DNA of 63,892 nucleotides, counting the filler, from Hausera hauseri (Eukaryota), in the NCBI GenBank assembly GCA_046269625.1. It is 12 parts of 12 records of this genome, joined end to end, with 100 filler letters (N's around TTAATTAATTAA, not from the genome) between each part and the next. Parts side by side here need not be neighbours in the genome. Positions count along the whole stretch, not along the records: positions 41,458 to 45,722 come from JBJURY010668441.1; 11 more parts are not named here. One strand, 5' to 3'. How positions within the stretch are numbered: position 1 is the first letter of the stretch; every line of letters starts with the position of its first letter. This document shows positions 1-63,892 of the stretch, piece after piece. A program made the translations under genes and the position numbers. The notes under the pieces were generated by a model. That model worked only from the letters and a program-made list of their open reading frames with translations, was not told the DNA's origin and ran no database searches.

Positions 1-3000
1 CAAAACGGCTTCTGATGAAAATTACAAAGAGCCGACAAGTTTGCAATCGAAAGTGCAGAAACATCATAATCTCCTGGCGGAAATCGATGCGAACAAAACT
101 CGATTGTATAATGTTAATGATCGTGGAAAAGAATTGTTGGATTCAGATCATAACAAATCAGAAGATATTCAACAGCGCATTGATGAATGGGATCGATTGT
201 GGAATCGTACGGTTGATGCGTCTCAAGTAAAAACAAAAAATCTCGACCAGGCCAGTGGTCAACAACAATTCATTCGAAACATTGAGGATATGGAGATCTG
301 GTTAACTGAAGTCGAATTTAAATTGGGATCGGATGATTGTGGAAAGGATTTGAATAGTGTAACCAATTTGCAGAAAAAACAATTTACTGGAAACCGACAT
401 CATGTCTCATCAGGATAGAATTGATTTGTTTGTCCAGCAGGCCGATAAGTTTGTTGGTGAAGGCCATTTTCATGCTGATGCTATTAAACAAAAACAAGTT
501 GAAGTTTGTAATCGGTATGATAAATTAAGGGACCCATTCGAGAAAAGGAAAAACAAACTAAATGATGCCTACAGACTACACCAATTTTATTGAGATGCTG
601 ATGGTGAAGAAGACTGGATCCACGAAAAAGAGCCCATTGCTGGGTCCAGCAATGTTGGTCGAGATCTGATTGGAGTGCAGAATCTCATTAAAAAGCATCA
701 AGTTATTCAGGCGGAAATTGATGGTCATGAATCAAGAATTCTCGAGGTTTGCAAGGAAGAATCGGATATGATACATTGTGACCACTACGCAAGTAAGGAT
801 ATTCAAAAACGCATTGACGAACTTGGAAAAAACTGGTCGGATCTGAAGGATAAAGCTGATAAACGGCGAACACTTCTTGATGATTCATTAGAAGCTCAGC
901 AGTATTTGGCTGATGCCAGTGAGGCCGAAAGTTGGATGAGAGAAAAAGAGCCACTTGTTGGAAGCACAGAGTTCGGGAAAGATGAAGACTCAACTGAAGC
1001 TTTACTGAAGAAACATGATGCTTTAATGGCAGATATTGAAGCTTATAAATCTACTATTGATTCTTTAAGAGAGCAAGCTAATGCATGTAAAATGCAAGAG
1101 GCACCGGTCAGTGATAGTTATGGAAAGGAAATGGTCATGGCACTTTATGATTATCAGGAAAAGAATCCCAGAGAAGTGTCTATGCGTAAAGGAGATTTAC
1201 TGACGCTGTTGAACAGCAACCACAAGGATTGGTGGAAAGTTGAGATCAATGATCGACAAGGTCATGTTCCTGCGGCCTATGTTAAGAAAGTCGATGCTAT
1301 GATGTCGGAAACAGATCCAAATGCTCCTGAACAGATTACTGTTGCATCTCAGCAAAAGAATTTAGAAGCACAGTATGATAATTTGTTGAGTTTGGGAAAA
1401 GAACGACGGGACAGATTGAAAGATTCAGTTCAGGCATATCAGTTGGTTCGAGAAGCACATGACCTTCATCAATGGGTTGTTGAAAAAGAGTTGGTTGCTG
1501 TTACGGAAGTTATTACTCCTGGTCACTTAGAGGCTGTCCAAAGTGAAAAGAAGAAAGTCGATGAATTAGTTGTTGAACAGAAAGAAAAAGAAGAGAAGAT
1601 TAAAGAGTTGAAAGACAAGGCAAATAAACTGAAGAGAAGTGGACAGACAGAAGCTGTTGAGAAAATAGAAGGTATAATCACTCAATTACAAAAGAAATAT
1701 GAACAGTTGGAGGAAGTGACAACTAAAAAGGTTAAAGATCTTGAAGATTGCTATGCTGTACAGCGTTATCACAGAGAATGCGATGAAGCGAAAGAATGGA
1801 TTGAAGAAAAGGATGCGCGACTCAACACTAATGACGTTGGCAAAGATTTAACATCAGTCCAAAGGCTGTTCCGTAAACATGATGCTCTTGAACGGGACTT
1901 AGTTGCACTTGGTGAACGAGTTAAGATGCTGGATTCAAAGGCAGCTGAATTGGTGCAAACCCATCCGAACGAAGCCGAAGGAATTTGTCAGCACCAGGAA
2001 GAAATAAACGAAATGTGGAATGGTTTGACCAAAAAGGCTGAAGATTACAAAGCGAAATTATTCAATTCTATTGATCTGCAGAAATTCTTGGCTGATTATC
2101 GGTAATTTTGATTTATTGAAAATTTCATTATGCACCGACCAGTGATTTAATGTCATGGGTCAACACGATGAACTCGTTGGTTTCGTCGGACGAATTGGCT
2201 AAGGACGTCACTGGTGCTGAGGCTCTTTTGGAACGACATCGGGTAAATATACGTATATTGTTATTTTTACGCACAAATTCGTTAATTAATGTTTTTTATG
2301 AATTATTTAGTTACTGATGTGGTTAAGTTGTTTGATGAGTCGTATTTAAGGATTTAGCAGTTGAGATTGCTAACCGGACCGGTGATTACGGTATCGGTCA
2401 GGAACCCATTGGCGAGGTATAAATATGAGCATGTATTTTTACATCTAGTCCGAAATTGAATGTCGGTGTTTTATTTTGTGACCACTTTTGTCTGTTAATT
2501 GACCGTAATATCGCATGTACATATTTTGTGAATATTCTACCGTACGTATAATTAGAGTTTTGTATCTTATCCTGTTTTCTTTTTCTCTCTCGTGTCGCAT
2601 AATTATCGTTTCCATTTGGATTTAGGAACACCAATTGGAAATTGAAGCACGGGCTGGAGCTTTCCAAAACTTTGAAGATTTCGGTAAAGAACTGTTGAAA
2701 ACTGGACATTACGCAGAAGACGAAATAAAAGATAAATTGCAGAAAATTGCTGAATCCAAAGAACAGCTGAATGAGTACATAGTAATAATTCATCATTAAT
2801 GATTAATGTTCACGCAGATCGTGGCTCAATCGCAAGAAACAGTTGGACCAATGTCTTGAATTGCAGTTGTATTTGAGAGATTGTGAGCAGGCTGAGGACT
2901 GGATGACCATTCGGGAATCATCTCTTCTTGGTGAAGACGTCGATGACAAGACTGTCGATGCACTCATTAAAAAACATGAGGATTTCAACCGGGCCATCAA

Positions 3001-6000
3001 CATGCAAGAGGAGAAAATGCAGGCACTGAAGGAATTTGCTGATCAACTCACGGAATGTGATCATTACGATAAGGACAAAGTGAAGGAAAAATGTGACGAG
3101 GTACTGGAACGATGGAAAAGTCTAAAAGAAAACATGATCGCCAATCGAGCAAAATTGGGAGACGTTCAGACGCTGCAGGCTTTTATCAGAGATGCCGATG
3201 AGATGGAGATATGGATAAACGAGAAATTGCAGAACACTCTTGATGAATCGTACAAAGATCCGACAACAAACATTCAGGCTAAACATCAAAAGCATCAAGC
3301 GTTTGAAGCTGAATTGGCAGCCAATGCAGAAAGATTACAAAGTATTTTGGGATCGGGACATAGGCTGATGGATAAAGGTAATTTTTATTTTATTACACTG
3401 TGATTTTGTTTCTAATTTGCTTATAGTTATGATGGATCTACTCACTTGTTTATATGGTTTCCTTTATACAACAATGTATACAGAATGGTTTTAATTAGGA
3501 TGACTGACTACACCAAGAAATAGCTATAAACCGCCTAAACTTAATATGACAAATGTTTAAAAGCGATTCTTACAACGGTTGCCACAGTTACGTTCTTAAA
3601 GTGCACAGGATTGAAGATATTGATTTTTGGCCCTGATGTCATTTATTTCTATCACCCTGAGGAAATCTCAATAACAAATTGATTTGGCACATATTGGATC
3701 AGCTATTTTGCGTTTCTATAAGTGGCTTTCAGTCACAAACTAACTTTTTATCTATTTTCTTTCCATTAATGGTTATATATTAATTTATCCAGCTAAGGGG
3801 TTTTTTGTAAACATTGATTTCTAATTAAAATATAGAATTTAATTAATTACTTTTCTCCAGGTCAGTGCATGGGTCAAGAGAATGCGGTCGAAGAACGAAT
3901 TAGCAAGTTAGCCGACCAGTGGGATTACCTCGTCGGTAAATCCAAAGCTAAAGCCGAAAAACTCCAAGAAGCCAACCGCCAAGCTGTTTACAATGCCGAG
4001 TTGAAAGACATGGAATTCTGGCTTGAAGAAGTAGAGCATTCATTGTCGAGTCCCGATTATGGCAAAGATTCTGCATCTGTCGACAGTCTATTGTCAAAGC
4101 ATCAAGTACTTGGAACGGATATTCAGGCTCACGTGGATCGTATTCGTGATTTGAACGAGAAAGCCGATGAATTCCTGGAATCCGGTACTGTCGATGCTGA
4201 TACTATTAGGGAGCGGAAGAAAATGATAAACGAACGATACGAACGCGTGAAACAATTGGCTGAAAATCGAGCTGTTACTTTGGGAAAAGCTAAAAGATTA
4301 CACGATTTTTACCGAACAATTGATGATGAAGAAGCCTGGATTCGGGAAAAGAAAATATTGGTCAGCAGTGAAGATTACGGACGAGATTTGATTGGCGTTA
4401 GGAATTTGAAAAAGAAGCATCAGAGATTAGAAAACGAAATCAATGCCCATGAACCGGTTGTGAAAAGTGTTCAGAAACAAGGAGAGGAGTTGGTAAATGA
4501 ATCTCATCTGGCCGATCCGGAAGAAATTAAAAGAAAGCTGGTCCATTTGGAAAATGCATGGGATGAATTGCAACGCTTGTCAGCTATTCGTAAGGCTAAA
4601 CTTGAAGAATCATCAGAATATCAGAAATTTTTGGATACTGTCGAGGAAGAGGAAGCATGGATACTCGAGAAACAGCACTTGCTTAGTAGCACTGACTATG
4701 GCGATACATTGGCTGCAGTTCAAGGACTGCTGAAAAAGCATGATGCATTTGAAACTGATTTGACAGTAAGACATTAATTTGTGTAACTCTTGTTATCAAT
4801 TTATTACAAGGTTCATGAGGAAAAATGTGGCGACATTTGTGCTGATGGTAAAAGGCTAATAGATCAAAACAACCACAATTCTCGCGCCATCGAACAGCGA
4901 TGCGAGGGCCTTAGAGAGAAACTGGAAGTACTGCGAAAAGCTGCTGAACGCAGGAAGCAGTGTCTTGAAGATAATTCTGCCTTCTTACAGTTTATGTGGA
5001 AGACCGATGTGGTTGAATCGTGGATTGCCGATAAGGAAACTCAAGTAATTTTTTGACAATCGATCTGCTCACATTGATAATTGCGTTTTCAGATACGAAG
5101 TGACGATTACGGACGAGACTTAAGCAGTGTTCAAACGTTGCTAACGAAACACGAAACATTCGACACGGGATTGGAATCATTTAGAATGGAGGGAATCGAA
5201 GTCATCACCGCACTCCACAACCAGCTGACGGAGTCTAAACATGCCCAGAGCGATGCTATTCGTAATCGTTATCAGAATTTGATGCAACGATGGGAAAGAT
5301 TACAAAAGGAATCCAAAGTCAGAAAGGAACGTTTACTCTCGTTGCAAGAACGATACAAGAAAGTGGAGGAACTTTATCTGACTTTTGCAAAGAAGGCGTC
5401 AGCTTTTAATTCATGGTTCGAAAATGCCGAGGAAGACTTGACAGATCCGGTACGATGCAATTCCTTAGAAGAAATTCGGGCGCTTTGCGAAGCTCATGGT
5501 CAATTTAAAAATTCTCTGAAGGCTGCCGAAGAAGATTTCCGGTATTTGGCAGAATTAGATAAGGAGATTCAGAGTTACGGGGTACATACATGAGTTGCAT
5601 TCATGCATTTTCAATAAATCATTCAGGTTGGTGGTAATCCATACACATGGTTCACAATGGAGGCTCTGGAAGAGACTTGGAAGAATTTGCAGAGAATCAT
5701 TCAAGAACGAGACTTGGAGTTGATTAGAGAAACAAAACGCCAAGAAGAGAACGATATTCTACGTCAACAGTTTGCCGAACTTGCGGACAGATTCCATCGC
5801 TGGTTGCAGGAAGTTAGATCGGCACTGATGGAAGGAAGTGGAACACTGGAGCAGCAACTGGAAGCGACGAAAGCCAGATCAAAGGAGATTAAAGATCACA
5901 AAGTCGATTTGAAACAAATCGAAGAGAAAGGAGCAGTGTTAGAAGAACGACTTATTTTAGACAATCGCCATACAGAACACAGCACAGTACGCATAATATT

Positions 6001-6335
6001 CGTCTTTCCTTGTCTTATTGGATGGTTAGGTCGGTCTCAGTCAGGCTTGGGATCAGTTGGATCAGCTGGCCATGAGGATGCATCACAATTTGGAACAGCA
6101 GATACAAGCTCGTAACGTCAGCGGCGTCAGTGAAGATTCTCTCAGAGAATTTTCGATGATGTTCAAGCACTTCGACAAAGATAAATCCGGTAAACTCGAT
6201 CACCGAGAATTCAAGTCCTGTTTACGAGCTCTCGGAATGGATTTGGCGTTTGTGGAAGAGGGTCAAGTCGATCCCGAATTTGAGGCTATTCTGGCCGTTG
6301 TCGATCCTAATCGAGACGGATTCGTGACGCTTCAA
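1..6335 (+). CDS. SPTAN1: Spectrin alpha chain (non-erythroid type), partial at both ends, multi-exon
   Basis: Tandem spectrin repeats (e.g. [41 protein letters not shown]), an SH3 domain ([37 protein letters not shown]) and C-terminal EF-hands ([25 protein letters not shown]; [12 protein letters not shown]). GT-AG introns that restore the frame: 2102-2142, 2243-2625, 2775-2817, 3378-3860, 4766-4810, 5045-5092, 5582-5626, 5987-6029. One frameshift (~380) and one TGA (591-593) lie near the 5' end. Confidence 0.96.
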
Positions 6336-6342
6336 GTAGATA

Positions 6343-6522
6343 CGCGTCCTCGAGGATCTCGTCGATCCGGTCGATACCGCCTTTACGGATCGCGTCGTCG
6401 ATCAGCGCCTGCTGTTCGGCTTCCAGGTGTTTCCGGCTCAGAATCAGGGGCAGGGTGGGCTTTCCCTCGGCCAGGTCGTCGCCGATGTTCTTGCCCAGGG
6501 TGCTGGCGCTGGCGGAAGAGCG
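6343..6522 (-). CDS. ispB: Fragment of bacterial octaprenyl/polyprenyl-diphosphate synthase
   Basis: Abrupt switch to GC-rich DNA with bacterial-type codon usage. Translation LGKNIGDDLAEGKPTLPLI...LIDDAIRKGGIDRIDEIL matches the GKxxGDDLxEGKxTLP motif of trans-prenyltransferases. Confidence 0.8.
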
Positions 6523-6567
6523 CAAGACTATCCTCAGTGAATCAGGCAATTCTCAATCTGCCCAGGT

Positions 6568-6667
6568 NNNNNNNNNNNNNNNNNNNNNNNNNNNNNNNNN
6601 NNNNNNNNNNNTTAATTAATTAANNNNNNNNNNNNNNNNNNNNNNNNNNNNNNNNNNNNNNNNNNNN
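6568..6667. other. Artificial contig-joining linker (first of 11)
   Basis: N44-TTAATTAATTAA-N44. Identical linkers at 13818-13917, 22875-22974, 27322-27421, 32626-32725, 36852-36951, 41358-41457, 45723-45822, 49838-49937, 54388-54487 and 59307-59406. There is also a 10-N scaffold gap at 37728-37737. Confidence 0.99.
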
Positions 6668-6686
6668 GCGTTTTAATCTTGCATCT

Positions 6687-6750
6687 GGCTGTACTGCAGG
6701 CTGTGGTACTGCATGCCGTGGTACTGCAGGTCGTGGTACTGCAGGCTGTG
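6687..6750. repeat. 15-bp tandem repeat (~4 copies); encodes PAVPQ/PAVPR on the minus strand
   Basis: GGTACTGCAGGCTGT-like units visible directly. Confidence 0.75.
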
Positions 6751-8538
6751 CAACTGGCTTATGTTCATTAAAAATGATCTTCTTTGACTTTGATGCGAAA
6801 TCAGTCAAATGATGTTTATGATCTTCATAAAACTGTATGTATTCTTTATCACATACAGTCTCACATCCTGGCAGATATAATAGATGATCCTATTGAATTT
6901 GTATCCATAATAGTCCTCACATTATTGTGACAATTCTGAGGGTTGTGTATTGCACATTTGCGGTACACATGAACTGCATCTTTGATTTTTTGGCATGAAA
7001 AAAGTTATTGGCATAGAGGTACTGAATATTTGTTTTTTCGACTTGGTGAAGGAAATTAGGTTCTGTTTATGGACAGTGTGAAAGGGTTCATAATTGGTTT
7101 GGCACATTACCTAATATGTAGGTGTGGTGCCATGGCCGCGGGTACAGCTCTCCTCGACATATTCTAAAATTCAATTTCAGGCGGAAATATCAGTCTCTCC
7201 GACGCATTTCTCTAATTTTGGAAAGCACATTTCACCATCCATTATTCATGGATAACAATCTCGACGATTCAGCAGAAGAATTGTGTGACGATATGCACCA
7301 ATAACGAGTTCTTTCTACACGTCATCAGTAGCGGGTTCATAGTATGGACATTCGTGTTTGGCCGTTCTAAACAAATAGTGATTTCTTGGCTCAAAGACGC
7401 CAATAGCAGCGCATCAAAATAATCCAGGAAATTCAGTAATGACGAGAGTGAATCGATACAGAATCTGATAATGAGTATTATTATCAGTAGTGTATCGTAT
7501 TTGTAATATTTAAATACTAATTAAAATCTGTTTAAATTATAATAATTGCGAAAATATAATTAATATTATGGACTATATCATAATGTACAGTGATTTTATA
7601 TGGCAATTTTTTTACATGTACAAAAAATGATTTTGTTAATAATTATTGGTTTATGATTTTGAATTAGCTTTGCTATTTTTTTGAATCTTGAAAATAAATA
7701 TCTGTTTCATCAAGATCTTGGATTTTTAATTTTATCTTTTATCTGTGTTGTATTAAACGGAATTAAATTGGTTTCAAAAGTCACTCCATAGATCCGGATT
7801 TTTGCCATTTCTGTCAAATTATTTGGATTTTTTCTGGAATATTTATGATGACACTGTGCAACATTTGCAATACCAGAAAAAACGATCAGATTGTGAAAAT
7901 AGATAATGAAACCGTATTTACTCACCCTGTTCATCAAATTATATCCAAATTGATATATTTGTCTTCTGTGATCTCAAATTCGGATTATATTAGTCTGTGC
8001 GTCAGACGAGTATTTAATGAAGATGATGACTTGCTTAGCAGTGAAATGTCTGAAAACGAGGAGCAAGACTTTGAAAAAAAGATCAGTGACGAAGAACAGT
8101 ATGACAATTGCGTTCATGATGGTAAAAATAAATATCATGCTCCAATTTATGACACTGCAGATTCTATATGCCTTTTGTCTCTTGTTAATTCACTTAACGC
8201 AGCCGTTGTTTTGGAAATATTGTTGTCCACTTTTGTGCTGTAGAATATGCTAGTTTCAAAGTTTATATTCACTCACACTGGATACCCCATATGCCTTGGA
8301 TTGGATGGAAAAGGTGTGTATAACAGGAAGTATGGATGGAACAATAGTTGTTGGCAAGTTGATTTTAACTCTTGCATTTGGTCATTTGATACAATAGTAC
8401 ATCTAAATAACTGCTTGTTCTGTGTGCAGTTTGGAGCTCATACTCAAGATCGGAATTGATATGATTTAAAAACCTGGACACCATATTGTGTTTACATGAA
8501 CAACACAGTGATATTAGACAGGCATCCAATTTAATAAT

Positions 8539-9687
8539 GTGTCTGATTATTGTGGCTTTTGGAGCAAAGACAGAACATTCAGATGTGTTTGTACCTATGG
8601 AAATAATAACGGGGATGGTGAAGGAATACCACTAACAACAATTGCAACAACAAAATCTATGTCAATTACATCACAAATGGCGGAGAAGACAACATACGAA
8701 ACTAATTTCAGGACATTAAAGATAATTTTGCCAAATACCACTAAAAACATACTGGCAACGTCATCGGAAAATGTTGACACATTAAAATCAATTTCTGAAT
8801 CAACTAGGAGACGTGTAACCAGAAGAATTTCTGTGATGCCGACAAATGTGGATATCACTTCACCAGTTGACAGAAAATCAACTATTTCGAGTAAAGCTAC
8901 ATCTATAAACTCCTCATCCGTAACAGTTCTAACTCGAATGTCAAAAACAGACGATCATACTGAACTAACCTCACCATACATGGGAAGTGATTCAACATTA
9001 AAAACGAAATCAGCTATAATCAGTAAAGTAACATCGATCCGATCTACTCCGCCTCGATTGACTGGATCATCGGAGGGAAAGGTTCATAGTTCTTATACAC
9101 AAACACATTTTAACACTAGTTTTTCGAATTTAAATGTTGAATCAATAACGAGTATTATACTGTCATCGCATAATCCATTTACACCCACTCGTATGATTGA
9201 ATCTTCAAAAGTAACAATACGTAGTTCTGCAGCACCAACACAAAGAAGTACAAGCTCTTTAAATCCATATACAAAAATTATTAAATTCACATCTGTGATC
9301 TCATCTACACGAACACTCATGAGTACCGACTCACTGAATCCGTCAGCACAATCATCAACATATAGTAAATTCATATCCATAAATCCATTGACAACAATTG
9401 CTAGTTCAGAGGCACCCAACGGTACCGGCTCCTTGAATACGTCAACACAATCTCCAACAAGTAGCATACTAACATCACTAAATTCATCTACAATGCGTAG
9501 CATGATAGATTCATCTAAATCGGCCATGACATCTCAGACGTTTAAGTTGGTTGACAACGCAACAAATCAAAAAATATCGTCAAAAATCCGTCTCCAATTT
9601 TGTCTACAAAACCCTTTAATACATTTTCAGAGTGTGAAAGTGACAAAACTGCTAAACTATCAGTACAAGACAAAATTGCAAAACTAG
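8539..9687 (+). CDS. Ser/Thr-rich mucin-like protein region (probably part of a larger or disrupted gene continuing to ~10232)
   Basis: 382-aa ORF strongly enriched in S/T, preceded by a Cys/Trp-containing segment. No family recognised. Confidence 0.5.
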   Translation: MSDYCGFWSKDRTFRCVCTYGNNNGDGEGIPLTTIATTKSMSITSQMAEKTTYETNFRTLKIILPNTTKNILATSSENVDTLKSISESTRRRVTRRISVMPTNVDITSPVDRKSTISSKATSINSSSVTVLTRMSKTDDHTELTSPYMGSDSTLKTKSAIISKVTSIRSTPPRLTGSSEGKVHSSYTQTHFNTSFSNLNVESITSIILSSHNPFTPTRMIESSKVTIRSSAAPTQRSTSSLNPYTKIIKFTSVISSTRTLMSTDSLNPSAQSSTYSKFISINPLTTIASSEAPNGTGSLNTSTQSPTSSILTSLNSSTMRSMIDSSKSAMTSQTFKLVDNATNQKISSKIRLQFCLQNPLIHFQSVKVTKLLNYQYKTKLQN

Positions 9688-10312
9688 AGTCTCAGAACAT
9701 TACATCGCCGGGCAGACTTAGTTCTTCATGGAACGTGTCCTAATCATGTTTTGGCAAATCTGTTCTGAATAAAACAACCATTAATGAGAAAAGTAGATGT
9801 GTAAATATCCCATTAGAAACTGCCGAACAGCATGAGGATACGATGAATATTAATTTAGCCAATACTTGGAAGAATACATTTTCATCTAGTAATTCCAGCA
9901 CATCCGATGATATATCGGGCTTGAATGAGACATTTGTTTCTCCTCGGTTTAACTCAGTGAACAAACCAACGTATACTTCAATTCCTAACCCTCCATTTCA
10001 AAACATCCGGTCTGTCCGTGACTCCTCTTTAAAACCAACAAGATCACTTAACAATAATCCTATGTACATCGCGCATATTACACAACAATTCTCTTCCACT
10101 CAAACAGCAAATTCTTTGTTTAAATACCTGAAACAAAGCAATTCTCAATCTGTCAAAGCTGTTCAGGAGTTAGCGGAATCAGCTCAGTTGACGCAAAAAC
10201 CTCGAGAACAATTGTCAGTCGTTATCAATTAAAAGTAATTATGATTTACATATTGTTACACCATCGTTTGTAATACGAAACGACACTTTATTGTCTGGGT
10301 GAGGAACTGAGC

Positions 10313-12050
10313 GTGCTCGCCTCCGTTGCACCACATCCCCTCTCTTTTTTCATCCTTTCTAACGATAAACATGTCCACACATTAAGGGTTACGCACAAAC
10401 AAACAGCTCATGTTCTCTATACGGAATTGTTCTCCTTTTTTGGCTCCTCCGATTTTTATCTTATGCACAACGGTCTAACTTTGCAGCCGTACGACTTTTT
10501 TTATCCTTTACATCTGAGAAATATTCCATCACTCTCACTGTCCACTTTCGCATCCGTGGTGGATCAGACCTTCATCCTTCTACGGAACACTCAACAAAAA
10601 CCAGGTCTGGTCGTTGTCCTGTCGACCCCACACCATCAACATCGCCAAACCTTCCCTGTACAGACTTCTTTTTGATAAAACGAACTCGAGCCGAATTTGG
10701 TTGCAGTTTCATTTGCAATGGCTCAAAGCCAATCACATTACGGATTCCTTTCTGCTGGCTAACAGTTTGCTGTTATTACTACCGGGCAACATCAAGCAGC
10801 AAATCAGTAATCTGGCTGACATACTCTCTTCTTCAAGCCCGTATGATATGCTGTACGAATCGGTTCTACATATCACCGACCATTCTATCGACAGCATAAT
10901 CCAGAAGTATTTCAACGACCACGCGATTGGAAATCAAAGACTATCGGATTTCCTTAAAACGGCCATCTCACAACTGAGCTCTTTAGACGTGACTCCTATA
11001 AATAATGCCGATATTCTTCGTCGGTATTTTCTTTCATCTTTGCCAACCTCCATTCGAGCTTTGCTTACTGTAGTAGATGACTCTACTGCCTTCAAAAAGC
11101 TTGCCTTGTTGGCAAACAAAAGCTTTGAAATTCTGCAGTCCAATAACTCGCAGCCAATAGCCGTAGTAACTGCTTACACACTGCCAGAAAACACTTCATT
11201 TGCACAACAACTAAACATGATGCAGAAACAGTTCGATACCCTACAACAAGCAATTTCTGTAATCACAGCCCAACTCAGCGACTTATATGTACCCCGAGGA
11301 AACGAAAATCGTATTTCCCGCGATCGCAGTTTTTCCAGTCACTCTTCTCGTTCTAAATCTAGAGATGGTAGAATGACGTGCTTTTATCACAACAAATTCC
11401 GCAAAGATGCAAGGAAATGTGTTTTAGGCTGTCGATTCTACGATGCACGATATGCCGTAGACAATCCAATCTGCATCTATCACGCAAAGTACCAGTCAAG
11501 GCTAGGTCATGCGTGGCAGGATGTAAGTATTATAAAAGGAATTCTAGTTCTCCATTTTCTTCGCCTCCGCGCAGTTACCATTACTCCTCTTCCTACCAAC
11601 AAGTCTCAAAAAACCAATAATGCCACCAGATGCCATGGAACATTCTGGTACTGGCAATATCGTTCAAACTACTGGCCGTTTCAACACCGCTTCTGCAGTC
11701 TTTCTGTTAAAAGCTGACCTATTACTTGGAGACACCTCACACATAGATTTCCTTATTGATTCAAGAGCTGCATTTTCACTTCTTCCTTTGTCTTTCGCTT
11801 CTACATCCAACACAGTTTTTTCTCTTCCACTCTTCACTGCCTGTGGTCAAACTTTGAACATTGTAGGTATCACAAAGCTCTCCTTATCATTCTACAACCT
11901 ACCAGGGAAATTTTCCTGAAATTTTCGCATAGCAAATATCAGATCGCCCATGATAGGCTCCGATTTCTTGGCTGCATACGATTTGTTAGTCGACTGCAAG
12001 CATAAATACCTCATGCGCAGAAACTTCATTGAAGACTCTACCAAATGCTC
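10313..12050 (+). mobile_element. Decayed Ty3/gypsy LTR retrotransposon 5' part: ubiquitin-like domain - Gag - duplicated Cys/His box - aspartic protease
   Basis: Gag-type ORF 10614-11717 with CFYHNKFRKDARKCVLGC and a second, frameshifted copy CIYHAKYQ/KARSCVAGC. Protease remnant FLIDSRAAFSLLP...IGSDFLAAYDLLVDCK. Upstream UBL ends HFRIRGG at 10563. Several frameshifts and stops; no RT follows. Confidence 0.8.
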
Positions 12051-12424
12051 ACCAAACTACCAGCCGGACACTTTGTCTTTCTCTGCTCATTCAAATGTCA
12101 ATTTGACATTCTGTTCATCGGTTGACAACAACACGCTTAACATTTCATCAGTATTTTCAATCTCGTCAAGTGGAAAAAAATCAATTTTGAAACATTCGGC
12201 TGAACCAAATGTCGTTAATGAAGCATCTAGTCTTTCTACATCGATTACAGCAACTGACTCTTACAATGATATGCCCTTGTAGTGCCTTTCAGTGGGAAGT
12301 TTTGATAAATTTACTCTGTTTAATCTGACATATTCTAAAATCTGTATAGCACAGGCCATTGTTTTGGATTTTTGATCTTATGGAACGTGTTCCTTTTGGT
12401 TTTTAATCAACTCATTTTCTTTCA

Positions 12425-13561
12425 TTGATATGTAATTATTATCTGGTACGTCATTTCCATTTTGGTTTTTTTAGATACTATCACTGTCGAAATCCACGTT
12501 ACTTTCGGACTTTTGAACCATTACTGGTGTTTAATTCTGAATTGAAACTTCAATTACTCAAACTGACGTTTGATGAAACGACCGTTTTTACTTACCATGA
12601 AAAAAGACTTATTAATCTCTATATTAAAAATAACCAATTAAACTCTGCTGTTGAATTACAAGGAATTCCAATGGAAATGAAAATTTCCACAAGGTTTTCA
12701 GGAAAGGTTTTCGTTATTTGTAAACGACAAAAAGGTGTTATCGTTGTTGACTTAAATAAAAACAATGCTGCAATTCGTGTTACAAGAGAAATATATACTT
12801 CATTTTGAAAAATTAATTACCCACGAACAGCTATTCCATCCGATTATAATGCTTGTAATAATCAGTATGTAAAATATGAATTATGGGCTCTACCGTTTTT
12901 CACAACTGGATATTTTTCCAGTTGGTCACCAGATACTACAAAAGGTTATTCAGATGAAAGGCTTGACAAGATTGTGTCTTTGTTAAATATTTCTGTGTTA
13001 AATATTAATCTCAGAAGTCGTGGGTACTTGTTATATTCATCGGAAGGAAATAATTCCTTTTTTATCGCCAGAAGACCAACATACGTTACACTCTATATTA
13101 TCGTAGCTAGATTTGGAATATCTGAAGCCCAATATCCAACAATTATTATCTCCGATTGTTTAGATACATATTTACGTTACTCACACTGTTCTGTTGTAAA
13201 TCAATGGAAAGAAACTGTTTATTTTGTAATATCAGCTGCTTTTATAGTTAGTATTTGGATGCATAGATACAGATCTATTCAAATATTACTTTGTTGCTGG
13301 ATCTTTACATTAATATCCGTACCTGCCGGTCTTATGTTTCTTCAAAATGTACTCTACATGAAAATCTTAATATGGGGATTTGCTCCATTTTTGTGTTTGA
13401 TTTTATCATTTGCGTTCTGCTGCTGCGCAGAAGACGAAAACAGAACTGGAATTATTTTAACCGCTTTAACAGTTATTTATTTTATTTTGAGCATTGCTTG
13501 GAGTTTCATATGGGGTATTGTTGTTTTGAAAACTTTAATAGTCATTGCCAATATTCTTTGA
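12425..13561 (+). pseudogene. Multi-pass membrane protein, possibly TM7SF3-like, interrupted by in-frame TGA
   Basis: ORFs 12425-12808 and 12974-13561 are in the same frame. A luminal Cys-containing region is followed by ~4 hydrophobic helices. The segment C...KETVYFVISAAFIVSIWMHRY resembles, from memory, the TM7SF3 C...KVFFTLFALLGFFICFFGHRF region. Confidence 0.35.
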
Positions 13562-14844
13562 TCATTGGAATCGCGAAAAATCGTTATGGAATCCGGGGGC
13601 GGTGTAAGTGCGTCATTTGTTTTGACATTGGAATCGACATCGGGATTTTTGTGTGTTTCGAAACGTTCAATCAGTATTGACCATCCTAATTTTATTGTTA
13701 CACAGATAACGTGCGATGATTCACTCCGCGATTCGCCACTTAATCATAAATCATTTGCCCTGGAAGTGCTAGATGTCGCAGATGTGAACTTTCTGTTTAA
13801 AAAACCACTTTTGCTTGNNNNNNNNNNNNNNNNNNNNNNNNNNNNNNNNNNNNNNNNNNNNTTAATTAATTAANNNNNNNNNNNNNNNNNNNNNNNNNNN
13901 NNNNNNNNNNNNNNNNNGACTAGTGATATTTGTTATTTAAGATCACCAATGAAATGGTAAATGGACTGTATTCTCTAAGTTAGTTTTGTTAGGTTCTTAA
14001 AGAGACACAGGACAATTTCAAGGTGTTTAGAACAGGAAATGCTAAGACAAATATATTTCCCATTTAAACAATTAAACAGCCTTTTAAAAACTAAAATGTG
14101 ATTTTAATTGTGTAGAATTTAAATATATCCATGAGAAACCCATAATTTTGGCCCTTTAAATGTACTTTGAGATACCACAAATTTAAGATTTAACTAGTGA
14201 AAATTCAAATACAGTTATCTTAAAAGCAAATAATGACTAGTCAAATACATCTAATCTCCCCATCTATCTCACTGGGAAACCTTCAAAATGTGAAGAAAAA
14301 AAACACAGCTCCAGATAATGAGAACCAGTTCCAGGTGTTATTTTGTTGATTCCCAAGTAGCTACAATTACAAATTATAGATCGTCAAACAAATAAAATTA
14401 TTGTTCAGTTTTACTTTAAATATCCCATGTTATCTGGTTCAAGCGACACTGGTGAATGCCCATAATATGAACATAGTTGCTTGCTCTGGTGCCCTCTATG
14501 GAAAGCGTCATCCAATAAGCCGGCAGCACAGTATTGTTTTATAAGATATGGATAATTTGTGCTTCAGCATGCCATTAGATATCTAGCCTGAATATATTGA
14601 TTTACAAGTCTTACTAAATCATTAACCTAACTTATTTTAATGTTCTATTAGGTGTTCTGCAGTGTCAGAGGTCAGTCCAGTTCAAATTCTGATGTTTTAA
14701 CATATTTTTTTTATCTCTTTTTAATTCATGTTGAGCGTAAGTTACAGAGTTTATTGTCTGTCATTGCAGATTCAAACTTATGAAAGGCGGCAAATGCTTG
14801 GACGGTTAAGTGGCAGCATGGAGGGTTGCACACAATTTGTTACT

Positions 14845-15130
14845 TCAGATATCTAAAAATGTAATTTTTACTGTCAGAATTATGTTTGAGATATCTTGAA
14901 TTATAATTACGGATGTTTGACCTTTCAAATGATGAATCCAGTGACATCATCTTAGGTATCTTGAATTACATTTTGACTATTCAAAATTTCCTTTAAGATA
15001 TGTTAAATTGGAATTATAACTAGTCAGAATGTTAATACAGATATATTAAATTACCATTCAGGATAGTCAAAATGTATCTGTTTCTAGTCAAAACTCATTT
15101 AGATATCTAGAATGCAATTACAGATAGACG
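14845..15130. repeat. Degenerate ~40-45-bp tandem repeat (GATATC...AATT...ACTAGTCA-like units), fish-type interspersed repeat
   Basis: Recurrent GATAT(C/G)T..AAT and ACT(A)GTCA.AAT units. Confidence 0.5.
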
Positions 15131-16369
15131 AAACAGATTTTATGTTATAATGGCTTGCCAGACAGTTTTAACTCTCAAAAAATGCTTCCCAACATTCCTT
15201 TTTATCAAGTACGAAAATATCTTCATCCCTTAAAGAGTGATCACTGACTTGTAGATGACTGTATACTGCAGAGTCAAAGGTTTGGATTTATAAAACTTGC
15301 ATACACACAAAAAGGGGCCATAAACGTGTGTATGCATCTTTTCACACAATGGCTCAGATTTCTAAAACCTAAACTTGGCATGAAAATGTGCGGTCCCTCA
15401 TGCCAACTCTGACCCATGCGTACCCTCATTTTGGAGATGGGAAGCTGGCAACAGATGGTGAAATGAGGAATGATAACCACACTGCATCAGGACTCCTTTC
15501 AGATATTTAATTTCACTTCATAATCAAATCTGAGAGATTGCTCTAAATGTCAGTAAACATGCAAAATGAGTGAAAATCTTCGTAAATTATGGACAATCTG
15601 TTTATTTGAACAGGTAATTTTTTCTATTTCTGAAATTAATCTCCAAATTTCAGAGTTTCACAAAGATTTGCTCCTACGCATGCTCCTAAAATATTCTAAA
15701 AGAAACTATTTTTAACCTAATCTATAAAAAGGTTGTATAAGGTAATGTAAGTGATAAAATTTATGATTTATCACTCACAAACGGTTTATCCATTTTAAAC
15801 ATGAATACCTGAAATAGTGTCATCACAGTCAGGCACCACATCCTGTCTAACAGGTGTTGAAGAACCTGTTGGAATAAGGAGAGAATACAAGTCACTAACA
15901 GCTCAGTGGCTAAAGAAAGGAACCATTAAATGCTATTTTAAAAACAGCAGAATACCTTTAGGTGCACATTCAAAACTCAACTCTTCAGCTGCTGACTGGT
16001 TCCTTTTGGATCTTAAAGAGTCTAGGGAAAAAGATTACATTAGAGTATGCAAAAAAAAGACTAAAAACATCAGGATTACCTACATTCAGAAGAGCAGAAA
16101 GATGAATCCTTCTCTGTCTCTGCCTCTGACGCCTCGTCCTCCAAACTTCCTGGCACTTTCTCTAAAAACCATTGACAACCAAGTCTTGTTTTAGCACAGT
16201 GTTTCCCAAATTTTTCCTGCCCGACTCCCTTTGGAAAACCTAAAATACCCACCCCCTTGGGCATGGAAAATCTCCAACCAGAAACAGATTCTGAACCTTT
16301 TTGGAAAAAATTATCAAATAAAAAGTAAACTGAAATAGTCTATTGTTTGCAATAAAATTACAACCTCAG

Positions 16370-17030
16370 TCAGCCTTGCTTTTGTGAGCTGCATTTTTGT
16401 GAAAGTCTACATCTGGACATGTGCCTCCATAGAGACTTTCTTTTAAGCAAGCCCTCGCAATTAATGCAATGCATATAGTCACTTGCCATCACTGGTTTTG
16501 ATGTCTGCTGACTAGGAACAAGAGTTCCAATGCCAGATTTCAAAACATCATTATTATGAGCTCGATTTCCTTTGTTCCTAATTAGGTCCAAATGCAGTTT
16601 TCTTTCTTTTGATTTTAATGGATAAGTTAAGGCTTTCGCAACAGCCGGTTCATCACTATGTTTACGCACCAAGTGTCTTGACATCTTAAGGCACTGCTCA
16701 GGACAGTACAGACAAAAGTGTTTCTTATTGTAAAGCCTTGTTCCATCTCTTTTTTCTTTAGTTTCATTACAGAAACATCTTCTTTTGTCTCAGAGTTTTC
16801 GCTTTCTGCTATAGAACTACCTGTTTCTGTTGAAGTATGCTGTTTTTTTCTTTTGTAAGTCTTCTGTATTTTCTTTCGTTTCAATGAAACTTTTTGCTCC
16901 AATCCACTGGATTCATCAGAAGTGGTTTCGTGTTTTGATGGAATATACTCGTCAGAGCTTTCAACACAGCTTGACGAAGCCTCAGATTCCTCTTTGTTCT
17001 TGGACCAAGTTTTGATGAAATCACTGGTAA
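16370..17030 (-). pseudogene. Exon of a multicopy teleost-type uncharacterised Cys/His-rich protein (family often linked to SET-domain or tyrosine-recombinase-like genes), frameshifted
   Basis: Acidic low-complexity segment, then (after a frameshift) YNKKHFCLYCPEQCLKMSRHLVRKH...SKERK...RNKGNRAHN...DYMHCINCEGLLKRKSLWRHMSRC. Family recognised from memory only. Confidence 0.55.
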
Positions 17031-19109
17031 GCTGAAGAAAAGAGGAGAGTATACACAAACTGTTGAATGCTGCTATAAAAATCATAAATCTGATTTCTAC
17101 TCCTACAACCCCTGCATCTAGAACTACTCAGACCATAACGACTGCCATCACATTTCAATTCAATTACACTTATTTACAAACCATGATCGGTTAGGCTTTC
17201 AAACAATGCTTGTATGTTCAGCAAATTCAACTTTTACCTGAAACAAGCAGTATGCTGATATCCATGGTCAGAAGGATATACTTTTTAAAGGTATTGCAAA
17301 GTAACAACTAATGCATACAAGATTTTACTTTATCCACTATCAGGTGCAATGACGGAGTCAAGAGGTGACCAATGGGAAAGTTTTGCCAACATTCCAAAAA
17401 AAAAAGTTTAATATAGAATAGTAAGTACAACTCATGGATCTTCATCATCAATTTCAATTAGTTTCAAACAGTTATTCATAAGTGTTCCACTTATAAAATT
17501 ATGATGCAAGCATTTCTATAAAATGACCAACTAATTGAAGAGGCATTTGAAAATCGTAAGACTTCAACTGTCCATTTGTCAACATTTTCTTAAATATGCA
17601 CGACAGAAAATAAAAGCAAATATGTAAAGCTATTTTTTACTTGTAAGAGTAAAGTGTATTAAAGATTATGTTATGTAAACTTACAAATACACTGTCAGTT
17701 CTTGACAGAGGAGGAACCGCAGAATCAGCATCAGATATGTCTGGGACGCACAACGTTGAGCTGTTGTCAATGATCAGAGTTGAGTCACTGTCCAGAGAGT
17801 CTTCATTGGATAGAAACTTAGACTCAGATGATGCCATTGCCTCTTGATTTTTTCCTGAAGACTATTTAACAAAAAGACATTCTGATTAGGTTTAGGAAGC
17901 ATAGAGTTTAATACTGATTGCATTAAACACCACACTAAAAACAATAATTACTGTTGACATTTATACAAATGGTAGCTAGACTATCATGCCTCTGTACATT
18001 TTTTTACACAAATGACTGAAATCATATATTTTCACCAAATACATCAAGTTTAAATAATAGCTCTTTGAACCTTAGGCTACAATTATTTAGCAGACCTTAG
18101 GAAACAATACTACCTCGGCCAAACAAAGAATGTTTTCATCAGCTTGTATAAAAGTTCAAAGTCCCAGAAGCACAAAATGTTCACTCTAGTAACTGCAGTA
18201 CATGTGGATCATCACCACCCATCTGCGGGGAGTTAAGTTTGCTTTGTCAGTCTTCCACTCCTTGACCAGATTATTTCCACTGTGGCTTACCTCCAAATGA
18301 ACTGTCTGAAATATTTTACCCTAAGCCTCATCATGCTTTTGACAAAACCTGATAAATTGGAATCTGATCTCTGCTTGCTGTCTTTGGTTATCTGCATAAA
18401 ATAAAAATCTACACGAGCACTGAAGTTGCGCTCTTCAGTCATGACAGCCAGAATCCGTTGCAGCCTACTGATGAAATCTTTATATACCTATTCAAAGAAA
18501 GTGATACCTACCATCCAAAGCATTTATTTCTTGCCGAAATAGCTTTGGGAGGACACAATGTCAGATCTTTCAAACACGCATTGTAGCTAAGGGCCCTGTC
18601 ACACTATTCTGTTTTAGAAATACTAACATCTGGAAATTATATTCAACAAGCTGGCACATGAAGAGAAAAAAGCATCAATTAGCACATTATTTTGGACATG
18701 ATCATACCATGTTGTTAAGGACTTGAACAAATAAAACCTGAGTACATTCTGACAGCAATTGTGTAGAAATATATCCATAGATCGATTCCCATAGCTGATA
18801 TTTGACAAAAAATCCTGTGATATGGTATCTTATTTTGAAAATACAGATGTTTTGCTTGTTTCTCTTCCTGTTGGTGTGATGTAATCTTTAAAAATCGACT
18901 CAGGCGCTGCTCTGGCATCCGGCAAAAATAGGATCGGATCTAATTTTAACGGATTGCCGTTCGCTTCCCGCCCCCAGTGGAAATACTCTCCCTTATTAGA
19001 ATGGCTGCATATTTGCTGCGGAGGTTGGACCGGAGGGGAGCAGAGAGGCATATAGTGTAAATCAGTGATCAGGCAGCATTGCATTAAAAACCCAGATTTT
19101 TTAATGGCT

Positions 19110-19987
19110 ATTACTACATGGGCTCAGGAACATTTAAGAAAACCAAATGAAAACAGCTCATCAACATCTAGATGTGCAAGTTAAAACTCTACCATACAGA
19201 CCCAAAGCCAGATATAAATAACAGCCCGACTTCTCTGGGCATTAGGTGCAAAAAGTGTTCTATGGTCTGACAAGTCCACAATTCAAATTTCTTCTGGAAA
19301 TCATGAACTTCATGTTCTTCAGGCCAAACAGGAAAAGAACTGTCCAGACTGTTATTAGCGCAAAGTTCAAAAGCCAGACTCTCTGATGGTATGGGTATGT
19401 ATTAGTGCCCATGGTATGTATAACTGTCACATCTGTGAAGCCACAGCACCATTAATGTTAAAAGCTACATACAAGTTTTGGAGCAACATATGCTGCCATC
19501 TAAGCCACATATTTTTCAGGAACATCATGCTTATTTAAGCCATATTTTATCTTGCAACAACATGGCTTTATACTAAAACAGTGCATCTACTAGTCTGCCA
19601 ATGTCCAGACCTGTCTCCCATTAAAAATGTGTTGTTCATTATGAAACACATAATACCATGGAGACCCTGAACTGTTGTGCAACTGAAGTTGTACATTAAG
19701 CAAGAATAGGAAATAATTTCACCTACAATGCTTCAACAATTAGTCCTGGCAAAAATGCTGTTGCATTTGTTGACAAGAGTCATAATATGACCCCTTGTTA
19801 ACTAAATCAGCAATGTCCGAAACTAAAACACACAGTCCAGAAATATTAGATAGCAAACTAAAATTTAAACGATGTGTTAGAACTTGTTTGACAATGATCA
19901 AAAAAGCAGATTTTACAAATTAAAAGTCTTGTAGCAATGACCATTTATGTATTTGCCATCACAACTTCACTGGAATTGGAGTTGTGT
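19110..19987 (+). mobile_element. Decayed teleost-type Tc1 (DD34E) transposon
   Basis: Remnants KSVLWSDKSTIQ, KVQKPDSLMVWVCISAHG, IQVLEQHMLPSK and PDLSPIKN. Right-terminal inverted-repeat-like end CAACTTCACTGGAATTGGAGTTGT at ~19961-19984. Confidence 0.85.
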
Positions 19988-21867
19988 TGTCATAGATATT
20001 TTAGTCAATACATACATTTAGACTTTTGTGAATGGGCGACACCATATAACCCTTGAATCAGTTAGAAACTAACATGGAATGTATCAATAAAACCTGGATC
20101 CTCAACGTCATATAAACAGTAAAAAGAAAAATCAGTGGTTTCAACTCTACATGTATTAATATATGTAATGCAGATGTATTCAGGTTATCTGAGGATAAAA
20201 TTTTGTTGGTTTTGTTTGTAAAACTTGGGAAAGATGACAACATGAGTTGGATCCCAGCTGAGTTTCAGATTAAGGATATTTGTGTAGGGCTTATGAATGA
20301 AGTCATCTTATGTGTAACTTATGTGAATAGTGTCTTCTGAGCCTATGAGGGCTGGACAACAAAAGGTGCATGACACTTAAAATTTTTTTTAAATCAAGCT
20401 CCTGAATCAAATAACTACTCAGAAATCGATAACACCTGATTTTTACATTCATATATTCCACCAGTTATTATTAAAGGTATCATTTTATCAGAAAACTTAC
20501 TTCTATTTGGGCTTCAAAGTACTTTGAGTGCCTGGCAGTGCATTCATCATGGTGCTTCCTCAGGGACGCCAAACGCTTCTTGAACCGAGAAGCTCTGCTG
20601 AATGTTTGACAAAAAAAAGAAAATTAAATATGTATTCACATCGCATGTGTTAAAAAAAACATATGCAACTTTAAACAAATCAATACAATGAATATCAAAA
20701 CAAGAAAGGAAATCTATGATCACAGAGTATAGTGAAACTTAGAAAAATCTTTTTTAATGCTCTAAAACTCAAAGCCACATTGTCTGCAATCTTCCCTTTT
20801 GTATTGTTTTTTAGCTCCTAAAGCAGAAAGTTAAAATTGAGATAAATTTATAACAATATCTTTGAGATGTTCTTTAGATTTGTAGCCAAGTCAAACTGTT
20901 ACAATTCAACAAGTACAATTAAAAAATGAAAATAAATTCAATTCCTGTCCAGGAAGCATTCTGCAAAACTTATTGCTTTATTATTATCATCATAATTTAT
21001 TTACATTTAGAATTTATGATTTTTCTCTACATCTTTGATTTTTGCTGCCGTCTTGTTAGTTCTTTTTCTTACTAAAAGTACAGATTTTTTAATTCAGAGG
21101 AAAGTGGGTCTGCCTGGGTTCCAGGTCTTCTCTGTGGCTGGCACCTGCTAAACTCTGTGCCAACATAATTTTCCTCTGTTTTCTAGAGCTCAGAACACCT
21201 CATTGGTTCTATAGGCCCAGTAAGTGTTGTTCTGGAGCAGGCCCAACAAGCATAGTTCTTGTTGTGCTTTATATTATTAAACAGAACTGGTTCTACTTGG
21301 CCTAACAAAATCTAAAACTGGTTTAAAGTTTTAATTCTCTACTTTTGAGTCAATCTGAAAGACAGTCTCAGGGAAGGTGAACCTTTCTGGTTGGAGCAAT
21401 TTAAATGTACCAAGTGATGTGCAGGTGGAGGTTATTAATTTGTTAAACAAGTTGCACAGCATAAAAAAATAAATAAAACTTATTAATAACCTAAAAATGC
21501 TGACTATATGCCAATCTAATGTGTTAATTGTAAGCTAGTTTTCTTAGCCAGGTGTCAACACCATTATCTAAAGCTGATTATAACATGCATGTAGTTGGTA
21601 TAGATATCAAGCATTTAATCACTAAACTCAGCAAATTGGTGCTTAAAAATATAAAACAAGTAAATATGGATACGTTTAAAATGTTTAAAGTTTCTTACCT
21701 GTTTAGAGGTGGTTTCTCTTCCATTTGCTGCTCTGCCTCATGTTGCTGTCAGCCATTTTGTGAATCTCAAAACTTGCAGTTCGGGGGCGGGGCTAAATGC
21801 CACATGGGGACCAGTGAAGTCAAGGAAGGTGTGTCTGCTAATTGCCTGACTCAAAGTTTACATTAGT

Positions 21868-22420
21868 CTCTCTTACTCAGAGGTGGGGGATGGTAATTGT
21901 CATGATGGGGACCACAAAAATCAGGAAAAGTGTTTCTGGTTTGAACACATTACACATTATTAAAAAAATTGTAGAAAGCCTGAATTGCTTGTAACATATG
22001 TAAATAACCTCAGTTTAATTTTAAATTAACAAAATTAATTAATAAGAACTATATAGCCTTTGTATGTCTGATTCACTGCTTGCATTGGGCTCTCTCACAC
22101 AGAGGTGGGGGATGGTAATAGTCCTGATGGGGACCACAAAAATCAGGAAAAGTGTTTCTGGGTTGAACACATTCCATATGATTAAAAAATATATAGAAAG
22201 ACTGAATTACTTTTAACATATATAAATAACCTCAATTCAACTCTAACTAAATTGATTAATTAGGACTAAATAGCCTATGTATATCTGACTCACTGCTTGC
22301 ATTGGGCTCTCTCACACCGAGGTGGGGGATGGTAATAGTCAGGATGGGGACCACAAAAATCAGGAAAAGTGTTTCTGGGTTGAACACATTACATATGATT
22401 AAAAATATGGAGGAAGCCTG
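21868..22420 (-). repeat. Three tandem ~217-222-bp units, each resembling an 81-nt exon plus intron
   Basis: Near-identical GAGGTGGGGGATGGTAA...GGACCACAAAAATCAGGAAAAGTGTTTCTGG cores at ~21880, ~22102 and ~22319. On the minus strand: AG-[81 nt]-GTGAGT/GTGAAT. Confidence 0.85.
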
Positions 22421-22504
22421 ATTTTTTTAATAAGAGTATATAAATGGTTTTTGTTTAACTGTAAATGGGGTGCAGATAATATAAGATACTACATATATTC
22501 TACT

Positions 22505-22874
22505 CCTTTTATTAACTTTTTATTTAACCTTTATTTATCCAGGTAAACCATTTGAGAAGCACTTCTCATTTATAAACATGACCTGGTCAAGAGGCTGCAT
22601 GAAGAAATAAATCATACAACATTGAGCTTACAGCAAACAAACATATTGTTTGATGAGTGAAGGGAAGACAAAAAGAGAGATGTCTTGCCCAGACACATGT
22701 CTTTTTGTATATGAAGAGAAACCAATGATGGAGCACCAGGTGTGAAGAGAGGGCCAGCCCACCAGTTTATAAAGATCACAGTGATCAGTGTGAAAGGGTG
22801 CATTAGTGGCAAAAAGAATAGCTGAATTATAAACTGTGTCACATTTTTTAAGGGCTGTATTTGGTGCTATTCCA
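22505..22874 (-). mobile_element. 3' end of a Rex1/Babar-type LINE (fish)
   Basis: Minus-strand HTDHCDLYKLVGWPSLHT...HWFLFIYK is typical of the Rex1/Babar RT C-terminus. Characteristic 3' tail (plus strand TTTATTTAACCTTTATTTATCCAGG...CTCATTTATAAACATGACCTGG). Confidence 0.75.
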
Positions 22875-23566
22875 NNNNNNNNNNNNNNNNNNNNNNNNNN
22901 NNNNNNNNNNNNNNNNNNTTAATTAATTAANNNNNNNNNNNNNNNNNNNNNNNNNNNNNNNNNNNNNNNNNNNNAATAATTATCATTTAAAAGAATGTAT
23001 TTTAGTTTAAAAAACTATAGAGCGATCACAAGTCAACCGTATGACAAAATTATACGTATTAAACAAACTTTATGATTCATCACCCTGCAAATTATGGTAA
23101 AGCGTGGGCCATTGATGTAACCATATCGGTGTTCGACATTATCAAAATATGTGATCGTTTTTCAACAGAGTCGACCGGTACATTTCAATATAGTTGTGCG
23201 CAACGTATTACAGATGCTACTTGCATTGGACTTTTAATTTTTATAAACAGGTACTTTTCAATCAATCAGTAAGAGACATACTTATGAAGTTGAAATGGTG
23301 AAATTGACATTGGTCGGATGGATGCCTCGCAAGCAATCAGATACTAACAAGAATTTCTTCGGAATTTCAAAAATTGCGCACTGCAAAAAAGTCATGTTGT
23401 GTATTGTGTAACCGTAGTAGGATCACCAATGGGAAATCATTTATAATGGCAGTTGTTACAGTGGGAAGCACAGAGAGAACCAGACGAAAATTTTCAAAAG
23501 GCAGTTCAACTTGAACAGCGACGTAAATAAACAAAACACCTATATCTATATTGTTTTAAACGCTTC

Positions 23567-24663
23567 TTCTCAACAAATTTTATTCAAAATAAAGCAATAA
23601 CAACAATAATAACAAAAAATAAAAAGTGCTATTCAAAATGGCATCCATCTGCTTCTACACATGCCTTCAATAGCTTAGGGAAGTCATCTATGATCTTTTG
23701 CAAAGTTTCGACGCTGATCTCATCCCAGGCTTTGATTAATGCTCGCTTTAACGATTCCACATTTGGGTGGGGCTTTCGCATGATTTTTCTTCCAAGATAA
23801 TCTACACCAAATAATCCAGTGGGTTCAAATCCGGTGAGCATGGCAGGTTTCTCCAATGGGGGTTGACTTTGATGAAATCCGGGCAGTTGTCACGAATGAA
23901 GTCCTGAACCGCGTACGCCTTGTGCCCTAGCGCTCTGTCTTGTTGAAAACACCACCAGTCGCCGCCGAAAGGCTGCTTTGCTAACGGGAAGCAATGCTCT
24001 CCAAGCATGTCCATGTATGCGCGACCGTTGATTTTCACGCCGGGATCAACAAATACAAGAGGGGTTTTCCTGTGGCACAGATTCCCGCTCAAACCATAAC
24101 CTCCTCCGCTTTTTGAACCCCTCCACAGCCCTCTGGTCCGGAAGATCATTGGAATAAATGCGGTAATTTGGGGGAAGGAGTTAAACGCTTGCCCAATGTC
24201 AAAAAGCTTCTCGTTTGTGAACGTTTTGTGTCACCCTCTTGACAAGCGATTTAAAAGTGCCTCAGATCGCGATTTTCTCTTTACTTTGTTTGTTGACGTT
24301 AGCTTTTTTTGTTTCTGATATTTGTACGGCGTCAGCTCCAGATCTTGACACACAATTTCTCATGCTTGTGTCTTGGAGACTACAGCGTTGGCCAATTCTC
24401 GTGCTGAATTTTCATTGGTTGTGGCGTTTCGCTGGATCATACCCTTGGCATGTTGAATACTTCTCTTCTTTCTCGCAGTCTTCTTACAACCCCTATCCGT
24501 CTGGTCTTTCGCGCTTCCTGTTTCTTCATATCGCAGTTTATCGTTGTAAGTGGGTGGTGTACCAAGAATGCGCTTGAATAACTGCGTCCCTCAAATGTCA
24601 TTTCATATTTGACATAGAAATAAAATAAAATTCGTTGAGAATAACAGTTTAGGGACACCCTGT
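23567..24663 (-). mobile_element. Decayed Tc1/mariner-superfamily transposon (maT/DD37D-like)
   Basis: KTPLVFVDPGVKINGRAY...WCFQQDRALGH...SPDLNPLDY...KPHPNVESLKRALIKAWDEI...CVEADGCHFE. 5' TIR TACAGGGTGTCCC...TTCTCAACGAATTTTATT ends at ~24664; a partial matching TIR TTCTCAACAAATTTTATT is at 23567-23584. Confidence 0.85.
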
Positions 24664-24918
24664 AACCAACATTGATTCAGGAATAAAAACAAAACCAAAC
24701 TAATAGTACCCTGGTTACTAAATATGTCCATTTGTCTTGTCCCATGACACAGCCATCACTATGTCGTGGATTTATTCTATATTTGAATTGTGTGTACTAG
24801 ATGGATAGAAATATTCTATATTTCATTCATAGAAAATATGTTGTACGAGTTATTTAATTAAATTTATTTATTTATTGCATTTATAATTTTTGTACCGAAT
24901 AACTAATTTATCCCCTAG

Positions 24919-26647
24919 AGGGAATCATCAGAAATGTGTCTAGATGCCGAATTTATGGATGTATACAAAGGTTGTCATGGTGTCATAATGGTATTAGATA
25001 TGACTAAATCATGGTAATGTATATTTGTGTTATCATAACATATTTGTATAGGACTTTGTCATATATTGAACGAGAATTACCAAACGTACCTGATGGATTA
25101 CCGGTATTATTAGTTGCCAATCATAGAGACATGGGTCATCATCGTACAATTACTGCTGATCAAGTTTATGCCCTTATTGATGAATTACATGATGGGTGTA
25201 GATGTGTACGTTATACTGAGGCATCGATGAAAAATGGCTATGGATTGATTTATGTTCATCGGTTCTTCAATATCCCATTTTTGAGATTACAACGCGACAC
25301 ATTATTGCGGCAATTGGAGACAAATAAGGAAGATACAGATGTGGCATTGAGGGAATTGACAGAAATGGAGGAATCATCTGATTATACATATGATAGATTC
25401 ATTCAATCTGTACGCAATGCTAAGAAACCGACATCATTACCAATCCAATCAGTTCCTCCGTCACAGATCAATTCTCCATGTAGTCCTACTGACTCAGTGG
25501 TGAGTAATATCGACTGTAAAAGACGAGCAAGATCAGCTAATCCACCACCAGACATGCAGCAAAATGGACTTAGGCCTGTTATTTATCCTCCTCAGGCACG
25601 GCCTATTCCTGGGATGGAGAAATTGGGTTTATATCCATTACCGGTTCCTAATGATGATGTTGTTACGTTACCAATGGGACAAGGAGGGGCGGGGAAACAG
25701 TGTAATACTAGTGATAATGCGTTTGATTTTGTTCCAGTTGAGGATAAATGCGAATTATCGACATTTTTTGGTGAATCAGGAATAACATCATCAACATGCA
25801 CATCATCAGCAGCAGCAGCAATACAATTGGGGAAAATGTAAATAATCATTGGAATATAATTGATGACATGTGACGTAATTGTAGAAATGTGTCATCATCA
25901 CCATCGTCATCATCATCAGATGAATGTGGTAATGATAATCATAGAGACAGCGGCAAGAAGAATAAAATGAATCCCATGGTAGCCATTTTACAAGATGATG
26001 TTGATATTGACAAAACAAATATCCATGGTAACAATAATGACAATGAATATTTATCAAATACTAATTACCATGGTTACAATAAACATTTATCATCATCATC
26101 GTCATCGTCGTCAATGTCATCATCATCATCACTGCATATTGGAATTAACAATAACAATATTCTTCGTCGTATCGGTTAGTCCTTTTTTATTTTATGGCTT
26201 CAAATATCCTTCTGACTTGTCATCTATATCCTTTGTATTATTTGCTTCATATTTTCATCCTATATAATTCAATGGGGACTATTTTGTCATAAAATTTATC
26301 GAATATTTGCCACATGCAAAATTAATTGCAAAATCATATTTAGTAAATGCCACGAAATCCAAAGACAACGCAAATATCGTAGAATCAGACATAAAGAGAA
26401 AACATTCCAACAAAATTAGTCAACACAGCAATCAAATGCAACAATCGAATATTACAACAACAAACAAATCGAATGTAAATTTGGAAACGTCAGCAATGAA
26501 ATGTAAATAATTTATCATCATCATCACCACCATAATGTTGTTATAGTAACTGATAATTATGATTATCGTCATGACGATGATGATGACAAATTAGAAATGG
26601 CGACATCAAAAAAAAAGAAAAGCAAACATAGGAAATCACATTCACAG
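24919..26647 (+). CDS. RABL6: Rab-like protein 6 (RBEL1/PARF), partial, multi-exon; 3' exon boundaries uncertain
   Basis: Exon 24919-25013 (EMCLDAEFMDVYKGCHGVIMVLDMTKSW), a 38-nt intron at 25014-25051, then TLSYIERELPNVP...NHRDMGHHR...YTEASMKNGYGLIYVHRFFNIPFLRLQRDTLLRQLETN, closely matching RABL6. Followed by Ser/Asp/Lys-rich low-complexity exons. Confidence 0.9.
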
Positions 26648-26986
26648 GTAATTCATTGATTATCGTAACACACACAGAAATGATGTCCAATCAAATTGAC
26701 TGACAAATATGCCACCTACGTACACACACACACACACAACATTCATAAAAATATGAGAATAACAAAAAGCAATTTAAACGGATACTAATGTTCAAATTCA
26801 ATTCAAAGTTAATTCAATAAACAGCCAATAGGAAGTCAGGAAATTCAGAAAAGGATGAAAATAAGACTCATTTAATGAGTGAAGGAGATTATTGTTATAC
26901 AAAATTTTATAATAAATCTTTTATGAATAATCTTACAATCATCAGGTGAAGTTGAGGTCGGGATGGTAGAAACCCGATCTACTAGC

Positions 26987-27321
26987 ATGGCGACCAACGC
27001 TTCAAAAGACTTCTTCGAAAGAAATTGATGCATAAAAATTCCAGAAAGGTGACAATGTGGAAACCTTTATTGGAAAATGCGAGAGATACTTCGACTTCAT
27101 AAAGATCTGGGCAACGGATCGGGAAACCGCGGTTTTTGGCCTGTTTGCGGAAGAAGCACAGAAAAAATATTAGCTAGTGTGCCAGAAGGTACAAGGTTAC
27201 CAAAATCGGTTGAGAAAAGCCCTTGCAAAACCAACAACGCTGTGCGGAGATCTGCGGGAAGCATTGGACTACAGAATGAAGATATCAGAACCGGACGCCT
27301 ACTTCAACAAAATCAAACAGC
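26987..27321 (+). mobile_element. Start of a decayed Ty3/gypsy gag (same family as 56936-57394)
   Basis: KKFQKGDNVETFIGKCERYF...GYQNRLRKALAKPTTLCGDLREALDYRMKISEPDAYF aligns by eye with SKFSKGDDVEKFIKGCEKFF...GYQNRLRKVFARLSTLCEDLKEALEYRMNGPEPEAYF on contig 11. Confidence 0.8.
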
Positions 27322-27421
27322 NNNNNNNNNNNNNNNNNNNNNNNNNNNNNNNNNNNNNNNNNNNNTTAATTAATTAANNNNNNNNNNNNNNNNNNNNNNN
27401 NNNNNNNNNNNNNNNNNNNNN

Positions 27422-29530
27422 TTGGTATTGTATCATTTTTAGCAAATTCTATAATCTGCTGGATAACTATTCGGTTGAGATTTTCATTTGCTTTATCCAT
27501 CGTCAAAGCGCGTTGACGGTCTATTAATTCTTCGAGCTAAGCTTCCTTCATTATCATAAGTGCACTTGTCTTAGTTTTTAGTCTTGACAGTGCATTAGCA
27601 TCTACGTGTTTGTTTCCAGGCTTATACTGAAATTCGATATTACATTTAGAAATTTCTTCAATTCATTTGTTAAGCCTGCAGGTGGGATTATTTGCTCGTC
27701 ACGTCAAGGTTGTGACAGCTTTATGATTAGTAACAATTATGATTTTATGTCCGTATACGTAAGCGTTGAAATGTCAAAGTGCTTCTTTAACGGCTAAGGT
27801 TTATAATTCAGTAACTAAATAGTTTTCTCTGCCTTTTTTATGGATCGTCCCCCATAAGCGATTGGGTGCTCCAACTCTTCATCCTCTCGTTTCCGAACTA
27901 ATTCCTATCCAATACATTTTTGCTGGCATCTGTCTTAATTATGAATAATAAATTGAAGTCTGGGTATCGTAAGACTGGTTCGATTGTTAAAATTTTCTTC
28001 ATTTCGTCGAAAGCCTTTTGTTCGACGTCTGTCCATTTCCATTTAATTCCTTTCTTAAGTAGACGATATAAAGGTGCATTTATTTTCGAATAATCTGGCA
28101 CATAGGTGGCGTAATATCCACATAAACCTAACCAGTGTCTTAACTATTTCTGATTTTGCCGCTCTATACAATCTGATATCTTGCGCAATAACGGTTTATC
28201 TGGTTTCGATCCTCCTTCTCCAACTATGTGGCCAATGTAGGATTCTGCATTCTGAGCCCATTTACATATCTTTAGACTCAATTTTAATCATGCTTGTTCT
28301 AATCTCATCAATGTATGCTCAATATCTTTTAAATGCTCCCCTTCTGTTTTCGACGCTATCATTACATCATCTAAGTATGCAAATGCGTGGTCTTGACCCA
28401 TTAACATTTTATTCGTCATTCCTGTAAAAATAGCTGGTCCAGTGGTAATATCAAACGGCATGACATTAAATTCATAGTCACCATTGTGCTTTTTAAATGC
28501 GGTTTTATAGCGGTCTTCATCCTCGATTTCCACTTGCCAATATCCAGATTGTAAGTCCAGAGTAGTAAACCAGTAGTAGAAAACCATTTTTCTCCTGAAA
28601 GCTTATCCAAAGCTTCTTTTACTGACGGTATGGGGTAGGAATCATTCATCATAAGGTCATTCAGTGCACTGTAATCAATACAAAATCGATGTTTTGTAGT
28701 ATCATTCTTTTTAACCATAAGAATTGGTGGCTACCAAGATCCACAGCTGTGCCGAATTATATCGGCTTTAAGTATCCGTTCGACTTCTGTTGTTATCTCG
28801 AGTCTTAATGAATATGGCGGATGATACCATTTCGGCATCTTTTGATCTTCAAGATCTATCTCCTCATTTGAAATAGGCTTCTTATAAAGTGGAATAGTCA
28901 TGGGAAAGCTTTGCCCTCCCAATATCCTCGTCGTCTTTAGCAATGATTGATTTATAACGGTACAATAATTCATAGAATCGGCAGTAAAATTTACGTGAAA
29001 ACTTAGTTTCAACATGAGGCGGGAACTCGGCATATTTATAAGTTTTTTCTTCCATGGTTATGTCGACACTCTCTAGGCATTTCCTAAGGTAGTATAAGCA
29101 TGAAGTCTGACTTGGGTCGGTGCAGTATTCGCTATCCTGATCGGCATATGACCTGAGTGTACTCTTATTAATGCATTACTAAGTATTTTATTTGGATCTA
29201 ATGTTTCCTTTAGTTCAAAATATAAGGGTTGGTCATCATCTCGTTGGGTTTGCGCGTAGATTATTATCGCTGTTCTTGGTAGAATATTGCCGGCTACTAA
29301 AACCCGTACTTCTTCAAAGTTCTTATCTTTGGCGGTTTTTACGCCTTTATTTTGCCTATGCTTCCTATGCTTCCGGGATCCTTCGTAGATGGTAGATATA
29401 ACTGTTCACTTAACGTTTGAGGAAGTGAGTCGTTTTTTGATGTAAGACATCTCGGAACCTGTGTCGATTAGGTCATAAACTTCCCAATCTTCAATAGTAA
29501 TTTTGGCGAAGGGTCTCCATTCTATTACTG
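27422..29530 (-). mobile_element. Ty3/gypsy-type pol (protease, linker, RT, RNase H), decayed
   Basis: PR YDLIDTGSEMSYI (DTG at 29457-29465); RT RFCIDYSALN, FTTLDLQSGYWQV, YEFNVMPF, AYLDDVMI; RNase H LRYPDFNLLFIIKTDAS. Confidence 0.92.
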
Positions 29531-30064
29531 TTCCAAAACAATTTGATGCAATTTTTTGGCGCTTCGTTGCCGATATCTTGTGACCGTTTTTCCTGATTTC
29601 TGGGGGGATACTATGTTTTCTATTAGTTGTCTTAGTTCCCCATTTGGATATTATTTATTGTTTTCGACGTTCGATTCTTCCGTTTCATGAGTAGTAATTA
29701 ATGGTTCTCGGTTGTTTGTATGCGGTTCTATATTCCGGAAGGTCTGTCGTCTTTTATTCCCCCAGACAGGTGGTCTGGTTTCTATATTTCGAGGTTCCCT
29801 TGGAGAGTACAAAATTCTAGGATAATCCATAGACTGTCGGTAACACATTTTCTGTAGGATTCCATATCGTTCTGTTCCTTCATAAGGGTCTTCCAAGCTA
29901 ATTGTTCTCTTGTAGACTTCTGTATGATACGAACTCATTGGTCGTTTATCGCAATCTTCGTGGACCGCAGCGGACGGGGATAACATGGACAATGGTGCCT
30001 TGTCGATGGAAAATGTCTTATGTCGATCTGTTTTAAAGGGGGCTTCTCCTCCCTTATGCTGGCA

Positions 30065-30359
30065 AGGATTCCCATTTAGCTTTATATCGAGTATCGTCTA
30101 CTACGGAGGTCATGGCTCCGTTTAATTCGTGTGTCCGCTGTCGCGGAAAAGCGAGGAATTGTCTGAAGGCTTCGATTTCCTTAGGCCTATATATGCCTTT
30201 TGACAAGGTGTCTTGAAATTTTTCGTCTGTAATTCCTTTTGCAAGATTTATTCCTGTTAATTTATTTGGAGCGGCAGTAATACCTCAATTTGGCAAACTA
30301 ACCCAATCCGTTTCATTACGCCTAAGCATGGGTTCTCCTAAACTTGCTTTACAATCTTT
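30065..30359 (-). repeat. Diverged direct duplicate of env segment 30792-31087
   Basis: Both copies encode CKASLGEPM...ETDWVSLPN.GITAAP.KLTG.NL.KGI.D.KFQD..SKGIYRPKEIEAFRQFLAFP.QRTHELN..M.S.V.DTRY.AKWES. Confidence 0.9.
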
Positions 30360-30499
30360 ATGACAGAATACGTCTTATGTTGTTTGTTCCTGAAAGTATT
30401 TCTCCTCCTTTAGGCTCGTCATAATCTGAATTATTTCTTAGCGTATTAGGTTTTGTAAATTTCCCCTTGTACAAGAACATAGGCCTTCCTTTTCGTATA

Positions 30500-32330
30500 C
30501 GATTATAATAACCGACATGGCGTTCTACTTCTAATTTCCATCTATTCCCTTCGTATGCTTTTAAGAACTTTCCAAAAGGCGTTATGATTGCAATCAGTAT
30601 TTTACATGAAAATCCGGTTAACGTAAATATTTCATAGCCATTTATTACTGCTTGGATGACTGCCTTAATTAGCTGGATTAAAAAATATATCGCTAAAAAT
30701 CCAGATGCAGCTTGTCAAAAAATTAAAAATCTGCCCCAAATTTTATAGAGTATTTCTGTGGTTACTCGTTGGTAATGGTTTACTTTGAGCCAGGATTCCC
30801 ATTTAGCTTGATATCGAGTATCGTTTACTATGGATGACATGGTTCGATTCAATTCGTGCGTTCGTTGTAGTGGGAAAGCAAGGAATTGTCTAAAAGCTTC
30901 GATTTCCTTTGGCCTGTAAATTCCTTTTGATGAAATGTCCTGGAATTTATCATCTCTGATTCCCTTTACAAGATTAGTTCCCGTTAACTTAATTGGAGCG
31001 GCAGTGATACCTCCGTTTGGCAAACTTACCCAATCTGTTTCGCTGCATCTAAACATTGGTTCTCCTAAGCTTGCCTTACAATTCTTAAGGATCATTGGCT
31101 AAGTCGCGTTATCTAACAATACTGTAGTAAGTGGCATGGCTAGCCGGGAAATATTTTTCTATATAACCGGAAGTTCATGTATACACCGATTCTCTTCGAC
31201 ATCGATCGATACATCCCTTTTTCACATTCGTAAGTAAATAAAATCTCACCGGTAACTCGCCCGAAAATTCTTTCTCTCATAGGAATTATTGGTGATGCTA
31301 ACTCGGGGTTAGAAAAAATGAGAGCTAGTTTTGTTCTCAGAATTTTCATGATTAGCTTACAATCATTCGTTATCATTTTATGGTATAGTTAGGTTATTCC
31401 AACTTGTCCTTTGTAGTAAAAATAATCGTCTCGATTTTTCAAGTAATCTTCAATACGAATATCCTGTGCTTCGAGTTAATAAGTCTAGCAACGTGAAATA
31501 ATTTCATTTTTAATAAGTTTCAGCCCATGTATATCAGAGATCAGTATCGTGGGGGTAGAATGCTCTGCCATGTCTTCGCGCGTTCTTGAGTTACCGTCGA
31601 ATTTATCCACATACCGCTTCCCGGTGGTTTCATTGAATTTCAGTTCCTTAATTTTCATAAAATTACAGTTTCTTCCATAGAGAGGTTCCAATATTATAAC
31701 GTAACTTCTAAAAGCACACATTCCGTCTTTTAAGTGGCAATTTTAATTCTCGGTATACAGTTTAATAACACTGTGAAACATCACTTTCTGTACTCGCATG
31801 TCTGATTCATAGAAATATACAACTACCACGTTCGATTGCAGCCCCTTTCCGGTGTCGTACTCTGACCCATTACAGTGTCCGTTATGCATATCTAGACTCC
31901 AAGCTATTACTTTATAAGTTTTAATTATCTTTCCTGGTTGTATTTCCAGTTCCATACTATCCCATTTTAATCTTTCTGTTTCTTTCGCCTGTTTACAGAG
32001 TTGACGTTCTAAGCTCATAAAAATTACAGGAGTTATTGGTTTGATTATCGGCGAATGTCCGTGCATTAGTCTTCAATGGAAAACTCTACGTGATCGCTGT
32101 AACATACACTACATTCCATCCAGTGATATCAATTCTTGTTTTTGGTGTAGGAAATAACTTTTCTCTTTTGTTTTTAGTTTAGGCGGTCTAGCATATTCGC
32201 ACGCTTCTAGGTCCATTAAGGAGTATTTCTGTCCAAGTTTAAATCTATCACAGTCATAGACCGTAACCGCACCCATCTGTTTTATCAACATCATCAATGT
32301 TAGCTAGCTAATTAATCAGTTCTATTCGTG
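30500..32330 (-). pseudogene. Chuvirus/Jingchuvirales-type envelope glycoprotein (env-like), upstream of the pol on the same strand
   Basis: Signal-like hydrophobic stretch, then VYDCDRFKLGQKYSLMDLEAC. Later motifs: LYHKMITNDC, FGRVTGEILFTYEC, SKGIYRPKEIEAFRQFLAFP and TM ILYKIWGRFLIF*QAASGFLAIYFLIQLIKAVIQAVINGYEIF. Homologous by eye to 43680-45560. Confidence 0.75.
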
Positions 32331-35300
32331 TCTCCATTTACTGTTATCTGTTGTCATCAGATTTCGTAACATGTCTTCGAGTCTGCTACCATTATCGAAC
32401 AATTTTGTCCAGTTTACCTATTGGGGAAAAATCTTAGCCGTACTTTGTGCCAAGCTTGTAGTTCTGTTAAATTCATTTTCTCGACTGGGATTCGTTTTGA
32501 TAACTATGTACAGAAGTACTTTTCTCAGTTCTTCTATCGTGTTCTCCACCATAATTTTTGCGGTCACTGTTTCATCGGTTAGACTACTTTTTGATAACTT
32601 AAACCAAGAATTTATCATTATTCTANNNNNNNNNNNNNNNNNNNNNNNNNNNNNNNNNNNNNNNNNNNNTTAATTAATTAANNNNNNNNNNNNNNNNNNN
32701 NNNNNNNNNNNNNNNNNNNNNNNNNTGTGTTAACATATCACTTTTTTTTGTTTGTTTTGTTTTTCAGTCAAACCAGAAGCAGGCATAATTATCACAAGAC
32801 CCAGATTGTTGACACTTTTTTCAGCTGCTTAAAACCGTTTTTAATCAAATTTCACGCTTTTTCCAAAGTGCACGGAGAAGGAAAAAGGATCATTGGAATG
32901 ATAAGAAATTTCATTGTCTGTCTTTGTTTTTGTAATATTGTAACAAACGTTTGACGTTATTGTTAGAAATGACTCTTTATAATCTGATTAACTCGTCTCG
33001 AGCTGCAAACCGCTTCACCGTAGAGCTAAAGGACAGTTTTATTCTGTTTATTCTCACGGTGGAATCAGAATATTTTAGCTGACGTGTATTTATTTTTGTT
33101 GGCAGATGGTTTTGATCCTGACTTTGTGATTCGTGTGTTCAGTTTCGACCCTGCTATGCACCTGCTCTTCTCAGTGCTTAAAAGATGATTTATGTGTTAT
33201 GGTCACATCGAATTTCAGCAGCTATTGGTCTGCCGCCTTTTGGGACATAAAGCAGCGGTTACAAAGTGCCGCAGGCTCGTTTGGGAGGCGGCACAGACAG
33301 AGAAGATCGGCATCATATAACTGGACCGGGCAAACGCCTGTCCAGAGGGCTGTTACAGCAGTTTGTTTGCTCTTACACTCAAATGAGTTATGGACACACT
33401 AAGGGAGGGAAGGCTGGCAATGGCTGCCATGAATCTTGTGTTGTGAGGATAGGTTCCCTCGACTTAAAGTCTCTAATAACAGTGAAGAGAAAATTGAATT
33501 TATCTGCAAAATCTTCAACCCCAACGTAAGTTCCAACTTGAAATTTTGTTAGTAAATCAATGAACTGAGATGCGACCACTATAATTAAAAATTGAATTAA
33601 TTGTAGCTGTGAAAAATGTGACGGAATATTTACAAGTATAAGTTATGTCATACAAAATGTATAGTTCACACACACATAGTGTAAAACATACAATCAATAT
33701 ATTTTTACTTTAGTTCTGGTTGATTAAATATTTATGTGTACAATGTATTTCACATAAAATATTTATGATACAAACATATATTTTAACATATTGAATACGT
33801 GGTTTAGAGTTTGTTTAGTTGTTGATTGAGTACTCATTTGAGAATGTTTCATGTACACACATATACAAGGTCCGGCAGAAACAGTTATCCATTTTAAATA
33901 TGATATGTTTCAGAATTTGACGATAAAATAATGGTTTGTTACCGCATACCGTACAAATGAACATTTCATAGCTTTTCCGAGCATGTAAATCACGGTAATC
34001 TGATATCCACCGTTGCTGGCACTGCAACCTGCCGCATGAACTCCCACATTCGCCATTACTTCATGTGGGATTTTATGACGTATTCATGCCCCAATTTATG
34101 TTTGAATGTTCGTTAATTCCCAAATGATTGCTGGCCAGTTTGACCAGACTTTGGAGATCCTTGCAGAAAAAAAGGCCAAGAGATCGAGGAGACTAACTGA
34201 CATCGCCAAGCCGGGAAAAAAAATGATTTGGAAGTGATTCAATAACAAACGAAAAGTCAGTACGCAAAGGTAACTGGCGTGGTGAGTTGCTGACTGGTTG
34301 GTTTGCACGGGCCTGGTTAATCGATTGTTGGGTGCTGGCGATTTCCTGGTTATTAGCTAAAGCAATTCTCGTTCCAGAAGCACTGCTTAGTAACGTGATT
34401 GATTGATTTCTCCGCATAATCAAGGGTGAGCTTTAGATCTTTTGCATGAGACCTGAAACGGGCAGTTGTAGTCCTAAGAAGTCCTTCTTAGGAGGATGCA
34501 GCTCCATCTCGTTGGTGTCTAGGAAGTGGGTCGGGGTTCTCCCGGCGATAGTGCAATGCTTGCCCTCACGGACGTGTTCCGCCACTCGTCACTCAAATCT
34601 CTGCCCGTTTGCTGCAGGTTTCCCTACCGTTGCCTGGGGATACAGCGCGGACGTGGGCAAGGAGCTGCGAGGCATGAGGAACACGCAGGAGACGCAAGAA
34701 GGATCGTGAATTACCATCGAATTGGAGTTGTGAATACGATTAGAGAAATTCTGAGGAAGAGGTACGATCCCTTATGTTTCTGCGCGGAGTACAAGGACAA
34801 TAATCTTTGTTCAAACTTGATACTTGAAAAATGTTACAGAAAGAACGAAGAGAGAAAGAAATAAAGAAACAAACAAACAAACAAACACAACGCAGGACGA
34901 GACGTCATTCAAAGACAATCCATAATCGGATGATTAAAAATTTTCAAAATATTTACTTTGTTTAAAAAGAAGCACTGCATAGATAACAGTCCGGATATCA
35001 AACAACGAAACAGAAACAATTGTTCTTCAATCAATTGTCACGCTCCGTGCGGATGAATTAATTTTGTTTCAGGCAGAACACGTTCGTGTTCCTTGTAGAA
35101 CATGCCATATCTACGCTAATCTGTTTCGCCTTAAAATAAAATTGAACAAATATAGAAACATCAACAGACAATTATTACATAAATTACGAAATATGTATGT
35201 CTTCCTTTTTGTGGGTGATCCTGGACAATTTTTTGCTCGTCGTTCCCGAGTACTAGGTAGGATAACGGAGAGTAAGGCTACAGACCAAGTTTGATTTGCA

Positions 35301-36039
35301 TTGCAATTTCATTGCGCCCTTCTCGTGATGGACATCCTTGACCTGTGCTACCGTTCTTGACCTCGTCACGTGGTCGGATGGGGACTATAGTCATTAGTAG
35401 TTTCGGCAATGGACAACACCCCCATTCGAGTACAGGAGGAGCCGGCTGACCCCTGTCTGTTTCTAACATAGTGCACCGAGTCAACGTGACTACAAGAAGG
35501 CAGGGCTTTCTTGATTAACATACCTAGAGGATGACGGCCCTCGCTTCCCAAGATTTAAAGTGTTACTCATTGTTAATTTGTATAGACAGTGTGAAGTACA
35601 TATTTTTACACCGCCCCTGTGAGATTACGACTGACGTTAAGTTAAAACGATAGCATTAGATCAGTTAGTCAGGGTCGTTGTCACTAACATAATTCCCTAA
35701 GGTTGGGGAACACATTCGATGACAGCTTGACGAATCTTTTTCATTCATCTTTGCTACAGAGCGGGGCCCAGAGGTGTTTTCACCTGAGGCAGGAGGAAAA
35801 ATCTTCGCCCTTGTATATATTCTAGTAAGTATTGTTCGCTAAATTGGCGCCCTTTCCAATTGTTCACCCGAAGCAAGTGACTCGTTTGCCTCCCCCTTGT
35901 CCTGGCTCTGCTTTTCTGCATTCGTTAATGCGATGACTGCCTTGCCACTCCTCACCTTGATTTTACCTTTTCATCGATCCATCGGTCGTCAGCTTCTTCT
36001 GTTGGCAAGCAGTGTGCTTGATTTATTTTTGAAAGATCA

Positions 36040-36430
36040 TTACATCGTGTGATATGGAGAATTAATAGCATAGCCTTCTCTTTACCCGGAAGACAACAAC
36101 TTTATAGACCTTGTAGCGAATTTTGCTAAAACTACGCTGCAGAAATGATAACCATCGAGAGAGCCCTCCAAAATATATGGACTGTCTTTGAGAGTGGGCT
36201 AGCCGAACCTCAAGATGTATTTATCTTTTCAGACTCACAAATCATATTACACGAACTAAAATCTTAAGAAGAATCAATTGTAGACACTGCAATCTTGAGA
36301 AGAAAATAGTTGATCACTTTCTTTTGAAGTGTCCAAAACTAGAAGGACTAAGAGACAGATTCCTCCCAAAGTAATGAACAACTGAGGACTGATATAGACT
36401 ACAAATGAACATCTGCACAAGACGTGCACG
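36040..36430 (+). mobile_element. 3' remnant of a non-LTR retrotransposon with RNase H and a C-terminal CCHC (I/Ingi/R1-like group)
   Basis: NYAAEMITIERALQ...VFIFSDSQ (RNase H), followed by CRHCNLEKKIVDHFLLKCPKLEGLRDRF. Confidence 0.7.
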
Positions 36431-36951
36431 ATCTTTACAATGGCATCAGCTGCCAGGAATCCGCAGCTACAGAAAGATCCAACACCACGAACACCACCAA
36501 CACAACCATCTTTCTGATCCAGGGTATTCTAAAAAGACATTTTCCCATTCATGTGCACCAACATCAAACATACCTTTCACGAATAAATCATTGCAAACAC
36601 AGCCGATCTCACCACCCAAAGATCAGGGTAATTTATTACTAGAATATCCAAGAAAAATAATCCCAAGTGCTTCCGCTGAAATTTTAACCCCGTACCTCTA
36701 GCACGCGAGGCGGACGTCCTACCTCGAGACCACTGAGCCAGCATGTAAATAAACATGTAAATAAACTAAGCATTTGGGAACTATAACATCAGATGGCGGA
36801 TGAGTAACCGAGATCGACAGCAGTATAACTCAACTTAAAGTAACATTTCAANNNNNNNNNNNNNNNNNNNNNNNNNNNNNNNNNNNNNNNNNNNNTTAAT
36901 TAATTAANNNNNNNNNNNNNNNNNNNNNNNNNNNNNNNNNNNNNNNNNNNN

Positions 36952-39200
36952 AATCGTCTTGTCTCCAATGTATCTTTCAACCATAGGTTGCATTATATTT
37001 CCTGTAAAATTTGATTCTTGGTCAGTCACTATAATTCTGGAAGATCCCAACCTATCGGGTGAAAAAGTCGATAAAAACCAGAATGTATTTATTCTTAATT
37101 TGTCTGACATTCTTGATAGGTAATCGGCGTTAGCATTTCATTTTCCGGGTTTGTATTGAAAGCTTGAAGTATAAGGTTGGAGTTTCAGAGCCCAACGTAA
37201 TAATCTCCTACTAGGATTATCATGTTCTTTTAACCATTGAAAAAATCGATGATCCGTATATATCAATATTTGTTTATTTGCAATAATATATGGTGAGAAT
37301 ACTTCTAGTGCAAATATTACGGCTAACAATTCCATTTCAATAACAGCATATTTCTTTTGGCGCTTGTTTAATTTTCTTGATGCACAAGCAACTGGATATT
37401 CTTTTCAATCTTCACCCTTCAGTGATAATACTGCTCCAACTCTGCAGTCACTTGCACCAGTTGCTAATATGAACGATTTAGTCATGCTGGATAAAGTAAA
37501 ATTGGAGCACTTAATAATCTTTCTTTTAAGTTTTTGTAAGCCTTCTGGCAGTTGCTTTTCCATAGCACTTTGTCTAAATCTTCGCGTAGTAACTCGTAGA
37601 GTGGCTTGCTAAAATCTTTTATAAACTTTCGGTTATAATTTGCAAGTCCTAGAAATCGGCGTAATTCTTGTACCCTAGTTGGTTTCAGAAAATCTTTGAT
37701 CTTGTCAAATAGCTTGTCCTGTGGTTTNNNNNNNNNNATCTTTCAAGTGGTGTTAAAAATTTGATGATGCTATGATTATATCGTCAATATAAACCATAGC
37801 ATGAGGTGCGTCAAAAGTAGTAATTCCGTTCCTCATTGAAAAGTTGGTGGTCTATTTTTTAATCCAAACGGCATTCTATTAAATTCCCATAATCCTTCAC
37901 CTGTCTAGAAGGCCGCTTTTGGTTTATCTTCTTTTACTTCTACCTGCCAGTACCCTTTCTGTAAGTCGATGGTGGTGAATATCGTTAAGCCGTGTAATTT
38001 ATCTAACATTTCATCTATCCTTGGTAATGGATACTTATCGGGTTCCGTTATTTCATTGAATGCTTGATAGTCTATATCGAATCTCATTGTTCCATCTTTC
38101 TTTTTGACTATTACCACTGGGGCTGTCCATGGGGATCAGCTTGGTCGTATTATCTTATTCTCCCCCATTTCTTTTATAATTTTTCGAGCTTTTTCCTTTT
38201 TATCGTATGATAATATATATGGTCGTTTCTTTATTGGTTTATTTTGCCCGTCTTTTAATTTAATTGCATGTTGTATTATATTCATTGTTCCTAAGTCACA
38301 AGCATTCTTAGCGAATTAACATTCCTTTTTCTTCCTTCGTTAGAATGTTGCAGTTTCGCAATTTTTCTTCCCAGTTAATATTGGAAACTTCTTTTCTCCT
38401 TTATTTTTGTTTGTTTCCTTCTTTAATTTTTCCGTCATCATTTTCTCAACCTTATCTATATCTGAGAGTACCGAATTGACTGCTTTTTTGATATTTCTTC
38501 AATAGCCGTTACCTGTCCAAGTGTCGTATTATTTCTCAGTCGTTTTTCTTTGCTTCCGGTATTGCAAATTCTTAAATGAATTCTTCTTTTTCTTACTCTG
38601 TCTGCATGCGGCGCAACCAGTATGTCATATTTCTCCATTAGTTGAGAATGGTTCAAAATGTACGTACATCGTTGGTGATGTACATTCTAGTCTGCCGGGC
38701 ACTACTACTTCGAAACGCGGTGGAATTATGACATCCTTTATTAGTGAGACTGATCCTTCGTATTGATCTTTGCTGAACGTTGTGAGCTGACCGGTTTTTA
38801 CATCGATGTACGTATTTTCTAATTGGTGTAATACGTCATACCCAATATTTCATTGCTAAGGTTTTTGACTCCTCTGACGGTGTGGTTTATCTTGTGGTCA
38901 CAAATCTTGATCTTTGCATCCAAGACCATCTTTATTTCTTCTTCCCTACCAAATGCTCGAATGTTGACCAGTGTTTCCGTTGGCTTCCACAATTTCTTTA
39001 TTAATTCTTTAAGTAGTTGATTTCTTCCCATTATTGTAGTCGTGGATCCCGTGTCTATTAGTGCAGTTAGTGGATATCCATTTACTGCGATATCTATTTC
39101 TGGTCTCATAAAGGACTGTGATCTATTTTTATTACTTGTGTCACATGTAGGTTCGCGTTTATAAGGTGTGGGGTTTTCCTCAGACTTTTGTTTCATTCGC
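36952..39200 (-). mobile_element. Decayed Ty3/gypsy pol (PR, linker, RT, RNase H, integrase fragment)
   Basis: YPLTALIDTGSTTTIMG; VIVKKKDGTMRFDIDYQAFN...DKYPLPRIDEML...TTIDLQKGYWQV; VYIDDIII; ELLAVIFALEVF...YTDHR...RLLRWALKLQ; integrase-like IIVTDQESNFT after an internal deletion. Confidence 0.9.
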
Positions 39201-39752
39201 AACACTTGGTACGTGGTATTGGTTTCAATAATCCCATTAGAGTCGTATCGAAAATTTGACACACACCAGCGCCGCTACCATTCAAGATTTTCGATATTAT
39301 TACAGTGGGTGATAGGTCATTACGGATAGTATTGTTGATGTCGTCCAATTTGTCTGACGCGTCAAATCCATTGAAATGACATTCAGGAAGTCGCTCTCTT
39401 AAATCAATTGGCAGTGTATTAAGTTTTCCCGTCAGAAATACCTTCTGATTGATCTGTAACAACTGAACAGCAATGAGACAATGTGATGCCGTGGACTTGA
39501 GCCAGAAGAGCCGATTTATCAAGAAAAATAATTCCGGCAATCTGTATCAAATATTTTCAAAAGATTGACGAATGGCAAAGTTGAACAACTCTAATGCGAT
39601 CCGGAATCTACGTCATTAAAATTATTCATTGAAAGTACGGTTTACGCAACATGTTGAAATTCTCAAATTCTAGATTATCTTATCTAGTAATTCAATTATC
39701 GAAAAGTATCAGGAAAATATCATAAAAATCTGGAACGTATAAATGAAAAAAT

Positions 39753-39925
39753 ATGGTTAAGATACTATGTCACAGCTGCTCTAAAAGGTGTGTTGGCGAT
39801 GTCTTGAAAGTAAGTGAACGATATTTTCATCTGGACTGTTTTCAATGCAAAGATTGCACAAAAAACTTGAGTACTGGCGGTTTTTTTATCGTGATGGAAG
39901 TTACTATTGTACTTCAGATTATACG
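39753..39925 (+). CDS. ABLIM1: N-terminal LIM domain of an actin-binding LIM protein (abLIM/UNC-115 family), 1-nt frameshift in a T-run
   Basis: MVKILCHSCSKRCVGDVLKVSERYFHLDCFQCKDCTKNLSTGGFF. Adding one T to the T7 run at 39881-39887 gives YRDGSYYCTSDY, completing the LIM domain as in abLIM proteins. Confidence 0.75.
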
Positions 39926-40729
39926 AATAGATTCACTCGGAAATTGGTCGTTTTGGTCACAACGGCCTTCTACTGGATCAAAAATTATTTCGTACGCTGA
40001 ATTGGTTGCAAGGCATCAAAAAAATGATTAAAGGCCTTGATTTTGAACCGACTAGAGACGTATCTATCGACTCAAGAATTTCATCAGTTATTTAGTCTTA
40101 ATAGAGCGGATTTTTATAGACTTCCGGAGTGGAAACAAAATGATCTCAAAAGACGTGTAAAATTGTTTTGACAAACTTTTTTTCAGATTATAAAGATTCT
40201 TTTTCCCCCGTTAATTTTGGAATATGCATCTGATTATTTCCTTTTTTAATTAATTCTACAACTCTCAGCTGTGATTTCTTATTTACCCGTTATTTGAAAC
40301 TTATGGAGTACTGCAATTTAGTCAAATAATTTCTGTGTTAAAGATATACTGTTTGTTACTTTAATTGTTTTCGTGATATTTTAGTCTTTATTTCAAGCAG
40401 AGAATCTACGTTTTTTTTCGTTCGTTATATGTAACCAGAAATACAAAAGGAATCAATAAAGATATTGAATTCCGACGGATAGAATTTTTATTTGAATTTG
40501 AATGCTAGGATACAATTTCTGATTTGCCTGTCTTTACCAAACGATAATAGAAAGGAAGATGAAGAGGAATACGAGATCGTTCAATCGAGGTGATAAACTG
40601 TTTCATAAATTGAACGATAACGAATTAGATCGAGAGGAAATTATGTCAAAACAGCGAAATGCGAAATAATTTATTGAATTTCAACATACCCGAGAGAATT
40701 GAAGTTGCAGACGTAATATTAAATGAAGC

Positions 40730-41155
40730 GTTTAATGCAGTGCATCACACATGTCAGGTCTGACTTTGTCCGTTCTGGTGAGTGGTTTTTGCTTCATGAT
40801 AACACTCCGGCACACACTGTATATCGCATTATTTAGAAAAAATATAAGTTACCGTACTTAATCATCCTCCTTATTCACCAGATTTGGCACCAGCCGACTT
40901 TTTTATTTCTAAAGTTGAAACTTCATATTAAAGGTCTAATGTTTGATGATGTTGATGACATTAAAACAACTATGACAAGGAATTAAAGGGAATTTTGGAA
41001 GAACAGTTTTCTGATACCTTTCAGTCGCTGTATCATCCTGCAAAGTTGTGTATTGAACGAGAAGGGCGCATGTAGAAAGTTAGATAAATTAAGATTTTGG
41101 AATGTAATTATTTGGTTTTTTATTCGCACAGACCGGGAACTTTATTGCCATACTA
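40730..41155 (+). mobile_element. Decayed mariner (DD34D) transposase C-terminus with right TIR-like end
   Basis: WFLLHDNTPAHT...VTVLNHPPYSPDLAPADFF...KLKLHIKGLMFDDVDDIK. Confidence 0.85.
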
Positions 41156-41457
41156 TATATGTTGCTTGGAAAACAAAAGAGTAATACTGGTTTAAAGTGA
41201 TATATTATAATAGCCAATGATAATGTTTGTTGGTAATAAAAATGTCTTGAACAAACGACGTAGAAAGGTAGCATGTATTCTGTTAACACTGTTAGTGTCT
41301 CACTGTCCGAAAAATAACATTATTCAATAACATGGAAATTGATCGCAACTGCATTATNNNNNNNNNNNNNNNNNNNNNNNNNNNNNNNNNNNNNNNNNNN
41401 NTTAATTAATTAANNNNNNNNNNNNNNNNNNNNNNNNNNNNNNNNNNNNNNNNNNNN

Positions 41458-43300
41458 CTCGTTCAATTGTTGACCATTTACGCTGTGTTTCGCTTAACGT
41501 TTTACTAAGACATTCTATTATTCCCTCACGTGGTCTATCAGGTACTGCTTGTCTTAAGACTGCTCCTATAGCATAACCACTGGCATCAGTCATTATTACA
41601 TAGGGATATTTGTGATTAGGGAATTTTAATATTGGTGGTGAAGTTAGTACTTGTTTTAAACCTTCGAATGCTCTCTGTTGTGTTTCTTCCCAAATCCATG
41701 TTGTTCCCTTCTTAGTTATTTCTACTAGAGGTTTAACTATACTTGCAAAATTATAAACAAATTTCCTGTAATAATTGGCCATTCCTAACAGCCGTTGTAA
41801 TTCTTTAAGACATTTAGATGGTTTTAACTTTTTAAGTTTTTCTACATTTCTAAGGTCAGGTTGAATACCTTTGCTTGATACTATATGTCCAAGAAAGGTA
41901 ACTGTATTTTTAGCAAATTCGCATTTTTTCATTATTATTTTTAAATGAGCTTTCTTTAATTTATCAAACACTAAAGAAATATGTTATAAGTGTTGCTCGA
42001 AGTTTTCAGAAAATATTATTACATCGTCTATGTACACTATGTAATGAGTTAATCCTTGTAATACAAAATTCATACATCTTTGAAATGTAGCCGGTGCTCC
42101 TGTTAGACCAAAAGGCATAATATTGAATTCCCATAATCTAGTTTTGGTTGAAAAGGCTGTTTTCTGTTTATCTTCTTCAGCGACTTCAATTTGCAAAAAT
42201 CCACATTGTAAATCTAGGGTAGAAAATACTGTGGCATTTCTTAATGCTGTTAACATCTTATCTATTTTTGGTAATGGATAATTGTCTTTCTTCGTAAAAT
42301 TATTTACCGCTCTAAAATCCACACAAAATCATTGTGCTCTATCTTTCTTTTGTACTAATACTACTGGGGATGTCCATGGTAAAAAGTTTGGTCAAATAAT
42401 ACCATGTTCCATCATTTGTGCTATCTGTCTATCGCATTCTTCTTTTTTAATTTCTGCCATTCGATATGGATTTTGTTTAATAGGGTAGGTGTTTTTCGTA
42501 ATTATGTGGTGTTGGATAACGTTAGTTCTACCAATGTCATTATCATTCATAGCTATGATATCTCGATACTTGTGAAATAACTGCAATAGTTTCTTTAATT
42601 GATATGGGGTTACGTCACCATTTTTGAATTTTATATTCTGGTTTTCTACTAAAAATGTTGCTGCACATACCTTGACTGGTTGCAACTGTCCTAAATTGAG
42701 GTTCTGCCGTAATTTGATTTCCTTCTTATTAATGCTTTCTCTTGGTAATTCTAAACATTGTACTTCTTTCGGTACAAATATAGGATATTTCAAAATCTTG
42801 TATTTCTCATTATTATATAAATTTGGTTTAAACATACAAGTTTGTTTATGATAATGTGATGGTATTTTCAGCATTACTACTATCTGCTGTTGAGGTCTAA
42901 CAATAACATCGTGAGTTAAGGTCATGCTAATTTCCTCAATTGGCAAATTGGTCATCGTATATTTTAGGGTTTTGGCAGATAGATCCATCGAAAGTCCTGA
43001 AATTTGAGATAATATGTCCATTTCTATTACCAAAGGTACATGCAATATTTTATCATCCACCACGAACAGAGTTATGGTGTATAAATTACCATCAGTTTTT
43101 ATTCTAGTGCTTATTTTTCATAAAAACTGTATTTGTGTAGAGTTAGCTGCTGCGATTACTACATCGCTTGCATAATTTCTGCCTTTTGATCATCCGTTAA
43201 ATATGAATGTCGGATCATCGACACGGATGCACCGGTATCTAACAGTGCCATAATATTTAATCCATTGAATCGTACCGGAATATACAGGTTATTTCCTGTT
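41458..43300 (-). mobile_element. Ty3/gypsy-type pol (PR, linker, RT, RNase H)
   Basis: ALLDTGASVSMI (DTG at 43231-43239); DFRAVNNFTKKDNYPLPKID, FSTLDLQCGFLQI, WEFNIMPFGLTGAPATFQRCM, VYIDDVIIFS; RNase H YVIMTDASGYAIGAVL. Confidence 0.95.
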
Positions 43301-43679
43301 GCTATTTTAGTTTGATTCATAAAAATAAATTTTGTATTATTTCGTCGGTTATGTTTGGTATTATATTGTCGAAGTACATTTGGTGGGTAAGCAGTACTTG
43401 GTAGGCAGATGTATTTATCTGAATCTCTTATTAATGGAAGTTCATACATGGATGTATCTTTCATGTCTCTACGATCTAATTCTGGGCATTTATCGATGGG
43501 TTCATGTTTATAGTATGTTGGTGCTTCTGGCTCAAAATATTTTCTTGCTTTCTTTCTTAACAATTTATACTTAACTAAGTATTCTTCTACAGTCAACTTA
43601 ATAAAAGCTTGTAGCTGTTGTTCTAGTTCTGGGGCTAAGAGAAGTTCTTTCCTTAATTTATTAAGTTCCTTTGCATGCC

Positions 43680-45560
43680 AATACATTAATACTGACTTAG
43701 CCATTGAAGGGATACAACCCAACATGATTTGCCATGTACAACCGCGTACTTTCTTTATATTTCCGGCAGCTCCTTTTTGTCTTAATATAACTAATACAGT
43801 AGTGATTATAACGTATATGCCAAAGATTCCAGATATTACTTGGCCAAAAATGAGGAATTTATTCCAAAAATCATAAAGAATCTTCTTAGCTGTTTTTTCC
43901 AAATGATCAACTGGAAATAAAATTCCGTAATTAGGTGTTCCGTCTGATCCTTTTAAAACAATGTATACAAATTCCGTTATTACCTTTTCTCGGATATTTT
44001 GAAATAATACTTGTTTTCTTACTGCTTCCAGGTCAGTTAACAAATATAATCCACTGTTAGGAAGTTCTCTATTTACCATAATTTCATTCCTTTATCTAAT
44101 GGTAGTAATCCAATTGTCTGTTGTACGTTCATCATAGTTGGTGGACGTGTTTTAGTCCATCTTTCATCACTAAGCTTAAAAGCTGGATAAAATTCTTTGT
44201 AGCATGGTGCGAAGGTAATTTCCGTAGGTAATAAGAATTTACGAGTAATAGGGTCTAAATATCCAAATTTGACAACATTTTTATCATTATATTGAACCAT
44301 TAATTCATTCGTGCAATTTGCTCTTGTAGATGTTATAGGCGTCACTTCTATCGGTGGATATTGATATACATGGAGTATTTCCCCTTGTATTCTACCAAAT
44401 GTTCCGGGGCGATATCCCATGATTAGAGCAATATGTCCAGGAAACTCTCTCGCCAATATCAAATCATGTTGGTTTAATTTTTATGTGATTTTGCAATCTC
44501 TTATTACCATCACGTTATACAGTTCAACTAAATCCTTTTTTGCAGTATGATAAATATAATCTATTTTGTTATTCGTATATAAGTACCACGTTATATCCTC
44601 AGTTGGTAATTTCCAGTACTTGCTAAAGTATTTTTTGTTACAAAGAGATCATCATATGATGTAGGATAAACGGCATTTGATCCACAAGTTGACACTGCTC
44701 CTTTCCGTGCTAATACTATTCCATCTCTGTCGTTGGATGACATCAAAAATTTTAAAGAAGCTGTCTTCTGTAAAAACCGTGGGTCGGGTAAATTTTTGTT
44801 ATGGTTATGTACAGATTCTTGATATTCGTCATCGTAATATAGATCACCTTGTATCTCATACATAAATATTTATTTTAGAAAAGCTAATGGACATATCATA
44901 ACTGTTTTCTCCCAAACTAATATAGATTCTCCTGAAGTACACACTCCATCAGAATATGTACAAGATGGTGCCGTCAGCATTTTTCCGGTAATTGCATCAA
45001 AGTTTACTTTATATTCTTTTATCGTGACGGTAAAATCTTCTATTTGCACTACAGAGGATTCCTTTTGTCCATTTATCATCATGGTTTCTCCATCACGGCC
45101 CCATCCATATACGGGCTATATTTTTTTAGCTGTAACTATCCGTGAATAAACTCGTTTTCCTATGCTTGCTTGTACTGGCTGCTTTAATCCTACTTGAATT
45201 GAATCTGTGGCTTTTCTACAATCTTCAGCAGTTATTGTTACAGGTTTTGGCAATCCTGGTGGAATAATTACGGAATTCCATGAGTTATGGCCACAATTAT
45301 AAGCAAATATTACTTTATTAACCTGGCATTCCTTTATTTGAACTTGCTGATAACTAATTCTTTTGTACAAATTTTAATTATAAGGACCCTCCTTCTTTAC
45401 TGATATTGGATTTGCATTTTGACATTTACCTATATCTACCAGTGAAAGTCTAGCTGTTATCTCGGGTTTAGAACAATCATAGGCTTCTAATGCTGTCGTA
45501 GTTTTTAAGCTGCTAACGACTATCAGGTATAATAACAAATGAATGATTTTTACTACCCAT
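43680..45560 (-). pseudogene. Chuvirus/Jingchuvirales-type envelope glycoprotein whose TM and tail run in frame into the protease
   Basis: Signal peptide WVVKIIHLLLYLIVVSSLKTTTA, then LEAYDCSKPEITARLSLVDIGKC; AYNCGHNSWNS; CTYSDGVCTSGE; YTNNKIDYIY; FGRIQGEILHVYQ; CTNELMV; NSGLYLLTDLEAVRKQVLF; TM FWNKFLIFGQVISGIFGIYVII. ORF 43159-44079 contains both the TM region and the LLDTGA protease motif. Confidence 0.82.
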
Positions 45561-45822
45561 TCTGAGATATTGGTATCCTTGGGTATATTAAGGTTGTAGG
45601 ATTAAATCTTTTAATAATTTCATCCCAACCACCGTGTTTCGTTACCCTATCTTTTGTTAACCTATCCATTTGATATGCCAAATCCTTTACTATATGGTGT
45701 AGCTTGGCGTCGACCTCTGTTTNNNNNNNNNNNNNNNNNNNNNNNNNNNNNNNNNNNNNNNNNNNNTTAATTAATTAANNNNNNNNNNNNNNNNNNNNNN
45801 NNNNNNNNNNNNNNNNNNNNNN

Positions 45823-47830
45823 ATCTCCCAATTCACGGCCATCATTTTTCCAGTTGGATCATGGAGAACCAACGCTTCAAATGGGATATTGACCTTCCCA
45901 TTCTTACTTAGCAAATTCATTTTTACTCTCTCTATTTTTTACTTTGTTGTTCCTCCACCTACCACCATGACAGACACGTTTTCCAGACTCCAAACTAATT
46001 TCAGTTGCTCTGCGACAGATTGTTTTACGAAGCATTCTGTACTCGCGTCGTCCAACAACATACACACCTTTACTCTTCGTTCTCCACTTTCCAACCATAT
46101 ATCCACAGTACGCAGTGCTATTTTATTTCCTGTTGGGGCCTTTTCTGATCGTCAGGTCACGTAAGAGCTAACTTGCGCCTCTAAAACATCACCTTCGCAT
46201 TCATCCTTTTTTTTCCTTAATTCTTCATTACCTTGCACAGTGTAAAATGTTCTTTCTTGTTTTTTGGATGTATTTTTCTTAGACGGTGAATCATGAGCAT
46301 AACGACATTTTTCTCCATATTTGCAATTTCCTTTCACATAATACTTACAAACTTGTGTTTTACTATTTCGTTCATTAATATACAGATATTTACAATTATT
46401 TCCAAATTTGCAATTTCCGCTTTTCTCGAACTCCCAGCATATTTGGTTTTCGGCTTTGTTCATTGATTTAATACTATTATCCTTTTCCGTTTTGTTTGGA
46501 ATTGACGCCTCATTCCTGCTGACATTTTTGTCTACATAAATCTTCTTTTTGATTTTCTTTGAAATTCATGTTCTTTGGAAAGTATATGATTTTTATTATA
46601 AGCGAGAAACCGTTTTTCAACTGTCATCTTATTTTCATCGTACGTCCGATTAGACTCATATTCTCTTCCTGGATTAAAGGTGTTTATACCTCTGATTCTT
46701 TCGATTGTATTTCTTCGGACACTTGCTTCTATCTCTACCCACAATTTTAACTCCTCAACTGTACGATTTGACTTCTTTTTAGCAACATGTCTTTCTCATA
46801 ACAATACTATGGACTCTGGGAGCTTTTCAATTAGACTTTGATACAACAGTCCTCCACATAATTCTTCCTTCCTCCCGAAATTTTGTAGTCTCGCTGTTAT
46901 GCCATCTAATAATGCGACAAACCGATCTAGTCCTTTGATATCCTCTTCTCTGATTGGTTTGAAGCGCATCACCTCGGTCATAAAGGCAGCATAACACCGT
47001 TGCTCTCCTCCGTAGTAGGAGTCAAGCGTTTCCATCGTGGCTTTATAACCTACTTCATACAGGTCGAAGTTTTCAATTAACCTTTTCGGTTCACCATGAA
47101 GACATTGATTTAATTGCAATTGTTTGTAGATGTCAGACATTGGCGTCTTATGAACGCAAGTGTCAAACGTTCTTTTCCATTTATCATATTCTGTAATTAT
47201 ACCGCCGAACTTTGCGAGTTCTAACTTTTGAAATTTTGGTAGTACAAATTTTACTTTTACATCACTATTCGCCCCTTTTGCTTCATTAATCGCCGATTTG
47301 CTTTCTCGTGAGCTTCTTTCGTAAATAATTGTATTAATTTTTTCGTTCTGTTCGTCTGACTTCTCTATTTCATTTTCCAAAAAAGTGATGTTTTCTTTCC
47401 TTTTTAATTTCCTTGCAGCGGCTGCTAATATCCCCAAATTTTCCTGCAGGTCTGAAAAAGTTCTGTCGTATCATTGTTGGAACATGCTATATTCCTGCTC
47501 GTTCAAATTTATATCCATCAACTTTCGCCGGATAGTCGCCAAGTTATTTATGGGTTTTCGCCTTTCGGCAATACGTTCTTCTAATTCGTCTGCTGTCATT
47601 TCGCTCCCTCTCTTTAGCTTTAACGTTAAGTGAAGTGTTGCAACGTGTCTTAAACTTTTCACTGATCCGTCGGTCCGTAGCGGCTTTCCGGCATGTAATA
47701 GACTGAATTCCTCGTTTATTCTCAAGATTTTCTTTATAATCCCAATTAGATCACAATATGACTGAGTTTCAGCTAAATCTACCACGAAATTACGTCCACC
47801 ACAAAGTACGATTACTTGTTTTCTTATTTG
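45823..47830 (-). mobile_element. Decayed BEL/Pao LTR retrotransposon 5' part: UBL - coiled coil - DUF1759-like Gag - 2x CCCH finger - protease
   Basis: LPKFQKLELAKFGGIITEYDKWKRTF...LNQCLHGEPKRLIE...YKATMETLDSYYG is DUF1759-like Gag. CWEFEKSGNCKFGNNCKYLY and CKYYVKGNCKYGEKCRYAH are the CCCH fingers. Protease: IALRTVDIWLESGERRVKVCMLLDDASTECFV. UBL and Gag are in one frame, separated only by a TGA at 47471-47473. Confidence 0.88.
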
Positions 47831-49940
47831 TCCAACTCTGTTTTCCGAAATCTTGTTTACCCTTTTTTCATTTATTCTTCCTATCTGATATGGCGACTCT
47901 ACCCCTCCTAATTCCCCATCTTCAAAAAGATTCGAAATATTTTTTGAATTTACACAGTTAGCTTGTATCTCTACGCTTAACTTCTCAAACTACTTTTCAA
48001 CATATTGGAGTTCCGGACATCCGATGATTTCTTGTAATTTATTTAATCTATTATGGTTCTTTGTTTCAAACAAATTTCGTTTATAACACATTTCTTTGAT
48101 ATCTGTTACAGACGATACTGTCCGCCGATAGCTAATCTCTATTTGTTTAGAGGCATAGACCTTTGATACATTTTCTTTTAAATTTTTATTGCCCTCGGCA
48201 TAATGTTCTACAACTCCCCAACTTAGCGTCACTCCTGCAAGATAGTCACGGCTTTTCCTTTTATTCGTTTTCTCATAACTCCTCACCGTACATATTTTGC
48301 AAAAGATTCTCGCCTTTATTTCAAACTTAGAATGGAATGAACAAGAACCGAAAACGAGGAAACAGACATAAAGACATCGGAAGACAAATGCTTCACGTGG
48401 TTTGTACTCGCGGATCACACCTCCTAACTCGTCCTGGTTGCTACACATGTTAATTTATAAACCTTTCTAAATTTCCAAGTTTCTTTATTCAATATATTAT
48501 TATATAAAAAACATTTATATTACTTTACATGCATTCCTGACCATTGTTCTCGCGGTGTCTCTCCGCGGGGGAATATTTCCACCGTTAAGTATAATCATCT
48601 GCTCAGACATTCCGATTTTAGCAGACACACAATTCCTGTCAACATTCATGGAAACAAAAAAGAAACGATAACGGAAAACCATAATATTAATACAACATCC
48701 GACATTAACTAACACTTTCCATTCTATGTGCTCTATCAGATTTTGAATCACGATTTCTAGTCTACCATCAAATTTTTCCAAAATCAATTTCTCTGTCAAT
48801 ATAATACCGGCAATTAAGTGTCTTCCGATAGCTTTTCGTTTCTTTTCCCTTCTCTCTCTATTCCCCGGGGAATATCTAAACATATCCATTCATTTTATAA
48901 ATTTTAATTTTTCAATGACAGAACGTATGAAACTATACCGATATGATTTCCTCATATTTTTATTACGTATTTCCATATATATAACTTTCCCAGTTGAAAA
49001 ATAATGCAATATTTGCGAACTGAAATAACGCATTTCGGACACATTCATTTTATGTTTCTTTTGAGGCATTTTTCCGACTGAGTTTTATCTTTTTTCGAAG
49101 AGAAGCGAGACACATGTCCCCTGAATCTTTCTAAATCATTATATGTAAATTTATTTTCAGCTTTCTTAATATTTATACAGAATCTTATTTGAAAAGATAG
49201 TCTAGGATGAATAGATAAAAACATTCCAAGTGTAATCTTCCAGAAATAAAAATATGATCTTAATTACTCTAAGAATAAATTTAGGCAATATGCCAGGTTT
49301 TGAATGTCAGATGCTTTTAGATAATAATTAGTAATTTTCCCATAACATGTAGAGTTGCAAACTAAATTTTTAATTCAAATGCTAAATATTTTGTTTATGG
49401 TAAACTACTGTGCTGTATGTGACATCTTCCTCTTTTGCTTCTTTCTGTTAAAAAAGAAGTAAAAAAGGAACTTCTGCTTCTTCATCCTGCTTATTTACAA
49501 TTGACTTGTTATTTTTAAATGTTTGAAGTGCAATTTCTGCACATTGTGCCAGTTTTCTAAGTGTCATTAATGTATCATACTTTTTCACTTCTTTTTTCTG
49601 ATAACAATCCTTTGATTGCTGGTGTAAAGGAACCATTCATTGTGTTGAATTTTTTTTTGAAAAATATTATTAGATAAAGATTGTTTGCATATCTGCTTAC
49701 ATAATTAATCTGTTTATGCAGTGGCGATAACCATCCCTTCTCCTCCAAACTCCGTCTATATCTTTAAATCATTTTTTATAAAACTTTGTTAACAATAATG
49801 CTAATGAATATAAATGAAAAAGGATATACAAAAGAAANNNNNNNNNNNNNNNNNNNNNNNNNNNNNNNNNNNNNNNNNNNNTTAATTAATTAANNNNNNN
49901 NNNNNNNNNNNNNNNNNNNNNNNNNNNNNNNNNNNNNACT

Positions 49941-51185
49941 GTGTGTTCACTGAATAGCCAAGATTCTTTCAATCCTCAGGCATGTAGTCTTGGAGCTTCG
50001 GCACGTGGTAATGACAGCAGTTCTTTTAATCCTCAAATTTATAGTTCGGCTATATTAAATGAAAATCAGGGTATTGAAAATTGGATGAATGATAGCGATT
50101 CTTTTAGCCCTGATCTATTCGGAGTGGGATCTAAAGGTTGTATGAATGTGAATGAAGATCAATGTCCTTGTGCCAAAGGTACTGTGTGTTCACTGAATAG
50201 CCAAGATTCTTTCAATCCTCAGGCATGTAGTCTTGGAGCTTCGGCACGTGGTAATGATAGCAGTTCTTTTAATCCTCAAGTATATAGTCTTGGATGTTCC
50301 AGATGCGGTAATGACAGCAGTTCTTTTAATCCTCAAATCTATAGTTCGGCTATATTAAATGAAAATCAGGGTATTCAAAATTGGATGAATGATAGCGATT
50401 CGTTTAGCCCTGATGTATTCGGAGTAGGATCTAAAGGTTGTATGAATGTGAATGAAGATGAATGTCCTTGTGGCAATAAAGGTACTGTGTGTTCACTGAA
50501 TAGCCAAGATTCTTTCAATCCTCAGGCATGTAGTCTTGGAGCTTCGGCTTGTGGTAATGATAGCAGTTCTTTTAGTCCTCACGTATATAGTCTTGGATGT
50601 TCCAGGTGCGGTAATGACAGCAGTTCTTTCAATCCTCAGGCAGGTAGTCTTGGAGCTTCGGCTTGTGGTAATGACAGCAGTTCTTTTAGTCCTCACATAT
50701 ATAGTCTTGGATGTTCCAGGTGCGGTAATGACAGCAGTTCTTTCAATCCTCAGGCATGTAGTCTTGGAGCATCAGCATGTGGTAATGAGAGCAGTCAGCG
50801 TGATGACCAAATAAATCGTCTTTCGTTTGATATCCCACATGACGAATCGTCAAATGCGGAAATCCCTTGTGCTGCATTTCTCATGTACAATTCTAGTTCC
50901 AATAGTAAATCTCTCGAAAATTTGGTATACAAAGGGAAAAGTGTGGATATTGAAATAAAAAATCCTCCAAAACCCATAATAAAATGTTACCCAGACGGAC
51001 TGTGCAGTCTGAAATATGAAATCAATCCGAAATTTATTCTCAACATTTCCCGAGTACCATTGCAATATATTGTGCAAGGTGATTGTGAGAATATGTCAAA
51101 TTCACTGAACGTTCCATGTCTTCAGAAGGGTGCAGTACAAGTGTCTTTTAATGAGTCATCGAAGGACATAGTCGAACAGTGTTAA
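49941..51185 (+). CDS. Cys/Ser/Gly/Asn-rich tandem-repeat protein, 5' truncated, unknown function
   Basis: Open 414-aa ORF with 19-aa (57-nt) repeats SSSFNPQACSLGASACGND nested in ~81-101-aa higher-order repeats. Unique C-terminus, with AATAAA at 51305. Confidence 0.7.
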   Translation: MCSLNSQDSFNPQACSLGASARGNDSSSFNPQIYSSAILNENQGIENWMNDSDSFSPDLFGVGSKGCMNVNEDQCPCAKGTVCSLNSQDSFNPQACSLGASARGNDSSSFNPQVYSLGCSRCGNDSSSFNPQIYSSAILNENQGIQNWMNDSDSFSPDVFGVGSKGCMNVNEDECPCGNKGTVCSLNSQDSFNPQACSLGASACGNDSSSFSPHVYSLGCSRCGNDSSSFNPQAGSLGASACGNDSSSFSPHIYSLGCSRCGNDSSSFNPQACSLGASACGNESSQRDDQINRLSFDIPHDESSNAEIPCAAFLMYNSSSNSKSLENLVYKGKSVDIEIKNPPKPIIKCYPDGLCSLKYEINPKFILNISRVPLQYIVQGDCENMSNSLNVPCLQKGAVQVSFNESSKDIVEQC

Positions 51186-51419
51186 TGATTGTAATAATTT
51201 TTATTTCTGTTACATAAATGGATATTTCTGATGAAGAATTTTACCAATTCTTATTCGATATAAATTAGTTCGATGAACTTGTCTATGTTTATTCATTTGA
51301 ATGAAATAAAATTTTCTTTTTCGTAATTGATTTTTCCGGGATTATTGATTTAATTGTAAAGGGTCACCCGGTTATGATTACAGTCTTTCCACCGTGCTTG
51401 GTTCCACAATTTAGTTACA

Positions 51420-51560
51420 AGTGACTTTCTTGCTATAATGCGTAAAGTCAAGGTCATAGACTTGTCTGTCTAGAGCTCAGACTTCAACTGCATAGAATAT
51501 TTATCAGAAATTCTTTTCAGAAAAGTACAAGGTTCGAAATCATCAAATCCAGACATAATT
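51420..51560 (+). mobile_element. Highly decayed Tc1-like transposase C-terminal fragment
   Basis: KVKVIDLSV*SSDFNCIEYLSEILFRKVQG resembles the Tc1 VLEWPSQSPDLNPIENLW..LKRKV motif. Confidence 0.45.
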
Positions 51561-53516
51561 AACGTACTGATCGAATCCATATCACTCGGCATACAAAATA
51601 TTAATCAAGATGTACCATTTTATGTCAACTGTGTATATTTACTATTCACAATTGATTTGGTCTACAAAATCTGTGTGTCATTTGTACGTATTGCAGTCAT
51701 GTTGTTGGCACAGACCAAAAATACAAACCACTCTGCACCCAACGGGATAGCGAAATTAATTAATTAATAATAAATATAGACTCACTTACAGAAAGTCAAA
51801 CAATTAATAGTTTACCAACCACTAACAGTAATTTATCAATCACAATTAAGAAAGTATGGCAATTTGTCAAATAGTCCACAATTTCCTAATGGCATTCAAC
51901 AGATTTTAGCAAACAGACTATTTAGAGCCTTAGAATTTGAACAAAAATAGAGAATGACAATTAAAGTATAACCAAAAATAAAAAAGAAATTGATACCCAC
52001 TTGCCGGTGCTGCGCTAATCAATCGTAGGGTTTCAATTTTGGTTTGTAAATATCTAATCACAAAATTTTTAATAGAGCTGTATAAAATTTATTTCTCTCT
52101 TCAAAAATGCACACTGATGACGAAAACGAGAATGCTACTTTGAGATATAATTACAGCATAAGCATTATATAGTATCAGCTATACAAAATATGACAATTGC
52201 GGGAGATGATAATTACTCCGCATTCACACAAAATACAATTACATTGCAATCGTGAAAAGAAAACGGCAATCAACAACTGTGTTCTCTCAACAGTATCACC
52301 CACAAAATCATGCGACAACAGACTCCGAACAATACGCGAATGTTTCCAATTAAAATTCGCTAGACAATTAAAAGTCAGAGAAGTCAGCGATATCTGCGTT
52401 CAGCTGCATTTTCCCAACAGACTGAGTGGAATCGATTCAAGAAAAAGCTGAAAAAGCTGAAATAAATTAAATGAAGATCCATTGATTTATGAGGAAATGG
52501 AATTGGGTAGGTTTCTTTCTTTGAGCACTATCATCCTAGAAACAAATGTTAGGGGTATTTTCTGGCTGTCGACAAAAATTTAAAAATTAGTGAATGGGGG
52601 TATATTTATGTGAAATGCGTTGATTGCAGTTGATGTACTCTATTTTTCTTTGGATTGAATAGCAGCATTGAATACGTCTCATTTTGTTACAGGGTTGTGC
52701 TTTTGTGCTCTCTTGAAGATTCATATATCCAACTTTTGTTCTTCATATGACTACAAAATTGTCTCTGAGCCTAATTAACTAGTGTGTCCCATTAATTCAA
52801 GGCCATAATATCGTGTTTCTGATTCTACAGATACTCGATTATACAGGAATACATCGCGTAGTACGGGTTCACTATAGTACTTTTTTACTAAAACACCTAA
52901 AACCCCTTAAATTTTCTGGAGTCTTCTTACTTGTGTTCAACAAAACTTTAAGAACTTATTTCTGTAGTGTCTTTAGTCTTCAATTTGTAATTCTACAATA
53001 AAATGCATTTTTGTAAATTAAATCTGGCTCCAGAAAAACGAAAACGGCTTAATTTAGAATAAAAGCTTGATATAATTAAATTTTCAGAATAGGTACGATC
53101 ATATGCTGAAACATGAATAGAAAAGAGTATAAACGAGTATTCAATGGGAAAAGTATAAAAAATAAAGATGAATACAAATCCCAAGGCGTTTTATTAATCA
53201 AACATATAGACCAAATGTGAGGTATTCCTGTATTTATTTTCACCGTTCCTGACCTTTTCGGAAGCGCCCTCCTGCTTATTATCCGTCTAATTGAGAAACG
53301 TATGGTCTATTTGTCGGTATCTGGTGCAATTTCACTCTAAACTGTTACAAATGAAACTAAATTTAAAACACTCAATAACGTCAAGAAAGCGAAAGCAATT
53401 GATTAAGTTATCAATTTTATTAATAAATTTTTAACTTAATCTTATAATTTTATTGGAGCATTTCTTTTTGGTAATATAAAGATCACTTGCAGTTTCAGTA
53501 ACCCTTTTACTTCAAA

Positions 53517-53800
53517 ATGAAGGTTAATTTTTTTAATTTTTCCATTTTCCTTTTTTTAAATAAACTACAAATTTGCACCATCAAGACATCGCAAATAAAT
53601 AACACACAAATTTATAACATCGTATGTGCCTTCATCTGTTCATCTGACTTCTGCATCACGCACAACGGCTCTAACGTACATGTCTGGGACCCTAAATCCT
53701 TCTTCGCCTCATATCCACCTCCATATACACTTTCGCATACGTGGCGGCATGAATTCGCCGTCAACCACAGACACTACGGATAAAGCCACCACGAAACCAA
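53517..53800 (+). pseudogene. Ubiquitin-like domain ending RIRGG, homologous to the UBL at 10340-10563 (probable retroelement leader remnant)
   Basis: IYNIVCAFICSSDFCITHNG..., a frameshift, then HIHLHIHFRIRGG (GG ends at 53748) followed by a Ser/Thr/Pro linker. Confidence 0.6.
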
Positions 53801-54487
53801 AGAACATTATCCTACTCCACTATTTTTGTTTGCTGAAGCAAGCATTGTTTTCTGTGCCAGAATCACCTTGACCCATGAAGAATCACCCATGAAGAAAAGC
53901 GTAGACGAATGACACGAAAAACCTGCCAGATACTTATAGCCCACTTTACTGCAAAACAGTTCGGCTGATGTCTGAGGTACTGTAAGTGCCTTGCTGACCT
54001 ATAACAGGCTCTCTAATGAACCTCTTTCACCTTCACATTGTTACTCTTGGGCAAAAGAAGGGAATCCTGCCAACCAGTGGGATGAGGATCAAGATAGTCA
54101 CTAGCAGAGTGGTAGATCCCTTTTAAGACATGAGGCATTGCATTACTGCCTAGAGGACTTCGGTCCATTTCCTAGACACTGCTTGTTATGATGCTTGCCT
54201 GTTTCTTGTTTACGATGCTTGCTTCTTTTCACAGTGTTTGTTTGTATGTTTCATGTTACTATTTGTCTGTTTCTTTTTACAATTCTTGTTACAATCTTAG
54301 CTGTTAAAGTGATGCAAATATTGTGCACACCGAACTGAGACAGTGAAACACCACCTGCTGTCTTGCCCCGCACTCCAGGAGCTAAGANNNNNNNNNNNNN
54401 NNNNNNNNNNNNNNNNNNNNNNNNNNNNNNNTTAATTAATTAANNNNNNNNNNNNNNNNNNNNNNNNNNNNNNNNNNNNNNNNNNNN

Positions 54488-57400
54488 CAATAGTTCTTTC
54501 CGAGTAATACAATATCCTTTTTCATGGCTGTTCATTGTGTGTGATCCGTATGCAATCACTCTCTTGCGCCCCAAACTATCCTTCTGTGACTGTACAGCTC
54601 CAATTGTGTCGAAGCTTGCGTCCATAACGAGGATAAATTCTCTGTTGAAATCAAGGAAACCTAATATTGGCGGTGTGGCCAAGGCTCTTTTCGTTGACTC
54701 GAAAGCCTCATTACATTGCTCGGTCCATATTAGTATCTTGTTATTCAATCCTCACAGTTTCTGCAGTGTCTTGGCCTTTGCTGTGCAACCTTGGATAAAT
54801 CTTCTGCAGTAGTTGCAGATCCCTAAGAAGCTTCGCAAATTCTTGACACATTTTGGTTTCTAGAAAGATTTAATTGCTTCCAGTCTGTCTGTATCCTCTT
54901 GTAATTCACTACGTGCCATAAAAAGTTTATTTCTTTCTTCAGGATGTGACATTTCTTTGGGTTCAATCGGAGACCTGCTTCCCGGATCCGTTGCACTACC
55001 TTTTCTAGTATCCTATAATGGTATTCTAGAGTCTTGGAGAAGATTAGTATTTCATCGAGTTATACCACTGTTTGTTCAATGTTTCCTAGTACTTTATTCA
55101 TTAGTTCTTGGAAGGTGCCCGGGGCTGCTGCTATACTGAATGGCATCCGTTTGAAACAGAATTGCCATAATTTGGTTGAAATCGCCGTCTTCAATTTGGA
55201 GTCTTCCTCTAGCTCCACTTGATAGTATGCATTGCCTAGATTGATTGACGTGAAAAACTTGATCCCGAATAACCTGTCCAATATCTCTATCACGTTAGGC
55301 ATGGGGAAGGCCTGCCGTTCCGTTATAAAATTTAGCTGTCTGAAGTCCAAGTATATTCTGACATCGTTCTTGTCTTTCTTCCATACGCATATCATTGGTG
55401 TATTCCATGCTGAGTTGCATGGCTTGATAATGTCGTTTTCCCATAGGTTTCTGATGATCTTGTCGTTCTTTTTCTATAACTTTACTTGTTGCTTATAAGG
55501 TTTGATACTGACCGGCGCTCCTGTCGTGTCTATTCGATGTTTGATGAGATGTGCACCCTATGTCCCACTTGTCGGCTATTAATACTTCTGGACATTTCTG
55601 TATAATATTTAGTAGCTCTTTGCTGTCACTCACCTGAAGAGCTTTCTTCACCCTGTTGACTCGTTCTTGGTTACTCACTTTATGGCCTAACTTGGCTTCC
55701 AGGTTGCACATATGTTACTGTAATGTTTCTGTTTCCGTGCGTTTCCATTCCAGTTCTATTCCGAATGCCTTTTGCAGGTCCGCGCCACCTATTATTTCTG
55801 GGCGTAATTCTCACACTACCAGGAATATTACACGACTCCTTAGACCCTTGATTTCTATATCTGTTGTAAGTGTGCCCAGGCAATCTAAGGGGCTATTGTT
55901 CGCGCATCATAGTGTGGTATCCAATTTCTCTATGTGTGTGTTTGCAAGTTTATCTACGCTCTTCTTGCTTATAACGTTGACGCTGGCCCAAGTGTTTAAT
56001 AAGCAATCTTCCCATCTGTCTTGTATCTTTAATTTAATTCCTGATCGTCCATTAAACTTCCTGTATGATATCTGTTCGACGCAAAATTCTTCTAGCGTGA
56101 CGATCTGCGTATCGTTCTCATTTTCCTTCATTCCGTTGAAGGATACTTCTTGGAAATTTTCCGTTTTTATAAATGTCCGTACTTTTTCCTGTGTCCTTTT
56201 ATCCATCAACATATCTCCGTTTCGCTTTCTTCTTGATCTATCTATATTGTTTGATATACTACTACTATTATACATAACGATATTTTGGGACACGGAATCT
56301 ATTGTAGTGCACCGATTTTCGCCACTTCTGTCGAGGTTCTGCCTTTTTGGACAACTGACTCCTGTTCCAATTCTGTTTCTTCTTTATCTACGTTTGCGAT
56401 TCTTCCCCTCCCCGTTTTCTGTTCATATTATCCCCGTATCTTCTTTTGACGTTGTATATATCCCATCTTGGTTCTCTTTTCCCCTCCAACCTGGTGTAGA
56501 ACTCCGTTTCGGTATGTCCCCTATGGTGATATCTTGCAAAGGTACGGTTTGTACAATTTCATCTCATGTGCCCTAGCTGACCACATCCGTAACAGCTTAC
56601 TGGCTTCCTTTTGAGACACTACATGATTATGTGTCCTTCTTTTCCGCATCCAAAGCATTTAATCGGTCTCAATGTGGTGCAAGTTCTGCTCGTATGTCCT
56701 TCCTTCTGGCATGTCCAACACTTTTATCCACTATTTGGTGGTCTAGTTTGCGTCGCCTTGATTCTTGGAACTGGTTTCTTGATATTTTGTGCTGCCACTT
56801 CCTAGTAGCTTCTTCTACCGATCCCCGAATACTCCTTAACCGTGTTGACATCTTCTGCCTTAATCTTTACCTCCTGTATCTTCCGTATTTTCTCTTCATG
56901 GTTTCCGCATCTCGTTTGTCACTGAGGCAAATTTCTCATCTCATCTCTCTATTATTACAACATTGGAACAATGGTTTCTCTTTCAGAGCATCGCGAGAAA
57001 GATCGTGATTCATTACTTTATCCAGCAGTTTCTCAATTGCCTCAAAGTAAGCTTCCGGTTCCGGTCCATTCATTCTGTACTCGAGCGCTTCTTTCAGATC
57101 TTCGCACAGCGTTGAGAGTCGGGCGAAAACCTTCCGTAGTCGGTTTTGATATCCACTTATTCTCGCATCTACTGCCTCGTACCTTTCAAGTGTTTCTTCC
57201 TCCAAGAGGCATTCAACCATTATTTCGTGCTTTGCCGCCGGGGTGTTCATATATTTAAAGAATTTTTCACATCCTTTAATGAACTTCTCCACGTCGTCGC
57301 CTTTACTGAATTTGCTGGGCAACAATTGGTTTGCGAAAATGTCCATTGTGGCGCAAGTCACCATGTTGGACGCGGACACGTCCACGCCGTCCACCTCGTC
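54488..57400 (-). mobile_element. Decayed Ty3/gypsy LTR retrotransposon: gag with 3-4 CCHC knuckles, PR, RT, RNase H
   Basis: Gag 57394-56936; knuckles CWTCQKEGHTSRTC, CFGCGKEGHIIM*C and CYGCGQLGHMR*NC; PR CLLNTWASVNVI (degenerate DTG); RT YLDFRQLN...NLGNAYYQV...FKRMPFSIAAAPGTFQ; RNase H FILVMDASFDTIGAV. Confidence 0.93.
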
Positions 57401-59550
57401 TCCCAGCTTGGATAGGGTTGGAAAACCCTGCCCCTGTCATGTCCGCTAAAGCAGAATTTGATCGTTTGTAATTACTCATTGCAAATTAACACCAGCTGTT
57501 GAAAATTTTATTGCATCTCAAAATACTCCTTTGGAAACAAACTTTTCGAAAATTCCAAAATTAAATTATACCTTTAATGTTGCATTTTAAATTTAAATTC
57601 ATGGTCGAATTTGTAAAATTTGAAAATGTTTCTAATTTAAATTCAGAATTTCCGTTCTCGATTATATCCTCACAAAACATCTTTTTCTGTATTTGTATAT
57701 TTCGTTTTCCTTACATAAATTATGCATTATTTGGACAAGAAATTTGTCCGAATAAAAAGTGGTCGCCCTGAGTATAGTTCAGTAGTTAATTACTGATTTT
57801 CTCATTTTTAATTTAATATTGGTGAATAAGATTTGTAATATGATTGAAAATTCAGCTAAAATGTTTTGGAAGTTATAAAATCTCAGAAATTAAATAAAAA
57901 ATTTAAGAAATAAAATACTAGTCTCCCATTTTCTAGAAATATCAAATAATCAGATCATTTAATCCATACTTTCAGGCAGGGTGTGTTCTTAGGTTTATAA
58001 ACATCCACATATTGCAATTATGGTTATACAGACATTCCTAACATCTCCATAAATTTTATTCAATTTGCAAATTTAATACATATGCATTGTTATTATTTTA
58101 TTTTTTGTACAGTTCCTAAATAATTCTGCAATTGAAGTATTGTACTGCATGTAATATATTTCCAATATCCAATACTATATCAACATAAAATTTCCCGTAA
58201 ACTAGTCAAGATTTAAATTAATTGAATAGCGAATTTCAAACAATAAATTTTCCATACCAATAGCTAATGTACATAAAAACTAATTGTAAATTAAAAAAAA
58301 CCCATAAATGAACTTTCGCGGTTTTAATAAAACCGAATTACATTTTTGCAGTATTGCACGAACTTTACGAATTCCAAATTAAATATGCTTTCAAAACGGG
58401 CTAATTTAGAATGATTTTAATTTTTCCAAAAAGCGCTGATTTTCGAAAAGTACATAAGTATTTGAATAATACGACTGCATGTCGAAAATAATTAAGTGTA
58501 CCAAGTAACAATAATTGTCTTTGTGTCCTAAGGACAATCTAATGAGTAGAATTTTTCTCACCCACTTTTTGCGTGTTTGCATGTACAAACGAATGAATCA
58601 AACTAGCAACACTAAATTTCTTTTTCGACTTTCATTTGATAGGCAGACATTGGCTGTATTTACAATTTACAATAGCTATTAAGTAACCAGTGGCTAATAA
58701 ATAAACCTCCCTTTTAGCAATACGTGCATAGGTATAGTTGATATTGATTATTATGACCGAGTTAGTTGATTCAATGAGATCCACTATATTTCGATTTGTG
58801 TAGCAGATATCAATGCATGTAATAATTGCTTTCATAATGATCCAATTATTTACCAATTCACAACAACACCATATGTTACTTTTTAATCATTTATTTGACG
58901 TATTCATTTTAACTTTTATTACTCATGATTTCTGTTGGTATATACTTGGATTTTTCATTTGTATACTCTGCTTCGCTATCAGTTATTGAAGAAGTTAATG
59001 ATCCGTGACTGTATTTCATTAAAGACCATGGAATGGAGTCGAAATTTCATCCGACAATCGTTAGACAAATTTTGAGGAAATTCCAATTTGCCACTTGCGA
59101 TCTTTGGGTAAATTTATGAATTACTGTTAACAGTTTCAACAAATTGTTAACTGTTTTTTACAAATTCAATTGTCATTCCCAAAATGGTTTAATACCTGAT
59201 AGTAACTGATTCTTGTCCAAACTTTGAATGAAACTTTATGAAAATCAAGGGTTTTGTTACAAAAATTTCTGCTGATTAATTATATGAAAAATGGTTTATA
59301 AATAAANNNNNNNNNNNNNNNNNNNNNNNNNNNNNNNNNNNNNNNNNNNNTTAATTAATTAANNNNNNNNNNNNNNNNNNNNNNNNNNNNNNNNNNNNNN
59401 NNNNNNAAAGTTGATTGACCGTATTTAATCACAAATATATATTATTTTGCTGTTTGTTTTCGTGAATCAATATAATTTATTTCACGTGTCTTTGTTGTTG
59501 TTACATTTTAGTATAAATACTTGCGTTTCTTTACGGTATGACACTACGAA

Positions 59551-59988
59551 ATGTCCTATTTAACAGAACTCATTCGTTTATGTCACTCGTTCGACGGTCT
59601 CCGGAGTCACCTTTACAATCTTGATCGACCTTTACATGATGTGCGATACTGTTCTCCCAAAGAGATACTCCGGCGTGTTGAGGAAAATTGGAGGGCACGA
59701 GAACCTTATCTACGAGATATGAAGCAGGTTGTTGGTGACATGGATATGATATTCGGTCAGTTGTTTCGCACCTATCAGAAATTGGCGGATTACTATGCGT
59801 TGGATGGCAATCCATGTCAAATAGGGTTTGTGGAAGATTTTGTCAAAGGTAATTACATTCCAATGTGGCAGTCAGCAAATTGGATTTGTATCAAGCAACA
59901 TTTTAATGTAACTAATTCCAATGGCCTCGTTCATTCTTTTATGGAATTGGTTAACCCACGCGGTTTGTGTGTTACTAACATTCATTAA
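59551..59988 (+). CDS. Intronless hypothetical protein (145 aa)
   Basis: Clean ATG-to-TAA ORF with a TATAAATA box at ~59512 and AATAAA at ~60023. No family recognised. Confidence 0.5.
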   Translation: MSYLTELIRLCHSFDGLRSHLYNLDRPLHDVRYCSPKEILRRVEENWRAREPYLRDMKQVVGDMDMIFGQLFRTYQKLADYYALDGNPCQIGFVEDFVKGNYIPMWQSANWICIKQHFNVTNSNGLVHSFMELVNPRGLCVTNIH

Positions 59989-62900
59989 AAGCGATTCAAT
60001 TGTTGTTGTTGTTGTTGTACAAAATAAATGGAAATGATTGTTCTATTCAGACTTGACTTTGCGGTATACCTGATTGTTATAGCCAGACAGGTGTGGTTCG
60101 ACCAAAATATAGGTTACAAAAAAATTAAAATGATCGTTACAGTTAGATAGGTGGAGATATGTGGTTGTCCGAAACTGGGTCAGTCTAAAATTTTTTCCGA
60201 CTCAACTCATTACGGTAAGTCCCATTATAATAATATAAAAATTATTAAAAGAAAAACAACATTCACTGGATGATGCATCTTCGTTTGTTGCAAATTTTCG
60301 AAATGACGATAAACTAAGTGCCATGGTACTTTATATGCTAGTATGTATAGTGGTCATAATTTATTGACACACATTGCTGATGTTGAAAACAGTGCTTTCA
60401 AAAAATAACACAGTCTCAACTTCAAATGTCCAATATTTCGGGATTGAATTTTAGTCTGAAGAGCGAACAAATCATGAGAAATAATATGATATTTTCATTA
60501 ATGTTAGCTTCACATTTGGTGGTGGTGGTACTCATTAGTTTGTAGGCAGACTGTCACCACCACCACCTTGTGAGTAGTAGTAGTACTCAATTATGAGCTA
60601 GTTGTAATATGTGCGTTATCGCACAAAATAAAATTCACGATTTTTCTACAAAAAACGAACGCATTTACAACGATGATGATTTAGACTTTTTACCAATGCG
60701 TTTTTTCGATTCGGTTGCGTTGTTCACCCGGATCCATTGGTCTGATCATGAGGCGCCTATAATATGAAATGCTCAACTACTGATGGTCTACGTGCTCAAC
60801 TCATTTCCACAACCAGCAGACTTGAACAATATTAAATATTTAGAGTTTGAACATCAATTTTTCCCAATGTTCCCAAGGTCAGACGAAGTTGAATTTGTGC
60901 GCATTCGATTCCCAGACATTGATTTAACATTTTACACCAAACTTTGCGCAATTCGTTACTCGTGTCTCGTTTCTCATAAAACATTTCCTGTTGAAATTAA
61001 ACAACTACAAAACCGGATACGTCACACTCAGAAAATCGAAATTCGTACTAACCAGTGAAAATAGAAATAAACGAATTGTTTAAAGAACTGGAAGTCTACA
61101 TATATAAATACGCTCTCACTGCTTCAGAAATAGCCACCAAATTAGAGTTTTTACAAAGATGGCAGCGCGAAGTGACATTCGAAATAATCAATTATCAAGA
61201 AAAAGGAATTATCCAAGCAGAAGAACTGTCAGTTGTTGAACTCATTTCATAATGTTTGTGGCTTTAGAAACTGCATCCGAACGACTCTAATGCCTGAAAT
61301 GCATCAGATATTGAGCAAAGTACGAGAAATGGCACAAAAATCAAACGTAATCCGACAACTAGACACAAATAATTGATTACGAACTTCCAGATAACAAAAA
61401 CGATCTAGAAAGGGATGCGTATTTAGAAGCAACGGTTGGTGAAAATCCGAAAATTGCAGTATACCTGTATGAAATGGAAATGTACCCAGAGAATCGGAGA
61501 TTCAATGTGGAAATGCTTCTGGATCCAGCGTTAACTGAGATTTAATTGAACTTGTTAGCATAAATATCACTGAAAATAGGTTAAGACAGGTCATTCCTAA
61601 TTTAACTAAATTATCTTGCGAAAACACGATTTATAGTTGTAAAGCGTTTGCCTTACAAACGAAATGTTATAAAAAATTCCATATGACCCAAATTATGGAA
61701 ATTACCGAAGTTTAAAATGCCATATGACTCAAATTATCGAATTAGTAAAAGCCCAGTACGAAAATTCAGAATTATACATGACCAAAATTATAGAAAGATT
61801 AAAAATCCATCACCAAAATATCATGGAGTTAAAATCACGAAATTGAACCGACAAAATTTACGAGAACTAATAAACCGTAAATAGGGCAAGTATTTGATGA
61901 ACCCAGGAAAATTAAATTTCATGTTCAAGAATAAAAATACAATCAACAAAAAACATTAAAAATAAAAATTTTAAATTTTAAATTTACTTAATTTAGGAGA
62001 GATTAAGTTTTTAAAAACACGTGAAACAAAGTAAGGTGAATTTTTTGGAAAAAGCTTGCTTCTTGCTTACACAGAAATTCAAATGACTCGCATCGACAAA
62101 GGGAACAGAAATCAGACTGTCACACGGAAAGATAAATTGTGGCGAACAAAAGAAATAAGTTCGGATGAAATGGGAATGATAGCAATGGGAATAACTCATG
62201 AATCAATGATACCGATGAAGAAGATCCGCCCTGATGAACCGCATGCGAAAGAAAATCTCCAGGAGTTGAGAAACGAGCGATACAAATAAAAAAGCCCGCC
62301 CTGCCGACTCTCATGAGAAGGAGAATCCCCTGGCGGTAGATCAACAACTGATGCCAGCGAAAAGACCTGCACAAACGAATCTACAAATTTCGAGAGAGCG
62401 TTACTAACGGATACCGAGGAGGACTTTTCCGGTTCATGGTTATCTCGCGATGGTATGTCGGATGGGGAGAGCAGGCTGAACATCAGAAAGGGCGGCAAGC
62501 CCCGAATTAGAATGAAACTGGTAGTTTATCATTCCCCGGTCAGAACGATAAATCTCGTCAGCTCGGGCGAGGAGGACATCTAAGTGCCAGAGAGCGACAC
62601 ATGGAGCGTTGATTTGGATGAAAAGAACTATTCTCAGGAGATGTCCCCGTGCGCTCCTGACCCCGTTACGCATCCAGAAGATCGATACCCGTCGACGGCG
62701 CCGACCACTGTAAGCAGTAACGGGGATCAAGACGGCAACACATATGCAGAGATGACCGGCTCAAGTCAACCATGGATCAACTGCGCTGATATCGGGATAT
62801 CGTTTCCCTATCGGACCGTTTGCCACTACCACAACCATGATGAATCCAGGCAAATCCAGCGGTGAGGAAAACGCACTGAACCAGGACGCAATCATTGTAC

Positions 62901-63396
62901 GACTTGGAATCAACATATGAAAGAGACCAGTGAAACCTGGTCTGCGCACCCCTCCTGGGCGATCCTATTCGGACTTCAGAGTTGTTTGCAAAATCTTCTA
63001 ACGGAGCTGTCTGATCAGGCGACTTACTAGGCTGCACCGTCAAGATCTTTCTGCACTCCCGTCCGGGCGACTTACCGAATTTCATACCGAAGGGGAGCGA
63101 AGAAGGATCTTCGACTCCTGGGGATTTATGGCAGTGTTCATTAGGGCGATGGCGGCCGCAAACTTCCTGTTCGAGGTGCTTCACTCTACCACTAACCTGG
63201 TCGTCCCAGGATACCGTTTAAATGGATGCAATAAACGCTTAGCTCGTTACTTTTGTTACCTTTTTTCTCTTTACAGTAACTCGACGAACATGTTTAGGGG
63301 TTTCCACAAAACTAGGACGTCAAAATCCCCCAAAATAGTGCTGTGCCAAAAGCCTTAATAAGAAAATATGCTAAAACCTTAAGGGGTAAACCCGAT

Positions 63397-63625
63397 ATGA
63401 CGTTAAAAGTAAAGCTGTTGTCCGACTGGATGGATGAGAAAGAATGCAAGTGCGCAACGACCTCATCTATTAGAGACGTAAAACAATGGGTAATAAACAA
63501 CGGTGCTGAAAACGACGTCAATTATCGACACTATTTTAGAGGCAGAATATTAGACTAATTCGAATGTCTATTAGATGTTGGAATTATTCCAGGCGAAACA
63601 AATCGTATACTAGTTACGATCTCAA
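63397..63625 (+). pseudogene. Ubiquitin-like (beta-grasp) domain with an in-frame TAA and no C-terminal GG
   Basis: MTLKVKLLSD...TSSIRDVKQWVINNGAENDVNYRHYFRGRILD*FECLLDVGIIPGETNRILVTI follows the ubiquitin pattern MQIFVKTL...DTIENVKAKI...[29 protein letters not shown]. Confidence 0.55.
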
Positions 63626-63892
63626 ATGAAGAAACGCAAGAAGCTATACGTAAATCCTAAACAGAACAGTGCGTAGGACGAGTCATGGGAGTACAAGAGC
63701 TGCAATGTATTTCGAATACTTGAAGACGGATGAAGATAAAGAACAATATGAGTAGATCGCGTCTCTACTATCCCAACCTCAACCTGGCTTTATGATTGTA
63801 AAATAGAATTATTCATAAGAGATGCTGCTATACCAAAAGGCATACTGTTGAAACAAAATTGTCCCCATTTAGTCGAAAAAGCTGTTTTCAAC

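What the first reader, a model, noticed from the sequence alone, without database searches (positions are those of the whole stretch)
27422..32625. Second, divergent element with the same env-before-pol architecture
Seen: an independent contig has a homologous but clearly diverged glycoprotein (YDCDRFKLGQKYSLMDLEAC; FGRVTGEILFTYEC vs FGRIQGEILHVYQ; ILYKIWGRFLIF vs ILYDFWNKFLIF). It is followed on the same strand by a hydrophilic linker, a DTG protease (29457), RT (YLDD) and RNase H. Inference: two divergent copies with the same gene order argue that env-PR-RT-RH is a conserved family architecture and not a one-off rearrangement.
Basis: partly seen in the sequence, partly recalled or inferred. 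Interest (0 to 1): 0.8.

Follow-up and report, generated by a model that had tools for sequence, protein, structure and literature searches.

The report
Decayed envelope-before-polymerase retrotransposon copy
This is a broken, internally rearranged copy of an animal retrotransposon whose virus-like envelope gene sits in front of its polymerase genes, a gene order already described in flatworm and nematode elements, so it is likely a new divergent member of a known kind and not a new design.

Summary
On the minus strand of contig 27422-32625 lie a chuvirus-like, herpes-gB-fold fusion glycoprotein (PF24664), its transmembrane segment and tail, a hydrophilic linker, protease, RT (YLDD) and RNase H. 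All are broken by stops and frameshifts, except the linker, whose first 136 codons are stop-free. The order is a real family trait. The second contig has env and protease in one stop-free frame. Five database polyproteins run env-PR-RT-RH uninterrupted, and Gag marks, where present, lie upstream of env. No gag or LTR remnant sits in the linker. The order is published: planarian Burro elements (env in frame between gag and pol) and GAG-ENV-POL gB-type errantiviruses of flatworms, nematodes and bryozoans. First, a 299-nt piece of env is present twice (81% alike, differences mostly at third codon positions), so the contig is probably a chimera of two subfamily copies; the right-hand copy alone still reads env piece, tail, linker, protease. 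Second, the two RTs do not group together. Copy 2 joins the env-first clade (98/93); this one is a long, unplaced branch, and monophyly is not rejected (AU p 0.38). Verdict: new divergent member of a known kind.

The parts
32316..32625 (-). End of an unknown coding stretch upstream of env, cut by the contig end; no gag present, BCL2-like test negative
   Evidence: Frame open 32624-32421; profile of relatives' BCL2-like region scores 0.9 bits, 437 of 1000 shuffles as high; gag profile no hit
32259..32315 (-). Hydrophobic, internal signal-like segment directly before the YDC start of the env ectodomain
   Evidence: Hydropathy 1.58 over 19 residues; a segment above 1.6 lies at the same place in 5 of 9 relatives examined: P0001, P0005, P0011, P0024, P0038
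30724..32258 (-). Class III (gB-type, chuvirus-like) fusion glycoprotein ectodomain, broken by stops and one frame break
   Evidence: PF24664 E 4e-18; 13 of 14 family-conserved cysteine columns kept; model of the X-read N-part matches herpes gB (Foldseek E 6e-7; VIA Z 8.6, rmsd 13.9, 299 aligned)
30361..30723 (-). Env transmembrane segment (30723-30667), second hydrophobic stretch (30630-30574) and cytoplasmic tail
   Evidence: PF24664 positions 550-600, E 6e-8; hydropathy
30062..30360 (-). Second copy of the late env ectodomain (30789-31087), 81% identical, from a diverged subfamily
   Evidence: 35 of 53 differences at third codon positions, 28 synonymous vs 19 non-synonymous codons of 95
29999..30060 (-). 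Second copy of the end of the env tail (30356-30416), opening the linker
   Evidence: Local alignment score 57, 0 of 2000 shuffles as high; same reading (KGGE) in both coding frames
29517..30061 (-). Hydrophilic linker between env tail and protease; 136 codons stop-free; no CCHC, gag or LTR signal
   Evidence: Mean hydropathy -1.27; no CCHC in any minus frame; no Pfam hit; no gag profile hit
29406..29516 (-). Aspartic protease, N-terminal part with DTG motif (29465-29457); rest broken
   Evidence: Profile of relatives' proteases, iE 5e-5; motif
29067..29312 (-). PR-RT spacer domain homologous to that of env-first relatives (the position of Burro's dUTPase-like domain)
   Evidence: Profile iE 1e-6; the env-less contig 36952-41357 scores as well, so not diagnostic
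27922..28880 (-). Ty3/gypsy reverse transcriptase (YLDD 28377-28366) and connection domain, broken
   Evidence: PF00078 E 1e-16; 43-46% identity to env-first relatives over 216-217 residues
27543..27930 (-). RNase H, degenerate and frame-broken; contig ends before integrase
   Evidence: tblastn to P0038 and P0040; integrase profile no hit in this contig
41458..45722 (-). Copy 2, on a separate contig: BCL2-like remnant, env, transmembrane segment, linker, protease, RT, RNase H
   Evidence: ORF 43162-44091 holds PF24664 and aspartic protease without a stop; 59-79% identical to P0001; BCL2-like profile 28 bits

Best explanation
The contig is a decayed fragment of a Ty3/gypsy-type retrotransposon whose gB-type envelope gene lies before protease, RT and RNase H, and it is likely a recombinant of two subfamily copies of a Burro-like GAG-ENV-POL family. 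Shown: the domains, their order, the decay, the duplicated env and tail pieces, and the same order in stop-free relatives. Inferred for the intact family: one long polyprotein starts with Gag in the cytosol. An internal signal segment sends the env ectodomain into the ER lumen, where it would be cut just before the YDC motif. The env transmembrane segment returns the chain to the cytosol, and the element's own protease would then release RT, RNase H and integrase from a membrane-anchored precursor. Particles would bud with env on the surface and pass between cells by class III membrane fusion. This copy cannot do any of this.
For: PF24664 and gB-fold matches for the target env. Gypsy-type RT. 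Copy 2 has env, TM and protease in one stop-free ORF. 13 of 18 scanned relatives have env then protease in one protein, and none of the 18 has env after RT; 3 of 5 cluster members also do. Gag marks lie upstream of env in P0003, P0024 and P0042 (Pfam) and P0011 (CCHC motif). TM-to-DTG distance is 132-392 residues in the 13 of 15 relatives where both motifs were found. Signal-like and TM segments flank env in relatives. The linker opens with a repeat of the env tail end, tying it to env. The family is multi-copy in run X1: 10,562 of 15,501,002 contigs laid, all 30 bins covered (X1 may be the source sample). The order is published for Burro and for flatworm, nematode and bryozoan errantiviruses.
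Against: The target RT does not fall inside the env-first clade in any tree; it is a long branch about 40% identical to all rows. No intact close relative was found: best env identity is 30%, and searches with the target env found none. Gag, integrase and LTRs are outside the contig. An unbroken env-pol frame is not seen in this copy. No BCL2-like signal before env. The host was not identified. The processing and fusion steps are inference only.
Confidence: 0.85

Rival explanations
1. The env and pol belong to two unrelated neighbouring elements (an env-last element followed by the pol of another), or a chuvirus-derived endogenous gene lies by chance before a gypsy pol.
For: The duplicated env piece marks a junction between two diverged copies at about 30360. 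The RT does not group with env-first relatives. None of the 120 listed RT hits of 381-2000 aa carries PF24664.
Against: Downstream of the junction the sequence still reads env piece, env tail, linker, protease. The linker is only about 550 nt and has no gag or LTR signal. The env is closer to env-first polyproteins (22-30%) than to the stand-alone glycoprotein P0027 (17%). The best RT score among all 127 or so proteins compared was an env-first polyprotein, P0011 (205 bits vs 202).
Confidence: 0.06
2. Same family and gene order, but the duplication and junction are an assembly chimera of collapsed repeat copies, not a real recombinant in the genome.
For: High-copy family with variants mostly 85-95% alike. 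Short contig. No listed record spans the stretch, and two listed records that match the second env copy do not continue across the junction (table 8).
Against: The two env copies differ by 19%, more than assemblers usually merge (general knowledge). The right-hand copy also lacks the TM part, which needs a second breakpoint. Template switching between co-packaged RNAs gives such products (established for LTR retroelements; recalled).
Confidence: 0.3
3. This family's pol is a separate gypsy lineage that took up the Burro-type env cassette in the same position by an old recombination, so env-first architecture here is not simple shared descent with copy 2.
For: The env nests loosely among Burro-like envs (beside P0011 at 80/88) while the RT stays outside the 98/93 env-first clade. 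GAG-ENV-POL elements are reported not to be monophyletic in pol.
Against: AU tests do not reject the target joining the env-first clade (p 0.382) or copy 2 (p 0.38). Both env and RT branches are long, as decay and fast evolution would give. P0011 is the top score for both genes.
Confidence: 0.3

Closest known systems
Burro / GYPSM1 giant gypsy-like LTR retrotransposons of planarians (PMC6431247, section 7 read)
   Same: Env between gag and pol, homologous to mononegavirus-like fusion glycoproteins, directly followed by protease, a spacer domain and RT. Copy 2 and P0001, P0007, P0014 have a BCL2-like stretch before env, as Burro does.
   Different: The target shows no BCL2-like signal before env, its RT is far from the Burro-like relatives (38-41% over 399-412 columns), and size and other accessory domains cannot be seen. 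No Burro reference sequence was available to compare directly.
GAG-ENV-POL errantiviruses with HSV/gB-type env in Platyhelminthes, Nematoda and Bryozoa (PMC13524379, sections 5, 6, 14 and parts of two supplements read)
   Same: Ty3/gypsy pol, gB-type env placed before pol. By eye, the cysteine spacing and motifs of the relatives' env resemble the six Schmidtea 'Platyhelminthes_C1a' rows and not the bryozoan or nematode C2 rows.
   Different: This copy is broken and rearranged, gag is not in the contig, the host is unidentified, and the target env is more divergent from those rows than its database relatives are.
Chuvirus-glycoprotein-bearing BEL/Pao elements of mosquitoes (Dezordi et al. 2020, PMC7642597; search listing, and as cited in PMC13524379 section 14)
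   Same: Same env family (chuvirus-like, gB fold) carried by an LTR retrotransposon.
   Different: The pol here is Ty3/gypsy-like: nearest named RT hits include K02A2.6-like and Ty3-I Gag-Pol.

Membership tests
Ty3/gypsy LTR retrotransposon (Metaviridae) | PR-RT-RNase H order with gypsy-type RT | tested here: met
Ty3/gypsy LTR retrotransposon (Metaviridae) | Integrase after RNase H; flanking LTRs and primer-binding site | not testable with these tools
   Contig ends before integrase; no genome held. P0005, P0011, P0038 and P0040 have integrase after RNase H
GAG-ENV-POL gB-type errantivirus | Env of HSV/gB (class III) type | tested here: met
   PF24664; fold matches to gB for the target and for relative P0014; models of middling confidence (pLDDT 61 and 68)
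GAG-ENV-POL gB-type errantivirus | Env upstream of pol in the same element, no gag between | tested here: met
   same order in relatives
GAG-ENV-POL gB-type errantivirus | Gag upstream of env | not testable with these tools
   Contig starts about 370 nt before the env ectodomain; seen in P0003, P0011, P0024, P0042
Burro (strict sense) | Env in frame with pol in one polyprotein | tested here: inconclusive
   Met in copy 2 (env to protease) and in 5 relatives (env to RNase H); the target is broken between env and protease
Burro (strict sense) | BCL2-like domain before env | tested here: not met
   Target 0.9 bits, 437 of 1000 shuffles as high; copy 2 28 bits (profile includes its close relative P0001). 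The profile has only 3 sequences and the region is decayed and cut
Burro (strict sense) | RT inside the clade of Burro-like env-first polyproteins | tested here: inconclusive
   Outside in three trees; AU p 0.382
Burro (strict sense) | Giant size (internal region up to 25 kb) and planarian host | not testable with these tools
   5.2-kb contig; host not identified

The most novel reading that the evidence does not exclude
The target represents a distinct gypsy pol lineage, about 40% identical in RT to everything sampled, that carries a Burro-type gB env cassette in the same env-before-pol position through an old cassette exchange. Its two env subfamily pieces would record recombination between co-packaged genomes. 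Env-first polyproteins would then have spread between pol lineages within one host group.
Probability: 0.25. Interest if true: 0.5.

Novelty: new member of a known kind. Interest (0 to 1): 0.27.

Why it matters
It adds a very divergent family to the small set of env-before-pol retrotransposons, alongside a Burro-like relative in the same window. These elements raise an open question: how one polyprotein threads a fusion protein through the membrane between Gag and Pol, and whether they are infectious in their hosts. A single decayed fragment does not make that question more testable than the intact published elements already do.

Tried and rejected
No whole genome was held, so the assembly could not be screened; within the window's 12 contigs only this one and copy 2 hit the env profile. 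Searches for close relatives with the target env found nothing: proteins of 833-2375 aa, viral contigs, metagenome contigs (147 pattern matches, none confirmed) and prokaryote genomes (71, none confirmed). No RNA holder was listed. Atlas searches gave no usable lead (best 0.76; bacterial DUF4238 at 0.92 with low recognition, taken as noise). PDB sequence searches found no solved env relative. No tRNA in the window. BCL2-like domain in the target: not supported. A long alignment of the env TM/tail part with the linker was no better than shuffles (110 of 1000); only the 62-nt tail repeat is significant. Earlier findings of this scan: none returned. The original Burro paper and Sacco et al. 2022 were not read (one search failed; one search did not list the latter); they are cited only through PMC6431247 and PMC13524379. 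For the 42-row RT tree I kept 34 of the 120 listed RT hits, chosen to span the 129-row tree, plus P0050 and five env-first proteins among 40 references; P0054 was left out of the mixture tree. For the env tree, near-duplicates P0004, P0006, P0042 and hits under 330 aligned residues were left out.

Full report
Setting. The window is a string of 12 contigs joined by N-spacers; no genome is held. The finding is one whole contig, 27422-32625. The comparison element (copy 2) is contig 41458-45722. Other contigs include a spectrin gene, so the material is animal; the host was not identified.

Observation. All quoted motifs are on the minus strand at the stated places. Env: three stop-free pieces hit PF24664 (Monjiviricetes fusion glycoprotein) at E 3e-4, 4e-6 and 6e-8 in profile order. 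The N-terminal frame read with X at stops scores 65 bits, E 4e-18. It keeps 13 of the 14 cysteine columns conserved in at least 11 of 12 relatives. An AlphaFold model of that frame (mean pLDDT 61) matches herpesvirus gB and other class III fusogens (Foldseek E 6e-7; VIA-align top rows all class III, Z 8.6, rmsd 13.9, 299 aligned). A model of relative P0014 (pLDDT 68) matches gB (E 4e-13) and chuvirus-like glycoproteins (E 3e-40). Pol: protease start (iE 5e-5), spacer domain (1e-6), RT (PF00078 E 1e-16) and RNase H. There are 19 stops in the eight segments read in their homologous frames and several frame breaks. Gag and integrase are not in the contig.

Is the order a family trait? In copy 2, ORF 43162-44091 holds the end of env, the TM segment and the protease without a stop. 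Searching with it gave 35 hits; most matched through the env part, but the query does favour this architecture. Of 18 scanned, 13 have env followed by a protease in one protein and none has env after RT. Three of five further cluster members do too. P0005, P0010, P0011, P0038 and P0040 (1251-4844 aa) run env-PR-RT-RH, four of them on to integrase. Gag marks lie before env in P0003, P0024, P0042 and P0011. The target is homologous to these along both env (22-30%) and RT-RH (38-41% over about 410 columns).

The refutation test. Between env and protease there is no CCHC motif, no Pfam hit, no gag profile hit and no LTR-like repeat. There is an unnoticed repeat. 30062-30360 is a second copy of env 30789-31087, 81% alike. 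It is followed by a second copy of the last 60 nt of the env tail (0 of 2000 shuffles as good), which opens a 136-codon stop-free linker. The two env copies differ at third codon positions in 35 of 53 cases, so they diverged while both were coding. The contig is therefore best read as the left part of one subfamily copy joined to the right part of another that lacks its TM segment. The right part alone still reads env piece, tail, linker, protease, RT. Whether the join is genomic or an assembly product is open. Run X1 holds a large family: 10,562 of 15,501,002 contigs laid at 85% or more, 503 of them at 99% or more, all 30 bins covered. It has joints that switch between the two env copies, but no listed piece spans the stretch. 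X1 may be the source sample and is not independent support.

Do the RTs form a clade? Not shown. Target and copy 2 are 32% identical over 339 columns. In a 129-row FastTree, a 42-row LG+G4 tree and a 41-row mixture tree, copy 2 joins the env-first polyproteins (97; 94/93; 98/93). The target is a long branch with no starred placement. AU tests reject neither target plus env-first clade (p 0.382) nor target plus copy 2 (p 0.38). In the env tree the target sits weakly beside P0011 (80/88) and copy 2 with P0001 (100/100). Congruence of env and RT trees cannot be judged for the target.

How it likely works. Five of nine relatives examined show a hydrophobic segment just before the env start, and all nine a TM segment after the ectodomain; the target has both. 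Inference: a Gag-first polyprotein inserts into the ER at the internal signal, env is cut free at its N-terminus, the TM brings the chain back to the cytosol, and the protease processes Pol from a membrane-tethered precursor. Env would allow cell-to-cell spread by class III fusion. None of this was tested, and this copy is non-coding.

What is known. [quoted passage not shown] Chary and Hayashi (PMC13524379; abstract, section 5 part 1, sections 6 and 14, passages, and parts of supplements 1 and 2 read) report GAG-ENV-POL elements with gB-type env in Nematoda, Bryozoa and Platyhelminthes, not monophyletic in pol. Their supplement lists 9 flatworm and 10 bryozoan elements. Figures could not be seen. 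By eye the relatives' env resembles their Schmidtea rows; no computed comparison was made. Copy 2 has a BCL2-like stretch before env (Pfam Bcl-2 on P0014 at E 1e-3, below cut-off) and looks Burro-like. The target does not show it.

Verdict. Real feature, correct gene order, known architecture. What is new is modest: a very divergent family and a two-subfamily chimera. New member of a known kind; interest 0.27.

Noticed in passing
P0005 (2486-2738), P0011 (2254-2557), P0038 (2592-2901): Intact env-first polyproteins carry a second signal-like and TM pair after integrase in the same frame, i.e. a further predicted membrane protein. One piece weakly resembles a purple acid phosphatase N-terminal domain (E 0.065, below cut-off). 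Not mentioned in the sections I read; not searched for in the literature.
   Followed up: partly
P0003, P0005, P0040: Several relatives have repeated aspartic-protease motifs after env: 4, 3 and 7 D[TS]G[AS] motifs (Pfam stretches).
   Followed up: no
window 45577-45720 (-), and P0001 about 1226-1325: BCL2-like stretch (GGW motif) directly before env in copy 2 and its close relative, as in Burro.
   Followed up: partly
P0011: An env-first retroelement polyprotein is filed in NCBI under a Flavobacteriaceae metagenome-assembled genome, probably animal contamination of that bin.
   Followed up: no
window 36952-41357 and 54488-59306 (-): Two further decayed gypsy elements with PR-RT-RH and no env profile hit; they serve as env-less controls.
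   Followed up: partly
window 1-6567 (+): Spectrin gene with an SH3 domain, split over several ORFs.
   Followed up: no
window 49938-50800 (+): Tandem coding repeats of about 57 nt inside a 431-codon ORF.
   Followed up: no

Follow-up and report, generated by a model that had tools for sequence, protein, structure and literature searches.

The locus analysed here raises the question of what precedes an envelope gene that lies ahead of, and in frame with, a Ty3/gypsy pol. The sequence-only reading was that of an Env-first element, with Env where Gag sits and Gag located upstream, elsewhere, or absent. The contig is very probably the decayed middle part of an Env-bearing LTR retroelement of the Ty3/gypsy type. 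The host of the element is likely a flatworm, and its intact relatives likely make Gag, accessory domains, Env, and Pol as one polyprotein.

Organization and coding state of the contig

The window, that is, the whole stretch of 63,892 nucleotides that was analysed, comprises 12 unrelated contigs with N/TTAATTAATTAA spacers in between, and the element spans exactly one of them (41458-45722, 4,265 bp, minus strand; Table 1). On this strand, a PF24664 glycoprotein is followed by a TM helix, an LLDTGA protease, a reverse transcriptase (RT) with a YIDD motif, and RNase H, and the domain order first proposed was confirmed by the PF24664 pieces, the LLDTGA motif, and the RVT_1 and RT_RNaseH_2 matches. 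The contig copy carries eight in-frame stops and four frameshifts (near 45580, 44612, 44077, and 43170); it is dead and non-coding and belongs to a many-copy family.

Table 1. Features of the element, listed in the direction of the minus strand.
Feature	Position	Strand	Remarks
Last 48 codons of pre-Env domain, weakly Bcl-2-like, with BH2-type GGW motif	45577..45720	-	Cut at contig end; frameshift near 45580
Internal hydrophobic segment (signal anchor) up to YDC start of ectodomain	45482..45568	-	No in-frame Met ahead
N-terminal half of class III fusogen ectodomain, with fusion and PH-like domains	44612..45481	-	3 stops; PF24664 E 1.4e-17
Ectodomain, middle part	44076..44612	-	1 stop; frameshift at each end; PF24664 E 6.5e-18
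Stop-free frame of 310 codons: ectodomain end, TM helix, cytoplasmic tail and linker, protease N-half	43162..44091	-	
TM helix; protease D-T-G	~43783-43839; ~43242	-	Both inside the 310-codon frame
Protease C-half and possibly dUTPase-like linker domain	42662..43174	-	Frameshift near 43170; 1 stop
Ty3/gypsy RT with YIDD motif, followed by RNase H	41459..42620	-	3 stops; cut at contig end

The uninterrupted 306-aa ORF that had been said to hold both the glycoprotein TM and tail and the protease was recovered as well, 306 of the 310 codons of the open frame being counted from an ATG at 44079. A frame of this length was reached by none of 500 base-shuffled contigs, in which the longest frame averaged 94 codons. 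The ATG sits on a frameshift and is not the true start, and the first 48 codons of the contig continue the Env-containing protein upstream, across a frameshift. What had been read as a signal peptide is an internal hydrophobic segment, with no in-frame Met ahead of it and a protein that continues upstream, and the several TM helices were reduced by the hydropathy scan to one strong C-terminal helix.

The envelope glycoprotein

The Pfam profile search detected PF24664 (Monjiviricetes fusion glycoprotein) in three colinear pieces that lie in three successive frames, covering profile positions 6-286 (E 1.4e-17), 302-457 (E 6.5e-18), and 470-606 (E 1.3e-13). The N-terminal half of the ectodomain keeps nine of the ten family cysteines, and its predicted model (pLDDT 69.8) matched class III fusogens in all of the best 10 of 50 PDB rows, led by HSV gB (Z 7.7, rmsd 7.5, 206 aligned), while the next unrelated row reached only Z 3.9. 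Foldseek ranked a chu-like virus glycoprotein first (E 2.5e-14). As had been supposed, the ectodomain belongs to the chuvirus/gB-type class III fusogens, and the profile, PDB fold, and Foldseek results agree on this point. A hydrophobic segment before the YDC/FDC start is present in 10 of the 10 relatives printed, the 20 residues after the TM helix carry a net charge of +5, and no furin motif was found in Env. A plain endogenous chuvirus element was rejected as an explanation; Env precedes the protease and shares its frame, and neither a viral nucleoprotein nor an L protein was seen in the contig.

Protease, reverse transcriptase, and RNase H

The LLDTGA aspartyl protease motif is in frame with the TM helix. 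Downstream, Pfam matches identified RVT_1 (E 6.3e-33, with YIDD) and RT_RNaseH_2 (E 1.4e-20). Among PDB chains, the RT matched the Ty3-G Gag-Pol chain 7q5b (E 2.6e-71) far above foamy-virus Pol (2e-33), MLV-type, and HIV RTs (HIV RT ~1e-6). The pol is of the Ty3/gypsy (Metaviridae) type, in the order protease-RT-RNase H. A BEL/Pao identity was rejected on account of the gypsy-type RT and the position of Env upstream of pol. The RT tree had none of its six branches starred as supported and contained no named reference sequences. The contig ends inside RNase H, and an integrase follows RNase H in four relatives.

Between protease and RT, the region 42662..43174 is colinear with the relative P0154 from residue 1460 on. 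A profile of this linker (A7) retrieved dCTP deaminases in three of four PDB rows with a best E of only 0.96, and no Pfam match was found in the linker domain. Locus scans across viral, metagenome, and genome contigs yielded no usable locus.

The region upstream of Env

The closest relative of the contig, P0005, aligns in four colinear blocks of 58-79% identity, among them 44076..44612 at 58% and the Env part of 43162..44091 at 79%. It carries 1,330 in-frame residues ahead of Env, and the contig segment 45577..45720 is 65% identical to its residues 1285-1332. P0005 starts in low-complexity sequence rich in R/N/D/S. Its other end follows closely on the TM helix, so that the protease junction is not seen in it; neither a Gag capsid nor a CCHC knuckle was found in its upstream region. 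In more distant relatives, Retrotrans_gag was detected in P0027/P0040 (E 1.7e-4) and CCHC knuckles in P0006, P0014, P0019, and P0027, in frame with Env, and P0014 runs from knuckle to integrase in 2,627 residues. Because neither Gag nor the junction is seen in P0005, we infer Gag and a single ORF for the sub-family of the contig from relatives that are 24-38% identical.

Alternatively, Gag may form a separate upstream ORF or be joined by frameshifting in this sub-family, the long ORF then consisting of accessory domains, Env, and Pol. This arrangement is improbable. It would suit the start of P0005 at a Met in what appears by eye to be a post-knuckle region, and the ORF arrangement GAG-ENV-POL, which PMC13524379 gives without stating fusion. 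However, the contig that encodes P0005 is 7,573 bases long and the protein may be incomplete, knuckles are in frame with Env in the four relatives named above, and the planarian element Burro is described as one ORF (PMC6431247).

The original proposal of an Env-first lineage with an Env-Pol polyprotein, taken with Gag absent or encoded elsewhere, is now very unlikely. In its favor, P0008, P0010, P0017, and P0041 begin only 150-210 residues ahead of Env and show no Gag, and the 1,330 upstream residues of P0005 hold no recognisable capsid; yet where a copy is partial or mutated, its predicted gene would be expected to have a short N-terminus. Six relatives (P0005, P0006, P0014, P0019, P0027, and P0154) have 390-1,365 residues ahead of the ectodomain, and in four of the six this stretch includes knuckles or Gag. 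Together with the lack of an in-frame Met before the hydrophobic segment of the contig and the upstream continuation of its frame, these relatives led us to reject Env as the first domain, and of the three placements of Gag initially offered, it is the upstream one that the relatives support.

The domain that immediately precedes Env may tentatively be called Bcl-2-like from its sequence. A profile of alignment A1, which was picked by its GGW motif, matched Bcl-xL/Bcl-2 in 58 of the 60 PDB rows listed (best E 0.0026), and Pfam Bcl-2 matched three of four aligned members (best E 2.3e-5), although these matches fall short of the curated cut-off; the 48-codon piece of the contig itself gave no Pfam Bcl-2 match and no significant PDB match. 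The predicted fold of the region is of low confidence (pLDDT 47.6) and found no clear structural match, its best hit (Z 6.2) being unrelated and the viral Bcl-2 BHRF1 appearing at rank 38 (Z 5.1, rmsd 4.4, 110 aligned); the ESM Atlas score was likewise low (0.77). A fold of such low confidence does not speak against a Bcl-2 domain. A profile from P0006, P0154, and P0014 retrieved ubiquitin-like or UBX domains in at least nine of ten PDB rows (best E 0.1), and P0005 matched the ubiquitin-like profile only at E 0.17. When residues 1030-1963 of P0005 were used as a query for homologs, no protein other than P0005 was retrieved.

The Env-protease junction

Among the 22 of 35 homolog hits that were scanned (13 short ones were left out), 13 contain both PF24664 and a protease family. 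The motif test found the TM motif in 33 of 41 proteins; wherever the protein extends at least 235 residues past this motif, as it does in 16 cases, a protease D[TS]G follows, at +131 to +391 (+209 in the contig copy), and the 17 without D[TS]G end within 137 residues. The 16 junction-bearing proteins fall into 13 clusters. Env and RT share one ORF in P0008, P0013, P0014, P0041, and P0154, with integrase in four of these. The joining of Env and Pol in one frame, claimed from the start, is thus upheld by the stop-free TM-to-protease frame and the single ORFs of relatives, and the TM-to-protease junction recurs in many relatives. A second contig of the window shows the same env, protease, and RT order and belongs to a different family.

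Judging from these homologous proteins, the junction is inherited and not a misassembly. The chance joining of a chuvirus-like endogenous glycoprotein gene to a gypsy pol, by misassembly or nested insertion, is hardly credible: the element is a high-copy repeat in a short-contig assembly, summed depth in the linker is ~4,300-4,500 vs 10,000-18,000 alongside, five low-depth skip joints fall in 43275-43665, and none of the aligned contigs listed spans TM to protease (loose ends at 43598 and 43637), but the skips reflect internal differences in length, a mere 1% of the aligned contigs continue into unlike sequence with 30 of 30 bins covered, and the recurrence of the in-frame junction at a like distance in 13 clusters largely refutes a misassembly at this site.

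Comparison with known elements

The layout itself has precedents. The Burro/GYPSM1 elements of planarians (Dugesiidae), described in 2019, are giant gypsy-like elements of 25-30 kb with env in frame between gag and pol in one ORF (PMC6431247). As described there, Burro Env is homologous to mononegavirus-type fusion glycoproteins, and a BCL2-like motif stands just before it, where the tentatively Bcl-2-like domain is found here; a ubiquitin-like domain lies further upstream (here weak and in relatives only), a dUTPase-like region separates protease and RT (weak here), and decayed copies with stops and frameshifts also occur (PMC6431247). In contrast, the giant size, LTRs, and MATH, BIR, and ankyrin domains of Burro are not visible in the 4.3-kb contig, the two having been compared by description and not by sequence, and the possible DEDDh exonuclease-like domain in P0005 is not among the domains listed in section 7 of PMC6431247.

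The gB-type GAG-ENV-POL 'ancient errantiviruses' (2026) were reported from Platyhelminthes, Nematoda, and Bryozoa, and the flatworm hosts given there are Macrostomum, Prostheceraeus, and Schmidtea only, with nine rows (PMC13524379). They share with the contig a Ty3/gypsy Pol, a gB-type class III Env before pol, an ectodomain between two hydrophobic segments, and the lack of a furin motif; cysteine spacing and motifs in domains I-II match, by eye, those of the six Schmidtea sequences that supplementary file 2 places in class C1a (PMC13524379). The contig copy is broken and, unlike those elements, would fail the intactness filter described there, and the text of PMC13524379 has no passage on 'Burro', 'Bcl', or 'polyprotein'. 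The in-frame env between gag and pol (PMC6431247) and the gB-type GAG-ENV-POL elements (PMC13524379) remove the novelty first attributed to the layout. Since the layout is published and the contig copy is dead, the element adds a family member and not a new layout. Literature searches on the 'gag-env-pol' layout led to PMC13524379 only and found nothing on Neodermata or monogenean gypsy envelopes.

Two further groups are more remote. Nematode NERV elements, reportedly described by Sacco and colleagues in 2022, are said to have a continuous gag-env-pro-pol ORF. They resemble the contig in having Env before pol (as cited in PMC13524379), but the nematode Env rows in the supplement of that paper are, by eye, much less alike, and the only host marker of the window groups with a trematode, away from nematodes. 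Mosquitoes harbor chuvirus glycoprotein EVEs and BEL/Pao elements with a chuvirus env (Dezordi et al., 2020, as cited in PMC13524379). They share the glycoprotein family PF24664 with the contig, and the best viral fold matches of our ectodomain are chu-like virus glycoproteins, whereas the RT here is Ty3/gypsy and Env is placed ahead of the protease in a common frame.

Proposed model, host, and implications

In an intact copy of such a Gag-accessory-Env-Pol element, translation would begin in Gag, in the cytosol. The internal hydrophobic segment may then act as a signal anchor that feeds the ectodomain into the ER, with a signal peptidase cut just before the YDC start, and transfer would halt at the C-terminal helix, leaving everything beyond it (tail, protease, RT, RNase H, and integrase) in the cytosol. 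The signal anchor would tie the Gag-side domains, and the Env tail would tie Pol, to the membrane until the element's protease frees both; anchoring of Pol in this manner is plausible and can reasonably be supposed. Such a tie would likely link the assembly of capsids to budding, with Env already positioned. For the Bcl-2-like domain, the signal anchor might serve as a tail anchor, and the domain may reduce the death of host cells. The available portions of PMC6431247 and PMC13524379 report no test of the processing of a twice-membrane-crossing Gag-Env-Pol polyprotein or of particle spread between cells.

The host is likely a flatworm and possibly a fish parasite. Another contig of the window encodes spectrin, and in a tree that contains no named planarian it clusters at 100/100 with six other rows and the trematode Heterobilharzia; this contig is not physically linked to the element, and the two are connected only by co-occurrence in one assembly. 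Tetranucleotide correlations of 0.68-0.91 did not sort the window contigs by host. With considerable doubt, the element could represent a distinct and once very successful single-ORF gag-env-pol sub-family in a fish-parasitic flatworm, outside the published free-living hosts, in which Env is preceded by a particular set of anti-defence modules (DEDDh exonuclease-like, ubiquitin-like, death-domain-like, and Bcl-2-like) and one hydrophobic segment serves both as Bcl-2 tail anchor and as Env signal anchor.

The relatives found here show that unannotated assemblies commonly contain the gag-env-pol layout and that Env is accompanied by varying cargo, including repeated proteases, ankyrins, extra TM helices, and a possible exonuclease. 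The published host range of these elements would be extended if the host is a parasitic flatworm.

Organization of the element

The gypsy-type element occupies a whole contig of 4,265 bases, one of 12 unrelated contigs that make up the window with spacers between them, so that the other parts provide no genomic context for it. On the minus strand, a 48-codon piece is followed by a hydrophobic segment, a Cys-rich ectodomain, a transmembrane (TM) helix, a linker, a protease, a second linker, reverse transcriptase (RT), and RNase H. One stop-free frame of 310 codons (43162–44091) holds both the TM helix and the active site of the protease, and none of 500 shuffles of the contig reached its length; together with the Pfam matches, this bears out the domain order and shared frame described in the sequence-only reading. 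The copy is non-coding because of eight in-frame stops and four frameshifts. Two of the contigs listed from X1, a non-independent sequencing run possibly of the source sample, read through the break sites at about 43170 and 44612 without gaps and with 0 and 2 differing letters, indicating that these two breaks are present in the X1 DNA.

Pfam assigns RVT_1 (E 6.3e-33) and RT_RNaseH_2 (E 1.4e-20) to the Pol region, which matches the Ty3-G Gag-Pol chain at E 2.6e-71, compared with 2e-33 for foamy-virus Pol and about 1e-6 for HIV RT. RT-RNase H identity to five Env-Pol relatives is 50–53%. An RT phylogeny of nine rows without a named reference yielded zero supported branches.

Envelope glycoprotein

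PF24664 (Monjiviricetes fusion glycoprotein) was matched in three successive, colinear frames (E 1.4e-17, 6.5e-18, and 1.3e-13), and nine of the ten cysteines common to 11 relatives are kept with identical spacing. The first 337 codons, with X at stops and 14 aligned rows, were folded to a pLDDT of 69.8. Class III fusogens made up all ten best of 50 PDB rows, including herpesvirus gB, rhabdovirus G, thogotovirus GP, and baculovirus GP64. The top row, HSV gB (Z 7.7, rmsd 7.5, 206 aligned), is modest as a single Z below 8, and the weight rests on the coherence of the list, in which unrelated rows begin at Z 3.9. The best viral Foldseek match was a chu-like virus glycoprotein (E 2.5e-14), in agreement with the proposed viral fusogen. 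No furin motif was found in the Env pieces of the window.

Recurrence of the Env-protease junction

The TM-to-protease frame was searched against 1.84 billion representatives and gave 35 matches. In the 22 taken for domain scanning (13 short ones were omitted), PF24664 was detected in 20, of which 13 also have a protease family. Adding six cluster members gave 41 proteins, and the TM motif is present in 33 of them. In all 16 proteins reaching at least 235 residues past this motif, a protease motif follows after 131–391 residues (after 209 in the window); the other 17 proteins, which lack it, all end within 137 residues of the TM motif. Five relatives run on into RT and four into integrase. The junction therefore recurs, and on this point the sequence-only reading is supported.

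In X1, 11,828 short contigs, most of them 85–95% alike, cover 30 of 30 bins of the element, indicating a many-copy family; 1% continue into unlike sequence. Counting against the junction, five low-depth skip joints lie inside the linker, with loose ends at 43598 and 43637, and none of the X1 pieces listed spans TM to protease.

Protease-like domains, in tandem or scattered, number two to seven in five relatives (P0006, P0008, P0010, P0041, and P0154), whose ORFs reach up to 4,844 residues and also encode ankyrin repeats, C2H2 fingers, and additional TM helices past integrase. The record of another relative, P0014 (HBK71150.1), a full knuckle-Env-Pol polyprotein, belongs to a Flavobacteriaceae metagenome-assembled genome, a bin that is likely contaminated with animal sequence.

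Region upstream of Env

The sequence-only reading had placed Env first, which is not supported. The hydrophobic segment has no Met ahead of it in frame, and P0005 (1,963 residues), the closest relative, aligns with the contig as four colinear blocks of 58–79% identity and has 1,330 residues in frame ahead of them; the 48 opening codons are 65% identical to its residues 1285–1332. Retrotrans_gag occupies the upstream position in P0027 and P0040, and CCHC knuckles occur there in P0006, P0014, P0019, and P0027. No capsid or knuckle was found in P0005, which ends right after the TM helix, so that for the sub-family of the window copy we infer Gag.

By sequence comparison, the piece ahead of Env looks Bcl-2-like: Bcl-xL/Bcl-2 accounts for 58 of the 60 PDB rows shown (best E 0.0026), and Pfam Bcl-2 matched three of the four members aligned, with a best E of 2.3e-5 that falls short of the curated cut-off. 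The 48 residues alone gave no significant PDB match, and the fold of the pre-Env region was uninformative. Ubiquitin-like and dUTPase-like signals are weak. Residues 355–800 of P0005 may form a 3'-5' exonuclease-like domain of the DEDDh type; the Atlas score of 0.88 is no more than a lead, and the rows include RNase_T and arenavirus nucleoprotein. Residues 1202–1275, immediately ahead of the Bcl-2-like helices, show a weak death-domain-like match (Pfam Death, E 0.025; NF-kB p100, E 1.1).

Other contigs and the host

Features of the window discussed in the text
Feature	Position	Strand	Remark
Alpha-spectrin gene, long exons	1–6567	+	70% identical to trematode Heterobilharzia protein
Second element, other family	27422–32625	-	More decayed; same env-protease-RT order
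Decayed gypsy protease-RT-RNase H	36952–41357	-	66% DNA identity to the main element over 290 bases
Main gypsy-type element	41458–45722	-	
BEL/Pao-like gag	45823–49837	-	DUF1759, E 1.2e-15
Cys/Ser/Asn-rich tandem-repeat ORF	49938–51182	+	415 codons

The second element has about 110 codons upstream in frame and then a YDC ectodomain, with an identity to P0005 of about 23%, followed by TM, protease, RT, and RNase H, and its env end is tandemly duplicated (30062–30360 and 30789–31087, 81%). On the decayed gypsy contig, no env was detected upstream of pol, and a segment near 39750–39990 is presumably a LIM-domain-like exon. The BEL/Pao-like gag, preceded by a possible ubiquitin-like stretch, has two CCCH zinc fingers (E 6.9e-15) after DUF1759 instead of CCHC knuckles, plus a protease-like motif; it lies on a separate contig and is not the gag of the main element. 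Contigs 22975–27321, 6668–13817, and 54488–59306 include two further gypsy-type remnants, as well as what we take to be a Tc1/mariner-like transposase piece and a Rab-like GTPase exon.

The spectrin is 51–62% identical to named arthropod and nematode proteins, and in a tree containing no named planarian it grouped with Heterobilharzia and six other rows with support of 100/100, and arthropods and nematodes fell outside this group. CpG o/e is 0.26 in 13918–22874, a vertebrate-like depletion, compared with 0.72–1.14 elsewhere (0.73 in the main element). This contig, whose ORF presumably resembles fish repeat-derived proteins, is likely vertebrate DNA, so that DNA of two or more animals is present in the assembly. 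The host is likely a flatworm and possibly a fish-associated parasite, the marker contigs sharing an assembly with the element and carrying no physical link to it.

Polyprotein model and relationship to known elements

Gag-side domains, Env, and Pol would be made as one polyprotein, in which the internal hydrophobic segment may act as a signal anchor. The ectodomain would enter the ER and be cleaved near YDC, and transfer would be halted by the TM helix, behind which the net charge is +5. Gag-side domains and Pol would stay cytosolic, tied to the membrane until released by the element's protease. The proposed membrane tethering of Pol fits this model, which extends it to Gag. The original observation is confirmed and its interpretation partly supported: a class III Env in frame with Pol at a recurring junction stands, and the Env-first order does not.

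The nematode elements of Sacco and colleagues are said to have a continuous ORF. In PMC13524379, GAG-ENV-POL elements with a gB-type Env are described from Nematoda, Bryozoa, and Platyhelminthes, and Sacco et al., 2022 is cited for the nematode ones; by eye, its six Schmidtea Env rows are nearer to the cysteine spacing and motifs of the window than the nematode rows. In planarian Burro elements, an env in frame between gag and pol has been described (PMC6431247). The element is a decayed copy, probably from a family with this already known single-ORF gag-env-pol layout, Burro-like in layout and not placed in Burro proper. It could tentatively represent a sub-family with cargo domains in a parasitic flatworm of fish, a reading that we consider rather unlikely.

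Follow-up and report, generated by a model that had tools for sequence, protein, structure and literature searches.

The window analysed here, a stretch of 63,892 nucleotides from Hausera hauseri in which contigs are joined by N-linkers, contains a retrotransposon gag with a ubiquitin-like segment in frame upstream of it. Normally, a retrotransposon Gag begins at a start codon of its own, and the protease of the element carries out its processing. The question raised by this locus is what a ubiquitin-like domain does in front of Gag. A host-cleavable leader, a folding chaperone, and a budding signal had been proposed in the original prediction.

Organization of the element

A contig of 4015 bases (45823-49837) carries the element on its minus strand. 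The copy is decayed and belongs to a BEL/Pao retrotransposon lineage. A single frame from 48454 to 46535, with three stops translated as X, encodes the leader, the ubiquitin-like domain, a coiled coil, and DUF1759 (Table 1). The shared frame with the coiled coil and DUF1759 had been predicted correctly, but the claim that only one TGA breaks it does not hold. The coiled coil is interrupted at 47471-47473 and the DUF1759 region at 46796-46798, further stops were found at 47990, 46152, and 45939, and the frame changes between 46535 and 46469.

Table 1. Features of the BEL/Pao copy, in the order of its reading direction
Feature	Position	Strand	Evidence
Candidate 3' end of a 5' LTR	48448..48494	-	AATAAA at 48489, CA at 48449-48448; sequence only
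In-frame leader, about 209 codons, stop at 47990-47992	47822..48448	-	Open frame; 0 of 20000 shuffles as open
Divergent ubiquitin-like (predicted beta-grasp) domain, 72 codons	47606..47821	-	Fold predictions, identity to P0154, profile match
Gag N-terminal coiled coil, begins Ser-Glu directly after the domain	47267..47605	-	70/115 identical to P0154
DUF1759 (BEL/Pao Gag capsid region) and following helices	46634..47209	-	Pfam PF03564, E 1.2e-15
Two CCCH-type zinc fingers in nucleocapsid position, other frame	46290..46439	-	Pfam zf-CCCH, E 7e-13
Start of BEL/Pao-type aspartic protease, stop at 45939	45825..46151	-	tblastn to P0037 519-616, E 1e-13; also P0002

The capsid fold is based on Pfam and the helical model, and tblastn similarity to the relative P0154 extends to 46634. 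Three long helices were modelled in the coiled-coil region of P0154. The first CCCH finger of the window copy is without its His ligand, and no Pfam protease family matched the protease piece of the window. The contig ends inside the protease, i.e., reverse transcriptase (RT), RNase H, and integrase lie beyond view. No second LTR copy was found in the window, where the candidate end at 48448 was the only one seen. Two more open stretches lie upstream on the minus strand, 48515-48889 (a 124-codon frame) and 49448-49636, in the same frame as the leader and Gag with stop-rich gaps between. A family search of these two stretches gave no match.

The BEL/Pao Gag context of the original prediction was borne out by the PF03564 match and by the Pfam domains of the relatives. 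The nearest full-length relatives carry Peptidase_A17, RVT_1, and DUF5641, and a BEL-type aspartic protease follows Gag directly, with DUF1758 or Asp_protease_2 at this place in P0025, P0031, and P0057. CCHC zinc knuckles are typical of BEL/Pao Gag. Two CCCH fingers were found instead in the window, P0002, and P0152. The ubiquitin-bearing P0037 retains CCHC knuckles, so the finger swap appears confined to a sub-lineage. By the sequence of capsid and protease, the element was filed as BEL/Pao-derived with a variant nucleocapsid. In P0002, the Gag-protease frame enters a piece of the host ciliary protein CFAP58 (residues 920-993, Pfam E 2e-18) instead of RT.

Other features were seen elsewhere in the window. 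A neighbouring contig carries at 43162-45373 (minus strand) a broken viral fusion glycoprotein (Pfam Monjiviricetes_fusion, E 1e-13) that runs in frame into a retroviral-type aspartic protease, and this envelope-before-protease order resembles that of Burro elements (PMC6431247). A long frame of Cys/Ser-rich tandem repeats, with spacings of 57 bases and 243-303 bases, occupies 49938-51185 on the plus strand. By eye only, 594-6623 (plus strand) was read as a multi-exon, intron-containing alpha-spectrin-like gene (repeats, SH3, EF hands). Together with the Burro-like layout, this gene points to an animal host, probably a flatworm. More decayed LTR-retrotransposon gag/pol pieces, Ty3/gypsy-looking by eye, lie at 54440-57436 (minus strand) and 10518-11717 (plus strand).

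Identity and fold of the domain

The quoted ubiquitin-like peptide was confirmed on the minus strand, where the domain proper comprises 72 codons (47606-47821). Its placement at the N-terminus was mistaken, i.e., the domain is internal, with about 209 in-frame codons and one stop upstream of it.

Sequence alone is weak evidence for the identity of the domain. The Pfam ubiquitin family (PF00240) matched neither the window domain nor that of P0154, and the best family for the window domain was SAMP2 (E 0.01). Its best sequence match in the PDB was an eS30 fusion chain (E 0.2). The FUBI origin hinted at by this match is not supported; the best-kept relative is nearest to ubiquitin itself. Against a profile of five relatives the window domain scored 7.8 bits, under the best of 2000 shuffles (9.7). 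The window and P0154 domains taken as a pair scored 31.4 against a ubiquitin-like set (E 1e-5), with a maximum of 17.3 in 200 column shuffles.

The window domain is predicted to fold like ubiquitin (beta-grasp), and the single-sequence model, Foldseek, and VIA are all consistent with this fold, which the original prediction had expected. The model shows the beta-grasp order, i.e., strands 5-10 and 13-18, helix 25-36, and strands 42-46 and 65-72, at a block pLDDT of 50-76 across the domain. The top Foldseek match of the model was ubiquitin (TM 0.72, rmsd 2.6, E 1e-3), and no match had an E below 1e-3. With VIA, 13 chains reached a Z of at least 8, the best one 8.5 with an rmsd of 2.5 across 73 residues. 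Z values of this size are middling according to the warning of the tool, and its best 50 rows were mostly ubiquitin-like or other beta-grasp chains. In the ESM Atlas, ubiquitin and Rad60-SLD clusters were found at 0.90-0.92, below unnamed clusters at 0.92-0.94. The model of P0154, made from a 54-row alignment, has the same element order in its domain at a pLDDT of 88-94.

Arg42/Arg72, the Ile44 patch, and Gly75-Gly76 are the landmark positions of a conjugatable ubiquitin-type modifier. The window domain deviates at these positions (no Arg42, and Lys72, Leu44, and Arg75), and P0154 has Gly72, Ser44, and the Gly-Gly end. Both domains are also far from ubiquitin, with, e.g., 16/56 and 15/68 residues identical to P0019. 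Since Pfam is blind to the divergent form, the trait is probably under-annotated.

Distribution of the domain among relatives

A phmmer search over 1.84 billion representatives gave 1127 matches at E 0.001. Among the best 150 of these 1127, which were examined, six Gags (P0004, P0006, P0007, P0009, P0019, and P0037) show, immediately ahead of the same coiled coil, either ubiquitin or its C-terminal part. PF00240 was found in five of the six, i.e., P0004, P0006, P0009, P0019, and P0037, at E 4e-28 to 7e-7. P0004 is nearly true ubiquitin (E 4e-28) and ends in LRLRGG. P0002, the closest among the phmmer matches listed (65%), has the final eight residues of the domain at its very start. P0154, which came from the profile search, has an unbroken 640-residue frame and is 61% identical (243/400) to the window protein; the similarity sets in at the first strand of the domain and extends through the capsid. 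The identity between the two is 27/72 in the domain, 70/115 in the coiled coil, and 104/145 in a further Gag stretch, i.e., the domain, which has no indels, diverges faster than Gag. All relatives are predicted proteins from assemblies, one prediction each.

Other families thus carry the domain in frame with Gag (P0154 and the six more distant Gags), and the original prediction, which depended on this and on a predicted beta-grasp fold, stands in both respects. An assembly chimera was rejected; the domain-Gag junction recurs in independent records. Judged from these sequences, the fusion is a lineage trait across several related families.

A broader profile over 153 capsid-bearing proteins found no additional domain (next best E 0.07), and Pfam found no ubiquitin-type family in 47 neighbouring Gags, although very divergent domains could escape both. 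A word-based homolog search with the domain region, insensitive as it missed P0154, gave 0 of 604 candidates. A weak search for full-length Gag-Pol with the domain gave 0 of 8000 scored longer proteins, and the searched viral contigs and metagenome contigs held no family loci. Locus L001 carried a ubiquitin-like domain on an unrelated protein and was dropped.

A tree was made from 160 capsid columns with the ubiquitin-like domain excluded. The nine domain rows, i.e., the window, P0154, P0002, P0004, P0006, P0007, P0009, P0019, and P0037, which are also the nine rows of the comparisons below, fell on one side together with four rows truncated at the N-terminus. On the opposite side, at a support of 100/99, were 45 other rows, chosen as those with the longest upstream sequence among the 153 after removal of near-duplicates. 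By capsid sequence, the trait is clustered on the tree. When four distant rows were added, the 45 nested inside the domain-bearing group and two changes were required, a result that carries a long-branch warning. This tree is compatible with a single capture followed by losses as well as with several captures.

Conservation of the junction

The domain ends in Gly-Gly in seven of the nine rows, which agrees with the di-glycine end expected of the family; the window has Arg-Gly and P0006 has Glu-Gly. The residue that follows is Ser in five of the seven and Gly or Met in the others, never Pro. Deubiquitinases also cut at a ubiquitin that is located between two proteins, provided that the next residue is not Pro (PMC3692480). 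By sequence, this feature of fusion cleavage is present in the seven rows and absent from the window and P0006. From the junction to the capsid motif there are 122-131 residues in eight of the nine rows and 113 in P0006. Among 66 proteins with enough upstream sequence, Gly-Gly at that distance was found in the seven and in two domain-less proteins. The nine rows are related, i.e., the conserved junction does not represent nine independent events. In the P0154 model, Gly-Gly is located in a loop between strand 223-229 and the helix at 239.

The domain may remain attached to Gag and help it to fold or to stay soluble, or serve there as a binding scaffold, with Gly-Gly as no more than a flexible hinge. 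In favour of this are a fold predicted with high confidence despite drifting surface residues, the frame that the window and P0006 keep without Gly-Gly, and Burro polyproteins, which have an internal Ubi2/SUMO-like domain for which the part of PMC6431247 used here describes no cleavage. However, a hinge needs neither Leu at -4 nor Gly-Gly exactly at the end of ubiquitin, and both are kept in Gags whose capsids are about 25-30% identical. P0004 is moreover so near to ubiquitin that its cleavage would be expected by default (cf. PMC3692480). We consider permanent attachment unlikely.

Across the seven longer domains, 56 columns are filled throughout, and of these L50, T66, L73, and G76 alone show no variation. 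Positions 8, 42, 44, 68, 70, and 72 vary, e.g., L, S, I, L, L, V, and S at position 44 and C, Y, L, L, I, a gap, and L at position 8. These variable positions are those of the hydrophobic patch and of Arg42/Arg72 in ubiquitin. Lys48 is retained in four of the seven domains.

This pattern bears on a role as a budding or trafficking signal that would recruit ESCRT or other ubiquitin receptors, or as a built-in degron that would limit Gag. The retained Lys48 speaks for such a role, as does the restored budding of L-domain-deficient EIAV Gag after fusion to ubiquitin (PMC2768365). However, the EIAV rescue requires the surface hydrophobic residues of ubiquitin, whereas positions 44 and 8 vary here, and the engineered fusion was C-terminal (PMC2768365). 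In addition, no env was found on the 4015-base contig or in the nine proteins. Conservation of the terminal Leu and Gly, together with drift of the Ile44 patch and of Arg72, favours a deubiquitinase site over a budding signal, and a signal of this kind appears very improbable.

Copies in run X1

Run X1 is perhaps from the source organism and is not independent of the window. Its 1354 contigs on the 4-kb contig indicate that the family has many copies, and 106 contigs lie on 47540-48010. The summed contig depth, about 800-1200 across the domain, drops to 7 in the space of 130 bases upstream of it, and loose contig ends were found at the domain start (47821 and 47829). According to a table read by hand, seven contigs, i.e., 71 of 78 depth units at the site, encode the di-glycine end. 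One listed piece (47547-47707) joins the domain and the coiled coil without a gap, and no indels inside the domain were present among the variants listed. One contig skips 210 bases (70 codons, 47581-47792), nearly exactly the domain, on an anchor of only 25 letters. A purifying signal was not significant, i.e., 14 of 32 listed sites were synonymous against 10.2 expected (P 0.11), with the decay of the window copy itself mixed in.

Leaders upstream of the domain

The window leader matched no Pfam family and stayed below 0.8 in the Atlas, and the window copy has no in-frame Met between the leader stop and the domain. Two parts of casein kinase II alpha were tried for 47993-48292 (minus strand) and rejected as not significant (E 0.06-0.08, one PDB sequence). 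In the P0154 model the leader is mostly of low confidence except for one long helix. The four rows with long leaders (77-211 residues) are mutually dissimilar (best E 1.4). The leader of P0009 contains an in-frame, decayed piece of HSP90 (P0009 residues 76-141, Pfam E 1e-11) ahead of the ubiquitin domain.

The domain could be a neutral passenger, i.e., ubiquitin captured with scraps of host mRNA, tolerated because the host removes it or because Gag starts downstream, and slowly decaying. The lineage does capture host pieces (HSP90 in P0009, CFAP58 after the protease in P0002), the synonymous excess is weak, and 45 neighbouring Gags are without the domain. An in-frame Met is also present after the domain in the window. 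This Met, however, is not conserved in P0154, P0002, and P0004. A passenger would moreover have to keep a fixed spacing and, between the window and P0154, a domain free of indels, although the adjoining leaders are unrecognisable. Slow decay of a neutral passenger is judged quite improbable.

Proposed role of the domain

On balance, we lean towards the domain being a signal for cleavage by host deubiquitinases, which would cut behind Gly-Gly and so release Gag with a fixed N-terminus. The domain would have originated by capture of a host ubiquitin mRNA, and translation would begin at a start upstream of the leader. Host deubiquitinases would then cut after Gly-Gly, and Gag would begin at a small residue whatever the leader. 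The benefit may be that the leader, which holds host gene scraps in at least one family, could change freely without entering the capsid.

The unbroken natural fusions, the junction, the invariant L50, T66, L73, and G76, the loop in the P0154 model, the unrelated leaders, the depth profile of run X1, and precedents in other systems were counted for this proposal. Counted against it were the two of nine rows without Gly-Gly, the divergence of the domain faster than Gag, the lack of a significant purifying signal, and the run X1 contig that skips the domain. Many deubiquitinases read the body of ubiquitin as well as its tail. As the window and P0154 domains are far from ubiquitin, these enzymes may have ceased to accept the close family. 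The window copy, broken and without a di-glycine end, would not itself be processed in this way.

Of the leader, chaperone, and budding roles proposed earlier, a host-cleavable spacer fits best with the sequence evidence. The budding role fits worst, because the hydrophobic-patch residues are not conserved and a cleavable ubiquitin upstream would leave Gag.

A further proposal, which we hold only tentatively, is that this BEL/Pao lineage made host deubiquitinases a part of Gag maturation. One old capture would have uncoupled Gag from what lies upstream, and the 5' end would have become a slot for changing host-gene pieces, which would be released as leader-ubiquitin proteins. The domain itself would have kept only its cleavage tail and lost its signalling surfaces. 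If the cleavage reading is true, it would account for how these elements tolerate pieces of host genes in the reading frame of Gag. The series from the near-ubiquitin of P0004 to the barely recognisable domains of the window and P0154 would also represent a natural test of how substrate drift relates to cleavage.

Comparison with known systems

No account of ubiquitin in BEL/Pao Gag was found among the papers listed by full-text searches. The word "ubiquitin" occurs 0 times in the main text of the BEL/Pao survey of de la Chaux and Wagner (2011, PMC3118150), and the main text of PMC13524379 mentions neither ubiquitin nor Ubl. The element shares with the BEL/Pao elements (Belpaoviridae) of PMC3118150 the DUF1759 Gag, the coiled coil, and the BEL-type protease start. 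It differs from these elements by the ubiquitin-like domain and the long variable leader before Gag, and by the CCCH fingers in the close family.

The closest published cases are the planarian Burro elements and the ubiquitin insertions of pestiviruses. Burro elements are giant Ty3/gypsy-like elements whose polyprotein has a captured Ubi2/SUMO-like domain (PF11976; Arkhipova and Yushenova 2019, PMC6431247), i.e., ubiquitin-like cargo in LTR retrotransposons is already known. The likeness is a captured ubiquitin-like domain in an LTR retrotransposon polyprotein. However, Burro belongs to another superfamily, its domain follows Gag and is flanked by MATH and BCL-2 domains, and no di-glycine cleavage role is described for it in the part of PMC6431247 considered.

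Natural ubiquitin fusions and the ubiquitin reference technique (PMC3692480) are likewise linear fusions cut after Gly76, also if ubiquitin is internal. They differ in being host genes or engineered constructs with true ubiquitin.

In pestiviruses, a captured ubiquitin with a piece of S27a upstream gives NS3 its N-terminus (PMC8310069). Cytopathic pestiviruses such as BVDV CP Rit and Osloss have host ubiquitin inside the polyprotein with foreign sequence upstream, and the insert is cut by host hydrolases to give an authentic next N-terminus (PMC8310069, PMC13517609). This is the same mechanism as that proposed here for BEL/Pao Gag. The pestivirus inserts, as these sources present them, are sporadic, recent, and near-intact ubiquitin in an RNA virus, whereas the BEL/Pao domain is fixed across divergent retrotransposon families and strongly diverged in some. 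If the proposal is true, the BEL/Pao fusion would represent, in fixed and heritable form, a trick that until now has been documented in pestiviruses as sporadic insertions.
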